Part shown: positions 1 through 64,000 of the stretch, piece after piece
Layout: each line of letters starts with the position of its first letter
How positions within the stretch are numbered: the stretch's first letter is position 1
Source: an uncultured Chloroflexia bacterium
GTDB taxonomy: Bacteria; Chloroflexota; Chloroflexia; QHBQ01; JADMIH01
NCBI GenBank assembly: GCA_963797095.1
Contig: CAWCNY010000006.1
Coordinates: 352,001 to 416,000, forward strand
Length of the DNA: 64,000 nt
Reading direction: 5' to 3'
Translations under genes and position numbers: made by a program
Notes under the pieces: model-generated
What the model saw: the letters and a program-made list of their open reading frames with translations, nothing else
Database searches by the model: none
Told to the model about the DNA's origin: nothing

Positions 1-334
1 CTGTGCGGAGCGCCTCGTCAGCCTGCATTCCATCGGCCAGGATCGCATCCCATGATTGGTGCTGCTGCTCGGCGAACACACGCGGGTTGAACACTGTTAT
101 GCTCAGGACGGTGTAGACTTCGCCTTGTAATGTGGTGGTAATCTCTCGCACCGCATCGGCTTTCCATGCTATGTTATGAGCGATGTGATCTTTGGCTACC
201 CAGGCGTCGGGTTCTCCAATCGCCGCCCGCTCGGCTTCGCCCAACTGAGCGATGAACGCCTGCTGCTCGTCCTGGCCCTTCTCGATGAAAGCCAACAGCC
301 GGGGTTTTATCGGCCTGAGTGTCATGCTGTCCAT
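1..334 (-). CDS. DinB/ClbS-DfsB-like four-helix bundle protein, partial (runs off window; absent from ORF track)
   Basis: GGAGG RBS then ATG at 334; open to the window edge: MDSMTLRPIKPRLLAFIEKGQDEQQAFIAQLGEAERAAIGEPDAWVAKDHIAHNIAWK..., with a W-x-x-KD-x-x-x-H-x-x-x-W motif. Confidence 0.7.
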   Translation of the reverse strand, partial: MDSMTLRPIKPRLLAFIEKGQDEQQAFIAQLGEAERAAIGEPDAWVAKDHIAHNIAWKADAVREITTTLQGEVYTVLSITVFNPRVFAEQQHQSWDAILADGMQADEALRT

Positions 335-381
335 GTGTTACCTCCTGATCGCTTGGCTGGTGTGTTTTCGATGGCCGGATC

Positions 382-399
382 ATTATAGCACATTTGTTC
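382..399 (-). promoter_or_regulatory. Extended -10 (TGcTATAAT) with adjacent degenerate SOS box GAAC-AAAT-GTGC
   Basis: Minus strand TTGAACAAATGTGCTATAAT upstream of the DinB-like gene; one mismatch to GAAC-N4-GTTC. Confidence 0.45.
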
Positions 400-407
400 A
401 ATTAATT

Positions 408-1521
408 GAGGCATGGTCATAAATCATCAAGCGGCTTTCAAGAAGGGTTTGAGGCCAACATTGAGGTCAAGACCGAGTTCATGACGATACAACAGAGCCA
501 ACCGATAGACGAAAATGGCACCCAAGGCAAAGCGACGGGTGGCGACCAGCCCACGAGTGGGCACCTGCGCGTGTCCGTCGAAGATGCCTTTGAAATGCTC
601 GTTGAAGTTCTCGATAGAGAGGGAGCGCAGTTTGTGGAAGACGCGTCTCACCTCCACTCCAGAGTTTGTGTGCGGGTAAGGACCATGATGGGTGGCTGCC
701 AACCACCACCCTTTGAGAGTGCAGATGGCCCGCAGCAACAACGTGTTGTAGTGAGTATCTCCCAATACATACCTGATGTCAGGGGGCAGAGGGCACTTGC
801 CAAACCAAATCAGCTTGGCAGCCTCAGTGCCGTCGTCATGATTGGCAGGAGTAAGCTCGGCAGCCAGCGGTATCCACACGTCAGCTACCACCGTGATGAG
901 GTGCAATTTCCATCCATACACCCAACCGTGCCAACCACTCTTGGTCCAATGCGCCTCGGTATCAATCGAGGTATGAGGCACTTCTCCCTTTTCGCGGTGC
1001 TTACGGTGCCATACCCCTCCTTTGGCTCTAAGCACAGTGCTATCAGCAGCTACCGCCCTGCCGCAAGTAGCCCAGGGTTGGATGAGAGCTACCAAGTGGC
1101 AACCCAAAGCTCCAATCTGGGCAGGCAAGGCATCAGGCAGAGCTTTGAGACGACGTTCCCAGGTGCGCCGACTAGGGTAATCCCCATTTTCGGCGAGCAT
1201 GGCACGCAAAGTCTGCATCTGCGGAGTGGGTTGCTGCAGTACGGTGAGCAGTTCATATGGAGTATGTAGATGTTTGACTATCATAACAACCAAAGCTTTC
1301 AGAAAGAGTTGGTCCGAATAGAAGCTGGGCCGTCCTTTACCTCGCTTGACAGGCGGTGGGGCAGGAATGCGGTCCACCAGCCGTACCAGCATGACAAGCA
1401 AGCTGCCTTCAGGTATCATTGCAATTGCCTCCTGTTATTGGGTCTAAGCAACTACAATGATTTGGAGGTTGCCGCGTTCAGGCAACCCTTGGACGCGGCT
1501 TTCTATTTATGACCATGCCTC
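408..1521 (-). mobile_element. Complete insertion sequence (DDE, IS5/IS982-like), about 1.1 kb
   Basis: Perfect inverted repeat TTAATTGAGGCATGGTCATAAAT (402-424) / ATTTATGACCATGCCTCAATTAA (1505-1527); 4-bp target duplication AATT (ends 408/1521) or TTAA (ends 406/1523); one transposase inside. Confidence 0.9.
427..1419 (-). CDS. DDE transposase (DDE_Tnp_1-like)
   Basis: AADST, GWVYGWKLHL, LGDTHY and R-x-x-SIENFNEHFK motifs; lies between the inverted repeats. Confidence 0.88.
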   Translation of the reverse strand: MIPEGSLLVMLVRLVDRIPAPPPVKRGKGRPSFYSDQLFLKALVVMIVKHLHTPYELLTVLQQPTPQMQTLRAMLAENGDYPSRRTWERRLKALPDALPAQIGALGCHLVALIQPWATCGRAVAADSTVLRAKGGVWHRKHREKGEVPHTSIDTEAHWTKSGWHGWVYGWKLHLITVVADVWIPLAAELTPANHDDGTEAAKLIWFGKCPLPPDIRYVLGDTHYNTLLLRAICTLKGWWLAATHHGPYPHTNSGVEVRRVFHKLRSLSIENFNEHFKGIFDGHAQVPTRGLVATRRFALGAIFVYRLALLYRHELGLDLNVGLKPFLKAA

Positions 1522-1691
1522 AATTAAGTGGATGCGGCCAATGGCAGAATCTGCCCCCTCCCGGTGCACCGTATGAATGTGCCCAGGCTTGCACGATCGT
1601 AGACAAGCGTACCTGTTACGCGGGCAAGTTCAGGTCTGATATCAGCCCATGTGCCGATGATTTGCCAGGAGGCGTGGCATCATCGCGACGA

Positions 1692-2189
1692 TCAGCCTAT
1701 CTGGACCTGGCCGTTTTCCATGCCATAGGTCCAGCCGTCCAGATCGCAGGGGTCCAGCTTGAGGTGAGTGAGCACAGCGTTGATCTGGTCTCGATGCTCG
1801 GTGGCATGGTTGATGACCTGGAGGAGCATTATGGCGCTCGTCATGTCGACGTGCTCGCCTTCGATGCTGATGTAATTGAGGCGTTCTGCGGGCAGACCCT
1901 GCTCGGCGATCTCTACCAGCGTCTCACCGCTTTGCGTGGCGGCTGTGCGCAGGTCGTCGAAGCCTGTGAAGCCCGCGTCCTCGCGTATTGGCGGCCTGGG
2001 TTGGCCTTTCAACCTGGCAACATAACCCTCCTCGGCACCGATCATATGGAGGAGCGTGGCGCGGATGCTGCCGTAGGTGCCGAGGGCGGTGGCGTCTAAC
2101 TGCTCGTCGGTGAGCGTGGAGCAGGTGTCGAGCATTTTCAGGTTGGCCCACAGGTTGTGCTTGAACATTTCTTCAAGTGGGGTGGTCAT
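1692..2189 (-). CDS. DinB/YfiT family protein (paralogue 3)
   Basis: FKHNLWAN, SIRATLLH and INHATEHR His-triad motifs. Confidence 0.88.
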   Translation of the reverse strand: MTTPLEEMFKHNLWANLKMLDTCSTLTDEQLDATALGTYGSIRATLLHMIGAEEGYVARLKGQPRPPIREDAGFTGFDDLRTAATQSGETLVEIAEQGLPAERLNYISIEGEHVDMTSAIMLLQVINHATEHRDQINAVLTHLKLDPCDLDGWTYGMENGQVQIG

Positions 2190-2698
2190 GTTGCGGTCTC
2201 CTTTGGCTGCGGTAGGACAGTTAGCAATTCGTGGGTCCAGCCGTAGATCCAGCCATCAAGCTCCAGGGGTTCGAGGCCGAGGTGACTGAAAATGGTGTTG
2301 ATGTGGGCGCGGTGTTCGGTGGCGTGGTTGATTACCAGAATTACGATCATGCTGCCTGTGAGAACTTCGCCTGAGCTGGTATCAAGATAGCTTGCGGGTA
2401 TGGTGCCGCTTTGAGCCAGATTGACAAACTCCCGGCCCGTGGTGGTCAGCAAATCGCGCAGCAGCTCGAAGCCGGGGAAGGCCTCGCCCTCGCGGCGTGG
2501 CGGGCGGGGTTTGCCCAGCATCATGTGCATATACAATTCTTCCGAGCCTGCGAGATGCACAAGCGTGTCGCGAGTGCTGCCGTAGGTGCCAACGAGTTGC
2601 GTGTCCAGTTGCTCGTCGGTCAGCTCTTCGCAGGCGTCGAGGAGCGCGAGGTTGGCCCAGAGGTTGTGTTTGAATAGCTCGGTCAGTTCGGTTGACAT
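2186..2698 (-). CDS. DinB/YfiT family protein (paralogue 2)
   Basis: FKHNLWAN, STRDTLVH, INHATEHR; 4-bp overlap with the next gene. Confidence 0.88.
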   Translation of the reverse strand: MSTELTELFKHNLWANLALLDACEELTDEQLDTQLVGTYGSTRDTLVHLAGSEELYMHMMLGKPRPPRREGEAFPGFELLRDLLTTTGREFVNLAQSGTIPASYLDTSSGEVLTGSMIVILVINHATEHRAHINTIFSHLGLEPLELDGWIYGWTHELLTVLPQPKETAT

Positions 2699-2765
2699 AA
2701 TATGAGCCTTTGATTACGAGAGCGCAAATGAGAGAGGTGGGCACATATATGTCCGCCCACATAGA

Positions 2766-3263
2766 TCAGTAGACTTTGGAGAGGTTGTAGGCCGCGCCGT
2801 AGTTCCAGCCGTCCACTTCGAAGGGTTCGAGGTTAAGCTGGGTGAGGATGGTGTTGATGTGGGCGCGGTGCTCGGTGGCATGGTTGATGGCCTGGACGAT
2901 CAGGATGTTGGTGGCTACTTCGGAGGTCTGCCCGCTACCTAGCAGGCCCTTCAGCATATCAGGCAAAAGGTGGCGGCCCGCGATGTCGATCATGGCCTGG
3001 CCGCTGGCGTTGGCGGCAGCGCGCAGGTCATCGATGCCGGTGTAAGGGTTGTGCTCTCGGGAAGGAGGGCGGGGTTGGCCGTTGATGCGGGCGGCGTAGC
3101 GTTCCTCGGCACCGAAGATATGGAGGAGGGTGGCGCGGATGCTGCCGTAGGTGCCTGGGAAGGTGGCGTCAAGTTGCTCGTCGGTGAGTGTGGCGCAGGT
3201 GTCGAGCATTACAAGGTTGGCCCACAGGTTGTGCTTGAACATTTCTTCAAGTGGGGATGTCAT
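2766..3263 (-). CDS. DinB/YfiT family protein (paralogue 1)
   Basis: FKHNLWAN, SIRATLLH, INHATEHR; AAGGAG RBS. Confidence 0.88.
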   Translation of the reverse strand: MTSPLEEMFKHNLWANLVMLDTCATLTDEQLDATFPGTYGSIRATLLHIFGAEERYAARINGQPRPPSREHNPYTGIDDLRAAANASGQAMIDIAGRHLLPDMLKGLLGSGQTSEVATNILIVQAINHATEHRAHINTILTQLNLEPFEVDGWNYGAAYNLSKVY

Positions 3264-3304
3264 GAGGTGATCTCCTTGTGCTGTAGATCGATTTGTGGAG
3301 TTGC

Positions 3305-3427
3305 CGGAACTACATCAGCAGCTACTGCAAGCCCCTTTGTAGCCAAAGAGAGTTACGTGGGCGGACCAGCGTTCGGGGTAACGGGTTCTACCCGCAAGTC
3401 CTTGAGGGCTACGGCCTCGTTGGTCAT
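3305..3427 (-). pseudogene. 5' remnant of a GNAT acetyltransferase gene (frameshift plus stop)
   Basis: GGAGG RBS and ATG at 3427: MTNEAVALKDLRVEPVT, then in a shifted frame PERWSAHVTLFGYKGACSSC*C, resembling the PxTPERWxDxxxLFGxxGACxGCWC GNAT N-terminus. Confidence 0.55.
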
Positions 3428-3464
3428 TCTTGCCTCCGCCAAGCCAGCATATTGTGTGGTGGAG

Positions 3465-3487
3465 ACAGTCCGCAGCCTCAGGACTGT
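3465..3487 (-). terminator. Hairpin just after the uvrA stop
   Basis: ACAGTCC-N9-GGACTGT inverted repeat; no clear U-tract. Confidence 0.35.
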
Positions 3488-3494
3488 AGGAGAG

Positions 3495-6434
3495 TTAAGC
3501 GGCGCCTTTCTTCTCTTTTTCTTTGCTCGGAAGCACCCGCCTCAGGAACTGACCAGTGTACGACTGCTCCATGTCGGCCACCTCTTCGGGGGTGCCCACC
3601 GCCACGACCTCGCCCCCGGCGTCGCCGCCTTCGGGGCCGAGGTCGATCAGCCAGTCTGCCGTCTTGATCACGTCGAGATTGTGCTCGATCACCAGGATCG
3701 TGTTGCCCTGGTCGGTCAATCGTTGGAGGACGTGCAGCAATCGCTCGATGTCGGCGAAGTGGAGTCCGGTGGTCGGCTCGTCCAGGATGTACAGCGTCTT
3801 GCCTGTGGCCTTGCGCGATAGCTCAGATGCCAGCTTGATGCGCTGTGCCTCGCCCCCCGACAGGGTTGTGGCTGGCTGCCCGCACCTGATATAGCCTAGC
3901 CCAACATCGCAGAGCGTCTTCAGCTTGTTCTTGATAGCGGGCACGTTATCGAAGAACTCGGTGGCTTCCTCGACCGTCATATCGAGCACTTCGGCTATAT
4001 TCTTGCCCTTGTACCTGATCTCCAGCGTCTCGCGGTTGTACCTGGCACCGTGGCACACCTCGCACGGCACGTAAACATCGGGCAGGAACTGCATCTCGAT
4101 CTCGATGATGCCATCTCCACGGCAAGCCTCGCACCGCCCGCCCTTCACGTTGAAGGAGAAGCGCCCGGCATCGTACCCGCGCACTTTGGATTCGGGCACT
4201 TTGGCGAACACATCGCGAATAGGCCCGAACGCACCTGTATAGGTCACTGGGTTGGAGCGTGGGGTTCTGCCGATGGGCGATTGGTCGATCTCGATCACCT
4301 TGTCGATGTTCTCGACACCCTCGATGCTCTCATGCGCGCCCGGCCTCTCTTTCGACCTGTAGATCGATTGGGCCAGCTTGCGCGACAACACTTCATGCAC
4401 CAGCGTGGATTTCCCTGAGCCTGACACCCCGGTCACACAAATGAACTTGGCTAGCGGGAACTCCACCGTTATATGTTGCAAGTTGTTCTCGTATGCGCCT
4501 CGCACCACAATGCTCTTGCCGTTGCCCTTGCGCCTCTTTTTCGGAACGGCGATCTCGCGCTCACCACGCAGGTACTTGGCCGTTATCGAGTTGGGATCGC
4601 GCAATACCTCCTCATAAGTGCCCTGCGCAATAATTTTTCCGCCATGCTCGCCCGCGCCGGGGCCGATGTCGATCAGCCAGTCGGCCACGCGCATCGTCTC
4701 CTCGTCGTGTTCCACCACGATCAGGGTGTTTCCCAGGTCCTTCAAGCGCAATAGAGTGCTGATCAGCCGGGCGTTGTCGCGCTGGTGCAGGCCAACTGAA
4801 GGCTCGTCCAGGATGTAGAGCACGCCCATCAGCGACGACCCGATCTGTGTCGCCAGCCTGATTCGCTGTGCTTCGCCACCCGCCAGGGTGGCTGCCGTTC
4901 TGTTGACCGTCAGGTATTCCAGCCCCACGTCCATCAGGAATCCTAGCCGCGCCCTGATCTCTTTGAGTATCTGCCGGGCTATTATCTGATCTTTCTCCGA
5001 AAAGGGCGTGGGCTTATCGCCCTCTCCCGCCAGGTAGGCGAAGAAGCGGGTGGCCTCGCGCACCGAGAAGTTGGCTATGTGGGCTATGCTCTTGTCGTCC
5101 ACAGTCACCGACAGGCTCTCCGGCTTGAGGCGCTGCCCCCGGCAGGAGTGACACGGGCGGTCGCTCATGTACCGCTCCAGCTCCTGCCTTATAGTGTCCG
5201 AGTTGGTTTCGCTGTGCCGCCTCTTTACGATGTTGACCACCCCGCTGAACTCGCGGTCGAACTCCTGCCAGCGGCCCTGGTAGGTCTTGTGCCTGATCTT
5301 GATATGGCGCTCTTTGCCACCATAAAGGAGCACGTTCATCTGCGCTTCGGTCAGGTCCTTGACGGGGGTCTCCATCGAGAAGCCGAACTCGCGCCCGACC
5401 GCCTCCAGCACCTCCAGCATCCAGCTATCGCCCTGCTGGAATGACTTGGCCCAGGGCGTGATCGCTCCTTCGATGATGCTCAGGTTCTTGTCGGGGATGA
5501 TCAGGTCGGGGTCAGGCTCCATCTGGACGCCCAGGCCGGTGCATACGGGGCAAGCGCCGTGCGGCGAGTTGAACGAGAAGGAGCGCGGCTCTATCGCGCC
5601 CAGCGAGATACCGCAATTGGGGCAGGCGAAGTGCTCGGAGAAGACGTATTCTTCGCCGTCAAGAATAGACACGATCACCAGCCCCTTCGCCAGCTTCAGC
5701 GCGGTCTCCACCGAATCGGCCAATCTTGTCCTGTCGGGATCTACTCCTCCCTCTTGCTCAGGCGCCCTGATCACGAGCCTGTCCACCACCGCCTCGACGG
5801 TGTGCATTTTGTACTTTTCGAGGTCGATTGGTGTGTCGAGGTCGCGCACTTCTCCGTCAATACGTGCGCGCACATAACCCGCTTTGCGCAGGTCTTCCAG
5901 CACCTTCTGGTGCTCGCCTTTGCGGTCTTTGATGATAGGGGCCAGGATCAGGATGCGCGAGCCTTCGGGGATGGACTGCACCGCGTCAACGATCTCCTGC
6001 ACCGTCTGCTGCTGGATCTCTCTCCCGCAGTTGGGGCAGTGCGGCCTCCCTGCCCTCGCGTAAAGGAGGCGCATGTAGTCGTAGATCTCGGTGATAGTGC
6101 CCACAGTCGAGCGCGGGTTGCGCGATGCGCTTTTCTGGTCGATCGAGATGGCGGGGGATAGCCCCTCGATCAGGTCCACATCAGGCTTCTCCATCAACCC
6201 CAGGAACTGGCGTGCGTACGCTGACAGCGACTCCACGTACCTGCGCTGCCCCTCGGCATAGATCGTGTCGAAGGCAAGCGACGACTTTCCCGATCCCGAT
6301 AACCCGGTGATAACCACCAGCTTGTCGCGTGGGATAGCCACGTCTATATTCTTTAAGTTGTGCTCCCGCGCCCCGCGCACAATAATGTGCGTTTGGGCTG
6401 CGCCCGGCAATCTTTGGTGTTCTACTTGAGGCAT
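3495..6434 (-). CDS. uvrA: Excinuclease ABC subunit A (ORF open to 6509; start probably ATG 6434)
   Basis: [12 protein letters not shown], two Walker A motifs ([16 protein letters not shown]), LSGGEAQR, Zn fingers; a TTGCAC-N18-GATAAT promoter-like sequence spans ATG 6509, favouring the later start. Confidence 0.97.
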
Positions 6435-6571
6435 ATTTATTTCGTGTATATCGTGGTGTCCGTTTTTTCCCGGTTGGTTGATCGTTCGGAGCATACAATT
6501 ATCCCCCATTCAAGAAGATAGGTGCAAGGGTCGAGCCATGCTCCGCTGAGATGAGATGGCATTGTGGCGGG

Positions 6572-7023
6572 TTATTTATCAAGATCGTCTATCAAGATCA
6601 CTCTTATCTCAGTTATGCGACGAAATACTGTATCATTTGTCAGGAATGCATCACATCCTGTTTCAAGGGCAGCGGCTATTTGTAAAGCATCCAATAGATG
6701 TAGATTGTGATGTGCTCGCAACTCTGCTGCCCTCTCGGCCATAATCTGGTTGATGTCAACGAACATGGTGTTCGTACCATGCACGATCAGATCCCTGAAG
6801 CTTTGCTGTAGTGTGGTTTGATTTGATTTGTATTGAATAGCAGGACGAGCGCCTCCGCAAGAGTTACAGGTGACGTAACTGTCCTGATCGTTCCTGCGTC
6901 CACCTGATCAAAGATAACCTGCACTCTGTCGATGTATTTGCTGTCAGCCTGGATATAGTAAATGATAGGTGACGTGTCCAGGAACAATGTTGATACATCT
7001 TGTAAAGCGTCCTCTTTGGTCAT
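6572..7023 (-). pseudogene. vapC: VapC/PIN toxin split by a 5-bp duplication
   Basis: N-half FLDTSPIIY..TSPVTLAE, C-half DALQIAAA..DAFLTND; deleting one ATTTG at 6821-6830 restores a single 148-aa frame. Confidence 0.85.
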
Positions 7024-7289
7024 GCCGGCTTGCCCGCATCCGTAATCAGATAGAACTTCTCTCGTCCACCATCGGCTTCACGTCTTCCGCGTGAGACCCA
7101 CTCCTGCGCATCTTCTCCGCTCAGCAGATCAGGTGCGGCGCCGCGAATGTCGCTCCACTTTGGCCGATCGTCTCGCTCGTCGTTTGCATGTCGTGCCTGC
7201 TCAATGAGATGTGAAGCAAGCTCCAACTTCTCATCGGCAGTGAGCTCATCGGCCTGCTTCATGATTTTAAGCAGCTTTGCGGATGCCAT
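7020..7289 (-). CDS. Putative antitoxin of the PIN toxin
   Basis: 89 aa, AGGAG RBS, 4-bp overlap with the PIN gene, acidic C-terminal DAQEWVxxxR segment. Confidence 0.75.
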   Translation of the reverse strand: MASAKLLKIMKQADELTADEKLELASHLIEQARHANDERDDRPKWSDIRGAAPDLLSGEDAQEWVSRGRREADGGREKFYLITDAGKPA

Positions 7290-7317
7290 CAATTTCTCCT
7301 GGACGCTTTACATAACA

Positions 7318-7329
7318 GAACGAACGTTC
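7318..7329. promoter_or_regulatory. LexA (SOS) box GAAC-GAAC-GTTC
   Basis: Exact GAAC-N4-GTTC just downstream of a minus-strand TGgTATACT extended -10, upstream of antitoxin-vapC-uvrA. Confidence 0.7.
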
Positions 7330-7392
7330 CCATAATAGTATACCAAATTCGTCAAGGTCAGTCTTTCCACACGTTTCCCACATCCAGTATCG

Positions 7393-7866
7393 TCACTCTC
7401 CCTGGCTTACAGGTTGCTCGAAATCGAGGCTTGCTATGATCTCATCTCCCCAGCGTTCGCCCGTTTCTCTGAACCCCACGCTTGAGTACAGCTTGCGTGC
7501 TACTTCGTTGCCCGGCACGTATGAGAGGCTTATACCCTTCGTGCCGGGATCGTGCTCCTTGACGAGGCGGATCATCTCCTGCATGGCGGCCTTGCCGTAG
7601 CCTTTGCCCTGATGGTTTTTGTCGATCATGAAGCGGGCTATGCCCCACCTGTTAGGCTCCAGGGGCCACTCTCTCCCGTACAGCACGAACCCCACCATCG
7701 TATCGCCTGCATAGATCCCCGCCGGGATCAGTGACGGCTCGAAGCGCGACCACGCGATCGATTGGAGGTTGGTAGCAACGAAATTGGCCTGCTCTTCCGC
7801 CACCTCCAGTTTGGCGGCTTGCGTCCATGTGTCACCTGTGAGTTCCCGGATCGTAACGTCGGTCAT
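7393..7866 (-). CDS. GNAT acetyltransferase (diamine/spermidine acetyltransferase-like)
   Basis: RFMIDKNHQGKGYGK and N-x-x-A-x-x-LY-x-x-x-GF motifs. Confidence 0.88.
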   Translation of the reverse strand: MTDVTIRELTGDTWTQAAKLEVAEEQANFVATNLQSIAWSRFEPSLIPAGIYAGDTMVGFVLYGREWPLEPNRWGIARFMIDKNHQGKGYGKAAMQEMIRLVKEHDPGTKGISLSYVPGNEVARKLYSSVGFRETGERWGDEIIASLDFEQPVSQGE

Positions 7867-7875
7867 TCTTGCTCC

Positions 7876-8340
7876 CTAGATAAGCGCGTCGTGCAGGCGT
7901 GCCAGGAAATAGGTCCACCCATCGAGGTGACCTTGCCGCTCCTCCTGGTCCTTCACTCTTTCCAAGTATGCGCTGTGCGTCAGTGTCAATTGTGTGCCTA
8001 TGTCGCCGATCGGTTCGAATCGCACATCGACGTGGCGCATGGCTGTGTTCGGCTCGTGGTCCCAGCGCCATGTGAACGCCAGCCTGCTGTCTTGCTCGTA
8101 ATGTGTGAACGTGCCTCGCAGGTCCCACTTCATCGCAGGCCATGACAGGTGGTATTGGCCGCCCTCCCACGGGTCAATCTCGGCCCTTGGCGGCCACCAC
8201 TGCACCAGCAGATCGGGCTGCATCCAGTATCTGAACAGCTCGCCCGGCATCACGCCTCTGTAGAAGGTGCTTACCATAAGCTGCTCAGGTCCGCTCGCCT
8301 GCTGGACGACCGCTTCCTCACCCCTCTGCTCCTCGATCAT
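7876..8340 (-). CDS. SRPBCC/Aha1 domain protein
   Basis: W-x-x-P-x-x-x-x-x-WW, RLAFTW, TQLTLTH and GW-x-x-x-L-x-x-L motifs; RBS before ATG 8340 (ORF open to 8409). Confidence 0.85.
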   Translation of the reverse strand: MIEEQRGEEAVVQQASGPEQLMVSTFYRGVMPGELFRYWMQPDLLVQWWPPRAEIDPWEGGQYHLSWPAMKWDLRGTFTHYEQDSRLAFTWRWDHEPNTAMRHVDVRFEPIGDIGTQLTLTHSAYLERVKDQEERQGHLDGWTYFLARLHDALI

Positions 8341-8465
8341 CCTTCCTACCTCCCGCCTTAATTGTCTGTGCCGCTCGTAGCCGCGGCTCCTATATCCTTG
8401 CAGCGCCATTCTTGATCCGTTCCTCCACTTCTACCGGCAGCCTTAAAATCGTCATATTGCGCCCA

Positions 8466-9308
8466 TCATACGTGTGGCGGCCCTGCCTCCAGCCTCTTCC
8501 CAATCTTATCGAGCGCGAGCGGGGGATTGGGACTTTCGAGCCACCACGTTACACCCACCTCGGCCAGGCTCGCCATGTGCTCGCGGTCCTTCTCGCGGTC
8601 TGTGCCGCTTGTCTCGCCTGCCAGGATCACGTCGAACGGGCCATCATTCCGGCGAAACTCGCTGATGTAGGCCAGTATATCGCGCACCTCTTGAGGCGTG
8701 ACCTCGCGCTCCTCGTTGGCGATCAGCGGGAAGATGCCATCCCACTGCGCTGCCCGCCTGAAGGGCTTCTTGTTAGGCCACTGCCCCGCCACCCACACAG
8801 GGATGCGCGGCTGCTGCACCGGCTTGGGCAGGAACTGCACATCTTTGATGTGGAAGTGCTCACCATCGAAGCTGAACGGCTCGCCGCTCCACAGCCCTGC
8901 CATGATCTGTAGGCCCTCGTCCAGCATCTCGCCCCAGGCTTTCGGATCGGTCGGTTCACCGAACTTGCTGTAGTCGCCGAACCAATCGCCGCCCAGACCA
9001 ACGCCCGCGATAGCGCGCCCACCCGACAGGTGATCGAGCGTGCTAATCTGCCTTGCCAGCGTCCAGGGCCGCCGCCTGGGCACGGGTGTCACCATGGTGC
9101 CCAGCTTGATCCGTGATGTGCTGGCCGCCATCGCCGCCAGCAGCACGAAGGGGTCGGAGGCTGGCATGACGTGGGGCCCCGTCCACAGCACGTGGTCCCA
9201 AAGAAAGAACCCGTCCCAGCCCGACTCCTCCGCGATGTGCGCCAGTTCGACGCCCAGGCGTGGATCTCCACAAAGATCGAAATTAGGTATGGTAATGCCG
9301 AATTGCAT
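8466..9308 (-). CDS. LLM-class flavin-dependent oxidoreductase
   Basis: AEESGWDGFFLWDH, LDHLSGGR, PKPVQQPRIPVWV; start MQFGI at 9308. Confidence 0.92.
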   Translation of the reverse strand: MQFGITIPNFDLCGDPRLGVELAHIAEESGWDGFFLWDHVLWTGPHVMPASDPFVLLAAMAASTSRIKLGTMVTPVPRRRPWTLARQISTLDHLSGGRAIAGVGLGGDWFGDYSKFGEPTDPKAWGEMLDEGLQIMAGLWSGEPFSFDGEHFHIKDVQFLPKPVQQPRIPVWVAGQWPNKKPFRRAAQWDGIFPLIANEEREVTPQEVRDILAYISEFRRNDGPFDVILAGETSGTDREKDREHMASLAEVGVTWWLESPNPPLALDKIGKRLEAGPPHV

Positions 9309-9394
9309 GCTCGTCTCTACTCCATTTGTCCACAATACCTGCATATTTCGCACGCGCTTGCCAGAGTCGTCCAAGTTCCGCCGTCCATCGTCCT

Positions 9395-9421
9395 CCGACT
9401 ACCGGCTACCGGCTACCGGCT
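9395..9421. repeat. Heptamer tandem repeat (CCGACTA)(CCGGCTA)3
   Basis: Read directly; contains the TAG stop of the minus-strand gene ending at 9413. Confidence 0.85.
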
Positions 9422-9952
9422 CCCCTCCCCATCAAACCGCCACTTCGTGGGGCTGGTGGAGAACTTCGCAACGTCCCAGGCAAGCACCTTGCTCGGCCTC
9501 AGGCTGAAAAGCCCGCGCTCCTGCCACAGCTTGCCGTCGCTGGTGTAGTCGTAGCTATACTTCTCGGCGTACTTGCTGTTGAACTCCACCACCAGCCGAT
9601 CCGCAAGTTCCGCATCTGCCTGGGCAATGCCCTGCACCACTCCGTCGAGAATTATCGCGTCGTCACCGACCTCTACTTGCACCGATATGCGCGGGTCTCG
9701 CGTTATGTTGCGGCCCCAGCCCGTTTCCGGGGAGCCGTCGAAATAGAGGGTGCCATCCAGCCATACTCCCCACACAGGGCGGACGTGGGGTCGCCCATCC
9801 TGGGAGGTAGTGCCTATCCAGTAGTTCAGTGCGCCCTTCAATATGTCCGTAACGTGTTCCCATGTCAACATCCCTTCTTCCGTAGCCGGGACGCCGTACC
9901 CTTTGGGCATCCACGGCCTGCTTGCTTCCACTTTATTCGTTGTGTCGTTCAT
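9413..9952 (-). CDS. Pyridoxamine 5'-phosphate oxidase family protein
   Basis: DGRPHVRPVW and RNITRDPRISV split-barrel motifs. Confidence 0.88.
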   Translation of the reverse strand: MNDTTNKVEASRPWMPKGYGVPATEEGMLTWEHVTDILKGALNYWIGTTSQDGRPHVRPVWGVWLDGTLYFDGSPETGWGRNITRDPRISVQVEVGDDAIILDGVVQGIAQADAELADRLVVEFNSKYAEKYSYDYTSDGKLWQERGLFSLRPSKVLAWDVAKFSTSPTKWRFDGEGSR

Positions 9953-9967
9953 GTGTGTCTCCTTGTG

Positions 9968-10056
9968 CGTGAAACGTGATACGTGAGTTACTGCTTACTT
10001 CGTACTGCGTATTGCATGTTCACTCGTCACTCGTCACTCGTAATCACGTATCACGT
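9968..10056. repeat. Mixed heptamer tract (CGTGATA, TACTGCG, TCACTCG units) with complementary ends
   Basis: Read directly; 9975-9986 is complementary to 10044-10055. Confidence 0.75.
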
Positions 10057-10885
10057 CCATCCACCCACAGATCAGCTTTGCCGCCAGGTCTGCTTTGCCC
10101 CAGTAAATGTGGTCGGCTCCCTCGATTATGCAGGTATCCACCCTCTTTGACGAGGTAGCGGCTCTACGCATCTCGTCCAGGTCGGACTGGGTGCCGCACC
10201 ATTCTTCCTCCGTTCCGTAGAAGGCCAGCACCGGGCACTCGATCTGCGCGATATAGGGGGTGCGCTCGTTGGAAGTCAACACGTGCTGGGCTACGCGCGC
10301 CCTATCAAGGAACGTCCTTGCGCTCATGCGGTACCACGATACCTCCAGTGGAGGCAATATCTCGTCGCTCTTCCCCTCAGCCTCCATCTTCTCGGCCATT
10401 GCTGTGCGCTCGGCATCCGCCTTCCATTTCACATCGCCAGACGCGCACACCACCCCCAGCACCCGCGGGTCCTTGCGCATCGCCTGGTAATAGGCCACCT
10501 TGTTCGCCCCGAAGCTGTGGCCCACAAGCACCACGCCCTTCGCGCCCTTCGCCACGGCCAGGTCTATCCAGGGCGCTATGTCCATTGGCGTCTCCTCGAA
10601 GCGCTCCCAGCAGGCCCCTCCCGGTGTGGCATCTCCCCTGTCGTCCCACACCACCGAGATCACATCGTGCCCGTGTGTATTGGCCGTGATAAATGTATAG
10701 CCAAGCCGGGCCACTTCCCTCCCCAACTGCACGTACGGGTAATCGTAGAACCTGCTGGTGTTGCCGTGAATCCAGAGCACGGCAACATCTTTCGTCCTTA
10801 CCCCCACCGGGCTGATGATCGCCCCTTCCAGCGCCAACCCATCCTCCCGATCCACAAACGCCAGCTCCTCGCTATACTCATTCAT
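10034..10885 (-). CDS. Alpha/beta fold hydrolase
   Basis: WIHG, GHSFG nucleophile elbow, EGADH; GGAGG RBS before ATG 10885. Confidence 0.88.
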   Translation of the reverse strand: MNEYSEELAFVDREDGLALEGAIISPVGVRTKDVAVLWIHGNTSRFYDYPYVQLGREVARLGYTFITANTHGHDVISVVWDDRGDATPGGACWERFEETPMDIAPWIDLAVAKGAKGVVLVGHSFGANKVAYYQAMRKDPRVLGVVCASGDVKWKADAERTAMAEKMEAEGKSDEILPPLEVSWYRMSARTFLDRARVAQHVLTSNERTPYIAQIECPVLAFYGTEEEWCGTQSDLDEMRRAATSSKRVDTCIIEGADHIYWGKADLAAKLICGWMDVIRDYE

Positions 10886-11041
10886 CAACGCCGGCTCCTC
10901 CACGCCAATCGCCTTCCACCCACTGAATGCGCTCAACACACTGATCGTGCTCATACTGACCATTTTGCGAACCCTCCGATGCTCTCAGAACCGTCTCACA
11001 AAGCTCTCGCAGCCATCTACCAACATACTATCCGATCGCAC

Positions 11042-11067
11042 CTGACACCTTCTGTCAGTATTGTCAG
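11042..11067. promoter_or_regulatory. Candidate operator CTGACA-N5-TGTCAG plus an extra TGTCAG
   Basis: Palindrome in the divergent hydrolase/pyruvate kinase intergenic region. Confidence 0.4.
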
Positions 11068-11306
11068 CCATCTTTTGCACATATTCTGACGGGTATTTTT
11101 CGCATGTGCCGGAGGGCCGATTGACCCCACTTTTTAACGCTCCATTCACCCTAATTCACCTCAATTCTCACTCTTCTCGCCTACACTGTTCTTGCAAGAC
11201 CCGCCCGGTTTGGTGCACGCGGCTGCCTGTGAGTTTCTGCTCGTGGGCAGCCGCGTTGCTACCACAAATTTCTGTAGCCCTCCACGGGCTGCGAAGGAGT
11301 ATTCCT

Positions 11307-12866
11307 TTGATCACATCTCTCGCCGAGCACGACATCTGGGACGGCGTTGACTTGTCCGATCCCCGTGCTTTGCTGACCGTACTTCGACAGCTTCGGCAAG
11401 AAGTCCAGCGGGACGGACTCGCGACATTCTCGCGCTGGCAGCCGGCCATCGACAAACGCGGCTTCATCCAGAGCGGGTTGAACCTGGCCTACTATCTTGC
11501 CCTGCGAAAGTGGGATCTACGCCCCTTGCAAGCCGCATTGACCCCGCTGGGCCTCTCCTCGCTTGGACGCATCGAGGGACGTGTAATGCACAACCTCGAT
11601 GCTGTGATCGCTACCCTGGGCGCGATCTGCCATGAAGACCCGGAATCGCTGCCTAAACACCCTCCCTTCGAGGCGTTCTTCTACGGAGATGACCTCCTGA
11701 ACCACCATGCCGACACACTTTTTGGCAAAATGGGCAGCCGTCGGGCCGGCAGGCGTATCCGTATCATGGTGACGCTGCCCACCGAGGCGGCGACCGACTA
11801 CGATCTGGTCCGCAACCTTCTGCAAAACGGCATGGATTGTATTCGCATAAACTGCGCTTATGACGGTCCCGATGCCTGGGCTGCCATGATAGCCAACTTG
11901 CGCCGCGCCGAGGCCGAGGTGGGCGTTTCGGCCAGAGTCTTGATGGACCTGGCCGGACCAAAGCCGCGAACAGGCCGGGTGATCACGCCTGGAGATGAGC
12001 ACCGCCTTATGCCCGGTGATACGCTTCTGCTTGTCAGGGGCGAGCCTGCGCCCGACGAGGCTTATCCGTTCCAGGCGAACTGCACCATCGTCGAAGTTAT
12101 GGATCAACTAAAGGTTGGCGAAGAGGTATGGATAGACGACGGCAAAATTGGCTTACGCATTGAAAGTGAGGAACCTCGTGGGTTTGTGCTGCGCGTACAT
12201 CAGACAGGCCCCAGGGGCGGCAAGCTGCGACCGGGCAAGGGCATGAACTTCCCCGACAGCGATCTCTCGATCAGCCCTCTCACCGACAAGGATTTGCGAG
12301 ACCTCGATTTCGTGGCCGCCAACACTCAGATCATCGGCTACTCCTTCGTGCGCGAGCCTGCCGATATAGAGCTATTGCAGAGAGAGTTGCAGAAGCGCAT
12401 AGGCAAACGCTGGCGCGACCTAGCCATCATCGCCAAGATCGAGACCAAGCGCGCAGTGCGCAATTTGCCCGATCTCATCGTGCAGGCGGCGGGCAAGCAG
12501 CCCTTCGGGGTGATGATAGCCAGGGGCGACCTCGCCGTTGAAATAGGCTACCAGCGCCTGGCTGAGATGCAGGAAGAGATCATGTGGCTCTGCGAGGCGG
12601 CCCATGTGCCCGTCATCTGGGCTACCCAGGTTCTCGAAAACCTCGTACGCAAAGGCATTCCAACGCGGGCCGAGATAACCGACGCCGCCATGTCCGAGAG
12701 AGCCGAATGTGTGATGCTGAACAAGGGGTCATACCTCACGCAGGCGGTCGGTATCCTGGTGGATGTGCTGACCCGTATGCGAGAGCATCAGGTAAAAAAG
12801 ACCCCTCAGCTAAGGGCGCTACAGACCTGGAAGCCCCGCAAAGTTTCGGAAGTACTATCTGAATAG
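11307..12866 (+). CDS. pyk: Pyruvate kinase, atypical (N-terminal extension, no C-terminal allosteric domain)
   Basis: RINCA, MDLAGPK, IDDG, IIAKIET, MIARGDL, WATQVLE, PTRAEITD, CVMLNKG; AAGGAG RBS before TTG 11307. Confidence 0.9.
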   Translation: MITSLAEHDIWDGVDLSDPRALLTVLRQLRQEVQRDGLATFSRWQPAIDKRGFIQSGLNLAYYLALRKWDLRPLQAALTPLGLSSLGRIEGRVMHNLDAVIATLGAICHEDPESLPKHPPFEAFFYGDDLLNHHADTLFGKMGSRRAGRRIRIMVTLPTEAATDYDLVRNLLQNGMDCIRINCAYDGPDAWAAMIANLRRAEAEVGVSARVLMDLAGPKPRTGRVITPGDEHRLMPGDTLLLVRGEPAPDEAYPFQANCTIVEVMDQLKVGEEVWIDDGKIGLRIESEEPRGFVLRVHQTGPRGGKLRPGKGMNFPDSDLSISPLTDKDLRDLDFVAANTQIIGYSFVREPADIELLQRELQKRIGKRWRDLAIIAKIETKRAVRNLPDLIVQAAGKQPFGVMIARGDLAVEIGYQRLAEMQEEIMWLCEAAHVPVIWATQVLENLVRKGIPTRAEITDAAMSERAECVMLNKGSYLTQAVGILVDVLTRMREHQVKKTPQLRALQTWKPRKVSEVLSE

Positions 12867-12875
12867 GAGGAAGCA

Positions 12876-13112
12876 ATGTCAGCAATAGTAGAATTGAGTA
12901 AATACAGTCCCGCCGAGATCGAAGTTTATAACGTGCAGGTGTCCGATAATGACACTTTCCATCCGAAAGAAGGCATCGTGCTTAGATGGGTCTACCCCGA
13001 TGGCGCGCCCTCATTCCAATGCGTGACCTGCCACACAGAAAGCGTTTCCTACCTCAGCCCTTGCGTGCATGTGGAACAACTGAAGCGCCAGCTAGGCGAC
13101 GGATATCTATGA
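12876..13112 (+). CDS. Small hypothetical protein with SWIM-like CxxC...CxH
   Basis: AGGAGG RBS; FQCVTCH..PCVHV. Confidence 0.65.
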   Translation: MSAIVELSKYSPAEIEVYNVQVSDNDTFHPKEGIVLRWVYPDGAPSFQCVTCHTESVSYLSPCVHVEQLKRQLGDGYL

Positions 13113-14291
13113 TAAGTACTCTTTGAGCGTGTTTATCTCCGCCATTACCACCTCGACGGGGATGGCCCGCATCTCCGGCCCGCCCTCCAACTCCTTCGAT
13201 CCTACATCGAGGCGTTGGGTTGGGCGCGTGCCGGGTGCGCGTAATACCCGGTGCACGCGAGGGTCGCCCCACGGCCCCCAGATACTATCGTCGCTCGGCC
13301 CGTAAAGGCGCAACGTAGGCTTGTCCAGCGCATCCGCGATATGCAGCGGCCCGTTGTCTACCCCCAGCACCATGTCGGCCTTTTCAAGCACCAACACGAG
13401 TTGCGCCAGATTAGCGGTAAGGCCCACCAGATTGCGGATTTTGGATTGCGGATTTTGGATTCTGGAGAGGATGGCGTCTGTCAGGGGCTTCTCTTGCGGT
13501 GAGCCTGTTAGCGCCACCGACCACCCATTTTCGGCCAGCCTGCTTGCTACCTCCGCCCAGCCTTCGATTGTCCATAGCTTGTTTGCGGCCATTGTGCCGG
13601 GGTGTATTATCACGCGCCGCTCGGTATTGAGCCATTCCTCGATGGTCGGGTTGTCCGGCTGTTCGGCCTTCGGTGGCCTTAACTGCGGGATACCTTTGTC
13701 GCGGTCAATCTCCAGAGGCGGGAGCTTGCACGCACCCATCCCTTCCAGCATCGCTTGTACCATTATCAGGTTTTGCTCGACTTCGTGCTTGCCTGGCCTG
13801 TAGGGCACCGCGTTCGTGAGCCATTCGCCCATGCCGGGCGTTGCGTATCCCCACCTGTGCGGGATGCGTGCCGCTGCCATCAGGGCCGCGCCCCACCAGT
13901 GGTCGAACCGCAGCACGATCCCCAGGTCATACTCCTCGCGCTCCAGCCTGATCCCCTCGCGCCTGAGCAGCATGTATGGCGCGAGCACCCCGCCTTCCCT
14001 TCCACCCCCTATACCGGGAAAGCGCAGCACTTTTAGCTCGTCGAGATCGGGGTTGCCCTCCCACATAGCGCGCCCCCACGGCCCCACCATCCCGGTGATG
14101 CGGGCATCGGGGAACCCCTCGCGTATGCGCTTGAGGGCCGGGGTGGCGAATAGGAGATCGCCCAGGTGATCGGGGCGTATCACCAGCACGCGCTTGATGG
14201 GCCGTCCCATGCGCCTTGAAACCATCCACATCAGGCGCGGGCTGGTTACTCTGAGCAGCGCATCGCGCACCACTGTTTTGGTGCTGCTCAC
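13107..14291 (-). CDS. Glycosyltransferase family 9 (heptosyltransferase-like)
   Basis: IRPDHLGDLL, IHPG..KLW, DNGPLHIA, LYGP; GTG start coupled to the upstream TGA. Confidence 0.9.
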   Translation of the reverse strand: MSSTKTVVRDALLRVTSPRLMWMVSRRMGRPIKRVLVIRPDHLGDLLFATPALKRIREGFPDARITGMVGPWGRAMWEGNPDLDELKVLRFPGIGGGREGGVLAPYMLLRREGIRLEREEYDLGIVLRFDHWWGAALMAAARIPHRWGYATPGMGEWLTNAVPYRPGKHEVEQNLIMVQAMLEGMGACKLPPLEIDRDKGIPQLRPPKAEQPDNPTIEEWLNTERRVIIHPGTMAANKLWTIEGWAEVASRLAENGWSVALTGSPQEKPLTDAILSRIQNPQSKIRNLVGLTANLAQLVLVLEKADMVLGVDNGPLHIADALDKPTLRLYGPSDDSIWGPWGDPRVHRVLRAPGTRPTQRLDVGSKELEGGPEMRAIPVEVVMAEINTLKEYLS

Positions 14292-15517
14292 GCCTCTTCT
14301 CGCCCGTTGCCGTTGGGGCGACTCGCGGTGCGGGCGTACATCTTCTCGATAGCCGCCCACACCCCCTCCACCGTCACCACGCCGTGATACTCCTCGCCTG
14401 AGCGAGCCGCTCGTCTCAATGCTTCCGCCCCCGATCCTCTCATGCCTGGCTTTGGCGCAACCGCCACGGCATGGCGCGAGGGGTCCCATGGTCCATAGCG
14501 CGCCGGGTCGCTCGGGCCGAACACCGCCACCACGGGGGTGCGCATGGCGGTTGCAAGGTGCATGGCCCCTGTATCGTGCCCCAGGAACAGCTCGCACCAA
14601 CCGATCAGCGCGGCCATCACCCCCCAATCAAGCTTGCCTACAAGGTCCACCACGCGCGGCGCTGTGGTCTCGAAGATCGTGCTCTTCAGCCTCTCTGCGG
14701 CCTCGCGGTCCTCTTTGCCCGGCCCTCCCAACAGCAGGATGGACGTATCGCGCGTCTCCACCAGCCAATCCGCTATACGCGCCCACCGCTCCGGCTGCCA
14801 CCGCTTTGATAGGAGCCTCATGCCGGGGTTCGAGCCTCCCCCCAGGTGCAGCGTCACGCAACCGTCCTCTTCGTCGCCCAGCCCCGCCTCCGATACGATG
14901 CGACCCGCCTCGTGGCGGTCCTCCTCGGTGGGGAAGAACTCCAGGAACGATTGGTCACGAGGGGCAGCTATGCCCAGGGCGCGCACCACGTCCAGGTACC
15001 ACTCGACTTCGTGTCGCACCTTGTCGGGCGGGCATGGCACAGGGTGGGTGAGCGCGATCCCGCGCCCATCGCTGTCGAGGCCCGCCCGCACCTGCGCCCG
15101 TCCCATCCGCGCCGCCAGGTTGAGCATAGGCGACCTGTCGAGCACTACCGCCGTGCCGAACTTGCCACGCCGGATCGCCCTGCCAAGCTTCGTGTAATCG
15201 GCCCACCGCGCCGATTCGCCCCCCACGGGCACATCCAGCAAGCCGTCCAGGCGCGGGTTGTGCGCGACCGCCTGCCTGGACCACCCACCCACCGCCATCT
15301 CGATATGCGAGTTGGGCAGCGCCCTCCTGAGCGCGGCGATAGCGGGGGTTGCCATAAGCACATCCCCCATGCAACACGGTTTGATTACAATCACCCTGCG
15401 TAGGTGTGGATCTGCTGGGTCCAGGCGTTTGCCTCGCCCCGGCTTTAGTCGCCAGGGCAGGCCCGCCAGCCGCGCCGCCCCGCCTACTGCCTGCGTTCGG
15501 ATACCAGGCACAGCCAA
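14288..15517 (-). CDS. Glycosyltransferase family 9 (WaaF-like)
   Basis: MGDVLMATP, SKRW, HDTGAMHLA, VFGPSDP. Confidence 0.9.
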   Translation of the reverse strand: MAVPGIRTQAVGGAARLAGLPWRLKPGRGKRLDPADPHLRRVIVIKPCCMGDVLMATPAIAALRRALPNSHIEMAVGGWSRQAVAHNPRLDGLLDVPVGGESARWADYTKLGRAIRRGKFGTAVVLDRSPMLNLAARMGRAQVRAGLDSDGRGIALTHPVPCPPDKVRHEVEWYLDVVRALGIAAPRDQSFLEFFPTEEDRHEAGRIVSEAGLGDEEDGCVTLHLGGGSNPGMRLLSKRWQPERWARIADWLVETRDTSILLLGGPGKEDREAAERLKSTIFETTAPRVVDLVGKLDWGVMAALIGWCELFLGHDTGAMHLATAMRTPVVAVFGPSDPARYGPWDPSRHAVAVAPKPGMRGSGAEALRRAARSGEEYHGVVTVEGVWAAIEKMYARTASRPNGNGREEA

Positions 15518-16500
15518 TCGCCTTCCTTGCGCTCTTCGTGCGCGGGCAAGCCCGCCCGCTCCAATGCCGCTTTGACGGCTTCGCCACGCTCGAAGAATAT
15601 GCCTGATGATATTAGGATTCCGCCCGGCGCCAGCAGCCCGTACAGCGACCTCGATAGCTCGATGATCACGCTCGCCAGAATGTTCGCCACGATCACGTTG
15701 TAAAGTCCATTCTCTTTCGCCGCTTCCACCGACCCCAACCCAACCTCGATCCGGTCAGCCAGTCCATTTCGCTCTACATTCTGCGCCGTAGCATCCACGG
15801 CCACAGGATCGGTGTCAAGCGCCGTCACACGCAAGACATCCCCGCTCAGCTTGGCAGCCGCGATAGCCAGTATGCCTGAGCCGGTGCCGAGGTCGAGGAT
15901 GTTGGAAGGTGATATGTGATACGTGATACGTGATATGTGATCGTCTTCCTCATAGTTCCCATTCGTGCTTCGTGCTTCGTCCTTCGTCCCACCAGGCACG
16001 TAATCCTCCAGCGCCTCCAGGCAGAGGCGGGTGGTGGGGTGGAGGCCGGTGCCGAACGCCATCCCTGGGTCGAGGTCAAGCACTATGTCGCGCTCTTTCG
16101 GAGTGTAGTCGAGCCACGACGGTTTGATCACGATGTGCTTGCCCATGCGCTGCACACCGTAGAAGGCTTTCCAGGCGTTGGCCCAATCTTCCTCTTTGCA
16201 CTCTCTCACGCGTAATTCGCCTACCGGACGCATCCGGCCCAGGTGCCACAGCGCTTCCTCGATCCGGCTCTTCTTCTCCTCAGCCTCATTGTCGAGAGGC
16301 AAATAGGTGCGCACGCTGATAGGGCGGGTCGGGTCGATCTCAGGAAACTGAAGCTCGTCCCAGCTATCCTGCTCGGACTGTGGCCCCTCCACCCCCTGCT
16401 CGACCACCACCCCGCCGTTATACCCGAGGCGCGCGAAAAGCTCGCTCACAGGCTCAACAGCCTCCGGGTCAACCTCAACTGAAAGCTCTAGCCAGTTCAT
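15484..16500 (-). CDS. prmA: 50S ribosomal protein L11 methyltransferase
   Basis: EEDWANAWK, DPGMAFGTGLHPTT, LDLGTGSGILAI, ANILA, SGI. Confidence 0.96.
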   Translation of the reverse strand: MNWLELSVEVDPEAVEPVSELFARLGYNGGVVVEQGVEGPQSEQDSWDELQFPEIDPTRPISVRTYLPLDNEAEEKKSRIEEALWHLGRMRPVGELRVRECKEEDWANAWKAFYGVQRMGKHIVIKPSWLDYTPKERDIVLDLDPGMAFGTGLHPTTRLCLEALEDYVPGGTKDEARSTNGNYEEDDHISRITYHISPSNILDLGTGSGILAIAAAKLSGDVLRVTALDTDPVAVDATAQNVERNGLADRIEVGLGSVEAAKENGLYNVIVANILASVIIELSRSLYGLLAPGGILISSGIFFERGEAVKAALERAGLPAHEERKEGDWLCLVSERRQ

Positions 16501-16507
16501 AGTCTTT

Positions 16508-16577
16508 GTGACGAGTGACGAGTGACGAGTGACGAGTGAATACGCGATACGCGATACGCGATACGCGATACGCGATA
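16508..16577. repeat. Heptamer tract (GTGACGA)4-GTGA-(ATACGCG)5
   Basis: Read directly; fills most of the gap between the nucleotidyltransferase and prmA. Confidence 0.9.
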
Positions 16578-16589
16578 TTTACTCGGTAC

Positions 16590-17612
16590 TCACTTAAACG
16601 TCTCGTCTATTTCGGTCGTGCCTGTACCGCCTGTGCGGGCTATCGAGTCGTCGCCCAGGTTGATTGTGTTGTACGAGCCTTCGACCATAGCGCGCTCACC
16701 GATCAGGGTGCCGAAGAGCATCGAGCTACTCACCGTGGCGTTGGGGGCGATGATGCTGTTCTTTACGATGGAGTCGCGCACCTCCGCGCCCTCCGAAATC
16801 GAGGCGTATGGGCCGATGATGCTGTTGTCTATCTCGGCCTCATCGGCCACGTACGAAGGCGGTATGATCAGCGAATTGCCGCGCTGGTACGGGTCTTCCA
16901 GCTTGTCCATCTTCTTGAGCAGGTAGCGGTTCGCGTGCAGCACCGCGTCCCAGGTACCGGTGTCCTCCCAGGCGTCCACCTGGAACGTGCGGAACTTCGC
17001 GCCCTCATCGATCATCACCTGAATAGCATCCGCCAGGTAATATTCTCCCTTGAGCGATTTGCCCGACGCCATCAGCTTATCTATTGCACTGAACAGCCAC
17101 TGCAAATCCTTGTAATAGTACAGCCCCACCACCGCCAGGTCGCTTTCAGGCTCGGCTGGCTTCTCCACCAGCTTGCTCACGATCCCCTCGTCGTTCAACA
17201 CGGCGATCCCGAAGCGCCTGGGATCGGGCACGGGCATCACATACATCGCCCCATCCACGTCCAGGTTCTTCAGTGGGGTCAGGTCGGCCTCGAACAGAGT
17301 GTCCACGAAGAGCGTCATCAGGTCGCCTGTCACGTGCTCACGCGCCAGCGCGATAGCATCCGCCTGCCCGCGCATCACCTTCTGCTCTATGAAGGTCGAT
17401 TTGTATTTATAGTTTTGCTTGACATAATCTTCCATCTGCTCGCCCATGCGGCCCACGATGAAGATCAATTCCTCGATATCGAGCGGCTCCAATGCATCGA
17501 GCACGAACGCCAGCGACGGCCTGCCCGCCACCGGCACAAGCGGTTTGGGTCTGGTGTGAGTGTGAGGCCGCATTCGGGTGCCGTAGCCCGCGGCGGGGAT
17601 TATTACTTTCAT
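16590..17612 (-). CDS. Sugar-phosphate nucleotidyltransferase (glucose-1-P thymidylyltransferase-like)
   Basis: IIPAAGYGTRMRP..PKPL, VEKP, C-terminal hexapeptide repeats. Confidence 0.92.
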   Translation of the reverse strand: MKVIIPAAGYGTRMRPHTHTRPKPLVPVAGRPSLAFVLDALEPLDIEELIFIVGRMGEQMEDYVKQNYKYKSTFIEQKVMRGQADAIALAREHVTGDLMTLFVDTLFEADLTPLKNLDVDGAMYVMPVPDPRRFGIAVLNDEGIVSKLVEKPAEPESDLAVVGLYYYKDLQWLFSAIDKLMASGKSLKGEYYLADAIQVMIDEGAKFRTFQVDAWEDTGTWDAVLHANRYLLKKMDKLEDPYQRGNSLIIPPSYVADEAEIDNSIIGPYASISEGAEVRDSIVKNSIIAPNATVSSSMLFGTLIGERAMVEGSYNTINLGDDSIARTGGTGTTEIDETFK

Positions 17613-17755
17613 TCGTTTTCTCTATTCTTTAAATTGTAGTCCTTGGTTGACCATAGAGAGTCTATCCGAAACACCCTGAACACGCAAGACACGTACCAAA
17701 CCCCAAATCAGATTACGCGCCGGCAGAATGAAACTGTTATATACACAGCGAAAGA

Positions 17756-19432
17756 TTGTACAATAACAGCAACGTGCCCAACAAAGGACAAATCGCCAAT
17801 AAAGGAGGCAGCGAGCCACTCTCCCAAACAGAGCGCGCTGCGGCTCTTCGCCGTATGGCCGCCGAAGGCGTGGATATCCTTGTGATAGGAGGAGGCATTA
17901 CCGGGGCAGGGGTCGCCCTGGACGCGGCGGCCCGCGGCCACAGCGTTGGCCTTGTCGAGAAGGGGGACTTCGCAAGCGGCACCAGCAGCAAATCCACTCG
18001 CCTCGTACACGGCGGCATCCGCTATCTTCCCCAGTTCGACTTCGACCTCGTGCGCGAGGCTCTCGTAGAGCGCGGCCTACTGATGCGCAACGCTCCCTTC
18101 CTGGTGCGCCCCCTGGCCTTCGTGCTCCCCCTCTACGCGGGCGACCACCGCCCACTCAGCATTCCCTTCGCCCCACCCTTTGGGCTCGGCCTTTCCTATA
18201 TCCTGCGTGCCGGGCTGCTTCTCTACGATCTCATGTCCGGCAGGCTCGGCATCCGCAGGCACAGGCACATCGGCCCCCAGCGCGCCCTCAGGATGGCTCT
18301 CTGTCTGCGGAGCGAAGGTCTCAAAGATGCCTTCGTCTACTACGATGCCCGCACCGACAACTCCCGCCTTACCCTCACTGTTCTCCGCACTGCCGCCCGG
18401 CGCGGCGCGATGCTCGCCAACTATGCCGAGGTAATAGGCTTCCGCCGCGAGACCGGCAATATCACGGCAGCCTGGGTTCGCGACCACATCTCAGGCGATC
18501 TCCTTGAAGTTGGTGTGCGCACCGTCATAAACGCAGGCGGCGTCTACGCAGGAAGAGTGGAAGCCCTCGCGGAAGATGCCGCCGAGTTTGCCAGCCTTGA
18601 CCACCTCCGCATAATACCCGCCAAAGGCGTCCACCTGGTAATCAGCCGCCGAAAATTGAGAATAGGAAGCGCGGCGGTGGTCCTCCCCGAAACCGACGAT
18701 GGCCGCATCCTATTCCTCGTCCCCTCCGGCCCCCACGTGATCGTAGGTACCACCGACACCGTTGGTGGTACCATTGACCGCCCCGAAGCCACCCAGGAAG
18801 ATATCGATTACCTCCTGCGACACGTCAATCGTTACATGGCCTGCCACGTGGGCGCCTCCGACGTGATAACTACCTGGGCAGGCTATCGTCCCCTCATACA
18901 GCCCAACGATAGATCCACAAGCTCCTCGCGCCTTTCACGGACCCATATCGTGCGCGAAGGGCCGGGTGGCATGATCACGATCACAGGCGGCAAGCTGACC
19001 ACCTACAGGCGTATGGCCCAGGATGCCCTCGACTTCGCCGCCCGCCGTCGTGGCGAGCGTACACAGCGCCCCACCGAGCACCTGCCTCTGGCGGGCGCGG
19101 AAGATTGGCGCCAAGCGCAACAGGCGCTCCAATCCTATGAACACCGCGGTATCATCAAACCTGATACGGTACAACGCCTCATATCCTACGGCTCGGAAGC
19201 CCTCACGATCTTGTCCTACATAGACTCCAACCGAAAACTGGCCGACCGCATCGTACCTAACCTCCACTATATAATGGCCGAAGTGGTCTACGCGTGCAGG
19301 CACGAAATGGCCCTCACTGTGCGCGATGTGCTTGAACGCCGCCTCCACATAGCCACCGAAACCCCCGACGACGGCCAAAGTGTTGCCGGATCAGTAACTC
19401 AACTGATGGCCCAGGAGCTAGGCTGGGATTAA
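17756..19432 (+). CDS. glpD: FAD-dependent glycerol-3-phosphate dehydrogenase/oxidase
   Basis: IGGGITGAG, SGTSSKSTRLVHGGIRYL, AGYRPL, GGKLTTYR. Confidence 0.93.
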   Translation: MYNNSNVPNKGQIANKGGSEPLSQTERAAALRRMAAEGVDILVIGGGITGAGVALDAAARGHSVGLVEKGDFASGTSSKSTRLVHGGIRYLPQFDFDLVREALVERGLLMRNAPFLVRPLAFVLPLYAGDHRPLSIPFAPPFGLGLSYILRAGLLLYDLMSGRLGIRRHRHIGPQRALRMALCLRSEGLKDAFVYYDARTDNSRLTLTVLRTAARRGAMLANYAEVIGFRRETGNITAAWVRDHISGDLLEVGVRTVINAGGVYAGRVEALAEDAAEFASLDHLRIIPAKGVHLVISRRKLRIGSAAVVLPETDDGRILFLVPSGPHVIVGTTDTVGGTIDRPEATQEDIDYLLRHVNRYMACHVGASDVITTWAGYRPLIQPNDRSTSSSRLSRTHIVREGPGGMITITGGKLTTYRRMAQDALDFAARRRGERTQRPTEHLPLAGAEDWRQAQQALQSYEHRGIIKPDTVQRLISYGSEALTILSYIDSNRKLADRIVPNLHYIMAEVVYACRHEMALTVRDVLERRLHIATETPDDGQSVAGSVTQLMAQELGWD

Positions 19433-19453
19433 TAAAGTAATCCAAAAAGGCCC

Positions 19454-19483
19454 TTGACAACGTTACCCTTTTGCCTATACACT
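19454..19483 (+). promoter_or_regulatory. Sigma70-type promoter of the trp operon
   Basis: TTGACA at 19454, then TATACA/TACACT at 16-18 bp spacing, ahead of the T-box leader. Confidence 0.65.
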
Positions 19484-19499
19484 TAGCGAAATCGAAAAT

Positions 19500-19813
19500 A
19501 CACAGGCTTGGATCAGCGCTAGTAGCCATCGAAGCGGGCCTACAGAGAGCCGGAGCAGGTGAAAGTCCGGCGTCAGCGCAGAGGGTGAATGGAGCTGTGA
19601 GCCTCATACCGAAAGTGGGCAACCCGCCCGCCGGTAGGCTATGACGGACACTCCACCGTTACCAGGGAGCGGGGTATCGGCAGACGGGGCACTATCGCGT
19701 ACTTCACGCAGTAGCCTCGACTAGGTACTCGCAGAGCGTCGCAAAAGCGGCGGAATTAGGGTGGCACCACGAGGATTCCGGTCCTTCGTCCCTTGCGGAC
19801 GGAGGGCTTTTTT
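19500..19813 (+). ncRNA. T-box riboswitch, Trp specifier
   Basis: AGAGA and GGTGA stem I motifs, GAA-TGG specifier (UGG 19590-19592), CCGTTA, T-box AATTAGGGTGGCACCACG (19754-19771), terminator GTCCTTCGTCC/GGACGGAGGGC plus T6. Confidence 0.93.
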
Positions 19814-19879
19814 GATCCCCCTCCAACCTGCAAGTCACAGCAAGCAACATGCAGCAAGCAGTATTCAGAGGTGAAAACC

Positions 19880-21457
19880 ATGCTAGGAACCTACTCGCTA
19901 ACCGGAGAATCGTTCGCCTCCCTTGCGGCAGCCAACGCGCCCGGTGCTGGCGCGCCCCCGCCCTACACCATCATCAGCCGCCGCATCCCCGCCGACCTGG
20001 AAACCCCTGTCTCTGCTCTCCAAAAGATCAGGCGCGGTCACCACTGTTTCCTCCTGGAAAGCGTTGATCGTGGCGATCAGGTGGGTAGATACTCTTTCCT
20101 CGGCACCGATCCCCACCTGGTCCTCTCCGTGAAGGATGGCACGTCCCAACTTGCAGACCCCACCAACCCATTCTCCACAGAGGAAAAGCCTTCCCCAGCC
20201 CCCCTGGACGACCTGCGACGCCTCCTCTCGTCCAGAAACCTTATCATCCCGGAAAACACCCTCCTTCCTCGCTTCCTGGGAGGTGCGGTCGGCTATGTCG
20301 GCTACGAAATTGCCACCACCCTTGAGCCTGTGCGCCCCGCCCTCAACGATCCCCTGGCCTTGCCCGATATGGCCTTCGCCATGTACGACACCCTTATGGT
20401 GTTCGACCACGTCCAGCGCACCGCCCAGATACTCACCCTGGCCCCTCTCAACTCCACTCCCGATCAGGAATACAGGGCCGCGATCTCCCGTATAGAGGAG
20501 ATCATGCTTCGCCTCCGTTCGCCCCTACCCTCTGTCCCTACAGACCACCATCTATCAAAGCGGTCCACCTCCCCCGTCAGAAGCAACTGCACTCAATCTG
20601 AATATGAGCGAATGGTCGAAGCGGGTAAAGAGCACATCGTCGCGGGCGACATTATCCAGGTGGTCCTCTCCCAGCGCTTCGAGCGCGACACCCCCGCCGA
20701 CCCTTTCACCATCTATCGCGCTCTGCGCATGGTCAACCCCTCACCGTACATGGTCTTCATGCAGTTCGATGATGCCTGCCTGGTCGGGGCCTCCCCCGAA
20801 ATGCTGGTGCAGGTGCAGGGCCGCAAGGTTTCTACCCACCCCATCGCGGGTACACGCCCTCGCGGCCACGCCAGGCAAGACGACGACCTCCTGGAGCGCG
20901 AGCTTCTCGCCGACGAGAAAGAGCGCGCCGAGCACCTGATGCTGGTAGACCTGGGTCGCAACGATATTGGCCGCATTTCGCGCATAGGCTGCGTCAAAGT
21001 CCCGCGCTTCATGCAAGTCGAGCGTTATTCCCACGTCATGCATATCGTCTCCGAAGTCGAGGGCCATTTGCAGGATGGCCTCGGACCCATAGACGCCCTT
21101 CGCGCCTGCTTCCCGGCGGGTACGGTTTCCGGCGCTCCCAAAGTGCGGGCTGTGCAGATCATATCCGAGCAAGAGGCCGACAGGCGCGGCCCCTACGCAG
21201 GCGCTGTCGGCTACATCGGCTACGACGGCAACATGGATACAGCTATCACCATACGCACCATAGTGGTCCGCGATGGCGTGGCCTCTGTGCAGGCGGGCGC
21301 GGGCATCGTGGCGGATAGCGTCCCCGCCGCCGAATACCAGGAAACCCTCCACAAGGCCCGCGCCCTCCTCTCGGCCATCGACCTCGCCGAGGAAATCGAG
21401 CGCCAGGAAGCCATCACGGAACGAGAAATCGCCCAGCAGGAGGTAACGCTTTGTTAG
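19880..21457 (+). CDS. trpE: Anthranilate synthase component I
   Basis: FLLES, NPSPYM, GASPE, PIAGTRPRG, EHLMLVDLGRND, FPAGTVSGAPK. Confidence 0.96.
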   Translation: MLGTYSLTGESFASLAAANAPGAGAPPPYTIISRRIPADLETPVSALQKIRRGHHCFLLESVDRGDQVGRYSFLGTDPHLVLSVKDGTSQLADPTNPFSTEEKPSPAPLDDLRRLLSSRNLIIPENTLLPRFLGGAVGYVGYEIATTLEPVRPALNDPLALPDMAFAMYDTLMVFDHVQRTAQILTLAPLNSTPDQEYRAAISRIEEIMLRLRSPLPSVPTDHHLSKRSTSPVRSNCTQSEYERMVEAGKEHIVAGDIIQVVLSQRFERDTPADPFTIYRALRMVNPSPYMVFMQFDDACLVGASPEMLVQVQGRKVSTHPIAGTRPRGHARQDDDLLERELLADEKERAEHLMLVDLGRNDIGRISRIGCVKVPRFMQVERYSHVMHIVSEVEGHLQDGLGPIDALRACFPAGTVSGAPKVRAVQIISEQEADRRGPYAGAVGYIGYDGNMDTAITIRTIVVRDGVASVQAGAGIVADSVPAAEYQETLHKARALLSAIDLAEEIERQEAITEREIAQQEVTLC

Positions 21458-22029
21458 TGCTTATCGACAACTACAACTCCTTCACCTATAACCTCTACCA
21501 GTACCTGGGCGAGTTAGGTTCCTGTGTGCGGGTCGTGCGCAACGATGCCGTTACCGTGCGCGAGCTAGAGATGCTCAACCCCACAGCCCTTGTAATCTCC
21601 CCCGGCCCAGGCGGCCCCTGCGACGCAGGCATATCCCTCGATGCCATCGAGGCGTTCAAAGGCTGCATCCCCATTCTTGGCGTCTGCCTGGGCCACCAGT
21701 GCATAGGCCACTTGCACGGCGCGAAGATAGTGCGCGCCCCCGAAATCCGCCACGGCAAGATCTCCGAGATCTACCACACCGGGCAGGGCGTCTTCGCCGG
21801 CCTCCCCAATCCCTTCCCCGCTACCCGCTACCACTCGCTGGTGGTCGATGCGGCCACCTGCCCGCCCGACCTTGAGGTGACCGCCTGGACTTCGGGGGGT
21901 CTCATCATGGGTCTTCGCCACTGCAACCTGCCAATTGAAGGGGTCCAATTCCACCCGGAGTCGATGATGACCAAAAGCGGCAAAGCCCTTCTCGCCAACT
22001 TCCTATCTCAGCCCGTGCTCGTAAGCTGA
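21451..22029 (+). CDS. trpG: Anthranilate synthase component II
   Basis: ISPGPG, GVCLGHQ, RYHSL, GVQFHPES. Confidence 0.95.
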   Translation: MLVLIDNYNSFTYNLYQYLGELGSCVRVVRNDAVTVRELEMLNPTALVISPGPGGPCDAGISLDAIEAFKGCIPILGVCLGHQCIGHLHGAKIVRAPEIRHGKISEIYHTGQGVFAGLPNPFPATRYHSLVVDAATCPPDLEVTAWTSGGLIMGLRHCNLPIEGVQFHPESMMTKSGKALLANFLSQPVLVS

Positions 22030-22099
22030 TTATTATCCGGGGCATACGGCATCGACCATCTGCCTCAATACCGCCCGATAACCCAAAAGGAGAAACAGA

Positions 22100-23173
22100 A
22101 TGATAACCGAAGCCATCGACAAACTGGTCAGAAGCGAATCGCTCAACGACGCCGAAGCAAGCACCGCCATGGAAGAGATCATGGACGGCACAGCCACCCA
22201 CGCTCAGGTTGGCGCTTTCCTGGTCGCCCTCCGCATGAAAGGCGAGACGGTCGAAGAGATAGCGGGTCTTGCCCAGGTCATGCGCGAGCGCGTCATCCCC
22301 GTTGAGTTGGACAACTCTCGCCTGGTCGATACCTGTGGCACCGGCGGCGACCGCTCTGGTACCTTCAACATCTCCACCGCCGCCGCCCTGGTGGCCTCCG
22401 CCGCCGGAGTGACCATCGCCAAGCACGGCAACCGCGCCATGAGCAGCCGTTGCGGCAGCGCCGACGTGCTCGAAGCCCTTGGCGTCGAGATCAACCTCGA
22501 CCCCGAAGGTGTGGCCCGCTGCGTGCGCCACGCGGGCATCGGCTTCATGTTCGCCCCTTTATTCCACCCCGCCATGAAGCACGCCGCCCCCGTTCGCCGC
22601 GAGCTTGGCACGCGCACCGTGTTCAACATCCTCGGCCCCCTCACCAACCCCGCGGGGGCGCGCCGCCAGGTGCTGGGCGTGGCCCACGAATCTCTTGTCC
22701 CCAAAATGGCGGGCGCTCTTGAACGCCTCGAAACGCAGCACGCCCTGGTTGTGCACGGTCACAGCGGCCTCGACGAATTGAGCGTCACCGGCCCCTCCAT
22801 TGTCTATCGGGTGCGCGCCGGTCGTCCCGTTGAGCGCATGGAGGTGATCCCCCAGGACTTCGGCTTCAGCGCGGCCCCCCTTGAGGCTATAGCAGGCGGC
22901 ACCGCCCAGGAGAACGCAGCGATGGTGCGCTCCGTCCTCTCCGGCGAGCGCGGGCCCCGGCGCGACGTGGTCCTCCTCAACGCCGCTGCCGCCCTCCTGG
23001 CCGCCGACGCCGTCGCCACCCTTCAAGAGGGCATCGCCATAGCCGCCCGCGCCATAGACAGCGGCGAGGCCCTCCAAACCCTGACACGTCTGGTGGAGGG
23101 GAGCCAGGACCCCAACATCTCCACCCCAACCACCCACCCCAACCCTTCCACAAAACGTACCAGGGCAGCCTGA
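22100..23173 (+). CDS. trpD: Anthranilate phosphoribosyltransferase
   Basis: DTCGTGGD, FNIST, KHGNR, GLDE. Confidence 0.96.
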   Translation: MITEAIDKLVRSESLNDAEASTAMEEIMDGTATHAQVGAFLVALRMKGETVEEIAGLAQVMRERVIPVELDNSRLVDTCGTGGDRSGTFNISTAAALVASAAGVTIAKHGNRAMSSRCGSADVLEALGVEINLDPEGVARCVRHAGIGFMFAPLFHPAMKHAAPVRRELGTRTVFNILGPLTNPAGARRQVLGVAHESLVPKMAGALERLETQHALVVHGHSGLDELSVTGPSIVYRVRAGRPVERMEVIPQDFGFSAAPLEAIAGGTAQENAAMVRSVLSGERGPRRDVVLLNAAAALLAADAVATLQEGIAIAARAIDSGEALQTLTRLVEGSQDPNISTPTTHPNPSTKRTRAA

Positions 23174-23216
23174 CCAATTCACCACAACTCGCCACTCGCC
23201 ACTCGTCCGAAAAGCC

Positions 23217-24050
23217 ATGCCAACAAACATCCTCGACACCATAATCACCCACAAGCGCGCCGAACTCGCCGGGCGCAAGGCAGCCCGCCCTCTGCCCGGT
23301 CTTCTGCCTGCCCTCGCCTCTGCCCCTCCCACTAGCGATTTCGCTTCCGCCCTGTGCGACCCCACAAAACCCGCCCCGCGAGTGATAGCCGAGATCAAGC
23401 GCCGCAGCCCATCCAAAGGACTTCTTCGCCCCGACCTCGACCCCGCCACCATAGCCTCAATCTACGAGCAGAACGGCGCTGCGGCTATCTCTGTCCTTTG
23501 CGACAACCGCTTCTTCGGCGGTTCCCTCGATGATCTCGCCCAGGCCCGCGCCGCCACCTCACTACCAATCCTATGCAAAGAGTTCATCCTCGATGAGTAC
23601 CAGATCATAGAGGCGCGCATCGCCGGGGCCTCCGCCGTCATTCTGCTGGCCTCGGTCCTTTCCACCAGACACCTACGCGAATATCGCTTCCTGTGCGCCG
23701 AACTGGGCATGGCCGCCCTCGTTGAAGTCCACTACGAGCCTGAGCTACGTTCCTCCCTCAACTCCGGCGCGCAAATAATCGGGATCAACAACCGCGATCT
23801 TCGCACCTTCACCGTAGACATGAATACCACAGCCTCCCTCCTCCCCTTACTCCCCACAGGCACCACTGTAGTCAGCGAGAGCGGGATCCGCAGCCACGCC
23901 GACGCCGAAAAACTGGTCTCCCTGGGCGTTCACACCGTCCTCGTTGGTGAGGGTCTGATCGCAGCCCCCGACATAGCCGCCGCGACGCGTGAAATCTGCG
24001 GCCTTCCCTCCACCCTTTCAGCAACCTTGCAGGAGGTAAGCCTGTCATGA
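23217..24050 (+). CDS. trpC: Indole-3-glycerol phosphate synthase
   Basis: IAEIKRRSPSKG, VEVH, GINNRDL, SESGI, LVGE. Confidence 0.96.
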   Translation: MPTNILDTIITHKRAELAGRKAARPLPGLLPALASAPPTSDFASALCDPTKPAPRVIAEIKRRSPSKGLLRPDLDPATIASIYEQNGAAAISVLCDNRFFGGSLDDLAQARAATSLPILCKEFILDEYQIIEARIAGASAVILLASVLSTRHLREYRFLCAELGMAALVEVHYEPELRSSLNSGAQIIGINNRDLRTFTVDMNTTASLLPLLPTGTTVVSESGIRSHADAEKLVSLGVHTVLVGEGLIAAPDIAAATREICGLPSTLSATLQEVSLS

Positions 24051-24775
24051 TAGGCCAAACCGATCGCTCTGTTACCTCCACACGCCGGGCTTACTCCAAA
24101 GCCATAACCGTCAAAATATGCGGCCTCATGCAGCCCGAACACGCCGCTTTCGCCGCCCGCCACGGCGCGGATATGATCGGCGTGGTCTTCGCAAAGAGCC
24201 GCCGCCAGCTTTCTCCAGATGCTGCTGCCCACATCCGCGCAGCCATCGATGCACCTGGCCTCGAAACCAGACCTCTCCTCGTCGGTGTCTTTGTCAATGA
24301 GCCTATCCCAAGCCTCATGTCAATAGCCCGGCACGCACGCCTCGACATCCTCCAATTGAGCGGCGACGAATCGCCCGAATATGTAGCCCTCTGCGCCCTA
24401 CACTACCCCATAATCAAAGCCGTGCGCTTCCCTTCCACTTGCGCCCCCCAACAGGCTCTCGACACGCTCGACCTCTACGAAAGCGCCCTCGACCCGGACA
24501 GCCAACGGGTCCGTTTCCTCATCGACGCCTACCAGTCGGGCGAGTATGGGGGCACGGGCCGCCCCGCCGATTGGCCGCTTGCCGCGACCCTTGCCGCCCA
24601 CCGCGAGATCATACTGGCAGGCGGCCTCACCCCACGTAACGTTCAGGCCGCCATAACCTCAATCTCCCCGTGGGGTGTAGACGTTAGCAGCGGCGTCGAA
24701 ACCGCTGGGGCCAAAGACCCCATCCTCATGCAGCATTTTCTGGCTGCTGCACTCTCTCCAATCTCCACCCAATAA
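24047..24775 (+). CDS. trpF: Phosphoribosylanthranilate isomerase
   Basis: VKICGL, GGTG, LAGGLTP, VDVSSGVE. Confidence 0.95.
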   Translation: MIGQTDRSVTSTRRAYSKAITVKICGLMQPEHAAFAARHGADMIGVVFAKSRRQLSPDAAAHIRAAIDAPGLETRPLLVGVFVNEPIPSLMSIARHARLDILQLSGDESPEYVALCALHYPIIKAVRFPSTCAPQQALDTLDLYESALDPDSQRVRFLIDAYQSGEYGGTGRPADWPLAATLAAHREIILAGGLTPRNVQAAITSISPWGVDVSSGVETAGAKDPILMQHFLAAALSPISTQ

Positions 24776-24832
24776 GACCCTCACACTGTATCCTCCATCT
24801 CAAACGCTCCAACTTATCGGAAAGGATATAAC

Positions 24833-26092
24833 ATGGTCCTCACCAAAACAGAACCGGTAGCGGCAACGCCGCAACAATACAACCTCCCAGATGAGCAGGG
24901 CCACTTCGGCCGGTTCGGCGGCAAATACTCACCCGAAGTCCTTATGCCCGCCCTCGAAGAGCTTGAGCGCATCTATGCCGAATGCCGTTCCGACCCTCAG
25001 TTCGCCTCCGACCTCTCCGATCTTGAGCGCCACTACACGGGCCGCCCTACCCCCCTCTATTTCGCTCGTGGCCTCACCCGCCTCGCGGGCGGGGCGCGCA
25101 TCTTCCTCAAGCGCGAGGACCTGGCCCACACAGGCGCTCACAAGATCAACAACGCCCTCGGCCAGGCTCTCCTCGCGAAGCGGATTGGCAAGCCCCGTGT
25201 CATCGCCGAGACCGGCGCGGGCCAGCATGGGGTCGCCACCGCCACCGCCTGCGCTATGCTTGGCCTCCAATGTGTGGTCTATATGGGCGAGGTTGACATA
25301 GAGCGCCAATCGCTCAATGTCTTTCGCATGAAATTGCTTGGTGCCGAGGTCCGCCCCGTCTCCTCAGGCAGCCGCACCCTCAAGGACGCCATCAACGAGG
25401 CCATCCGCGATTGGGTGAGCAACGTCGCCACCACCCATTACCTGATCGGCTCCGCGGTCGGCATGCACCCCTACCCAATGATAGTGCGCGACTTCCAGAG
25501 CGTAATCGGCAAAGAGGCCCGCCGCCAATGCGTGGAGCAGGCAGGTCGCCTCCCTGACTATGTGGTGGCCTGTGTGGGCGGCGGCAGCAATAGCATAGGC
25601 ATCTTCCACCCCTTCATCCAGGATTCCGGTGTGCATCTGGTGGGTGTGGAAGCTGGTGGCGCGGGCGTCAATAGCGGCAAGCACGCCGCCACGCTGGTAG
25701 CGGGGAGCATCGGCGTTCTGCATGGCTCGCGCTCCTACATGCTTCAGGATGAATACGGCCAGGTAATCGAGACCCACAGCATCTCCGCCGGTCTCGACTA
25801 CCCTGGAGTCGGACCCGAACACGCCTACCTGAAAGAATCGGGCAGAGCGGAATACGTCGCGGTCACCGACAACGAGGCCCTCGAAGGCTTCAAGATGCTC
25901 TGCCGCGCCGAGGGCATCATCCCAGCCCTGGAGTCGTCCCACGCCCTGTACCACGCAGTCAGCCTTGCCGCCACTCTGCCCCAGAATAACATCGTGGTGG
26001 TGAACCTGTCGGGCCGTGGCGACAAAGATATGCACACGGTGGCCTCAGTTCTGGGCATCACCCTCACAAACGACCAGGAGACCCGTCCGTGA
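24833..26092 (+). CDS. trpB: Tryptophan synthase beta chain
   Basis: [45 protein letters not shown]. Confidence 0.98.
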
Positions 26093-26928
26093 ACGCTCGT
26101 ATCACCTCCACCTTCGCCCGCCTCGCCGCTGAGCGACGCGCCGCCCTCATCCCTTACCTGACCGTTGGCTATCCGTCCATCCAGGCTACCCGCCAACTGG
26201 CTCAGGTCGTGGCCGAACAGGGTGCCGACCTGATAGAGCTTGGAATCCCTTTCAGCGATCCGCTTGCCGATGGGGCTACGGTCCAGCGCGCTTCACACGC
26301 GGCCCTCCAGAATGGCGTCACTCTTGACGACTGTCTCTCGCTGGCCGCCGACCTTCGCGCCAACGTACCCGCCACAAAAAACGTGCCCCTTCTCTTCATG
26401 AGCTACTACAACCCTATCCACAAATACGGCATCGAGCGCGCTGCTGCTGCCTGTGCCTCCTCAAGCGTAGATGGCCTCATAATCCCCGACCTCCCGCCCG
26501 AAGAAGCATCCGATCTGAAGACCGCCTGCGACCGTCACAACATAGACCTCATTTTCCTCGCAGCCCCCACCAGCACCGCCGAAAGGCTCAAGCAAGTGGC
26601 CCAGCTTGCCTCCGGCTTCATCTATTGCGTTTCCCTTACGGGCGTGACGGGCGCTCGCACCTCGTTAGGCAACGACGCACCCGACCTCGTAGCGCGCCTC
26701 CGCTACTACACATCCTTGCCCCTGGTAGTAGGTTTTGGCATAAGTCGCCCCGAACACGTGGCCGAGGTTTCCTCTACGGCTGACGGTGCAGTGGTGGGCA
26801 GCGCCCTCATCAACCTCATAGAAAGCACACCTGAACCCGAGATCGCGCACTCTGTAGCCCGCTATATGGACTCTCTAAAACAAGCAACCACAAAAAAGCC
26901 TCTTGACTACAACTACGCTCTATGCTAG
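26089..26928 (+). CDS. trpA: Tryptophan synthase alpha chain
   Basis: [33 protein letters not shown]. Confidence 0.97.
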
Positions 26929-26931
26929 AAT
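26903..26931 (+). promoter_or_regulatory. Sigma70-type promoter of the aro operon, inside the trpA 3' end
   Basis: TTGACT-N17-TAGAAT with extended TG. Confidence 0.75.
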
Positions 26932-26955
26932 TGACCAATCTTTGCGGGAGCACCT

Positions 26956-27126
26956 ATGGACCCTGTGCAATCACCCAACTCTCATACAGCGAGAACCGAG
27001 CGGGCCGACAGCGGCCTGTACGGCCTCACCGTTCCTGCAACCCAGGCCAACGTTTACGGCGCTTACTATTACTGGTGGTATTACTTAATACCAACCAGCA
27101 ATTGCCACGCGCCGGGGAATATCTAG
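26956..27126 (+). CDS. Tyr/Trp-rich attenuator leader peptide (56 aa; absent from ORF track)
   Basis: GGGAG RBS; MDPVQSPNSHTARTERADSGLYGLTVPATQANVYGAYYYWWYYLIPTSNCHAPGNI*; control run at 27064-27084. Confidence 0.85.
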   Translation: MDPVQSPNSHTARTERADSGLYGLTVPATQANVYGAYYYWWYYLIPTSNCHAPGNI

Positions 27127-27165
27127 CAGACGTAGAACACCAATCGAATAGCAGGTACAGAACAG

Positions 27166-27198
27166 GGAGCGTGGCAGAAGCCAACGCTCTTTTTGTTT
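27166..27198 (+). terminator. Attenuator terminator before aroH
   Basis: GGAGCGTGGC-AGAA-GCC(A)ACGCTCT then TTTTGTTT; its 5' arm is complementary to TGCCACGC at 27103-27110. Confidence 0.85.
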
Positions 27199-27217
27199 GT
27201 GCCGGAAAGGTGTGTGA

Positions 27218-27607
27218 ATGGACTTAGACCGACTGGAACCAAGAGTGCTATGCCGAGGAGTGCGCGGAGCCACCATCGCCCACGCCGATACGCGTGAAGA
27301 GATCCACGCCGCCACCCAGGAGCTTGTCAAAGCTGTCCTGGATGCCAATGAAATCGACCCCGATGACCTGGCAAGCGCCCTCTTCACAACCACATCCGAC
27401 CTGCACGCAGCCTTCCCAGCCGAGGCCTGCCGCTTGATGGGCTGGGAATACGTGCCGATGCTGGGCGGCGTAGAAATGGACAAGCAGGACGCGCCCGCCC
27501 GCTGCATCCGCGTCCTGCTCCACTGGAACACAGTCATGCGACCGCAAGACATCAAGCACGTCTATCTTAGAGGAACAGAATCGTTGCGTACTGTTGGTAG
27601 TCGGTAG
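27218..27607 (+). CDS. aroH: Chorismate mutase, AroH class
   Basis: RGVRGA, FT-x-T-x-DL-x-A-x-FPA, RCIRVL, HVYLRG. Confidence 0.94.
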
Positions 27608-27675
27608 TCAGAATAGGAAACCACTCGTCCTCCGACTACCGACTACCGACTACCGACTACCGACTACCGACTACC
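27596..27675. repeat. (GGTAGTC)2 facing (CCGACTA)6, an inverted heptamer pair
   Basis: Read directly; the first tract holds the aroH TAG stop. Confidence 0.9.
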
Positions 27676-27695
27676 ACCCAAAGAAAGGCCACCAA

Positions 27696-28781
27696 ATGAT
27701 AGTAATAATGCGCATGTCAGCAGACGCCCACGAAGTTGGCGGAGTTATCCAACGAATACGCGACCTCGGCTATCGCCCCCACGTTTCCAGTGGCTCCGAG
27801 CGCGTGATCATCGGCATTATCGGTAACGACCGCCCCCTTGACCCCGAAGACTTCCTCTCCCTCGGTGGTGTCGAGCGCGTGGTACCCATCCTCCACCCCT
27901 ACAAATTGGTCAGCCGCGACTTCAAACCTGCCGACACCGTCATCAGGGTGAACGACGCCCTCATAGGAGGCAACAATGTCACCGTGATGGCCGGGCCATG
28001 TTCGGTTGAGAGCCGCGAGCAGACCTTCGAGGTTGCGCGCCAGATGCGCGCCCTGGGCATCAAAATCCTGCGCGGCGGGGCTTTCAAGCCTCGCACTTCC
28101 CCCTACTCCTTCCAGGGCCTCGGCGAGGACGCCCTCCAGATCCTGGCCGACGTGCGCAGCGAGCTAGGAATGTCCATCGTCACCGAGGTCATGTCCCCCG
28201 ACGAGGTTCCGCTGGTGGCCGAATACGCCGACATCCTTCAGATCGGCACCCGCAATATGCAGAACTACCGCCTCCTCGAAGAAGTGGGCCGCCAGAGCAA
28301 GCCCGCCCTCCTCAAGCGCGGTATGAGCTCCACCATCGAAGAACTGCTCCTCGCCGCCGAGTACATCCTGGCCCAGGGCAATACCCAGGTGATCCTCTGC
28401 GAGCGCGGTATCCGCACCTTCGAGCACGCCACCCGCTCCACCTTCGACCTCAACGCTATCCCGGTCCTCAAGTCCCTCACCCACCTCCCCGTGATCGCCG
28501 ACCCTAGCCACGGCACGGGCCGCTGGGACCTCGTCACCCCCGTATCGCTGGGGGCCGTGGCTGCGGGCGCTGATGGCCTGATCGTCGAGGTTCACAGCCA
28601 CCCTGAGCAGGCCCTCTCTGATGGCGGCCAATCCCTCCGCCCCGACAAGTGCGCTATCTTGCTGGAAAACCTCAAGCGAGTGGCCGAGGCTGTAGGGCGT
28701 GGCTTGGACCTCGCCTCCACCCTACCCCTACCCGACCACGAACCAAATGTGGCCGTACCCGTAGGTACCAATGCAGCTTAG
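27696..28781 (+). CDS. aroF: DAHP synthase type I-beta with N-terminal regulatory domain
   Basis: [37 protein letters not shown]. Confidence 0.95.
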
Positions 28782-29622
28782 CCAGGCCACCATCGCGATC
28801 TCCGGTCTCGGCCTGATGGGCTCCTCCCTCGCCCTGGCCCTTCGCGGTAAATGCGGCCTCCTGATCGGCGTCACCCGCCGCCCCGATCTGGCCGAGCGTG
28901 CCATCCAGACCGGAGTAGTAGATCGAGCCACCTGCGATCTTGCCGAGGTAGCTTCCCAGGCCGACATAGTGGTGCTCGCCACCCCCGTCCTCCACATAAT
29001 CGAGTCGATCCCTCGCGCTGCTGCCTCCATGCGCCCCGGCTCCCTCTTGCTCGACCTCGGCAGCACCAAGCGCGACGTAGTGGTCGCCATGAACGCCATC
29101 CCCGATACTCTGCTGGCAGTGGGCGGCCACCCAATGTGCGGCAAAGAGACAGGAGGCCTCGAAAGCGCCGACCCCTCCCTTTTCCGTGGCTGCACGTTCG
29201 TCCTCTCCCCCACCCTGCGCACCACCCCCGAAGCTCTGGCCCTTGCCCATGATCTGGTTGGCGCACTCGAAGCCCGCCCCCTGGTGCTCGACGCCGACCG
29301 CCACGACCGGGACGTGGCCGCCATCAGCCACCTGCCCTACCTCCTTGCCGTCTCTCTCATGCACACCGGGCAGCAGTTGGCCGAGCAAGACCCTGTATTG
29401 AGCGACCTCGCCGCCGGTGGCTTTCGCGACACCACCCGCCTGGCCGCCAGCCAGGTTGATATGATGCTCCACATACTTCTCACCAATCACGACGCTATCC
29501 TCCCCACCCTCGACTTGTTCGAGCGCAACCTCGCTCACCTTCGAGAACTGCTGAACGACCCTCCCGCCCTCGAACACTGGATGCAACGGGCGCAAGATGC
29601 CCGAAGGGGGATGCTTAAATGA
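28771..29622 (+). CDS. tyrA: Prephenate/arogenate dehydrogenase
   Basis: [36 protein letters not shown]. Confidence 0.93.
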
Positions 29623-30947
29623 CCCTTGCCACCCCTGCAAGCGACACACTCCACTTGCGCGGCCCCGCCCGCCCCCTCCTGGGCGAAGTGCGCGTGCCGG
29701 GCGATAAATCTATATCCCATCGTGCTCTCATGCTGGGGGCCATAGCCTCCGGCACCACCCGCATCACCAACTTCCTCCCCGCCAACGACTGCCTCGCCAC
29801 CCTCGAAGCGGTGCGCGCCCTCGGAGCCGAAGTAGAGTATCTCCCCGCAGGCGACCTCCTCATTCACGGCTGCGGCCTCCACGGCCTGCGCGAGCCTTAC
29901 CGCCCTATCGAGTGCGGTGGCTCAGGCACAACCATGCGCCTCCTCTCCGGCCTGCTGACGGGCCAACCCTTCTACAGCGTGCTTGCCTCCAACACCCAGC
30001 TAGGCAAACGCCCGATGGATCGCGTAGCCATCCCCCTTCGCCAGATGGGCGCGACCATCCTCGGCAGAGAAAACGGCAAGTTCCCGCCTCTCTCCATCTC
30101 CGGCGGCAACCTGCACGCCATCACCTACCGCCCGCCCGTCGCCAGCGCGCAGGTTAAGTCCGCCATCCTCCTCGCGGGGGTTTTCGCCGCTGGCCGTACT
30201 GTCGTCCAGGAACCTCTCCCCACCAGGGACCACACCGAGCGGATGTTGCAGGCGATGGGTGGCTCTGTAGAAACTCAGGATGGGACGGTCGCCATCGAGC
30301 CGCCTTCCTCCCTGGCCGCCCTAGACATCCATGTTCCCGGCGATATCTCCTCCGCTGCCTTCCTCCTGGTAGCTGCCTCCATAGTGCCCGGCTCCCGCCT
30401 GATCGTGCCGCGTGTCGGGATCAATCCGGGGCGCACCGGCATCCTGGACGCCTTGACCCGAATGGGCACGCAGATAACTTTACATAACAAACTGGTCGAA
30501 GCCAACGAGCCGGTGGCCGACATAGCGGCTTCCCACTCCCACCTTCGCAGCATAACTATCCCCCCTGAGGATGTGCCCGGCATAATAGACGAGCTTCCCG
30601 TGCTCGCTGTTGCCGCCACCCGGGCCGAGGGCGTAACCGAGGTGCGCGGAGCCTCTGAGCTACGCGTGAAAGAGACCGACCGCATAGCCACCACGGCGGA
30701 CGAGCTACGCCGCATGGGTGCTTCAATCGAAGTCCTACCCGATGGCTTCCGCATTCAAGGCCCCACCCCCCTCCGTGGCGCGCACGTCAGCAGCCACGGC
30801 GATCACCGCCTGGCGATGGCTCTCGCCGTGGCTGCCCTCGTTGCCGGTGGAGACACCGTCATCGATGGCGCGGCCTGCACCCATGACAGCTTCCCCGGCT
30901 TCGAGTCCTCCCTGTCGGCCCTTCTGGCCCAGGAGTTTCCCGCATGA
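29619..30947 (+). CDS. aroA: EPSP synthase
   Basis: PGDKSISHR, SAQVKS, RDHTE, RVKETDR, DHR. Confidence 0.97.
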   Translation: MTLATPASDTLHLRGPARPLLGEVRVPGDKSISHRALMLGAIASGTTRITNFLPANDCLATLEAVRALGAEVEYLPAGDLLIHGCGLHGLREPYRPIECGGSGTTMRLLSGLLTGQPFYSVLASNTQLGKRPMDRVAIPLRQMGATILGRENGKFPPLSISGGNLHAITYRPPVASAQVKSAILLAGVFAAGRTVVQEPLPTRDHTERMLQAMGGSVETQDGTVAIEPPSSLAALDIHVPGDISSAAFLLVAASIVPGSRLIVPRVGINPGRTGILDALTRMGTQITLHNKLVEANEPVADIAASHSHLRSITIPPEDVPGIIDELPVLAVAATRAEGVTEVRGASELRVKETDRIATTADELRRMGASIEVLPDGFRIQGPTPLRGAHVSSHGDHRLAMALAVAALVAGGDTVIDGAACTHDSFPGFESSLSALLAQEFPA

Positions 30948-31813
30948 GCGACGAGCATCCCGAAAAGTTGGTCGGCTTGATCGGCTACCCGGTCGAGCAC
31001 AGTCTATCCCCCGTCATGCACAACGCCGCTTTCGCCCACATCGGCCTCAATTGGCGCTATGTTCTCCTCCCCGTGCCCGCGCAACACCTGTCCGAACAGA
31101 TCGGCAAGTGCCTCCAGCAGGGCTACGCCGGTTGGAACATCACCGTACCTCACAAACAACTAATGCTGGCTTACCTCGACAAAATGAGCGAGGAGGTACG
31201 GGTCACAGGCGCGTGCAACACCGTTCGCGTTCACGATAGTCGGTTGATGGGCTTCAATACAGACTCTTCCGGTTTCACGACGGGATTGGCCGAGGCCGGT
31301 GGTATCAATTCAGGCTCCCAGGTTGTCCTGATGGGTGCAGGTGGTGCCGCCCGCGCAGTCGCCTGGGCCCTTGCAACCTCAGGTCACGGCGTACTCGTCC
31401 TATCTCGCAACCCCGAACAATCCGCCTCCCTCAGCCGCGACCTGGCCCTCTCTGCCTATCTGTCAATCCGCCACGGCTGCCTCAGTCCCGCGGTCCTGAA
31501 TGACGCTTTACCAAACGCGTCGCTGCTGGTCAACTGCACCCCGGCGGGTATGTGGCCCCATACAGACACCACTCCTCTCCCCGAAGGCACAGACCTGCCT
31601 TCGCACCTTCTGGTCTACGACCTTGTCTACAGGCCTCGTCCCACCCGGCTGACCTCCGCCGCCAAGGCCGTAGGCTGCCGAGTGCAGGACGGCCTATCGA
31701 TGCTGGTCCACCAGGGCGCCGACGCATTCGAGCTATGGACAGGCTACCATGCCCCCCGCCACATAATGCGCGCCGCCTGCCTAAGCGCAGGAAGCGCAGA
31801 GGTACTCCCATGA
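30944..31813 (+). CDS. aroE: Shikimate dehydrogenase
   Basis: HSLSPVMHN, NITVPHK, NTD, GAGGAARA, DLVY. Confidence 0.95.
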   Translation: MSDEHPEKLVGLIGYPVEHSLSPVMHNAAFAHIGLNWRYVLLPVPAQHLSEQIGKCLQQGYAGWNITVPHKQLMLAYLDKMSEEVRVTGACNTVRVHDSRLMGFNTDSSGFTTGLAEAGGINSGSQVVLMGAGGAARAVAWALATSGHGVLVLSRNPEQSASLSRDLALSAYLSIRHGCLSPAVLNDALPNASLLVNCTPAGMWPHTDTTPLPEGTDLPSHLLVYDLVYRPRPTRLTSAAKAVGCRVQDGLSMLVHQGADAFELWTGYHAPRHIMRAACLSAGSAEVLP

Positions 31814-31896
31814 GCAGAAAGGATGCAGGGGGCGAAGCCCCATGACAGGAGGATTGGGGTATGTTCCTGCCAGGCGTCCATGCTACCCAAGCAAAA

Positions 31897-32025
31897 GGGG
31901 GTGCAGGGGTACTCCCCTCACAGGGGGATTGGGGGTGTCCCGCCAACTCTACTTCTTCTTTCGTCTTCTCCCCTCTCCCCGAACACGGGGTGCCGACGAA
32001 GGAGGCGGGGGGCCGGGGTGAGGGG
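31897..32025 (+). repeat. Composite G/C-run REP-like element, copy 1
   Basis: GGGTGCAGGGGTACTCCCCT..GGGTGTCCC..CCCCTCTCCCCGAACACGGG..GGGG shared with 35536 and 50232; degenerate partial copies at about 31795-31870. Confidence 0.85.
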
Positions 32026-32099
32026 CGTGTAGGAAGCCCCAACCTATCCATCAAAGAAATCCATCAAAGAAAACACCAGAAAAGAAAGGCAACCACACC

Positions 32100-33254
32100 A
32101 TGCTCCATAAATTCCTCACAGGCGGCGAATCCCACGGCCCCTCCCTCACAGTAATAGTGGAGGGCTTCCCCGCCGGCCTCCCCCTCCCACCCGAAGAGAT
32201 CAACCGCGATCTGGCCCGTCGTCAGGGTGGCTACGGTCGCAGCGGCAGACAACACATCGAGCGCGATGAGGCCATCTTCCTCGGCGGCGTAGAGAACGGC
32301 ATCACCACCGGCGGCCCCATAGTCATGCAGATCGCCAACCGCGACTACGCCAACTTCATCAAAAAGGAGCACCCCCGCCTCACCTCCCCCAGGCCCGGTC
32401 ACGCCGACCTCGTCGGTGCCATCAAATACAGGCTCGACGACATGCGCACCGCCCTCGAACGCTCAAGCGCCCGCGAGACCGCCGCCCGCACGGCAGCAGG
32501 CGCGGTGGCTCGCCTCCTACTCCGCAACTTCGGCATAGAAGTCGGCAGCGTAGTCACCGAGATCGGCGGTGCATCCTCCACCTCCATAGACTTCTCCCAA
32601 CCCCAAAGCCTCCTCGAAGCCACCGAAGACTCCCCCGTGCGCTGCCCCGATCCCGCCGCTACCGAAGAAATGAAAGCACGCATCGACCACGCCCGCCGCA
32701 CCGGCGATACCGTTGGCGGTGTCTTCATCGTGTGGGCCACAGGCCTCCCCGTGGGGCTTGGCAGCTACGTCCACTGGGATAGGCGGCTAGACGGTCTTCT
32801 CGCCCAGGCCGTCATGAGCATCCAGGCCATCAAAGGCGTGGAGATCGGTGACGCCTTCGAGAACGCCCGCATGAATGGCCGCAACGTCCACGACCAGATT
32901 TACGCCAACGGCAACGGCCTTGAGCGCCGCACCAACCGCGCAGGCGGCCTGGAGGGTGGCGTCACCACTGGGCAGGTGCTCCTGGTGCGCGCCGCCATGA
33001 AACCGATCTCCACCACCATCAATCCACTCCAGACAGTGGACCTTGCCACCGGCGAGCAAACCACCACCCAGTACCAGCGTTCCGACTTCTGTGCCGTCCC
33101 AGCGGCGGGCGTGGTAGGCGAGGCCATGGTAGCATGGGTGCTGGCCGAAGCCCTACACGAAAAGCTAGGCGGCGACAGCCTCCCAGAAATGAGCGAACGC
33201 TTCACCCAACTACCCGCAACCGTAACAATGGCCCAACCGGTAACTGACAACTGA
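32100..33254 (+). CDS. aroC: Chorismate synthase
   Basis: GESHG, RRQGGYGR, PRPGHAD, SARETA, MKPIST, RSD. Confidence 0.97.
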   Translation: MLHKFLTGGESHGPSLTVIVEGFPAGLPLPPEEINRDLARRQGGYGRSGRQHIERDEAIFLGGVENGITTGGPIVMQIANRDYANFIKKEHPRLTSPRPGHADLVGAIKYRLDDMRTALERSSARETAARTAAGAVARLLLRNFGIEVGSVVTEIGGASSTSIDFSQPQSLLEATEDSPVRCPDPAATEEMKARIDHARRTGDTVGGVFIVWATGLPVGLGSYVHWDRRLDGLLAQAVMSIQAIKGVEIGDAFENARMNGRNVHDQIYANGNGLERRTNRAGGLEGGVTTGQVLLVRAAMKPISTTINPLQTVDLATGEQTTTQYQRSDFCAVPAAGVVGEAMVAWVLAEALHEKLGGDSLPEMSERFTQLPATVTMAQPVTDN

Positions 33255-33339
33255 CAACTGACAACTGACAACTCGCCACTCGTCCGACTACCGGCTACCG
33301 GCTACCGGCTACCGGCTACCGGCTACCGGCTACCGGCTA
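33242..33339. repeat. 14 in-phase heptamers: (AACTGAC)4 AACTCGC CACTCGT CCGACTA (CCGGCTA)7
   Basis: Read directly; contains the aroC TGA stop. Confidence 0.92.
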
Positions 33340-33355
33340 CTACCAGGAACCCACA

Positions 33356-33949
33356 ATGCCCCAACCCAACTTGGTCCTAACAGGCTTCATGGGCACAGGC
33401 AAGACCACCATTGGCCTCTTGCTCTCCCAACTGCTCAATATGCCTTTCCTCGACACCGATCACCTGATCGAAGAAAAGGTTGGCCTTACCGTCCGCGAGA
33501 TCTTCGACACTCATGGAGAACCTGCCTTCCGCGAGCACGAGCGCGCCACCTGCCTCCAACTCGCCTCCCGTCCCGCCCACGTGATAGCCACGGGCGGCGG
33601 TGCCCTCCTCGACCCCGTCACCCTTGCGGCCTTCCAACAAACAGGCATAGTAGTCCTTCTCACATGCTCACCCCATGCGCTCATCCAAAGGCTAAGGGAA
33701 TCCGCCCTCCGAGGTGAGCGCCCCCTCCTCCGCCACGATTTCGAGGAAGCCACCCGCAGGCTCCTGGCCGAGCGCGCCCCCATCTACTCCTCTATCAAGC
33801 TGCAACTTGACACCACCCACCTCTCTCCCGGCGAGGCCGCCGACCGCGCCCTCACCCTCTATCTCAACGCGGCCCACGCCGCCCACGAGGAGCCACACCA
33901 TGAACACCACCCAAGCCACACAGTTGGGCGTCCGCACCCCCTCCGGTAG
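33356..33949 (+). CDS. aroK: Shikimate kinase
   Basis: GFMGTGKTT, DTD, GEPAFR, ATGGG, RPLL. Confidence 0.95.
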   Translation: MPQPNLVLTGFMGTGKTTIGLLLSQLLNMPFLDTDHLIEEKVGLTVREIFDTHGEPAFREHERATCLQLASRPAHVIATGGGALLDPVTLAAFQQTGIVVLLTCSPHALIQRLRESALRGERPLLRHDFEEATRRLLAERAPIYSSIKLQLDTTHLSPGEAADRALTLYLNAAHAAHEEPHHEHHPSHTVGRPHPLR

Positions 33950-34997
33950 CTACGACATCCTGCTAGGTCGTGACCTCATCGACCAGCTCGGCGCAATCGC
34001 CGCCGAGCGCGGCCTCGGCCACACGGTCGTGATAGCCACCGACGACCGTGTGCCCCCCATCTACGCGCAGGACGCCGCTCTTTCCCTGCAAGCCTCCGGC
34101 TTCAACCCCCACATCGCCGTCATGCCATCCGGCGAAGCCCACAAGCAGTGGGAATCGGTTTCCCTCTTTATCGACGCTTTCATCCGCGCCGGGTTGGACC
34201 GCACAGGCTGGGTCCTCGCCATCGGCGGTGGCGTCGTGGGCGATACTGCGGGCTTCGCCGCCTCAATTTACATGCGCGGTGTGCGCCTTGTTCAGGTCCC
34301 CACAACCCTCCTCGCCATGGCCAACTCCAGCATCGGCGGCAAAGTGGGCGTCGACCACCCCTCCGGCAAGAACCTCCTTGGCTCCTTCAAGCACCCCGAC
34401 CTCGTGGTCGCTGACCTCCACACCCTCTCCACCCTCCCCTCGCTTCAGATCGCCTGCGGCATGGCCGAGATCATAAAAGCAGGCATAATCGGCGACCCCG
34501 ACGTCTTCGATCTCATTGAGCACACCGATCCCACAGCCCTCGATTACTCGCAAGCCCTCCTGCGCGCCATCAACGTCAAGCGCACCATAGTAGAAGACGA
34601 CCCCTACGAGACAGGCGACCGCGCGCTCCTCAACCTGGGCCACACCTTCGGCCACGCCATCGAAGCCTGCACCCACTACTCTCGTCCTCACGGCGTGGCC
34701 GTAGCGCAGGGTATAATGGTGGCCTCTCTGCTAGCATCCCGGCTCGGTATGTGCAATCCCGCCCTCGTTCCACGCCTCCAATCCGCTCTTGCTCGTTGGT
34801 CCCTGCCCACCCGCTGGGGAGACCCCGACCTTGTAGGCCCCGACGCTCCCGAATCGGTTTATCGCGCCATGCTCACCGACAAAAAACGTCAGGAGGGGCG
34901 CACCCGCCTCGTCCTTCCCCAAGCCATCGGCAAAGTATCCCTGGTGGCCGACGTACCTCCCGACCTCATATTGGCCTCCCTGGCCGAACTGCAATAA
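33900..34997 (+). CDS. aroB: 3-dehydroquinate synthase
   Basis: [37 protein letters not shown]-x-AV, DKK; GAGGAG RBS. Confidence 0.95.
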
Positions 34998-35008
34998 GCC
35001 CAAAGACA

Positions 35009-35488
35009 ATGACAGCCAACACAAACACCCCCAACACAAGAATCCTCGTACTGCACGGACCCAACCTCAACCTCCTGTCGCGCCGCGAGCCTGCCGTCTA
35101 CGGCACGGCCACCCTCGCCAACATCGACGCTGCCATGTATAGCCTTGCTTCCGAACTCAACATCGAGCTTCGCATCGTTCAATCCAACCACGAAGGCGTG
35201 CTCATCGATGCCATTCACGAGGCCATAGATTGGGTATCCGGCATCCTGATCAACGCGGGAGCCTACACCCACACAAGCTACGCCATCCGCGACGCCATAT
35301 CCGCCGTCGCCCTCCCCACAGTCGAGGTCCATATCTCCAACATCTACGCAAGAGAAGCCTTCCGTCACCTCTCCGTCCTGGCCCCAGTCTGCCAGGGCCA
35401 GATCTCAGGCTTCGGCCTCCAAAGCTACCTGCTGGGTCTCCGCGCCCTCCACACAATTATCACTCAGGACAAAGGCCCAGCCGCTTGA
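35009..35488 (+). CDS. aroQ: Type II 3-dehydroquinate dehydratase
   Basis: [34 protein letters not shown]. Confidence 0.96.
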
Positions 35489-35535
35489 ACTCAACTGGGG
35501 TACGGGGGTACTCACCCACTTACCAGGCCAAAAGA

Positions 35536-35660
35536 GGGTGCAGGGGTACTCCCCTCACAGGGGGTTTGTGGGTGTCCCCCAACTCTATTTCTTCTATTTA
35601 GACGCCCCTCTCCCCGAACACGGGGTGCCGACGAAGGAGGCGGGGGGAGGGGAGAGGGGT
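35536..35660 (+). repeat. Composite REP-like element, copy 2
   Basis: Closely similar to 31897-32025; follows aroQ. Confidence 0.85.
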
Positions 35661-35748
35661 GTTAACATACATAACATAGAAGGACTACAACAAAGCCAGG
35701 AGTTCTGATACAGATATATGCGCCGCCGTGCGCAACTCCCCTATTTCA

Positions 35749-35777
35749 TTGACACTCTAGGCGTCAAGTGGTATTCT
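35749..35777 (+). promoter_or_regulatory. Promoter TTGACA-N17-TATTCT with overlapping TTGAC-N9-GTCAA palindrome
   Basis: Read directly upstream of the first cyclase gene. Confidence 0.65.
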
Positions 35778-35901
35778 CCCATTGAGCGCCACATTGCAAC
35801 GCAATATGGCTCCAGGGGCGACCGGGTGGGTCGCCCCGGTGCGTAACAGGCTCACAGGCTCATACAGCCTCTTTGCTACCTCCTGCCAGGAGGCAGGGTA
35901 C

Positions 35902-38688
35902 ATGTCCAGCCTTCCCACCGGCACAGTCACGTTCCTCTATACCGATCTAGAAGAGAGCACCAGGCGCTGGGAAGCATACCCGGCGATCATGAAGGCCGCT
36001 GTCGAGAGACACGACCGGCTCTTGCGGCAGGCTATCATAGACCATGGCGGCACAGTCTTCCGCACCGAAGGCGATGCCTTCCGAGCCACCTTCACCACGG
36101 CCCCCCAGGCCCTATCTGGCGTCATAGACGCACAGCGCCAACTCCAGGCCGAGCCGTGGCCCTCCGAAGTTGCCCCCCTCAAAGTTCGCATGGCTCTCCA
36201 CACAGGCGTAGGTGAGGTGCGCGACGGCGACTATGTCGGTGCTCACCTCAACCGCGTTGCCCGCATCCTTGCCACCGCCTACGGAGGCCAGGTGCTCCTT
36301 TCCGCAGCCACTTTCGACCTCGTTCGCGATTCCCTCCCCGATGGCGTCACCCTCCGCGACCTGGGCGAACACCGCCTCAAAGACCTTCAACGCCCCGAAC
36401 AGGTCTTCCAACTCGTTATCCCCGGTCTCCCTTCCGCCTTCCCGCCCCTCCGCTCGCTCGATAACCGCCCCAACAACCTCCCCCTTCAGCGCACCCTCCT
36501 GATCGGTAGAGAAACCGAGCTTGATGCTATCCAACAACTCCTCCTACGCCCTGAGGTTGGCCTGCTGACACTGGTCGGCCCCGGTGGTATCGGCAAGACC
36601 CGACTTGCCCTCCAGGTTGGCGCTGAACTAATAGATCGCTTCCCTGATGGTGTCTTCCTCGTCTCTCTCGCTTCCGTGTCAAGCCCCGACCTCCTCTATC
36701 AGGCTACCGCTCAAGCCCTTGGTATTCAAGAAGCGGTCGGCACATCCATAGCCGACCTGGTGGCGCGTTTCCTCACCAGCAAGCTTCTGCTCCTTATCCT
36801 GGACAACTTTGAGCATATCGTAGATGCCGCTCCCGCGGTAGCGAGTCTTCTGTCTATGGCTCGCGGTCTCAAAGTGCTCGTCACGAGTCGCGAAGTGCTC
36901 CACCTCCACGGCGAGCAAGAATATCATGTGCCGCCCCTCGCCCTCCCCAACACGCGCCGCCTCCCCTCCATCGAGATCCTCTCCCAGTTCGACGCTGTAG
37001 CCCTCTTCATCCAGCGTGCGCGCCTCGTCAATTCCAACTTCCAGATCAACAACGACAATGCCCCCGCCGTCGCCGAAATATGTTTTCGGCTCGATGGCCT
37101 TCCTCTCGCCATCGAGCTGGCCGCCGCGCGCATTCGTCTCCTCCCTCCCAATGCCCTCCTTGAGCGTCTTGCCAGCCGCCTCAAACTCCTCACCGGGGGT
37201 TCTCGCGACCTCCCCGCCCGCCAGCAAACCCTCCGCGACACCATCCGCTGGAGCTACGACCTCCTTAGCTCAGGCGAGCAAATGCTTTTCCGCCGCCTCG
37301 CTATATTCGCCGGTGGCTGCACCCTCGAAGCCGCCGAAGCCATCTGCAACCGCAACGGCGACCTTGAGCTTGATGTCCTCGACGGCGTGGCCTCCCTTGT
37401 CGAAAAGAGCCTCCTCAGGAACGAATCATCTCGTCCCGGCGCATCTCAGGAGGATGACCCCCGCATCACCATGCTCGAAACTATTCGCGAGTATGCCCTT
37501 GAGCTTCTTGAGAGCGACCCTGCTGAGGCCCCCGAGATGCGCGCCAATTTCATTGCCTATTTTGAAGACCTGGCAAAAGAGGCCCAACTCCATTTGCCCA
37601 GGAGCGATCAAAAAGAATGGATCAATCGACTTGAGCTTGAATTGGACAACATCACTGCGGTCGTGCACTGGCTGCTTGATGCAGGTAAAGCGCAACGCCT
37701 GCTCCACATCGTGTGGTCCATCTGGCAGTTCTGGTACTATCGCGGCTACTTCTCCGAGGTGCTGAACTGGGTTGAAAGCGCGTTTGCACTCCCCGAAGGC
37801 AAAGCCCGCACAATTGAGCGTGCTGCCGGGCTGATGATCACCTCCATCATAGGTGCTCGCCTCGGCAACTTCGACAAAATGGGCGAATACGGTCGCGAAT
37901 CTGCCGCCATCGCCGCCGAGTTGGAGCCGACGCCCGAAGCGCGCAGCATCCGCGCCTATGCCCTCATCATGGTGGGTGCCGAAGGGGTATACCGTGAGAC
38001 CGGGCAACTGGAACGCTCTTTACTTGAAGAAAGTGTGCAAGTACTTCGCGAGATACACGATATCTGGGGCCTCGCGCTTGGCCTGCTTGATATCGGCCTG
38101 GTCGAAATGTACCACCACAACTTTGCCGAGTCGCAGGCCGCTCTCGAAGAGGGCACGGCGCTCTTTCGGCAGATTGGTGATGTCTGGGGATTAGCCCAGA
38201 TGCTCAACAGCCTGGGCGACCTCATGCGGGTTCAACAGAACTACCCGCGCGCCAAAGAGCTTTACGAAGAAAGCCTTGTCCTCTATCGTGATCTCGATAT
38301 TCGCCCCGACATTCCGGCTTCTCTGCACAATCTAGCCTATATCGCTCTCGCTCAAGGCGAGTCTGAGAAAGCCCGTAGCCTCTTCGTCGAAGCGCTCAAT
38401 TTGCAGGTCTCCTTGAAAAACAGGGGTGGAGTTGCCGAGTGCGTGGCCGGGCTTGGCGCGGTGCTGGCGGTTGAAGGTCAGGCCGAGTGGGCCACCAGGC
38501 TCTTAGCCTACGCCGATGCTGTGCGCAAAGAGGAAGGGTCGGCCTGGTGGCCCGCCGAGCGTGCCGACCGCGACCGCTACACCGCCCTCGCCCAATCGCA
38601 ACTCGACCAGGCTACCTGGGCCAAAGCCTACGCCGAGGGCCAGACCCTCACCCAGGATCGCGCCATCCAGTATGCCCTCCAACAATAA
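35902..38688 (+). CDS. Class III nucleotide cyclase + STAND ATPase + TPR protein
   Basis: [19 protein letters not shown]; [26 protein letters not shown]; TPRs; GGAGG RBS. Confidence 0.9.
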
Positions 38689-39088
38689 GCCGCCACTCGC
38701 GAAACGAGTGCGGGCTGTATCCTTGCCCCTCGTCAAATGGACACAAACTGAGCACTTTCCGGTCAGGACAATGAACACCCCTAACCCCCATAATGCAATG
38801 TGGGAGGCCCATGTCCACAACTGCTCCGCTAAGCCATTCAGTACTCTTGCTCTTGTTCCATTGCCCGGTATCCTTGTAGGATGGTATACTGGCTTATCCT
38901 TCCTGCCATTTCTCCACCTAAGCGGAGATGGTGGGTGGCTACCCGGCTATCCGATCTCAATACTTCCGTTACCGGAAGTCCAGGGGTTATCTCTCACAAG
39001 GTCACTGGCATGAAATGGGCGTTGACAGGGCTGCTACTCTTTATTGCGGCCTGTTGCGCTGCTTTTCGTTGTGAAAGGAGATCTTTGC

Positions 39089-42000
39089 ATGGATTGCCCT
39101 AATTGCCAGACCCATAACCCCGAAGGTGCTAGGTTTTGCTTCAACTGTGGAACCTCCCTCTCCATCAATTGCAGCAATTGTGGCACCCAGCTGGTAGCCG
39201 GTGCCAAATTCTGCTTCAACTGTGGTCACCCGGTCTGTGCCCCTGTTAGCTCCACTACCGGCGCACCCCCGCCCAGCCAAGTAGCTCCTTCTCCTTCCTC
39301 CTCCATCTCCACCACCCTCACCACCGCCCCCTCCAATTCCGCCCACGACCGCCTTCAGCAATACATCCCCAAAGAGCTTCTAGGTAAGCTCGAAGCCGCC
39401 CGCGCCAACCGCAGCATGGCGGGCGAGCGCCGCATCGTCACAGTCCTCTTCTGCGATGTAAAAGGCTCCACCGCCCTGGCCGAAATGCTCGACCCCGAAG
39501 AATGGGCCGAGATCATGAATGGCGCGTTCAAATACCTCATCGAACCTATCTACAGGTATGAAGGCACCCTCGCCCGCCTCATGGGCGATGCCATTCTCGC
39601 CTTCTTCGGTGCGCCCATCGCCCACGAAGACGACCCTCAGCGTGCAGTCCTCGCAGGACTTGACATAATCGATGGGATGAAGACCTACCGCGAGAAGATC
39701 ATGCGTGAGCGCGGCTTCGACCTCAACGTCCGCATCGGCATCAACACAGGTCTTGTAGTGGTGGGCGAAGTAGGCTCCGACCTCCGCGTCGAGTACACAG
39801 CCATGGGCGACGCCGTCAACCTCGCCTCCCGCATGGAGCAGACAGCCGACCCCGATACCGTTCGCATCTCCGGCAACACCCACAAATCGGTCTCCAACCT
39901 CTTCCTCTTCAAATCCCTGGGTGACATCGAGGTGAAGGGCAAGTCCGAGCCTGTGCCTGCCTACGAGGTGCTGGGCGTCCGCGAAGGCGCAATCCCCACG
40001 CGAGGCATCGAAGGTCTATCCTCCCCCCTCGTCGGCAGAACTCGCGAGCTTTTCACCCTCCAATCGGCCCTGGACGACGTATCCGCAGGCATGGGCCGCA
40101 TAGTCTCCCTCATGGGAGAAGCCGGTCTAGGCAAATCTCGCCTGGTAGCCGAGCTAAAGGCTCAATTCCTGAACCAGGAACCGGGAACCAGGAACTTGGA
40201 ACTTGGAACTTGGAACTTATCCTGGTACGAAGGCCGCTCCCTATCGTACGAATCCACCGTGCCCTACGCTCCTTTCATCGACATGTTTAGCTCTATATTC
40301 GGCATCCACTCATCCGATAGCGACTCCGAACGCTACGACAAAGTAAGAGCCGGTGTCGAGTCTCTGCTCCCCGGCCACGGCGATGAGGTGGCCCCCTTTA
40401 TCGCCACTCTCCTGAACGTCAAACTGGACGGCGACCCCCGCGAGCGCATGCGCTACCTTGAGCCGCCAATGTTGCGCGGGCGTGTGTTCCATGCTGTTGC
40501 CCAGTTCATCGGCGCGCTTGCCTCCAATGGCCCTGTCGTCCTCCTCTTTGAAGACCTCCACTGGGTAGACCCCACCTCTCTCGAACTGATCGAGGCCCTC
40601 CTACCTCTCACCGACACCCTCCCCTTGATGCTCTTCGCCATCTTCCGCCCCAACAAGCAGGATCCCTCCTGGCGCTTCCACGAACTCGCCTCCAGCGATC
40701 ACCGCGACCGCTATGTGACCGTCTCCCTCCAACCCCTCGACGACACCGAATCCCGCCAACTTGTGGCTAACCTCCTTGAGATAGAAGACCTCCCTGAGAA
40801 AGTACGCGCCCTCATCCTCAGCAAAGCCGAGGGCAACCCCTTCTTCGTCGAAGAAGTTATCCGTTCCCTCCTCGATGCTAAACTCGTCATACGGGAAGAC
40901 GACCATTGGCGCGCCACCCGCGAGATCGAGAACATCGCCGTGCCAGATACCCTCGCCGGGGTCATCACCGCCCGCCTTGACAGGCTCGACGACGAATCGA
41001 AGTACGTCGCTCAGACCGCCTCCGTCGTAGGTCGCGATTTCCAGTATGATGTGCTCGGTGAAGTCTACGAAAGTCCCCAGACCCTTGATCCCTCCCTCGC
41101 CACCCTTCAACAGCGCGAGCTTGTGCGCGAGAAAAGCCGCATCCCGACCCGCGCCTACATGTTCAAGCACGTGCTCACCCAGGAGACCGCCTATTCCTCC
41201 GTCCTCCTGAGCAGACGGCGCGAGATACACCGCCGCGTCGCCGAATGTCTCGAACGAGTCGCCCCCGACCGTGTAAACGACATAGCCCGCCACTATTTAG
41301 AGGCTCGCCAGGATGCTCGCGCCCTTCCTTACCTGATCGAGGCCGCCGACCGCGAAGCTCGCGCAGGCGCACGCGACGAGGCCATCGGCCACTACCGCCA
41401 GGCCGTCGCAGTTTCCATAAACCTCGATGACCATGCCTCCGTGCGCAAAGCCTACGAGGGTCTGGGCAAGTCGTTGGAGTTCGCGATGCAACCGATGGAA
41501 GCTATCGAGACCTACAACACTATGCTCTCTTTTGGCGAGCAACACAGCGATCCATCTATGCAAGTCTCCGCCCTCAATAAGCTCTCCTATGCGACCGCTT
41601 TCATGCTCGGCCAGATGCCGGAGGCTGAGGCATACCTCTCACGCGCTGAAGAGATCGCCAACGACAACGCAGAATTGGTCGGCCTGGTTAAATCCTCTAC
41701 TGTGCGTTGCGGCATCTGCACTATGGTGGCCGATTTCGACAATGCCGCCAAACATCTTGAGAACGCCGCCGAGCTGGGTCGCCGCATCGAAAACCTCGAT
41801 ACCACCGCTTACGGGCTGGCGCACCGCGCCAACATGCTTACCCACCTCATGAAGTTTGACGAGGTTTATGAGGTCTCCATGGAGGGTCTCCAGGTGAGCG
41901 ACGCCGCGGGCCACTTGGAACACAAGGCCAACATCATGTCCTATCCGCTCCCCGTCTATTACATGCACAAAGGTAACCTTGCCGAGGCTTATAGGTGGGC

Positions 42001-42841
42001 GGGGGAAGGCTATACCATCGCCGACCGCATAGGCTCTCCCGTCCCCTGTATCATGGCGGCCTACTTTTCGGGCTACATCGCTGAATTGCAGGGCGACTAT
42101 GAAACAGCCCTCGATTGGCATCGCAAAGGGTTGCAGCACGCCCGCCCCATGGCCACCTTCTTTCCTTTTGTGTTGGTCCCTCCCCTTGGTGGTCTCGGCG
42201 TGATCTGCCTCGACATCTCAGATGCCCTCAAGGACAAGGTGACGGAATATCACACCGAGGCGCTCAACATCCTCAAGACCCCCATGGGTTCCCCCACAGG
42301 CGGCACAGGCTGGGCTGACCTCGGCTTTTGCGCCTTGCAACTGGGGTATCCTGATATAGCCTATCAGTATTTCGAGAACGGCCTGACCGTTCCCTCCATG
42401 CAAATGTACTTGATGAAGCCCCGGCTGCTGGCGGGTGCAGCCCTGGCCGCTCAGGCCCTCGGCAACACAGATGAGGCCACTTCCAGGATGCAGGAAGCCT
42501 GCACCTTTATGGAAGCTAACGGCCTGGATTGGTATAAACCACAATTGGCCCTCCTCGACGCCGGATTAGCCGCCGCCCTTGGCTCGTCTGAGCAGGCCCT
42601 CGAAAAGTACAGGCAAGCCATAGCCCTCTCAGAGGAGTCGCACATGCCCCACATAAAATGGCAGGCCCAACTGGGTGCCGCCAAACTCCTTCAAGAGTGT
42701 GGCAACACCGCCGAATCCCAAACGCTCCTCCAGAGCGCCCAACAAACACTCAACGAACTGTCAGCTGGCTTCAAAGACCCAACCTACAAAGAAGCCTTTC
42801 AGGAAAACCCGGCCCACCAACTAGCCGCCCAACCCCAATAA
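39089..42841 (+). CDS. Double zinc ribbon + class III nucleotide cyclase + AAA ATPase + TPR protein
   Basis: Four CxxC motifs; VLFCDVKGST, MGD, GDAVNLASR; GEAGLGKS, EDLHW, GNPFF; AAAGGAG RBS. Confidence 0.9.
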   Translation: MDCPNCQTHNPEGARFCFNCGTSLSINCSNCGTQLVAGAKFCFNCGHPVCAPVSSTTGAPPPSQVAPSPSSSISTTLTTAPSNSAHDRLQQYIPKELLGKLEAARANRSMAGERRIVTVLFCDVKGSTALAEMLDPEEWAEIMNGAFKYLIEPIYRYEGTLARLMGDAILAFFGAPIAHEDDPQRAVLAGLDIIDGMKTYREKIMRERGFDLNVRIGINTGLVVVGEVGSDLRVEYTAMGDAVNLASRMEQTADPDTVRISGNTHKSVSNLFLFKSLGDIEVKGKSEPVPAYEVLGVREGAIPTRGIEGLSSPLVGRTRELFTLQSALDDVSAGMGRIVSLMGEAGLGKSRLVAELKAQFLNQEPGTRNLELGTWNLSWYEGRSLSYESTVPYAPFIDMFSSIFGIHSSDSDSERYDKVRAGVESLLPGHGDEVAPFIATLLNVKLDGDPRERMRYLEPPMLRGRVFHAVAQFIGALASNGPVVLLFEDLHWVDPTSLELIEALLPLTDTLPLMLFAIFRPNKQDPSWRFHELASSDHRDRYVTVSLQPLDDTESRQLVANLLEIEDLPEKVRALILSKAEGNPFFVEEVIRSLLDAKLVIREDDHWRATREIENIAVPDTLAGVITARLDRLDDESKYVAQTASVVGRDFQYDVLGEVYESPQTLDPSLATLQQRELVREKSRIPTRAYMFKHVLTQETAYSSVLLSRRREIHRRVAECLERVAPDRVNDIARHYLEARQDARALPYLIEAADREARAGARDEAIGHYRQAVAVSINLDDHASVRKAYEGLGKSLEFAMQPMEAIETYNTMLSFGEQHSDPSMQVSALNKLSYATAFMLGQMPEAEAYLSRAEEIANDNAELVGLVKSSTVRCGICTMVADFDNAAKHLENAAELGRRIENLDTTAYGLAHRANMLTHLMKFDEVYEVSMEGLQVSDAAGHLEHKANIMSYPLPVYYMHKGNLAEAYRWAGEGYTIADRIGSPVPCIMAAYFSGYIAELQGDYETALDWHRKGLQHARPMATFFPFVLVPPLGGLGVICLDISDALKDKVTEYHTEALNILKTPMGSPTGGTGWADLGFCALQLGYPDIAYQYFENGLTVPSMQMYLMKPRLLAGAALAAQALGNTDEATSRMQEACTFMEANGLDWYKPQLALLDAGLAAALGSSEQALEKYRQAIALSEESHMPHIKWQAQLGAAKLLQECGNTAESQTLLQSAQQTLNELSAGFKDPTYKEAFQENPAHQLAAQPQ

Positions 42842-42909
42842 CGAGTAACCAGGAACTTTCCGACTACCGACTACACCAGGGAACACATATCCCGTCCCAG
42901 GAGCCCCCA

Positions 42910-44571
42910 ATGCCCAAACCTGTAATCCTAACCGTAGACGACGAGCCCGTTGTGCTGGGCGCGATCGAGCGCGACCTGCGCCGCAAGTACGGCAAAGACT
43001 ACCAGGTTATCAGAGCCGACTCCGGCGCTGCCGCTCTCGACGCCCTCCAGCAGCTTAAGCTGCGCAACCAGCCTGTGGCCCTCTTCCTCGTAGACCAGCG
43101 CATGCCCGTCATGTCGGGCGTCGAGTTCTTGCAGGAGGCCACTCCCCTCTTCCCCGACGCCAAGCGCGCCCTCCTCACCGCCTACGCCGACACCGAGGCC
43201 GCCATCAAGGCTATCAACGAGGTCAGGCTCGACTACTACCTCATGAAGCCCTGGGACCCCCCCGACCAGAACCTCTACCCCGTGCTCGATGATCTGCTCG
43301 ACGACTGGCAGGCCCAGTTCCGACCCACCTTCGAGGGCATCCGCGTCCTCGGCCATCGCTGGTCCCCACTCTCCCACCAGATCAAAGATTTCCTGGCTCG
43401 CAACCAGATCCCGTACCATTGGGTAGACGTGGAGCTCGACCCCGAAGCCCCTACCCTCCTCGAGTCCTTGGGTGCAGATGCCACCAAGCTTCCCATTGTG
43501 CTCTTCCCCGACGGCTCTCACCTCACCCAGCCCACCAACTCCCAGGTTGCCGAAAAGGCCGGGCGCAGGCTCACGGCCAGCATGCCCTTCTACGACGTAA
43601 TAATCGTAGGTGGCGGCCCCGCCGGTCTTGCCGCCGCCGTATACGGCGCTTCCGAGGGCCTCCGCACCCTCATGATCGAGCGCGAAGCCCCCGGTGGTCA
43701 GGCGGGCACAAGCTCTCGCATCGAAAACTACCTCGGCTTTCCATCGGGCCTCACCGGTTGGGACCTCGCCCGCAGGGCCGTAACCCAGGCCACCCGCTTC
43801 GGTGCCGAATTGCTCACTCCCCAGGAGGTATACGAGTTTCGTGTGGAAGACCCCTACCGCATCGTTCGCCTGATCGACGGCACCGAGATCAGCTGCCATG
43901 CCCTCATGATCGCCACCGGCGTCAGCTACCGCAAGCTCGACCTCCCGGGCATCGAGCCCCTCACAGGGGCCGGCATATATTATGGCGCGGCCCAATCCGA
44001 AGCCATGTCCTACAAAGGCGAGGATGTCTTCATAGTGGGTGGCGCGAACTCTGCCGGCCAGGCTGCCATGTACTTCTCTCGCTACGCCACTACCGTCACT
44101 ATGCTCGTGCGCGGCGACTCGCTTGCCAAGGGCATGTCCCGATATCTGGTCGACCAGATCTCCCAAACTCCCAATATCCACGTCCTCCTCAACTCCAGCG
44201 TATCAGCTGTGCAGGGCACCGATCGCCTCGAGTCCATCACCATAGCCAACGCCGCCACCGGCGAGGAGCAAAGCGTGCCTGCGACCGCCGTCTTCATCTT
44301 CATTGGCGCGCAGCCTCGCACTGAGTGGGTAGGTGGAGTGCTCGAACGCGACGCCATGGGCTTCATCATCACAGGCCCCGACCTCCTCAAAGACAACCGG
44401 CTCCCCAAAGGCTGGCACCTCAAGCGCCAACCCTTCTGGCTCGAAGCCAGCGTCCCAGGCGTCTTCGTAGCCGGCGATGTGCGCCACCGCTCAGTAAAGC
44501 GTATGGCCACTGCCGTAGGCGAAGGCTCAATGGCCGTCCAGTTCATCCACCAGTATCTATCGACTTTGTAG
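42910..44571 (+). CDS. Fused response regulator receiver / thioredoxin-reductase-like flavoprotein
   Basis: VDDE, DQRMP, LTAY, KPW receiver; GGGPAG, GGANSAGQ, GDVR; YYGA where TrxB has CxxC. Confidence 0.92.
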   Translation: MPKPVILTVDDEPVVLGAIERDLRRKYGKDYQVIRADSGAAALDALQQLKLRNQPVALFLVDQRMPVMSGVEFLQEATPLFPDAKRALLTAYADTEAAIKAINEVRLDYYLMKPWDPPDQNLYPVLDDLLDDWQAQFRPTFEGIRVLGHRWSPLSHQIKDFLARNQIPYHWVDVELDPEAPTLLESLGADATKLPIVLFPDGSHLTQPTNSQVAEKAGRRLTASMPFYDVIIVGGGPAGLAAAVYGASEGLRTLMIEREAPGGQAGTSSRIENYLGFPSGLTGWDLARRAVTQATRFGAELLTPQEVYEFRVEDPYRIVRLIDGTEISCHALMIATGVSYRKLDLPGIEPLTGAGIYYGAAQSEAMSYKGEDVFIVGGANSAGQAAMYFSRYATTVTMLVRGDSLAKGMSRYLVDQISQTPNIHVLLNSSVSAVQGTDRLESITIANAATGEEQSVPATAVFIFIGAQPRTEWVGGVLERDAMGFIITGPDLLKDNRLPKGWHLKRQPFWLEASVPGVFVAGDVRHRSVKRMATAVGEGSMAVQFIHQYLSTL

Positions 44572-44626
44572 CCGGTAATCGGAATCAGCAACGACTTTTG
44601 TGTAGCACTACTGACCCTCCAAATCC

Positions 44627-46324
44627 ATGACCCAAGCCTGCTCCCATCTGGACCAGATCCAAGAAGTCGCCCCTCAGTCCGAAGGCTGTGAGGAATGCCT
44701 CGCCCTGGGCGATCCCTGGGTCCATCTCCGCATCTGCAAGACCTGCGGTCATGTCGGCTGCTGCGACGAATCGAAGAACCGCCACGCCACCAAACATTTC
44801 CACGCGACCCATCACCCCGTCATCCAATCGTTCGAGCCGGGCGAGGACTGGATGTGGTGCTACGAGGACGAAGCCCTCATCTACCCCTCCGACGACCAGG
44901 GCCACGGCACCAAGCTTGCCATTACCAAAGAGTTCCTGCGCCGCCTCCCCATCTTCGGCAATCTTGCCGACGAGCACCTCAATAAGCTATGCGAGATAGC
45001 CGAGCCTACCACCGTCAAGGCGGGCCAGCTTCTCATGGAAGAAGGTAGCCCAGGCGATGCACTTTACATAATAGTTGACGGTGAGTTCGAGGTCACCAAG
45101 CGCGCCGGCAAAGAGACCCTCCTTCTGGGTACCCGCGGTTCAGGTGAGATGCTCGGCGAGATGTCACTCCTCGAACAGGTGCCTCGCACCGCCACGGTGC
45201 ATGCCCTGCGCGACAGCCGCGTGCTCGTCATCAGCCGCGAGGCCTTCTACAACCTCCTCACCGGCAACCCCTCCGCCGTCTTCGGCATCCTCCGCACCTT
45301 CATCGAGCGCCAGCGCAGCACCGAGACTCTCATGGTCGCGCACGACAAACTCGCCTCCCTTGGTGCCATCGCCGCCGGTCTCGCTCACGAACTGAACAAC
45401 CCCGCCGCTGCCGTTCGCCGCAGCGCCGACCAGCTACGCGAAGTCCTCGGCACCTGGCAGCGCGTCTCCATCGACTTCGACCGCCTGACTTTCACCGGCG
45501 AGCAGGTCGCCAGGCTCGAAGAGCTTCGCGACGACATGGAAGCCCGTTCCACCCGCACCCTCATGCTCGATCCCCTCGCCCGTGGCGACCGCGAAACCGA
45601 GGTCCAGGACTGGCTCGATGCCCGCTCCATAGACGAATCATGGGAGATCGCCCCCGTCCTCGTCTCCTTCGGCTGGGACGCCGCCGGGCTTGAAACCTCC
45701 CTCGCCCCCTTCTCCGAAGGCCAACTTCCCGTGATCGTCTCCTGGCTCTCCTCAGGCTCCTCCGCCTACGGACTCCTCTCCGAGGTCCAGATTAGCGCCC
45801 AGCGCATTTCCGAGATCGTCAAAGCTGTCAAGACCTACTCCTATCTCGACCAGGCCCCCATCCAGCAGGTCGACATCCACGAGGGCCTGGAAAACACCCT
45901 CGTCATGTTGCGCCACAACCTCAAAACAGGTGTCATAGTCAACAAGCAGTACGACCCAAACCTCCCCAAGATCGAGGGCTACGGCAGCGAGCTAAACCAG
46001 GTCTGGACCAATATCATCGACAACGCCATCTCGGCCATGGACGGTCACGGCGAGCTTACCATCAAAACGTACACCCAGGGCACCAACGTAATAATCGAGA
46101 TAGCCGATAATGGCCCCGGCATCCCTCCCGATGTCCAGAAGCGTATCTTCGAGCCTTTCTATACCACCAAAGGCCCAGGCGTGGGCAGCGGCCTCGGCCT
46201 CCATATCGTCTACAACATCATCGTCGACAAGCACCACGGCAGCGTCAAAGTCAACTCCCACCCCGGCTATACCTGCTTCCAGATCACCCTCCCCACGCAG
46301 TTAGCCCGCGATGCCCAGGGCTGA
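44627..46324 (+). CDS. UBP-type zinc finger + cNMP-binding + histidine kinase
   Basis: CSH..CEEC..CKTC..CC..H..H zinc finger; GEMSLL..RTA cNMP fold; AHELNNP, NQVWTNIIDNA, DNGPGI, TTKGPGVGSGLGL. Confidence 0.92.
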   Translation: MTQACSHLDQIQEVAPQSEGCEECLALGDPWVHLRICKTCGHVGCCDESKNRHATKHFHATHHPVIQSFEPGEDWMWCYEDEALIYPSDDQGHGTKLAITKEFLRRLPIFGNLADEHLNKLCEIAEPTTVKAGQLLMEEGSPGDALYIIVDGEFEVTKRAGKETLLLGTRGSGEMLGEMSLLEQVPRTATVHALRDSRVLVISREAFYNLLTGNPSAVFGILRTFIERQRSTETLMVAHDKLASLGAIAAGLAHELNNPAAAVRRSADQLREVLGTWQRVSIDFDRLTFTGEQVARLEELRDDMEARSTRTLMLDPLARGDRETEVQDWLDARSIDESWEIAPVLVSFGWDAAGLETSLAPFSEGQLPVIVSWLSSGSSAYGLLSEVQISAQRISEIVKAVKTYSYLDQAPIQQVDIHEGLENTLVMLRHNLKTGVIVNKQYDPNLPKIEGYGSELNQVWTNIIDNAISAMDGHGELTIKTYTQGTNVIIEIADNGPGIPPDVQKRIFEPFYTTKGPGVGSGLGLHIVYNIIVDKHHGSVKVNSHPGYTCFQITLPTQLARDAQG

Positions 46325-46340
46325 TCCCTCTTTACCTACG

Positions 46341-46625
46341 ATGGACGACCCCATTCAAACCCTATCAGCTCTCCTTTCGCAGGCTAAAGCCGATCACATC
46401 GCCTATGAGATCGACGTGCTAAACGGCACCGACCCCGATTGGCCAGGCTGGTACGCTCGCTATCTGCTCGACCACGACGCCCAATCGCTCGATGGTTGGC
46501 CGTCGAGCGTCACCACCACCGGCGCTCTAGTGGCTTTGCTTGACCAAGCTGCTCAGCATCACCGATCCCACGCCACTCACGAACAGTGGCCCGACTACTA
46601 CGCCAGGTATATCCTGTCCACTTGA
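46341..46625 (+). CDS. Hypothetical protein with two WPxxYAxY motifs
   Basis: DWPGWYARY and QWPDYYARY; co-oriented within the cluster. Confidence 0.7.
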   Translation: MDDPIQTLSALLSQAKADHIAYEIDVLNGTDPDWPGWYARYLLDHDAQSLDGWPSSVTTTGALVALLDQAAQHHRSHATHEQWPDYYARYILST

Positions 46626-46642
46626 GAGGAGAACCCGCCCCT

Positions 46643-47038
46643 ATGTCCCCGAAGGAGATTGAGCTGATCCTGGCCCGCCAACTGGCGAGCTATCTGGCTG
46701 TGCCCGTCTTTGTCGCCGACCCACAGGGCAATCTGGTCTACTACAACGAGCAGGCCGGTATCGTGCTCGGCCACCCCTTTGAGGACTCCGAGGACCTCCC
46801 CCTCTACGACAGGCTGGGTTCCCTTGAGCCGCGCGAGGAGGCAGGCAAACCCATCCCCCCCGCAAACATGCCCCTCGCCCTTGCCGTCACCGACCGGCGT
46901 CCCGTCCATCACCGCTTCTGGATTCGCGGCCTCGACGGTGTCCCTCGCCACATCGAAGCCACCGCCTTTCCCCTCCTCGGTTTCGATAATCGCTTCGCCG
47001 GCGCGATGTCCGTCTTCTGGGAGATCGACAAAGGATGA
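46643..47038 (+). CDS. Stand-alone PAS domain protein
   Basis: FVADPQGNLVYYNEQA..LG; GAGGAG RBS; ATGA overlap with the next gene. Confidence 0.82.
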   Translation: MSPKEIELILARQLASYLAVPVFVADPQGNLVYYNEQAGIVLGHPFEDSEDLPLYDRLGSLEPREEAGKPIPPANMPLALAVTDRRPVHHRFWIRGLDGVPRHIEATAFPLLGFDNRFAGAMSVFWEIDKG

Positions 47039-47886
47039 AGGTCACTATCTGGGGGAGCCGCGGCTCTGTCGCCTCCCCCGGCCCCGACACCATCCGTTAT
47101 GGCGGCAATACCTCCTGCGTAGAGGTGCGCGGCGACGATGGCACTCTCCTGGTGCTCGATGCCGGTACCGGTATGCGCCGCCTCGGTTCCACACTCCCCG
47201 AAGCTATCGGGCGAGTTGACATAATGCTCACCCACCTCCACATGGACCACATCCAGGGCCTCGGCTTCTTCGCCCCCCTTCGCCGCGTTGGTGCCGAGGT
47301 ACATATCTGGGGTCCCGCCGGCAGCACTCTCAGCCTTCGCTCCCGCCTGGGCCTCTACCTCTCCCCACCCCTCTTCCCCGTCCACATCCGCGAGCTACCA
47401 TGCACCCTCTATTTCCACGAGCTTCCCAATGAGCAGCCCACAATCCGGATAGGCGAGTTCGAGGTATCGTCGGCGGTAGTCTGTCACCCCGACCCCACCA
47501 TCGGCTACCGCATCACCTCTCCCTCTGGCACCCTCGCCTATCTCCCCGACCACGAACCCGCCCTCGGCCTTCGAGATTTCACCCTCCCCGGCGAGTGGGT
47601 TTCCGGCTATTCCCTCGCCCGCGAAGCCGACCTTCTGGTCCACGACGCCCAGTACACCACAGATGAGTACAACGAGCGCATCGGCTGGGGCCATAGCTCT
47701 ATCCTCCAAACCTTCCAGTTCGCCGAGCTATCCCATGTCCGCCAATTGGCCCCCTTCCACCACGATCCCACCCACGACGACGACACCCTTGACCGCCTCA
47801 TCTCAGAAGTCCAACAATCCAAACAATGGCCCTTCACCGTAGTACCCGCCGCCGAAGGCGCAACTTACACCCTCCCTAACGCATAA
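47035..47886 (+). CDS. MBL-fold metallo-hydrolase (cyclic phosphodiesterase-like)
   Basis: GSRGS..RYGGNTSC, DAGTG, THLHMDH, DHE, GHS, FHHDP. Confidence 0.9.
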   Translation: MKVTIWGSRGSVASPGPDTIRYGGNTSCVEVRGDDGTLLVLDAGTGMRRLGSTLPEAIGRVDIMLTHLHMDHIQGLGFFAPLRRVGAEVHIWGPAGSTLSLRSRLGLYLSPPLFPVHIRELPCTLYFHELPNEQPTIRIGEFEVSSAVVCHPDPTIGYRITSPSGTLAYLPDHEPALGLRDFTLPGEWVSGYSLAREADLLVHDAQYTTDEYNERIGWGHSSILQTFQFAELSHVRQLAPFHHDPTHDDDTLDRLISEVQQSKQWPFTVVPAAEGATYTLPNA

Positions 47887-47961
47887 ACTTCGAACTCTAA
47901 ACACAAACAATCCTTCGTGCCCTTCGTCAAAGCTTTGTCCCTTCGTGTTCCAAAATCCAAA

Positions 47962-48549
47962 ATGATCCAGCCTCTACCCGTGGGTGCGCTCTGGCTCCTC
48001 GATCTTCAGCATCAAGCCCCCAACCCCGTCCTCCCCAACATCCCTGCTACCTTCCAGCAGGTCGGCTCCGAAACGGCTTCCGCTCTGGCCGAAACGATGG
48101 GCTTCGGCGACCCTGCCCCGGTCCTCGAACGCTTCTCCGGCACTCGTCGCTGCTACGTTGGCTGGGTCAATGGCGTGCTTGCCACCTATGGCTGGGTGAG
48201 CTTCAACGAAGAGTGGGTCGGTGAGCTTGAGCTTCGTGTCCGGCTCGCACCCGACGAAGCCTACATCTGGGACTGCGCTACCCTGCAATCCTACCGTGGA
48301 CAGGGCCTCTACCCCGCCCTTCTGGCCCACATCGCCGGACTGCTCCAGGCCGAAGGGCTGCATCGCATCTGGATAGGCGCTGATACAGGCAGCGTGCCCT
48401 CGCAAAAGGGCATAACCCGGGCAGGCTTCCACCCCATCGCCGACTTCTATGCAGACCCTGCCCTACCTGAGCGATACTACACCGTTGGCCGTCCCGGCGT
48501 CCCCGAAGACCTCGTTCATGCAGCCCACAACGTACTTCTCTCCGGCTAG
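47962..48549 (+). CDS. GNAT acetyltransferase
   Basis: YIWDCAT..YRGQGLY, SQKGITRAGF. Confidence 0.8.
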   Translation: MIQPLPVGALWLLDLQHQAPNPVLPNIPATFQQVGSETASALAETMGFGDPAPVLERFSGTRRCYVGWVNGVLATYGWVSFNEEWVGELELRVRLAPDEAYIWDCATLQSYRGQGLYPALLAHIAGLLQAEGLHRIWIGADTGSVPSQKGITRAGFHPIADFYADPALPERYYTVGRPGVPEDLVHAAHNVLLSG

Positions 48550-48564
48550 CCCTAGCCCACATAC

Positions 48565-50079
48565 TTACTCCATGCTCTCTATCTCACCAAGTAGCGCATT
48601 AGTCTCCTTCAACGCAGGGTAGAGCGCCCTGTAGCAATCGTAAACCCGCTCGTATACCGCCTCCGCCCTATCGTCAGGCATCGTCACCTCGCCCAACTTG
48701 ACAGTCGCGGCACAGGCGGCCTCCACGTCAGGCCACGCCCCTGCCGCCACCCCCGCCAGCAAAGCCGCCCCATAGCTTCCCCCTTCGCTGGTAGCCACCG
48801 TCACCAATTCCACCCCCAGCACGTCCGATAGGATCTGCCTCCACAATCTGCTCCTTGAACCCCCACCTGCTACCCTTACCTGCCGCACCGGCTCAAGCCC
48901 TGCCTCTCCAAGCAGCCCGAAGCTATCCTTAAGCCCGAAAGCCACCCCCTCCAGCAGCGCACGTGTCACATGCGCTCGCCTGTGCCGTACCGTCAGCCCC
49001 ACCCATGCGCCCCTGGCCAGTGGGTCGGGATAGGGCGTCCTCTCTCCCGTCAAATACGGCAGGAACACCAAACCCCCGCTTCCTGTCGGCGCTTCCTCCG
49101 CCTCTGCCACCAGCGTATCGAAGCCCACCCCCGCCGCCAGCGTATCCCTGTACCATTGGAGGCTTCCCGCCGCGCTCAGCATCACCCCCATCAGGTGCCA
49201 CCGTCCCGGCAGCGCGTGGCAAAATGCGTGCAGCCTCCCCTCCGGCTCGATCAGCACCTCCGCAGTTGGCGCGAACACCACCCCCGAAGTGCCCAGCGTC
49301 ACCGACACCACTCCCGGCGCGACCGCTCCCATCCCCACCGCCCCCGCCGCCTGGTCGCCGACTCCTGCCACCACCGGCGTTCCCGCCCTCAATCCCGTCG
49401 CCGCTGCCCCCTCCGCGCTAACCTCCCCGGTCACCTGCGGCCCCTCATACGTAGGCGGCAGCCACTCCATCGGTATATCCAGCGCCTCCACCACCTCCCG
49501 CGACCAATCGCGCTTGCGCAGGTCAAACAGCAGCGTCCCCGACCCATCCGCCTTGTCCATCGCGTAGCCGCCCGTCAGCCTGTACCGCACGTAATCCTTG
49601 GGCAACAGCATATGCCGCGCCCTCGCGTAAACCTCAGGCTCGTGCTCTGCCACCCACAACAGCTTAGGCGCGGTAAACCCCGTCAGCGCCTCGTTTCCCG
49701 TGATCTCGATCAATCTCTTCCTGCCCAGCCTGCTCCGGATCTCGTCGCACTGCGCCCCCGTCCGCTGGTCATTCCACAATATCGCCGGGCGCAATACCTC
49801 CCCTTGCTCGTCCAGCAGCACCAGCCCGTGCATCTGCCCCGTCAGCCCCACCGCCACCACATCCTCGCCGCCCGCCTGCGCCTCCCCAAGCGCCGCCTTT
49901 ATACTCCGCGTGATCCCCTCCCACCAATCGTGCGGGTTCTGCTCGCTCCAAAGCGGTCGCGGGGTAGACAACATAAGCGGCGTTGAAGCCGAACCCGCCA
50001 CCTCCCCATCTCCATCAATAAGGAGCGCCTTGGCCCCTGTAGTCGAGATATCGATCCCCAAAAACAGCTGTCGTTTCAT
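48565..50079 (-). CDS. xylB: Xylulokinase
   Basis: LGIDIST, GQMHG, ILWNDQR, GDQAA, GTSG, PYLTGERTP. Confidence 0.94.
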   Translation of the reverse strand: MKRQLFLGIDISTTGAKALLIDGDGEVAGSASTPLMLSTPRPLWSEQNPHDWWEGITRSIKAALGEAQAGGEDVVAVGLTGQMHGLVLLDEQGEVLRPAILWNDQRTGAQCDEIRSRLGRKRLIEITGNEALTGFTAPKLLWVAEHEPEVYARARHMLLPKDYVRYRLTGGYAMDKADGSGTLLFDLRKRDWSREVVEALDIPMEWLPPTYEGPQVTGEVSAEGAAATGLRAGTPVVAGVGDQAAGAVGMGAVAPGVVSVTLGTSGVVFAPTAEVLIEPEGRLHAFCHALPGRWHLMGVMLSAAGSLQWYRDTLAAGVGFDTLVAEAEEAPTGSGGLVFLPYLTGERTPYPDPLARGAWVGLTVRHRRAHVTRALLEGVAFGLKDSFGLLGEAGLEPVRQVRVAGGGSRSRLWRQILSDVLGVELVTVATSEGGSYGAALLAGVAAGAWPDVEAACAATVKLGEVTMPDDRAEAVYERVYDCYRALYPALKETNALLGEIESME

Positions 50080-50231
50080 ATCAAAAAGCCCACCTTGCCT
50101 TACGCTGAAATCACCCAGGCCTCATCAATGCACCTACCAAATCCCACCCGCAGCCCAGGCGAATGGATCGTACAATACCCACCCACCCCTGTCAATGACC
50201 TCTACAGGCGAACATTCCTGTAGAGGCTGAA

Positions 50232-50343
50232 GGGGTGCAGGGGTACTCCCCTGACAGGGGGTTTGGGGGGTGTCCCCCCAACTCTACTTCCTCTTTTAGA
50301 CTCCCCTCTCCCCGAACACGGGGAGAGGGGCCGGGGTGAGGGG
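50232..50343 (+). repeat. Composite REP-like element, copy 3
   Basis: Same core as copies 1-2 but with a perfect CCCCTCTCCC/GGGAGAGGGG stem; preceded by a perfect 10-bp hairpin at 50199-50226. Confidence 0.85.
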
Positions 50344-50395
50344 TCCCAGTAGACATCCCACGGCGGTGCCTACGAAAATTCATACCAAAGGCCAG

Positions 50396-50425
50396 TTGAC
50401 ACGAACATATGTTCCATGCTATATT
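50396..50425 (+). promoter_or_regulatory. Promoter TTGACA-N18-TATATT with SOS box GAAC-ATAT-GTTC in the spacer
   Basis: SOS box at 50403-50414 between -35 and an extended -10. Confidence 0.8.
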
Positions 50426-50469
50426 CGATCCCAGACAAGCAAAAACCAGCCAACCGCAGGAGAACCCCC

Positions 50470-51285
50470 ATGACAACAGCACACCACCCCGAAACCCAGC
50501 AAGGCCATTACATCCAGGCTAACGGCCTCGATATCTACTATCGAGAGCACGGCCAGGGCCGGCCCCTTCTCCTGATCCACGGTGGCATCCTCACGGGCAA
50601 CTCCTGGCAGCCCTACCTCCCTGCTTTCGCCGAGCACTACCGCGTGATCACACCCGACACACGCGGCCATGGCCACACCAAAAATCCAACAGCCGGCCTG
50701 AGCTTTGGCTTGCTGGCCGATGACGTGGTAGCCCTCATACAGGCGCTTGATCTCAAAAAGCCGCTCATCATCGGCTACAGCGATGGCGGGCAGGTTGCCC
50801 TCGAAATCGGCATGCGCTATCCCGACCTGCCCCAGGCCATCGTCATCGGCGGAGCTTACGTCGAGCTAACCGAACCCTCTCGCCAGTGGGTGCGCTCAAT
50901 ACTCGGCGATGCCCGATCCCCCGAAGTCGATATCGACAAATTTGCGCGCGAAAATCCGCAGTTCGCGGCGGGATTGGAAGCGGATCACGGACCCGAAGCC
51001 TGGAAAACTCTATTGAAACAGATAAAGCCGATGTGGAATGCCACCCTCAACTACTCCCCCGACGATTTCGCCGGGGTAGTGGCCCCCACCCTCGTACTAC
51101 TAGGCGACCGCGACGGCTTTGTGCCCGTCGAAGAAGGCCTCAAGATGTATCATCTCCTGCCCAACGCCGAATTTGCGGTGGTACCCCATGCCGATCACCC
51201 CAGCTTGATCTTTTCGCTCGCCAGGATCGCAGTTGTCCAACCCCTCATAATAGACTTTCTGAAGCGGCATACCGCTTCGGCCTGA
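50470..51285 (+). CDS. Alpha/beta hydrolase
   Basis: LIHGG, PDTRGHG, GYSDGG, GDRD, ADH. Confidence 0.92.
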   Translation: MTTAHHPETQQGHYIQANGLDIYYREHGQGRPLLLIHGGILTGNSWQPYLPAFAEHYRVITPDTRGHGHTKNPTAGLSFGLLADDVVALIQALDLKKPLIIGYSDGGQVALEIGMRYPDLPQAIVIGGAYVELTEPSRQWVRSILGDARSPEVDIDKFARENPQFAAGLEADHGPEAWKTLLKQIKPMWNATLNYSPDDFAGVVAPTLVLLGDRDGFVPVEEGLKMYHLLPNAEFAVVPHADHPSLIFSLARIAVVQPLIIDFLKRHTASA

Positions 51286-51367
51286 CCGACCCATGCGCTA
51301 ACGCCTGAGATGTGATAGAATCACCCGACGCGGGACCGCCGGACCGCCAACACCAATCCTCAAGGAG

Positions 51368-52270
51368 TTGCAAATGGTCACAATTACCGAAGGCGATTTC
51401 AACGGTATGGCCTGCCTCTGGCTTTCCAACCCCCACGTTCGTCTGGCAGTTACCACCGCACGCGGCCCTCGTGTCGCCTTCTGGGGCTGGCGCGACGGTC
51501 CCAACCTCTTCGCCGAGCTACCCGATGCTGCCGTGGAAACTCCCGCAGGCCCCTACTACTTCCTCGGCGGCCATCGCCTCTGGTACGCCCCCGAATCCCT
51601 CGACACCACTTACTGGCCCGACAACCATCCTCTTGAGGTTACGCATACCGGCGATGAAGCTACTTTCACCACCCAGGCGGACAACGCAGGTATTGTCAAG
51701 CAAATCACCATCCACCTTTCACCCGACGCGCCCCAGGTAAGGCTTACCCACACCCTAAGCAACGCCGGACCTGCGTCGATACACCTGGCCCTCTGGGCGA
51801 TTACCATGTGCCGCCCTGGCGGAGTTGCTCTCTTGCCGCAGCCCCAGCAGCCCACCGACCCGCAGGGCTTCCTTCCCAATCGCAACTTCAGCTATTGGCC
51901 CTACACCGACATCCTCGACAATCGCCTCGTCCAGGGCAATCGTGTGGTCCTGGTCAAAGCCACCCCAGGTCCGAACAACAAGATAGGTTATCGCAGCACC
52001 CACGGCTGGCTGGCCTATCTCCTCGATAACACCCTGTTCACCAAGAGTTTCGACCCCCAATTGCGCGGCGAGCACCCCGACATGGGTTGCAACGCCGAGG
52101 TTTTCTTCTCCGACAACGTGATCGAGTTAGAAACTCTTGCCCCTCTGGTCACGCTCGACCCCGGCAGCGAGACAACCCACGAGGAAACCTGGGCTTTGCA
52201 CAATGTCACCACCCCGGTAGAAAAGGAAGATGATGCCCTCGCGCTAGCCGGCCTTCTAGACCTGAAATAG
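51368..52270 (+). CDS. Hypothetical protein, aldose-epimerase-like beta-sandwich
   Basis: AAGGAG RBS; GPRV, GGHRLWYAPE, ELETL motifs. Confidence 0.7.
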   Translation: MQMVTITEGDFNGMACLWLSNPHVRLAVTTARGPRVAFWGWRDGPNLFAELPDAAVETPAGPYYFLGGHRLWYAPESLDTTYWPDNHPLEVTHTGDEATFTTQADNAGIVKQITIHLSPDAPQVRLTHTLSNAGPASIHLALWAITMCRPGGVALLPQPQQPTDPQGFLPNRNFSYWPYTDILDNRLVQGNRVVLVKATPGPNNKIGYRSTHGWLAYLLDNTLFTKSFDPQLRGEHPDMGCNAEVFFSDNVIELETLAPLVTLDPGSETTHEETWALHNVTTPVEKEDDALALAGLLDLK

Positions 52271-52299
52271 CCGGTGCCCAACCTACCCGTATGCACCAA

Positions 52300-52334
52300 G
52301 CAATAGGCAATATGCAATACGCAGTAAGCAGTAC
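52300..52334. repeat. Heptamer tract (GCARTAN)5 between convergent genes
   Basis: GCAATAG GCAATAT GCAATAC GCAGTAA GCAGTAC. Confidence 0.8.
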
Positions 52335-52355
52335 CCAACATCCCCAACTACACCA

Positions 52356-54692
52356 CTACAAATCGCCATTGCTGTCCGTGATCCTACCGATCACCTGCTC
52401 AAGCGGCATCGCCCGGCCCTCTTCCCACGCCCTCGCAAACGCCTCCTCGTCCATCCGGGATCGTGTCTCTTCCACACATTGCTCGTACTCCGCCTGGTCC
52501 ACAGGCGGCAGAGGCGCACCAACGGCCAGGCGCAACGTTTCCTCCACGCCATACAACCATGACGCTCTCAGCGGGTGCTTGCGCGCGGTCTCAACCGTTG
52601 CAAGCCCTCCCAGGCAGGCCAGTATTATGTGCTTCGCGTCAAGTTCCCAGCCAAGCTTCAACGCCTCCACAAACAGAGTGCTTGCCCTATCATAGTCCCC
52701 CATGAATCGCGCCGCCTCCGCAAAGTTGGTAAGTGTCGCCGCTATGCCGCGCCTATCATCGAGTTCGCGGTACAACGGCAGGCTCTCCTCCATATAAACG
52801 ACCGCCTGCGCGAAGTTCTCCCTGTACAATTCCAGTAACCCCAGGTTGACCAGTATATTCGCCAGCCCCAGTTTGTCCTGGGCCTCTCTCTTAATACCCA
52901 GGCACATCTCGAAGTATTCCGCTGCCCGGTCAAAATCACCCTGATCCATAGCGACAAGCCCCAGCACCGATAGCGCCGATGCCGTACCGTTGCTATCCCC
53001 CAACTCCTTCCGGATCGCGATACTAACCTGGAGCCACTGTTCCGCCACCTTCAGGTCTCCTTGTGCTTGCGCCAGCGCCCCCACGCTGTAGGCCACATCA
53101 GCCCTCAACCTCGCCGGAAACCCTTCACTGTGCTCAAGCACTTGCCCCAATCTCTTGCGCCCCTCCGTCAAATACCCTTTCATATCCCAGAAATATCTGA
53201 GCGATACCGCAAGCCGGGCCGCGATCTCGGTCTCTCCGTTATCGAGCGCCCAATCCAGTGCCAGGCGCAGATTATCGTGCTCCTCTTCCAATTTCGTGAG
53301 CCACAGCCCCTGCTCAGAGCCACTCAGCAAAGGACCGGCGGCCTCGGCCAGCGCCAGGTAATATTCGGCGTGATTCCGCCGTATCGTTGCTGCCTCCCCG
53401 CTTGCTTCCAGCAATTGCGCCGCGTATTGGCGTATCATCTCCAGCATCGTCAGGCGCAACTCGCCTCCTCTATCCTCCCTCTGCAACAGACTCTTATCCA
53501 GGAGCGACATAACCACATCCAGCGCGTCCGTCGCTTGATCGGAGTAGACGTAGCACACCGCCTGCACCGCTGCCAGCGTGCACCCTCCTGAGAACACCCC
53601 CATTCGCGTAAAGAGGGTCCGCTCTTCTTCCTTCAGCAATTCATAGCTGGCGTCGATGGCATGCCATAGCGTCTGATGCCGCTCCGGCAGGTCTCGCGGG
53701 CCTTGCGTGAGCAGCACCAACCTGCTATCGAGCATAGAAAGCAGCATCTCAGGGCTTAATAGCTTGCACCGCGCCGCCACAAGCTCAATAGCAAGCGGCA
53801 GCCCGTTCAGCCTTACGCAAATAGCGGCTATCGCTCTCGCGTTCTCCTTGTTCAGCACAAAATCAGGCCTCACCGCCCTCGCACGCTCCACGAACAGTGC
53901 GATAGCCGGATATCGTGCCAGTTCCTCCTCACCTGGCAGATTCGCCAGGTCGGGCGCGTCCAACGGCTCGATTGGATACTGCTGCTCGCCGCGCACCCTC
54001 AACGCTTCCCGGCTGGTCACGAGCACCTTGATCTGAGAACATTCCGCTATAACCTCGGCCACGTTCGGCCCCGCCTCTACCACCTGCTCGAAGTTGTCCA
54101 GTAGCAGCAGCGCCTTCTTACCCTTCAGACGCTCTACCAGTACAGGCAATATCGGCTCCCCACTGCTGTCGCTAACATCCACCGCCTGCGCGATGGTGGG
54201 GATCACCAGGTCCGCCGACCTGATAGGCGACAAAGCCACAAAGAGCACCCCATCCCCAAACTCCCTGAGCACGAATTTTGCTACTTCCAGGGCAACCCGT
54301 GTCTTGCCGATACCCGGCGCCCCCACCAGAGTCACCAGTCTTGATCCTTCCGAAAGAAGCAACTCGCGTATCGACGCCACCGTCTCTTCTCGCCCCAACA
54401 GCGGCGTCAGGGGCGTGGGCAGATTCGTCTCCGTCGTGCCGTGCTCATCTGCTTCGTCTGCATCCGGCTGCCAGCGAGCAAGTGATATAAACGCTGGACG
54501 CTCTTCCGAAGCTATATTCAGGCAATCCGCAAGTAGCTCGGCTATCTGCCTCGACGGCTTGCGCTCTCCTAGTTCCAGCTTCTCTATGAGCGAATGAGAG
54601 CACCCCACACAGGCAGCCAGTTCTTTCCGGGAAAGATCAAGCGCCTGGCGTCGTTGTCTAAGCCACTCGCCGAACGATGTTGCGTGGTTCAT
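52356..54692 (-). CDS. XRE HTH + STAND ATPase + TPR regulator
   Basis: SFGEWLRQRR..KLELGERKPS; [22 protein letters not shown]; TPRs. Confidence 0.92.
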   Translation of the reverse strand: MNHATSFGEWLRQRRQALDLSRKELAACVGCSHSLIEKLELGERKPSRQIAELLADCLNIASEERPAFISLARWQPDADEADEHGTTETNLPTPLTPLLGREETVASIRELLLSEGSRLVTLVGAPGIGKTRVALEVAKFVLREFGDGVLFVALSPIRSADLVIPTIAQAVDVSDSSGEPILPVLVERLKGKKALLLLDNFEQVVEAGPNVAEVIAECSQIKVLVTSREALRVRGEQQYPIEPLDAPDLANLPGEEELARYPAIALFVERARAVRPDFVLNKENARAIAAICVRLNGLPLAIELVAARCKLLSPEMLLSMLDSRLVLLTQGPRDLPERHQTLWHAIDASYELLKEEERTLFTRMGVFSGGCTLAAVQAVCYVYSDQATDALDVVMSLLDKSLLQREDRGGELRLTMLEMIRQYAAQLLEASGEAATIRRNHAEYYLALAEAAGPLLSGSEQGLWLTKLEEEHDNLRLALDWALDNGETEIAARLAVSLRYFWDMKGYLTEGRKRLGQVLEHSEGFPARLRADVAYSVGALAQAQGDLKVAEQWLQVSIAIRKELGDSNGTASALSVLGLVAMDQGDFDRAAEYFEMCLGIKREAQDKLGLANILVNLGLLELYRENFAQAVVYMEESLPLYRELDDRRGIAATLTNFAEAARFMGDYDRASTLFVEALKLGWELDAKHIILACLGGLATVETARKHPLRASWLYGVEETLRLAVGAPLPPVDQAEYEQCVEETRSRMDEEAFARAWEEGRAMPLEQVIGRITDSNGDL

Positions 54693-54946
54693 ACAGGTCT
54701 TTCTAGGCTGCCCTCCAGCCCGTCATACAACTGACGCAGACACCGGAGAGAGGGAGGGAATATCCGTTTTGTGTGTGGTTTTGTGTGGCCTGTGGGACTA
54801 TTGCCCTCTTCAGACCTGCACTATAATGCCATCACATCAACGACGTGAGCGCCCTTCTGTCGAACACTCACACAAGTATACCAATCAATAGCAATACGAA
54901 AGCTGTAACAGATGCACATCATGCAAGCCACGTTTACGAGGTCCCG

Positions 54947-55168
54947 ATGAAATGGGAAACACCACCCAAAGACTCGCATGTTTTCATCATGAGAATTTGG
55001 GTTGACGAAGCACACGGTGATAACGGGCAGGCTGCGCTCAGAGGTCGAGTGCAGCACATACTTGGCGAGGAAGTCCGCTCCTTCCACGATTGGGATTCGC
55101 TGGTAGATGCTCTCCAGGGCATGCTTGCCCTATCTGCAAAGGAGTCCAACCAACAAGCCACAAATTAA
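54947..55168 (+). CDS. Small hypothetical protein
   Basis: GAGG RBS; FIMRIW..LRGRVQHI..F motif; upstream TATAAT at 54822. Confidence 0.65.
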   Translation: MKWETPPKDSHVFIMRIWVDEAHGDNGQAALRGRVQHILGEEVRSFHDWDSLVDALQGMLALSAKESNQQATN

Positions 55169-55233
55169 CACACCGTTAGTCCTCCCCGCCTGTACACCAT
55201 TTAGCGCCCACACCAAAAGCGAAGGAGAAAGAA

Positions 55234-58200
55234 ATGCTGGCATTAGCGCGCGCTCCCTTCAAATTAAGGCAGACCGCCAGGGCAGCCATAATTGTTGTGT
55301 TACTTACGGCGGTAATGATGCTCGTGACCGAGGGCACATTCGGGCCATCCGGCTCCCTCCCCACCTTATCAGTCGTCACCGGCCTGCCCCTATCCTTCGA
55401 GCCTAATGTGGGGCAGGTCGCGGCCCCCGCCCAATTTCTGGTACGCCAGTCCAATAGCTCGATCTTCTTTACCCCTTCGGAAGTAGTCCTCGCCCTTGCC
55501 CCAGGCAACCCTGACCGCAAAGCCCGGACCACTCTGGGCACTCTCTCATCCGGCGACCTCGACCAGAGCAGCCGAAGCCCCTCTACCCAATTAACCACCC
55601 TTACCACCCTGCGCATGACCTTCGTGGATGCGGATTCCGGTTCTGCCATCAACCCCTCCCAGAGGTTGCCAGGCAAGGCCAACTACCTGAAAGGCAACGA
55701 CCCCTCGGCCTGGCACACCAACATCCCCACCTACGCTGGTATCACCTATTCAGGACTCTACCCAGGCATAGACCTCTCCTACTCAGGCTCCGGCGGGCAT
55801 CTCAAGGGCACCTACTACCTCGCCTCAGGCGCTGACCCCTCGCTCGTCCGCTGGCGCTACGATGGCGCTCAAAACACCACCATCGACAACGATGGCAATC
55901 TTGTAATCACTTTGGACACCAGATCAACCAGCTCTAAAATCCGAAATCCGAAACCCCAAATCATAGAGGTGGCTCCCACCGCCTGGCAGCAGATCGACGG
56001 CAACCATGTGCCTGTGAACTCCGCTTATCAACTGGCTAAGGACGGCACTATTGCATTCCGGCTGGGCAAATATGATCACACCGAACCCCTGATCATAGAT
56101 CCTACCCTCGTCTATTCCAGCTACCTCGGCGGTTACTATGAGGATGGCGCGCGAGAGATCCAATTAGATAGTGAAGGCAACCTCTATATAACCGGCTATT
56201 CCTTTTCCCCCGACTACCCGACCACCCCCGGTTCTTACCAGTGGTCGCTGGGCAGCGCCTTCGCCGAGGATGCTTTCGTCACAAAGCTCACCCCCGACGG
56301 CTCGGCAATAATCTACTCCACATTCATCGGCGGCACATTTTCGGAGAGGGCCGAAGCCCTTGCTGTCGATTCTGAAGGCAACGCCTACATCACCGGGTGG
56401 ACCTCTTCTAACGATTACCCTGTGTACCACGCCTTCCAGCCCACCTGCCAGTGCACCCCCGAAGACGGCTTTGTCTCCAAACTGAACCATGACGGTTCCG
56501 CCCTCGTCTACTCCACCTTCCTGGGTGGGCAGGCAGGCGATGATGGCTTCGCTATCGCGGTCAGCGGCGCGGGCAACGCCTATGTCACTGGCCGCACCAG
56601 TGCCCCCGACTTCCCCGTCACCGCCAATGCCTACCAGCCTGAACTCGACTGCTCCAACAGTTGTGGGGCCGATGCTTTCGTCACAGAATTCACCACCGAT
56701 GGCACCGGCCTCGTCTATTCCACCTACCTCGGCGGCGACTTTGCTCCCGGTCGCGTGGGCAACGAACTCGGATTTGGCATAGCCGTCGACGCGGCAGGCA
56801 GGATCTACGCAATCGGCGTAACCACCTCCGCAGACTTCCCTGTCACCTCAAACGCCTACCAGACCTTCTGGGGAGGCAACGACGATGCCTTCATTTCCAA
56901 GTTTGACGTAAGCCTAGCCCCTCAACAACAACTCCTCTACTCCACCTACTTTGGCGGCGTCTTCTTCGACGATGGCTTTGGCATAACCGTAAGCGATCCC
57001 GACATCATCTACGTTACAGGGCACACAGATTCGTCCTCCGGCTTCCCTATCACCTCAGGGGCAGTCCAGCAAACTATCGGCGGCGGGCTGGATGCTTTCG
57101 CCTCCAAGCTCGACACCAACCAGAGTGGTAGCGCCTCCCTTCTCTACTCAACCTACCTCGGTGGCTCAAGCGACGATATCATGGGCAACATCATACCCGC
57201 CCTCACCAGCAATATCGTGCCCGATCTTTCGGGCAATGCCTATCTCTCCGGCAGAACTTTCTCCACTGATTTCCCCATCGCCGACCCTATCCAGCCCACC
57301 AATCATGGTGTAGAGGATGTATTCGTGACCGCATTGAACCCCTCGGCCTCCGCGCTGGTCTTCTCCACCTACCTGGGCGGTACCGACGACGAAAACGGCA
57401 ACGCGCTCACAATTGACGCTGTGGGTAACATCTTCCTTGCGGGCAGCACCCAATCGACCGACTTCCCGGTTGCCAACCCCCTCCAGCCGTCCAGCGCGGG
57501 CGATATTGATGCCTTCGTCGCCAGAGTCTTCAACAACCTCTTCACACCCGTGCCCACCTACACCCCTATACCCACTTCCACGGGCACGGCCCCCACGGCC
57601 ACTCCCACTATCTGCACGCCGCAGAACAACTACTCGGTCAGAATGGAGACGGGGGCCACCCTCGTGCCCGGCACCACCGATATCGGCATGCATTGCGATG
57701 ATTGTGTAACATCCCTTCCCCTCCCCTTCCCCGTCACCCTCTACGATCAGACCGCCACCTCGATCAACGTCAGTGCCAACGGTAACCTGCAATTCCTCAG
57801 CGCGGATCCGGGGCCAGGCACTGATAGCTGCTTCCCACAGCCATCGTTCAACTACGTCATAGTACCCTTCCTGGCCGATCTAAACGTAACAAACGGGGGT
57901 ATCTATACTTCCCTGGATGGTGTGGCTCCATTCCGTATCTTCACCATCGAGTGGCGCGGATGCCAGTACAACCCCTCGAACTACCAATGCACCATCCCTA
58001 TCGACCTGGAAGTCCGTCTCTATGAGAACTCTCCTGAGCGCCAGATAGATTTCATCTACGATCAGGTATCCGACTACGGAGTTGTGGGCATTCAGAAAGG
58101 CACCGGCCAGCTTTACAAGCTCTACAACTGCTTCAGCACGGGCAATCTCTACCAGGGGGTCAAAGTCACCCTCCTCCTACCAACATGCTCCACCCCATTC

Positions 58201-60102
58201 CCCACCTCAACAGGTACACCTCCCACCGGCACACCCACCGCCACCCCAACGTTCACTCCCTCTGCCACCCCCACCCAGGACACATGCCACAACCCCGGCA
58301 CCTGGCAACCTGAGCCTACCATGACCACCGCGCGCGCTAAGGTGGCAGGCGCTGTTGCAAACGGCAAGCTCTACGTCATCAGCGGCCAGAACGATGACCC
58401 CGAATCCCCACAGGAAGTAGTCGAAGCCTATGACCCCGCCACAAACGCCTGGGCCACCGTATCCCCCATACCCGTTGCTGCGCGCGAGGCAGGCGCTGCC
58501 TCCGTTGGCGGCAAAATCTATGTGGCAGGCGGCTTGAGCACCAGCTTTGCGGTCCTGACCAACATGCAGATATACGATACCGTTACCGGTGCCTGGTCCC
58601 AGGGCGCTCCCCTCCCTGCTCCTCGTGCGGGCTCTGCCGTGGTCACCTACAACGATAAGGTCTATATCATCGGTGGCGAGCAAAGCTCAAGCATCTACCA
58701 GACCAATACCATGTGGGAATACGATCCCACCACCAACGGCTACACCACCAGGGCCCCTATGCCCATCCCCTCCACGGACCTCAAGGCAGCAGCCGTTGGC
58801 AGCCTGATATATGTGCTCGGTGGCGATGAAACATTCTTCCACTACGTCTACAACCCCGCCACCAACACCTGGTCCACCATCGCGCCGCCGCCGGTCCCCA
58901 ACTTCAGCCTGCCTGCCATTTTCGTGCTCAATGACGAAATATGGCTCCTTGCGGGTGGCTTCAGCTACGAGCGTCCATACCCACTGTCTCAAGAAGTGCT
59001 CATATATAGCCCCGCTCACAACACCTGGCGGTATGGCCCGCTACTCAACACCCCACGCTTCTATGGCCCTGCTGCTGGCACAATCGGCGACCGTGGCTAT
59101 CTTGTAGGCGGAGTCGACGCGAGCATACCCGGCGGTCCCGACTTCAACTATCTCAGCAGCATGGAATCTATTGCATACCTGCCCTGTGGCACTCCCGCCG
59201 CCACCGCCACCGCCACCTCCACCCCTATCTCTACATCAACATCTACCGCCACCGCCACTTCCCACTCTACATCTTCCCCTGTTGCTACCGGCACAGTAGA
59301 GCCAACCTCAACATTAGCACCTTCCGCGACCTCTACAGGCGAACCGGGCACACCCTCCCCCATCGTTACCACAACCTCCCCTCCAGGCGCGACACTTACG
59401 CCTACCGCCACTCCCCCAACCACCTTCACCATGACCGTTCCAACCTCCACTCCAACCAACTGCACCATACAGTTCACCGATGTTACCGAAGACAATACCT
59501 TCTACCCCAGCATCATCTGTTTGGCCTGTGGTGGCATCATCGACGGCTACACCAGCGGTTGTGAGACCGGAAACCCCTGCTTCAAGCCAGGTAACAACGT
59601 CACACGCGGACAGATATCCAAGATAGTATCCAACGCTGCCGGCTTCAACGACACCCCCACCGGCCAGACCTTCCAGGATGTGCCTCCCGGCTCCACTTTC
59701 TACGATTACATAGAGCGCCTCGCAGCCAGAGATGTTATGCAGGGCTACCCCTGCGGCGATCCCATCGAACCCTGCATCGGCCCCGATAATCGCCCCTACT
59801 TTCGTCCTAACGGCACAGCTACCAGAGGGCAGATATCCAAGATAGTATCGAATGCGGCAGGCTTCAACGACACCTCCACCGGCCAGGCCTTCCAGGATGT
59901 GCCCCTCAATTCCACCTTCTACGACTACATTGAGCGCCTATCCAGCCGTGGCATCATCAACGGCTACCCCTGCGGCGGTCCAGGCGAGCCATGCATCGGC
60001 CCCGATAATCGCCCCTACTTCCGCACCGGAGCATTGACCACCAGGGGCCAGGCCTCCAAGATAGTAGCGCTAGCCTTCTTCCCTGAATGTGGCACATCCT
60101 GA
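55234..60102 (+). CDS. Secreted surface protein: SBBP beta-propeller + Kelch + Thr/Pro linkers + SLH-like repeats
   Basis: Hydrophobic N-terminus; repeated YSTYLGG/DAFV; Kelch YVxGG..W; TPT linkers; three FxDV..I..GY..TRGQxSK repeats. Confidence 0.88.
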   Translation: MLALARAPFKLRQTARAAIIVVLLTAVMMLVTEGTFGPSGSLPTLSVVTGLPLSFEPNVGQVAAPAQFLVRQSNSSIFFTPSEVVLALAPGNPDRKARTTLGTLSSGDLDQSSRSPSTQLTTLTTLRMTFVDADSGSAINPSQRLPGKANYLKGNDPSAWHTNIPTYAGITYSGLYPGIDLSYSGSGGHLKGTYYLASGADPSLVRWRYDGAQNTTIDNDGNLVITLDTRSTSSKIRNPKPQIIEVAPTAWQQIDGNHVPVNSAYQLAKDGTIAFRLGKYDHTEPLIIDPTLVYSSYLGGYYEDGAREIQLDSEGNLYITGYSFSPDYPTTPGSYQWSLGSAFAEDAFVTKLTPDGSAIIYSTFIGGTFSERAEALAVDSEGNAYITGWTSSNDYPVYHAFQPTCQCTPEDGFVSKLNHDGSALVYSTFLGGQAGDDGFAIAVSGAGNAYVTGRTSAPDFPVTANAYQPELDCSNSCGADAFVTEFTTDGTGLVYSTYLGGDFAPGRVGNELGFGIAVDAAGRIYAIGVTTSADFPVTSNAYQTFWGGNDDAFISKFDVSLAPQQQLLYSTYFGGVFFDDGFGITVSDPDIIYVTGHTDSSSGFPITSGAVQQTIGGGLDAFASKLDTNQSGSASLLYSTYLGGSSDDIMGNIIPALTSNIVPDLSGNAYLSGRTFSTDFPIADPIQPTNHGVEDVFVTALNPSASALVFSTYLGGTDDENGNALTIDAVGNIFLAGSTQSTDFPVANPLQPSSAGDIDAFVARVFNNLFTPVPTYTPIPTSTGTAPTATPTICTPQNNYSVRMETGATLVPGTTDIGMHCDDCVTSLPLPFPVTLYDQTATSINVSANGNLQFLSADPGPGTDSCFPQPSFNYVIVPFLADLNVTNGGIYTSLDGVAPFRIFTIEWRGCQYNPSNYQCTIPIDLEVRLYENSPERQIDFIYDQVSDYGVVGIQKGTGQLYKLYNCFSTGNLYQGVKVTLLLPTCSTPFPTSTGTPPTGTPTATPTFTPSATPTQDTCHNPGTWQPEPTMTTARAKVAGAVANGKLYVISGQNDDPESPQEVVEAYDPATNAWATVSPIPVAAREAGAASVGGKIYVAGGLSTSFAVLTNMQIYDTVTGAWSQGAPLPAPRAGSAVVTYNDKVYIIGGEQSSSIYQTNTMWEYDPTTNGYTTRAPMPIPSTDLKAAAVGSLIYVLGGDETFFHYVYNPATNTWSTIAPPPVPNFSLPAIFVLNDEIWLLAGGFSYERPYPLSQEVLIYSPAHNTWRYGPLLNTPRFYGPAAGTIGDRGYLVGGVDASIPGGPDFNYLSSMESIAYLPCGTPAATATATSTPISTSTSTATATSHSTSSPVATGTVEPTSTLAPSATSTGEPGTPSPIVTTTSPPGATLTPTATPPTTFTMTVPTSTPTNCTIQFTDVTEDNTFYPSIICLACGGIIDGYTSGCETGNPCFKPGNNVTRGQISKIVSNAAGFNDTPTGQTFQDVPPGSTFYDYIERLAARDVMQGYPCGDPIEPCIGPDNRPYFRPNGTATRGQISKIVSNAAGFNDTSTGQAFQDVPLNSTFYDYIERLSSRGIINGYPCGGPGEPCIGPDNRPYFRTGALTTRGQASKIVALAFFPECGTS

Positions 60103-60127
60103 GCGCAGCCGCGCCAGGAATAACAAC

Positions 60128-60161
60128 TGTGGGCCTCCAATGTAAGTGTTGGAGGCCCACA
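60128..60161. terminator. Perfect 13-bp hairpin after the surface protein gene
   Basis: TGTGGGCCTCCAA-N8-TTGGAGGCCCACA; weak U-tract. Confidence 0.6.
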
Positions 60162-60340
60162 ATACTCAAGCTGATTAGCACTGAGGATTACGTGTCGGGT
60201 CTGAACCCTGAACATACAAGGTTCATGGCTCGAAAAATGCTGATGCTCTTGTTGTGGGCTAACCCATTGCTGGCATCAACTTTCCGTTGCCATAAGTGGC
60301 CCTTTCAGCGTTCATTTCAAGCACAAAAACAAGGAAGAAT

Positions 60341-61324
60341 ATGGCAAATGCCGAGCCAACAACAGTAGAGCGCGCCCTACCATCCTCAGACTCATCGTCC
60401 GAAGATTACGCTGTAACCATACAACACCTGGCTAAAACATATGGCCTTGTCAAAGCGGTTCAAGACCTTAGCCTGGAGATCATAAGGGGCGAGATTTTCG
60501 CCCTTCTTGGCCCCAACGGCGCGGGCAAGACCACTACAATAGAAATCCTCGAAGGCTATCGCAAGACCGACTCCGGCGCTGTTCGTGTCCTCGGCCTCGA
60601 TCCCCAAAATAATGCCGACCTGACAAAACTTAAGGAGCGCCTGGGTGTCATGCTCCAACAGTCCAGCATCTACCCCTCTATACGGGTAGGCGAGGCGATC
60701 AACCTCTTTGCCAGCTACTACGACCACCCCACCGACACAAACGAACTCCTCCGGCTAGTTGGCCTGGACGACCGCACCCATGCCTTCTTCAAGGAATTGT
60801 CAGGTGGTCAGAAGCAGCGTCTGGGGCTTGCCCTCGCTCTCGTCGGCAATCCCGACATCGTCTTTCTGGATGAGCCTACTGGTGCTATGGACCCCCAGGC
60901 ACGCCGCCAGACCTGGGATATCATCATTGGCCTGAAAGAGCGAGGTGTTACCGTGCTCCTTACCACCCACCAGATGGAGGAGGCGCAGCACCTGGCCGAC
61001 CGCGTAGCCATCATCGACCACGGCGCGCTGGTGGTCCTCGATAGTCCCTCTGCCCTCTCCCGGCACATCGGCTCGGACGAGGTGACCTTCCAGGCACAAC
61101 CGGGCCTTCCCATATCCGAGATTGCTGCGCTGGATGGCGCGCAATCGGCAGAGGAAGGCCCTCCAGGTCATTATCGTATAGCTGCCGCCAACACCGACAA
61201 ACTGATTATGTCCCTCATGCTTTGGGCCAACGCCCGCGATTTGCAGCCCACCGACATAAAAATAGAACGTGCCAGCCTCGAGGATGTTTTCCTAACGCTG
61301 ACAGGTGACGAGGTTAGAGATTGA
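60341..61324 (+). CDS. ABC-2 exporter ATP-binding subunit
   Basis: GPNGAGKTT, LSGGQKQR, LDEPT, TTH. Confidence 0.95.
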   Translation: MANAEPTTVERALPSSDSSSEDYAVTIQHLAKTYGLVKAVQDLSLEIIRGEIFALLGPNGAGKTTTIEILEGYRKTDSGAVRVLGLDPQNNADLTKLKERLGVMLQQSSIYPSIRVGEAINLFASYYDHPTDTNELLRLVGLDDRTHAFFKELSGGQKQRLGLALALVGNPDIVFLDEPTGAMDPQARRQTWDIIIGLKERGVTVLLTTHQMEEAQHLADRVAIIDHGALVVLDSPSALSRHIGSDEVTFQAQPGLPISEIAALDGAQSAEEGPPGHYRIAAANTDKLIMSLMLWANARDLQPTDIKIERASLEDVFLTLTGDEVRD

Positions 61325-62067
61325 TGAAGACCGGAGCGCTCCTTGCACAACTAAATATCGAAACCCGCATGATGTTTCGCCGCCGCGAAGTAGTCTTTTT
61401 TAGCATCCTACTTCCTGCCATGTTCATGCTTCTCTTCGGCAGTATTTTCGGCAATATTGTGGATGACAACGGCGTGAAAGTAATCAACTACCTCCTCCCG
61501 GGCTACGTGGTGCTCGCCGTCATGTCGGTGGCGCTCGTATCACTCGGCATCACGATGGCTAACGAGCGGCAATATGGAATCCTGAAGCGGTTGGGGGCCA
61601 CGCCCCTTCCCCGCCCACTGTTGCTGCTGGGCAAAATGGGGGCGGCCACCGTCGTAGTAATCGCTGCTGTGGTCATGCTGCTGGTACTTGGCCTCGGCTT
61701 CTATGGAGCCACCATCACGGGCGACCCCATAGAGATCGCCCTGGTGATTTTGCTCGGCATCGTGATCTTTTCAGTGATGGGCCTTGCCGTGGCCGGGTTG
61801 GTCAAAGGGGAGGCCGCTCCCGCTGCCCTCAACGCCATCTATATGCCGTTACTCTTCCTGGGTGGTGCGCTCCTACCCCTCAGTCAGATGCCTGACTGGC
61901 TCCAAAACATCGCCAAAGTGCTTCCCTCGTACCACTTCACCAACGCCCTTTACGAGATCATGGCACAGAACAAGCACTTGCCCGATGTTTGGCTCAACCT
62001 GCTCGGCATGTTGGTCTGGGGCCTGGCTTCCTTCATTTTGGCCGTGCGCACGTTCAAGTGGGAATAG
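61324..62067 (+). CDS. ABC-2 exporter permease
   Basis: About six hydrophobic segments, ERQYGILKRL..TP, MPDWLQ. Confidence 0.93.
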   Translation: MKTGALLAQLNIETRMMFRRREVVFFSILLPAMFMLLFGSIFGNIVDDNGVKVINYLLPGYVVLAVMSVALVSLGITMANERQYGILKRLGATPLPRPLLLLGKMGAATVVVIAAVVMLLVLGLGFYGATITGDPIEIALVILLGIVIFSVMGLAVAGLVKGEAAPAALNAIYMPLLFLGGALLPLSQMPDWLQNIAKVLPSYHFTNALYEIMAQNKHLPDVWLNLLGMLVWGLASFILAVRTFKWE

Positions 62068-62119
62068 AACTTACGGCGACTGCTGGCTAGCAGTCGCCGT
62101 ACCGGTTGTTATCTCTTAC

Positions 62120-62317
62120 TTACCTTTGGCCGCCGGGTTGTGCGCCGAACCAACTCCACACAGCCTCCGAGTCATCCTTCGACCACCCGTAGCTGTCTGT
62201 CAGTTGGTCCCATTCGTCCCTATCCTCTTCGTCGAACTGCCGTTCCAGCTCCTGCAATTGTGTCTCTGTAATATCTTCGAGCACCGCCGGTCTGCTCATA
62301 TCGCTGCTTTGATCCAT
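62120..62317 (-). CDS. Small acidic hypothetical protein
   Basis: GGAGG RBS; 65 aa, D/E/W-rich. Confidence 0.6.
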   Translation of the reverse strand: MDQSSDMSRPAVLEDITETQLQELERQFDEEDRDEWDQLTDSYGWSKDDSEAVWSWFGAQPGGQR

Positions 62318-62433
62318 GATTGTCCTCCAATAGTCAATGGTTGATCCTGTTGGTGACCACTGATACCCAGCCTATTTTAAGCCACCAGCATATTATGCAA
62401 CATATGTGCCAGCCGGCGATACTCTCCGCATAT

Positions 62434-62928
62434 TCACGCCGTGGGAGGCGGGCCAAGCGTTTCGGTTCCATATGCCATCAAACTGGCCACTATAGCTGCA
62501 ACATCGGGTGGGCCTTCCGGTGGTGGGGGTAGCGTAAGCGACTCGGCGGGTACGCCCGTCTCGAAGAACCACCTGTCCAGCCCGGCAGGTGTACCGATGC
62601 CGAACCAGCGGGCGGTCTCCGATTTCACCTGGAATGTGTGAGGCGTGTTGCGTGGAATATAAGCATAAGTGCCGGAGCCTGCCTCGATCTTCTTCTCACC
62701 TATTGTAAAGATGATCTCGCCCTCAAGCACGTACCATATTTCATCCTCGCGTGAGTGCGAATGCAACGGCACCGCCATATGCTCGTCGGCCAGTCCTTCC
62801 AGCGCCCAGAACTGCTCCCCCGTTTCCTCACCCAGCGCCTTGAAAACCAGCAGTGCCCCCAGGTGCCAGAGTGCCCTGCCCTGTCCTACCGCCAACGTGG
62901 ACGGCTGTGGCTCAGTTACCCTACTCAT
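62434..62928 (-). CDS. Cupin (quercetin dioxygenase-like)
   Basis: PLHSHSREDEIWYVLEG, PRNTPH; AAGGAGG RBS. Confidence 0.9.
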   Translation of the reverse strand: MSRVTEPQPSTLAVGQGRALWHLGALLVFKALGEETGEQFWALEGLADEHMAVPLHSHSREDEIWYVLEGEIIFTIGEKKIEAGSGTYAYIPRNTPHTFQVKSETARWFGIGTPAGLDRWFFETGVPAESLTLPPPPEGPPDVAAIVASLMAYGTETLGPPPTA

Positions 62929-62995
62929 CTCAGTACCTCCTTTTAGTGATTGTTGGTTACCTGAGACAATCCTAGCTCACAACCCCCACCCCGGC

Positions 62996-63013
62996 ATCGG
63001 GGACATCCCCTAT
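62996..63013. promoter_or_regulatory. Candidate operator ATCGGGGA-CA-TCCCCTAT upstream of the cupin
   Basis: 7/8 palindrome at the -35 position of a minus-strand TAGGAT -10. Confidence 0.5.
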
Positions 63014-63147
63014 ACCACCCCCTTACCTGAGAATTGCTAAAGCCACGCCCATTTATGTGGATGAGCATGCATCGGTGCAAATCCGTAGAAGCTGCTGGCG
63101 TTTACGCCATGCGGAGTCATCACTTCTCCGAATCCCCATAACCTCCC

Positions 63148-63196
63148 CCGACTACCAATTACCGACCACCACTCGTCACTCGTCACTCGTCACTCG
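63148..63196. repeat. Seven in-phase heptamers (CCGACTA variants, then TCACTCG)
   Basis: Read directly; contains the LuxR gene stop. Confidence 0.85.
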
Positions 63197-64000
63197 CCCA
63201 TCCCCCAATCGCCATCGCCACAGCCTCAGCGCGACTCTTCGCCCCCAGTTTGCTCAACACCTGGCTGATATGGTGCTCCGCCGTCTTTGCGCTGATGAAC
63301 AGCCGCTCGGCAATCTCGCGGTTTGACAGCCCGCGTGCTACCAGAGCTAGCACTTCCTTTTCCCGCTGGGTGAGTTGTCCCCCACTCGTCTGTCTTCTCG
63401 CCCCGGTCCGGGCAGAAATCCCAAGCTCTCTGAGCAAACCTGCCGCTTCATTAGCGTCGTGTGTTGCACCCAGCCGCTCGAAGGATGCCAGCGCAGCCCT
63501 CGCCCAAGTTATGGCCCCCGGTCGATCGCTATCTCTCAGCAACCGCGCCATCTCCAGCCTGGCCCTGCTTGACAGCAGCGATTGCTCATAGGCGCGTAAT
63601 CTGTCGAGTGCCGACTGAAAATAATCAGCCGCTCCCGGTTCGCCCAGCATCCGCCTGACCTGCCCTTCCGCGAGGTCTGCCTGCGCCAGCAACAGGTCGC
63701 TGCGGGTCTCCCCTGCCAGTTTGCTCAATTGGTGGGCCGCCTCGTGTGCTCCTTCTACATCATTCAGAGCAGCCAGCACCTCTACCAGCAGCAGTAACAA
63801 TGGTGCCTCGTAAAGATTGGACGATCCATCCGCTCGTAATGCCTGCTCCAGCGTTGCACGCGCCATTTCATTCTCGCCTCGCATCATATAGAGACGCGCA
63901 AGCGGCAGCACAGCCCCACCCTGGTCTTCGTATCCTGACAAAAGCGCTTCTGCTTCCTCCAGCCTGCCCTGGCAAACCCGCAGGTCCGCCAGTTTCAACA
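63183..64000 (-). CDS. LuxR-family HTH regulator with TPR-like region, partial (5' end outside window)
   Basis: LTQREKEVL..GLSNREIAERLFISAKTAEHH..KLG. Confidence 0.92.
   Translation of the reverse strand, partial: LKLADLRVCQGRLEEAEALLSGYEDQGGAVLPLARLYMMRGENEMARATLEQALRADGSSNLYEAPLLLLLVEVLAALNDVEGAHEAAHQLSKLAGETRSDLLLAQADLAEGQVRRMLGEPGAADYFQSALDRLRAYEQSLLSSRARLEMARLLRDSDRPGAITWARAALASFERLGATHDANEAAGLLRELGISARTGARRQTSGGQLTQREKEVLALVARGLSNREIAERLFISAKTAEHHISQVLSKLGAKSRAEAVAMAIGGWASDE

Follow-up and report, generated by a model that had tools for sequence, protein, structure and literature searches.

A candidate tyrosine- and tryptophan-reading leader-peptide attenuator ahead of the shikimate genes of an uncultured Chloroflexia bacterium

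How are shikimate genes controlled when they follow, on the same strand, a tryptophan operon that already has a regulator of its own? The locus that raises this question lies in a 64,000-nucleotide stretch of DNA from an uncultured Chloroflexia bacterium, here called the window. The trpEGDCFBA operon ends at position 26928 and is headed by a T-box leader whose specifier position, read from the cmscan alignment, holds a Trp codon followed by a purine. This T-box is the only match above gathering score in the window, and it lies about 7 kb upstream of a second leader on the same strand, which separates trpA from nine genes of the aromatic pathway. Judged from its sequence, this second leader (the aro leader) is very probably a classical ribosome-mediated, or leader-peptide, transcription attenuator for the aromatic pathway. 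It combines a translated frame, a run of cognate codons, a terminator, an antiterminator that shares a strand with the terminator, and a protector over the control codons (Table 1). The mechanism is of the textbook trp-operon type; a description of this version was not found in the open PubMed Central papers and bioRxiv preprints that we searched.

Table 1. Positions in the window of the aro leader, the genes behind it and the T-box leader of the trp operon
Feature	Position	Strand	Description
T-box leader of the trpEGDCFBA operon	19500..19796	+	RF00230, 93.2 bits against a gathering score of 93
Sigma-70-type promoter	26903..26931	+	-35 at 26903-26908, extended -10 at 26923-26931; inside the 3' end of trpA
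Leader ribosome-binding site	26946..26950	+	Purine-rich, 5 nt 5' of the ATG; comparable site in relatives
Leader peptide frame	26956..27126	+	ATG at 26956, stop at 27124-27126; 56 codons plus stop
Control codons Tyr-Tyr-Tyr-Trp-Trp-Tyr-Tyr	27064..27084	+	In-frame aromatic run in 19/19 copies
Protector (1:2) stem-loop	27057..27114	+	27057-27062/27109-27114, 27068-27070/27100-27102, inner hairpin 27072-27082/27087-27098
Segment 2, 5' strand of antiterminator	27102..27113	+	Core 27103-27110 invariant in 16 genus copies
Conserved spacer motif between segments 2 and 3	27142..27151	+	Two invariant columns; recognisable in 19/19 copies
Segment 3	27166..27177	+	Alternative partners: segment 2 (antiterminator) or segment 4 (terminator)
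Intrinsic terminator	27167..27198	+	Stem 27167-27175/27180-27189, loop 27176-27179, T-tract 27190-27198
Controlled genes	27218..35488	+	aroH-type chorismate mutase, DAHP synthase, prephenate dehydrogenase, aroA, aroE, aroC, aroK, aroB, aroQ; NCBIfam matches

The initial annotation of this DNA had named a promoter, a ribosome-binding site with a 56-codon frame, a YYYWWYY run in a peptide with seven Tyr, two Trp and no Phe residues, a hairpin over the control codons, an antiterminator strand, and a U-tract terminator about 20 nt before aroH. All of these parts are present. The two promoter hexamers (26903-26908 and 26926-26931) give 10 of 12 matches across a 17-nt spacer, with a TG before the second. 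This is one of six promoter-like sites in 16 kb, where 3.3 would be expected, and a promoter of the same build stands at an equal distance in relatives; the leader start codon and its ribosome-binding site likewise keep a conserved distance from the promoter. Two of the seven Tyr codons fall outside the run, at 27019-27021 and 27055-27057. As had been claimed, the core of the antiterminator strand, 27103-27110, is complementary to 27169-27176 at every position. The terminator contains one bulged base and a 4-nt loop, continues into a T5-G-T3 tract that is invariant in the 16 genus copies, and ends 20 nt before the aroH ATG at 27218. A simple terminator scan passed over it, probably on account of the bulged base. 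The trpL-type geometry that had been proposed also appears sound as far as sequence comparison can tell, with the putative protector, antiterminator and terminator recurring in 19 copies.

Eighteen further genomes contain the same full arrangement. Trained on 16 genus copies, a covariance model scored 118-149 bits in 16 of the 26 genomes of the genus, the organism's own included, and 30-36 bits in three of nine sister-family genomes, which carry diverged copies; once these three had been added to the model their scores rose to 71-87 bits. The extended model had no match in 112 genomes of the class outside the order. The genomes behind three of the 16 genus copies (G016, G021 and G022) are flagged as unpublished; the same sequences are also present in public records. 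Searched for in one genome per species (about 185,000 species), a strict DNA pattern returned 15 matches, 14 of them in metagenome-assembled genomes (MAGs) labelled Chloroflexia or Chloroflexota, all with the leader frame. The fifteenth match falls in a MAG with the label Acidobacteriaceae; it lacks a leader frame and was set aside.

The small frame is kept open in a way that its surroundings are not. In all 16 genus copies it runs uninterrupted from its start signals (ribosome-binding site, start codon) up to the aromatic run: no in-frame stop falls in these 99-120 nt of weakly conserved sequence, whereas the other two frames contain 18 and 27. Within the run the Tyr codons vary only synonymously, and one Tyr codon has a wobble base that varies in concert with its partner in the hairpin (C-G in six copies, U-A in five, U-G in two). 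The frame has no family match in Pfam. Where it ends is far less constant. The stop codon lies 14 nt past the segment 2 core here, and in relatives its position ranges from 6 nt upstream to 31 nt downstream of where segment 2 begins; it precedes segment 2 in five of 16 genus copies, and the frame across segment 2 differs in others. Segment 2 is invariant even where it is untranslated or read in another frame, and is thus conserved as RNA.

The helices of the leader RNA compete and are mutually exclusive. Over its full 280 nt the leader has a more favourable fold than shuffled versions of itself (z = -2.87; one of 200 shuffles was as good). The protector has a computed energy of -25.5 kcal/mol here and -13.8 to -32.4 kcal/mol across the 19 copies. 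All 19 copies can form the antiterminator duplex between segments 2 and 3, as a helix of 8-13 bp, with energies of -21.9 kcal/mol here and -16.9 to -29.8 among the copies, compared with shuffled means of -9 to -13. The terminator alone reaches -16.7 kcal/mol here, -16.7 to -23.1 in 14 copies, and -16.7 to -24.4 when the sister-family copies are counted as well. Because full-length equilibrium folds with a masking ribosome gave no clean switch, we used folds cut before segment 4. With the ribosome placed on the aromatic run, the 2:3 helix was best in 14 of 14 copies; with the ribosome at the stop it was not. In full-length equilibrium folds the terminator stays best in nine of 14 copies even with a stalled ribosome. 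The antiterminator also forms in 11 of 14 cut folds that contain no ribosome at all, so the protector must win by forming first, a matter of assumed kinetics.

The stems had been expected to covary among relatives, and they do so to a modest degree. In the alignment 96.9% of cells are paired, and three pairs have changed on both sides, in 12 cells; none of 500 shuffles reached the covariation score, and slid controls were 22-48% paired. The count used a structure derived from the same alignment. The signal is modest because most helix columns never vary, among them six of the 11 antiterminator pairs, and since the genomes are close kin the copy counts overstate their independence. In the sister family segment 2 has gained an extra base, and segment 3 a matching one.

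The leader is closely tied to genes of the aromatic pathway. It is present in 15 of the 17 genus genomes that have chorismate synthase and missing from eight of the nine that lack it, and in 12 of 16 cases the same strand of the same contig carries aroC about 5 kb further downstream. AroH was not found in any of the five leaderless genomes tested. One aroH-like match, in the genome designated G018, is a contig-end fragment with no leader, in a genome without chorismate synthase, and was rejected. Along the plus strand from 27218 to 35488 no promoter-like site was listed, and the intergenic gaps hold no terminator-like site; the nine genes would form one transcript. A 146-nt dispersed repeat at 31890-32035, between aroE and aroC, could break the transcription unit.

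Assembled in order, these parts suggest how the leader would work. Transcription would start at the promoter in the 3' end of trpA; in this genome polymerase could also arrive from the trp operon, under its T-box, since trpA and the leader have no terminator between them. A ribosome would then translate the 56 codons. With ample charged tRNA-Tyr and tRNA-Trp it would pass the aromatic run, after which segment 2 would be partly covered by the ribosome at the stop or paired again with segment 1. Segment 3 would then pair with segment 4, and RNA polymerase would terminate at the T-tract. When charged tRNA-Tyr, and probably tRNA-Trp, is scarce, the ribosome would stall on the control codons, which would melt the 5' half of the protector and free segment 2. 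Segment 2 would pair with the nascent segment 3, no terminator would form, and transcription would continue into aroH, DAHP synthase, tyrA and the shikimate genes. What is inferred in this scheme is the stalling with its timing, the input from Trp and how far the transcript extends. The initial annotation had described the off state as masking of segment 2 by a ribosome that reaches the stop. The stalling half of that model agrees with the cut folds; the masking half has to be weakened, as in this genome a ribosome at the stop would cover only the 3' part of segment 2. Considering that the stop position varies so widely, masking by the terminating ribosome cannot fully explain the off state and is at best partial.

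The OR gate on tRNA-Tyr and tRNA-Trp that the initial annotation proposed is tentative on its Trp side. The three sister-family copies retain the RNA scaffold with different aromatic codons: one run has six Tyr codons, two mix Phe and Tyr ahead of a DAHP synthase gene, and none contains Trp. An in-frame Tyr/Trp run, which the initial annotation had expected to find conserved among relatives, thus holds in the 16 genus copies and loses its Trp in the sister family. We tentatively propose, at a little short of an even chance, that lineages within one Chloroflexia order have re-coded a common RNA scaffold: six Tyr in one genus, Phe/Tyr ahead of DAHP synthase in another, and Tyr/Trp without Phe in the genus of the window. 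It would be a Tyr-led, ribosome-read sensor with inputs tuned to the pathway of each lineage, placed here in series with a Trp T-box. If so, a transcript begun under the control of tRNA-Trp would have to pass a second, Tyr/Trp checkpoint before it reached the shikimate genes.

The same attenuator might instead sense tyrosine only, with the Trp codons as passengers kept by the hairpin or by descent and the control by Trp left to the T-box of the trp operon. We regard this as unlikely, yet it is the alternative that weighs most. It differs from our main explanation solely in the Trp input. The sister-family runs agree with it, as do two genus copies that have a single Trp codon in the run. The Trp codons also form part of the inner hairpin's 5' strand; Trp has one codon, so that its retention within a stem could be structural or inherited. 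Against this, all 16 genus runs, which consist of three to five Tyr codons plus one to three Trp codons, hold at least one Trp codon and most hold two or three. A subgroup in which the run is ordered differently shows that a stem of equal quality could be made from other codons. The operon, moreover, supplies chorismate for Trp synthesis.

It is improbable that the switch is real but set by an RNA-binding protein, a small ligand or an uncharged tRNA, with the upstream frame incidental. Such a reading would give a role to the spacer motif between segments 2 and 3, which has none assigned, and to the extra factor or kinetics that the equilibrium folds need for the off state; it would also suit a genome that uses T-boxes often (13 matches at E <= 0.001). 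Rfam 15, which includes the T-box and the enterobacterial amino-acid leaders, nevertheless gave no match to the leader at E <= 10; over 22000-40000 there were just three chance-level matches at that threshold, all outside the leader. The frame, its start signals and the aromatic run persist in 19 of 19 copies while the remaining peptide drifts, the run overlaps the 5' half of the protector in every one of these copies, and the aromatic codon content shifts between lineages on one scaffold. All of this counts against an incidental frame.

Translation of the leader could also act on aroH translation or on mRNA stability, by re-initiation or masking of the ribosome-binding site, in place of termination. 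Five aromatic leader frames from another family of the class, in which no hairpin with a T-run was found by the criteria used, suggest that such leaders may work otherwise in some lineages. For the present leader we consider this very improbable, given the strong hairpin and invariant T-tract in the 16 genus copies and an aroH ribosome-binding site that lies outside every conserved helix. Least credible of all is a functional small peptide, such as a modified-peptide precursor or membrane peptide, whose hairpin serves as terminator of its own gene and of the trp operon while aroH has its own promoter: the frame is long (44-61 codons among the copies, more than in enterobacterial leaders) and its terminator does also end the trp operon in this genome, but the peptide is conserved only at the aromatic run, the N-terminal two thirds drifting and the C-terminus shifting frame or ending earlier, only 20 nt with no promoter-like site listed separate the T-tract from the aroH start, trpA lies upstream of the leader in just two of 14 genus loci, and the leader co-occurs with aro genes.

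The closest parallels to the ribosome-read attenuator proposed here are the amino-acid leaders of other bacteria. The E. coli trpL leader has 14 codons, and its stop comes before segment 2. Like trpL, the aro leader has a translated frame with codons for the regulated amino acid, a terminator just ahead of the first gene, and three overlapping helices (protector, antiterminator and terminator) of comparable strength. Unlike trpL, to which it has no sequence or Rfam relation, it has 56 codons, a run that is mainly Tyr and, in most copies, a stop after segment 2; the trp operon of this organism, unlike that of E. coli, is under a T-box. Some leaders read more than one amino acid. In enterobacteria the multivalent ilv and thr leaders carry branched-chain or Thr/Ile codons, and any of the corresponding shortages can relieve termination. 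By analogy, the aro leader could apply a similar OR logic to aromatic amino acids, with codons for several of them mixed in one leader. With the T-box (RF00230) it would share the sensing of tRNA charging through a choice between terminator and antiterminator; unlike a T-box, which it does not match, it would need a ribosome and not direct binding of tRNA.

Other systems can be compared through the descriptions given in two papers. Ribosome-mediated attenuation of the classical kind is exemplified there by E. coli trpL-trpEDCBA (Yanofsky 1981, as cited in PMC11802643). The aroR leader ahead of aroF in C. glutamicum is described as containing Phe-Tyr-Phe and responding to Phe, not to Tyr (Neshat et al. 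2014, via PMC11802643). Going by that description, aroR resembles the aro leader in its aromatic-codon leader peptide, its DAHP synthase operon and its use of ribosome stalling, and differs from it in the codon run, which here is Tyr/Trp without Phe, and in the operon, which here spans the whole shikimate pathway with chorismate mutase and tyrA. The pheL-pheA and pheST leaders of E. coli are described as having Phe codons and serving the Phe branch (PMC3082878, PMC11802643). On these accounts they too attenuate an aromatic branch through a leader peptide in which one aromatic codon is repeated; unlike them, the present leader has no Phe codons, and no pheA was found in the genome.

If the proposed mechanism is confirmed, tyrosine would join the short list of amino acids sensed by leader-peptide attenuation, and ribosome-dependent attenuation would be seen to work in Chloroflexota beside T-boxes, which would imply close coupling of transcription and translation there. 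The copies would also provide a natural series of changing control codons on a fixed RNA scaffold, useful for following how attenuator specificity evolves. The RNA model can serve to annotate such leaders in MAGs, where gene callers either overlook the small frame or annotate it as a hypothetical protein. Within this genome a scan for further leader peptides gave no convincing second case; it was crude, starting from 502 terminator-like sites and requiring, in a small ATG frame upstream, a run with at least four of six identical residues. The best other candidate, an Ile run preceding greA and a class II tRNA synthetase gene, was dropped.

Aromatic leaders of a broader kind are not rare in the phylum. 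By the criterion of a small frame just upstream of aroH with at least four aromatic residues in seven, such frames precede aroH at 18 of the 40 loci that were sampled phylum-wide, and a hairpin with a T-run follows 97-135 nt past the run in 13 of these 18. They resemble the present leader in having a small aromatic frame just upstream of aroH, and differ in going undetected by the covariance models of this element. All 18 mix Phe with Tyr, whereas the leaders of the window's genus read Tyr/Trp with almost no Phe. The initial annotation had called Tyr-dominated leaders uncommon; what is particular to this one, among the aromatic leaders of the phylum, is the lack of Phe codons.

That lack had been matched to the absence of pheA from the operon. 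The leader indeed has no Phe codons, and the statement about pheA can be extended: prephenate dehydratase was not found anywhere in this genome, which is 93% complete, and many genomes of the genus are without it. In one genus relative that does have pheA, no Phe leader was found upstream of that gene. A link between Phe codons in the leader and the presence of pheA is only suggestive. Leaders of pheA-positive genomes have two to six Phe codons, and those of two pheA-negative genomes have one and two; against the link, the six-Tyr copy belongs to a pheA-positive genome.

Comparison of the leader upstream of aroH across related genomes strongly suggests that this element is a classical leader-peptide attenuator, in which segments 1:2 would form a protector, 2:3 an antiterminator and 3:4 a terminator. 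The initial annotation had proposed a dual Tyr/Trp attenuator for this region, and the features on which it relied were recovered. The frame contains 7 Tyr, 2 Trp and 0 Phe codons as claimed, with three Tyr, two Trp and two Tyr codons consecutive in the aromatic run. The hairpin over the control codons and the terminator with its T-tract both pair as described, and the two antiterminator segments are exactly complementary at the coordinates originally given. The comparison with relatives supports the attenuator reading: leader frame and aromatic run are present in 16/16 genus copies, and the paired helices show compensatory changes.

The source genome of the window (G000) is 6.0 Mb in size and 93% complete. 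Since trpA and the aro leader have no terminator between them, trp transcripts should enter the attenuator. From 27218 to 35488 the scan of the + strand listed neither promoter-like sites nor, in the gaps between genes, terminator-like sites.

Features of the trp-aro region, in window coordinates
Feature	Position	Strand	Details
T-box leader	19500-19796	+	RF00230, 93.2 bits vs gathering score 93; Trp codon at specifier position
trpE, G, D, C, F, B, A	trpA end 26928		downstream of T-box leader
Promoter, strong	26903-26931	+	10/12 matches, TG ahead of second hexamer; within last codons of trpA
Ribosome-binding site of leader frame	26946-26950	+	
Leader frame	26956-27126	+	56 codons
Aromatic run	27064-27084		
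Hairpin over control codons	27072-27082 with 27087-27098		
Segment 2 core	27103-27110		
Loop motif	27142-27151		antiterminator loop, between segments 2 and 3
Terminator	27167-27175 with 27180-27189		
Segment 3 core	27169-27176		
T-tract	27190-27198		end 20 nt upstream of aroH
aroH-type chorismate mutase	27218	+	ATG start
Eight genes after aroH	to 35488	+	DAHP synthase, prephenate dehydrogenase, aroA, aroE, aroC, aroK, aroB, aroQ, in that order
97-codon ORF	31861-32154		overlaps repeat and aroC start
Dispersed repeat, copy 1	31890-32035		aroE/aroC gap, inside operon
Heptamer arrays	33240-33345		aroC/aroK spacer; about four + eight copies
Dispersed repeat, copy 2	35530-35660		3' of aroQ
Promoter-like site	35749-35777		precedes 968-residue ORF
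968-residue ORF	35782-38688		3' of operon

All 16 genus copies have a start codon and a ribosome-binding site, and the frame is free of stops up to the run over 99-120 nt, compared with 18 and 27 stops in the other two frames of the same stretches. In copies with a -10 element recognised by pattern, the start mostly lies 23-27 nt after it (range 12-35). The peptide sequence between start and run is poorly conserved. Tyr codons inside the run change only to the alternative Tyr codon. One of these wobble bases covaries with its hairpin partner (C-G 6, U-A 5, U-G 2, one mismatch), such that the Tyr codon and the base pair are both maintained at this position. The stop codon falls 5-6 nt before segment 2 in 5/16 genus copies and 11-30 nt past the segment start in the other 11, and at least two copies read segment 2 in a different frame. 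Segment 2 is nonetheless invariant in the genus, which argues that the conservation downstream is of RNA and not of peptide.

Folded by itself, the protector stem-loop reaches -13.8 to -31.1 kcal/mol in genus copies and -24.0 to -32.4 in those of the sister family; nearly all copies include segment 2 in it, with variable partners upstream of the run. Duplexes of segments 2 and 3 range from -16.9 to -29.8 kcal/mol (means with shuffled segment 2, -9 to -13), and terminators from -16.7 to -24.4 kcal/mol. The consensus structure picked by RNAalifold is the antiterminator. In the alignment 96.9% of cells are paired, compared with 22-48% in slid-partner controls, three pairs are changed on both sides (12 cells), and the covariation score was reached by none of 500 shuffles. 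As this alignment also supplied the structure, and its sequences are closely related, the covariation support is modest. The clearest compensatory event lies between families, where segments 2 and 3 each carry one additional base, restoring a 13-bp helix. The loop motif is recognisable in 19/19 copies with two columns invariant; it could act in pausing, bind a protein or pair weakly with the Tyr codons.

In RNA truncated upstream of segment 4, with a mask over the run, 14/14 copies had the antiterminator as their best fold; masking the cut RNA up to the stop-codon footprint left segment 3 almost free (0 to -7.8 kcal/mol). With the mask applied to full-length RNA the terminator was still best in 9/14, and in cut RNA with no ribosome the antiterminator plus inner hairpin was preferred in 11/14. 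These modelled full-length and ribosome-free folds run against a purely thermodynamic switch. The helices of the E. coli trp leader are of similar strength, and here, as there, we infer that the off state would be set by the order of folding together with the ribosome. Holding the stop codon in its A site, a ribosome would extend back to about 27106-27109 in this genome and thus mask segment 2 only in its 3' portion.

When 40 relatives were searched at the DNA level, 24/41 genomes, own included, matched in the aroH region, and the match extends back to the aromatic run in several. Reading the loci after this search identified the same small frame with an aromatic run in 14 genus genomes. A covariance model of 16 copies returned 118-149 bits in 16/26 genus genomes, and three weak matches of 30-36 bits in the sister family. 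The latter are true diverged copies, scoring 71-87 bits once added to the model; the extended model matched none of 112 genomes outside the order. Three of the genus copies come from genomes flagged unpublished (G016, G021, G022), with identical stretches also present in public records. A strict DNA pattern of segment 2, segment 3 and terminator tail, run against one genome per species (about 185,000 species), gave 15 matches, 14 of them in Chloroflexia or Chloroflexota MAGs (12 identical to loci already in the set, 2 new). The fifteenth (L026), in a MAG labelled Acidobacteriaceae, has no leader frame upstream; chance, a plain terminator or a binning error could account for it. Of 401 class genomes, 7 contain the exact Tyr2-Trp2-Tyr2 codon pattern, all within the genus; the reversed control pattern has 2 occurrences.

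Chorismate synthase is present in 17/26 genus genomes, and 15 of these 17 carry the leader; the two that lack it are 62% and 81% complete. Among genomes without chorismate synthase, 8/9 are also leaderless, the lone exception being 57% complete. AroH was not found in any of five leaderless genomes tested, three of which are at least 90% complete. In 12/16 leader-bearing genomes aroC follows at a distance of about 5 kb, on the same strand of the same contig. The upstream neighbour is trpA in only 2/14 genus loci, so that the element goes with the aro genes and not with trp. Another family of the order has aroH directly after trpA with no leader, and other sister-family genomes have a divergent gene or a putative 5S rRNA gene (by eye) upstream of aroH.

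The sister-family copies retain promoter, frame, protector, segment 2, spacer motif, segment 3 and terminator, and differ in their codons. One has a run of six consecutive Tyr codons that lacks Phe and Trp, and its downstream gene is truncated where the contig stops. The other two have frames of 44 codons that start with GTG and hold 3 Phe and 4 Tyr in a 13-codon stretch, upstream of a DAHP synthase gene. The best 7-codon windows of genus copies hold 3-5 Tyr and 1-3 Trp, with Phe in only one copy (counted by eye). Such re-coding on one scaffold is the behaviour expected for control codons and would otherwise be hard to explain. At loci L057 (about 300-360) and L058 (about 730-790) the DAHP synthase ribosome-binding site and start stand in tandem duplicate after the terminator, the first start opening a frame of only 14 codons.

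A prephenate dehydratase domain was not found in the 93% complete G000, while control genomes all matched. The enzyme is present in only 7/24 genus relatives compared with 212/251 phylum genomes, a tally that includes three further genomes flagged unpublished. Given this scarcity, the absent Phe codons may reflect a lineage often not making Phe; the tie is only suggestive, and the six-Tyr copy, which sits in a pheA-positive genome, is a counter-case. With prephenate dehydratase missing, chorismate synthase absent in 9/26 and AroH in the five tested, part of the genus looks auxotrophic for aromatic amino acids.

AroH occurs in 124/251 phylum genomes. Among 40 aroH loci outside the order, a non-random draw picked to spread over families, 18 have a small frame directly upstream with at least 4 aromatic residues in 7 (scan without shuffled control), and 13 of these 18 have a hairpin and T-run 97-135 nt past the run. 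All 18 mix Phe with Tyr, whereas the window leader has no Phe codons. Covariance models of the window's element do not detect these leaders, which are thus at best very distant relatives. Five aromatic-rich frames upstream of aroH in one family of the class (f10; L065-L069) have no hairpin with T-run by the criteria used, and may act via another kind of terminator or on translation.

The leader is matched by no Rfam family at E <= 10. Enterobacterial trpL and pheL leaders are described in the literature; searching open PubMed Central and bioRxiv full text brought up no Tyr or Tyr/Trp leader. An Actinobacteria survey saw no RNA element for tyrosine genes, and a published table of predicted attenuators upstream of tyrA operons includes no Chloroflexi. 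A review (PMC11802643) reports that the C. glutamicum aroR leader carries Phe-Tyr-Phe and responds to Phe and not to Tyr; by that description the window leader differs in its Tyr/Trp run without Phe. T-boxes are already known in Chloroflexi, and this genome has 13 matches at E <= 0.001; a crude scan of it found no second leader peptide.

The operon also contains repeats. One is dispersed and GC-rich, measures about 135-146 nt and folds at -59 kcal/mol; it is represented genome-wide by 37 BLAST pieces, 11 of at least 100 nt. The 97-codon ORF has no NCBIfam or Pfam match and is probably not a gene. Intergenic spacers hold tandem repeats of 7-nt units, and heptamer arrays with other units also occur in relatives (loci L017, L018, L037, L056). 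The 968-residue ORF beyond the operon has its own promoter-like site and weak matches to TPR, SARP-regulator and adenylate-cyclase models.
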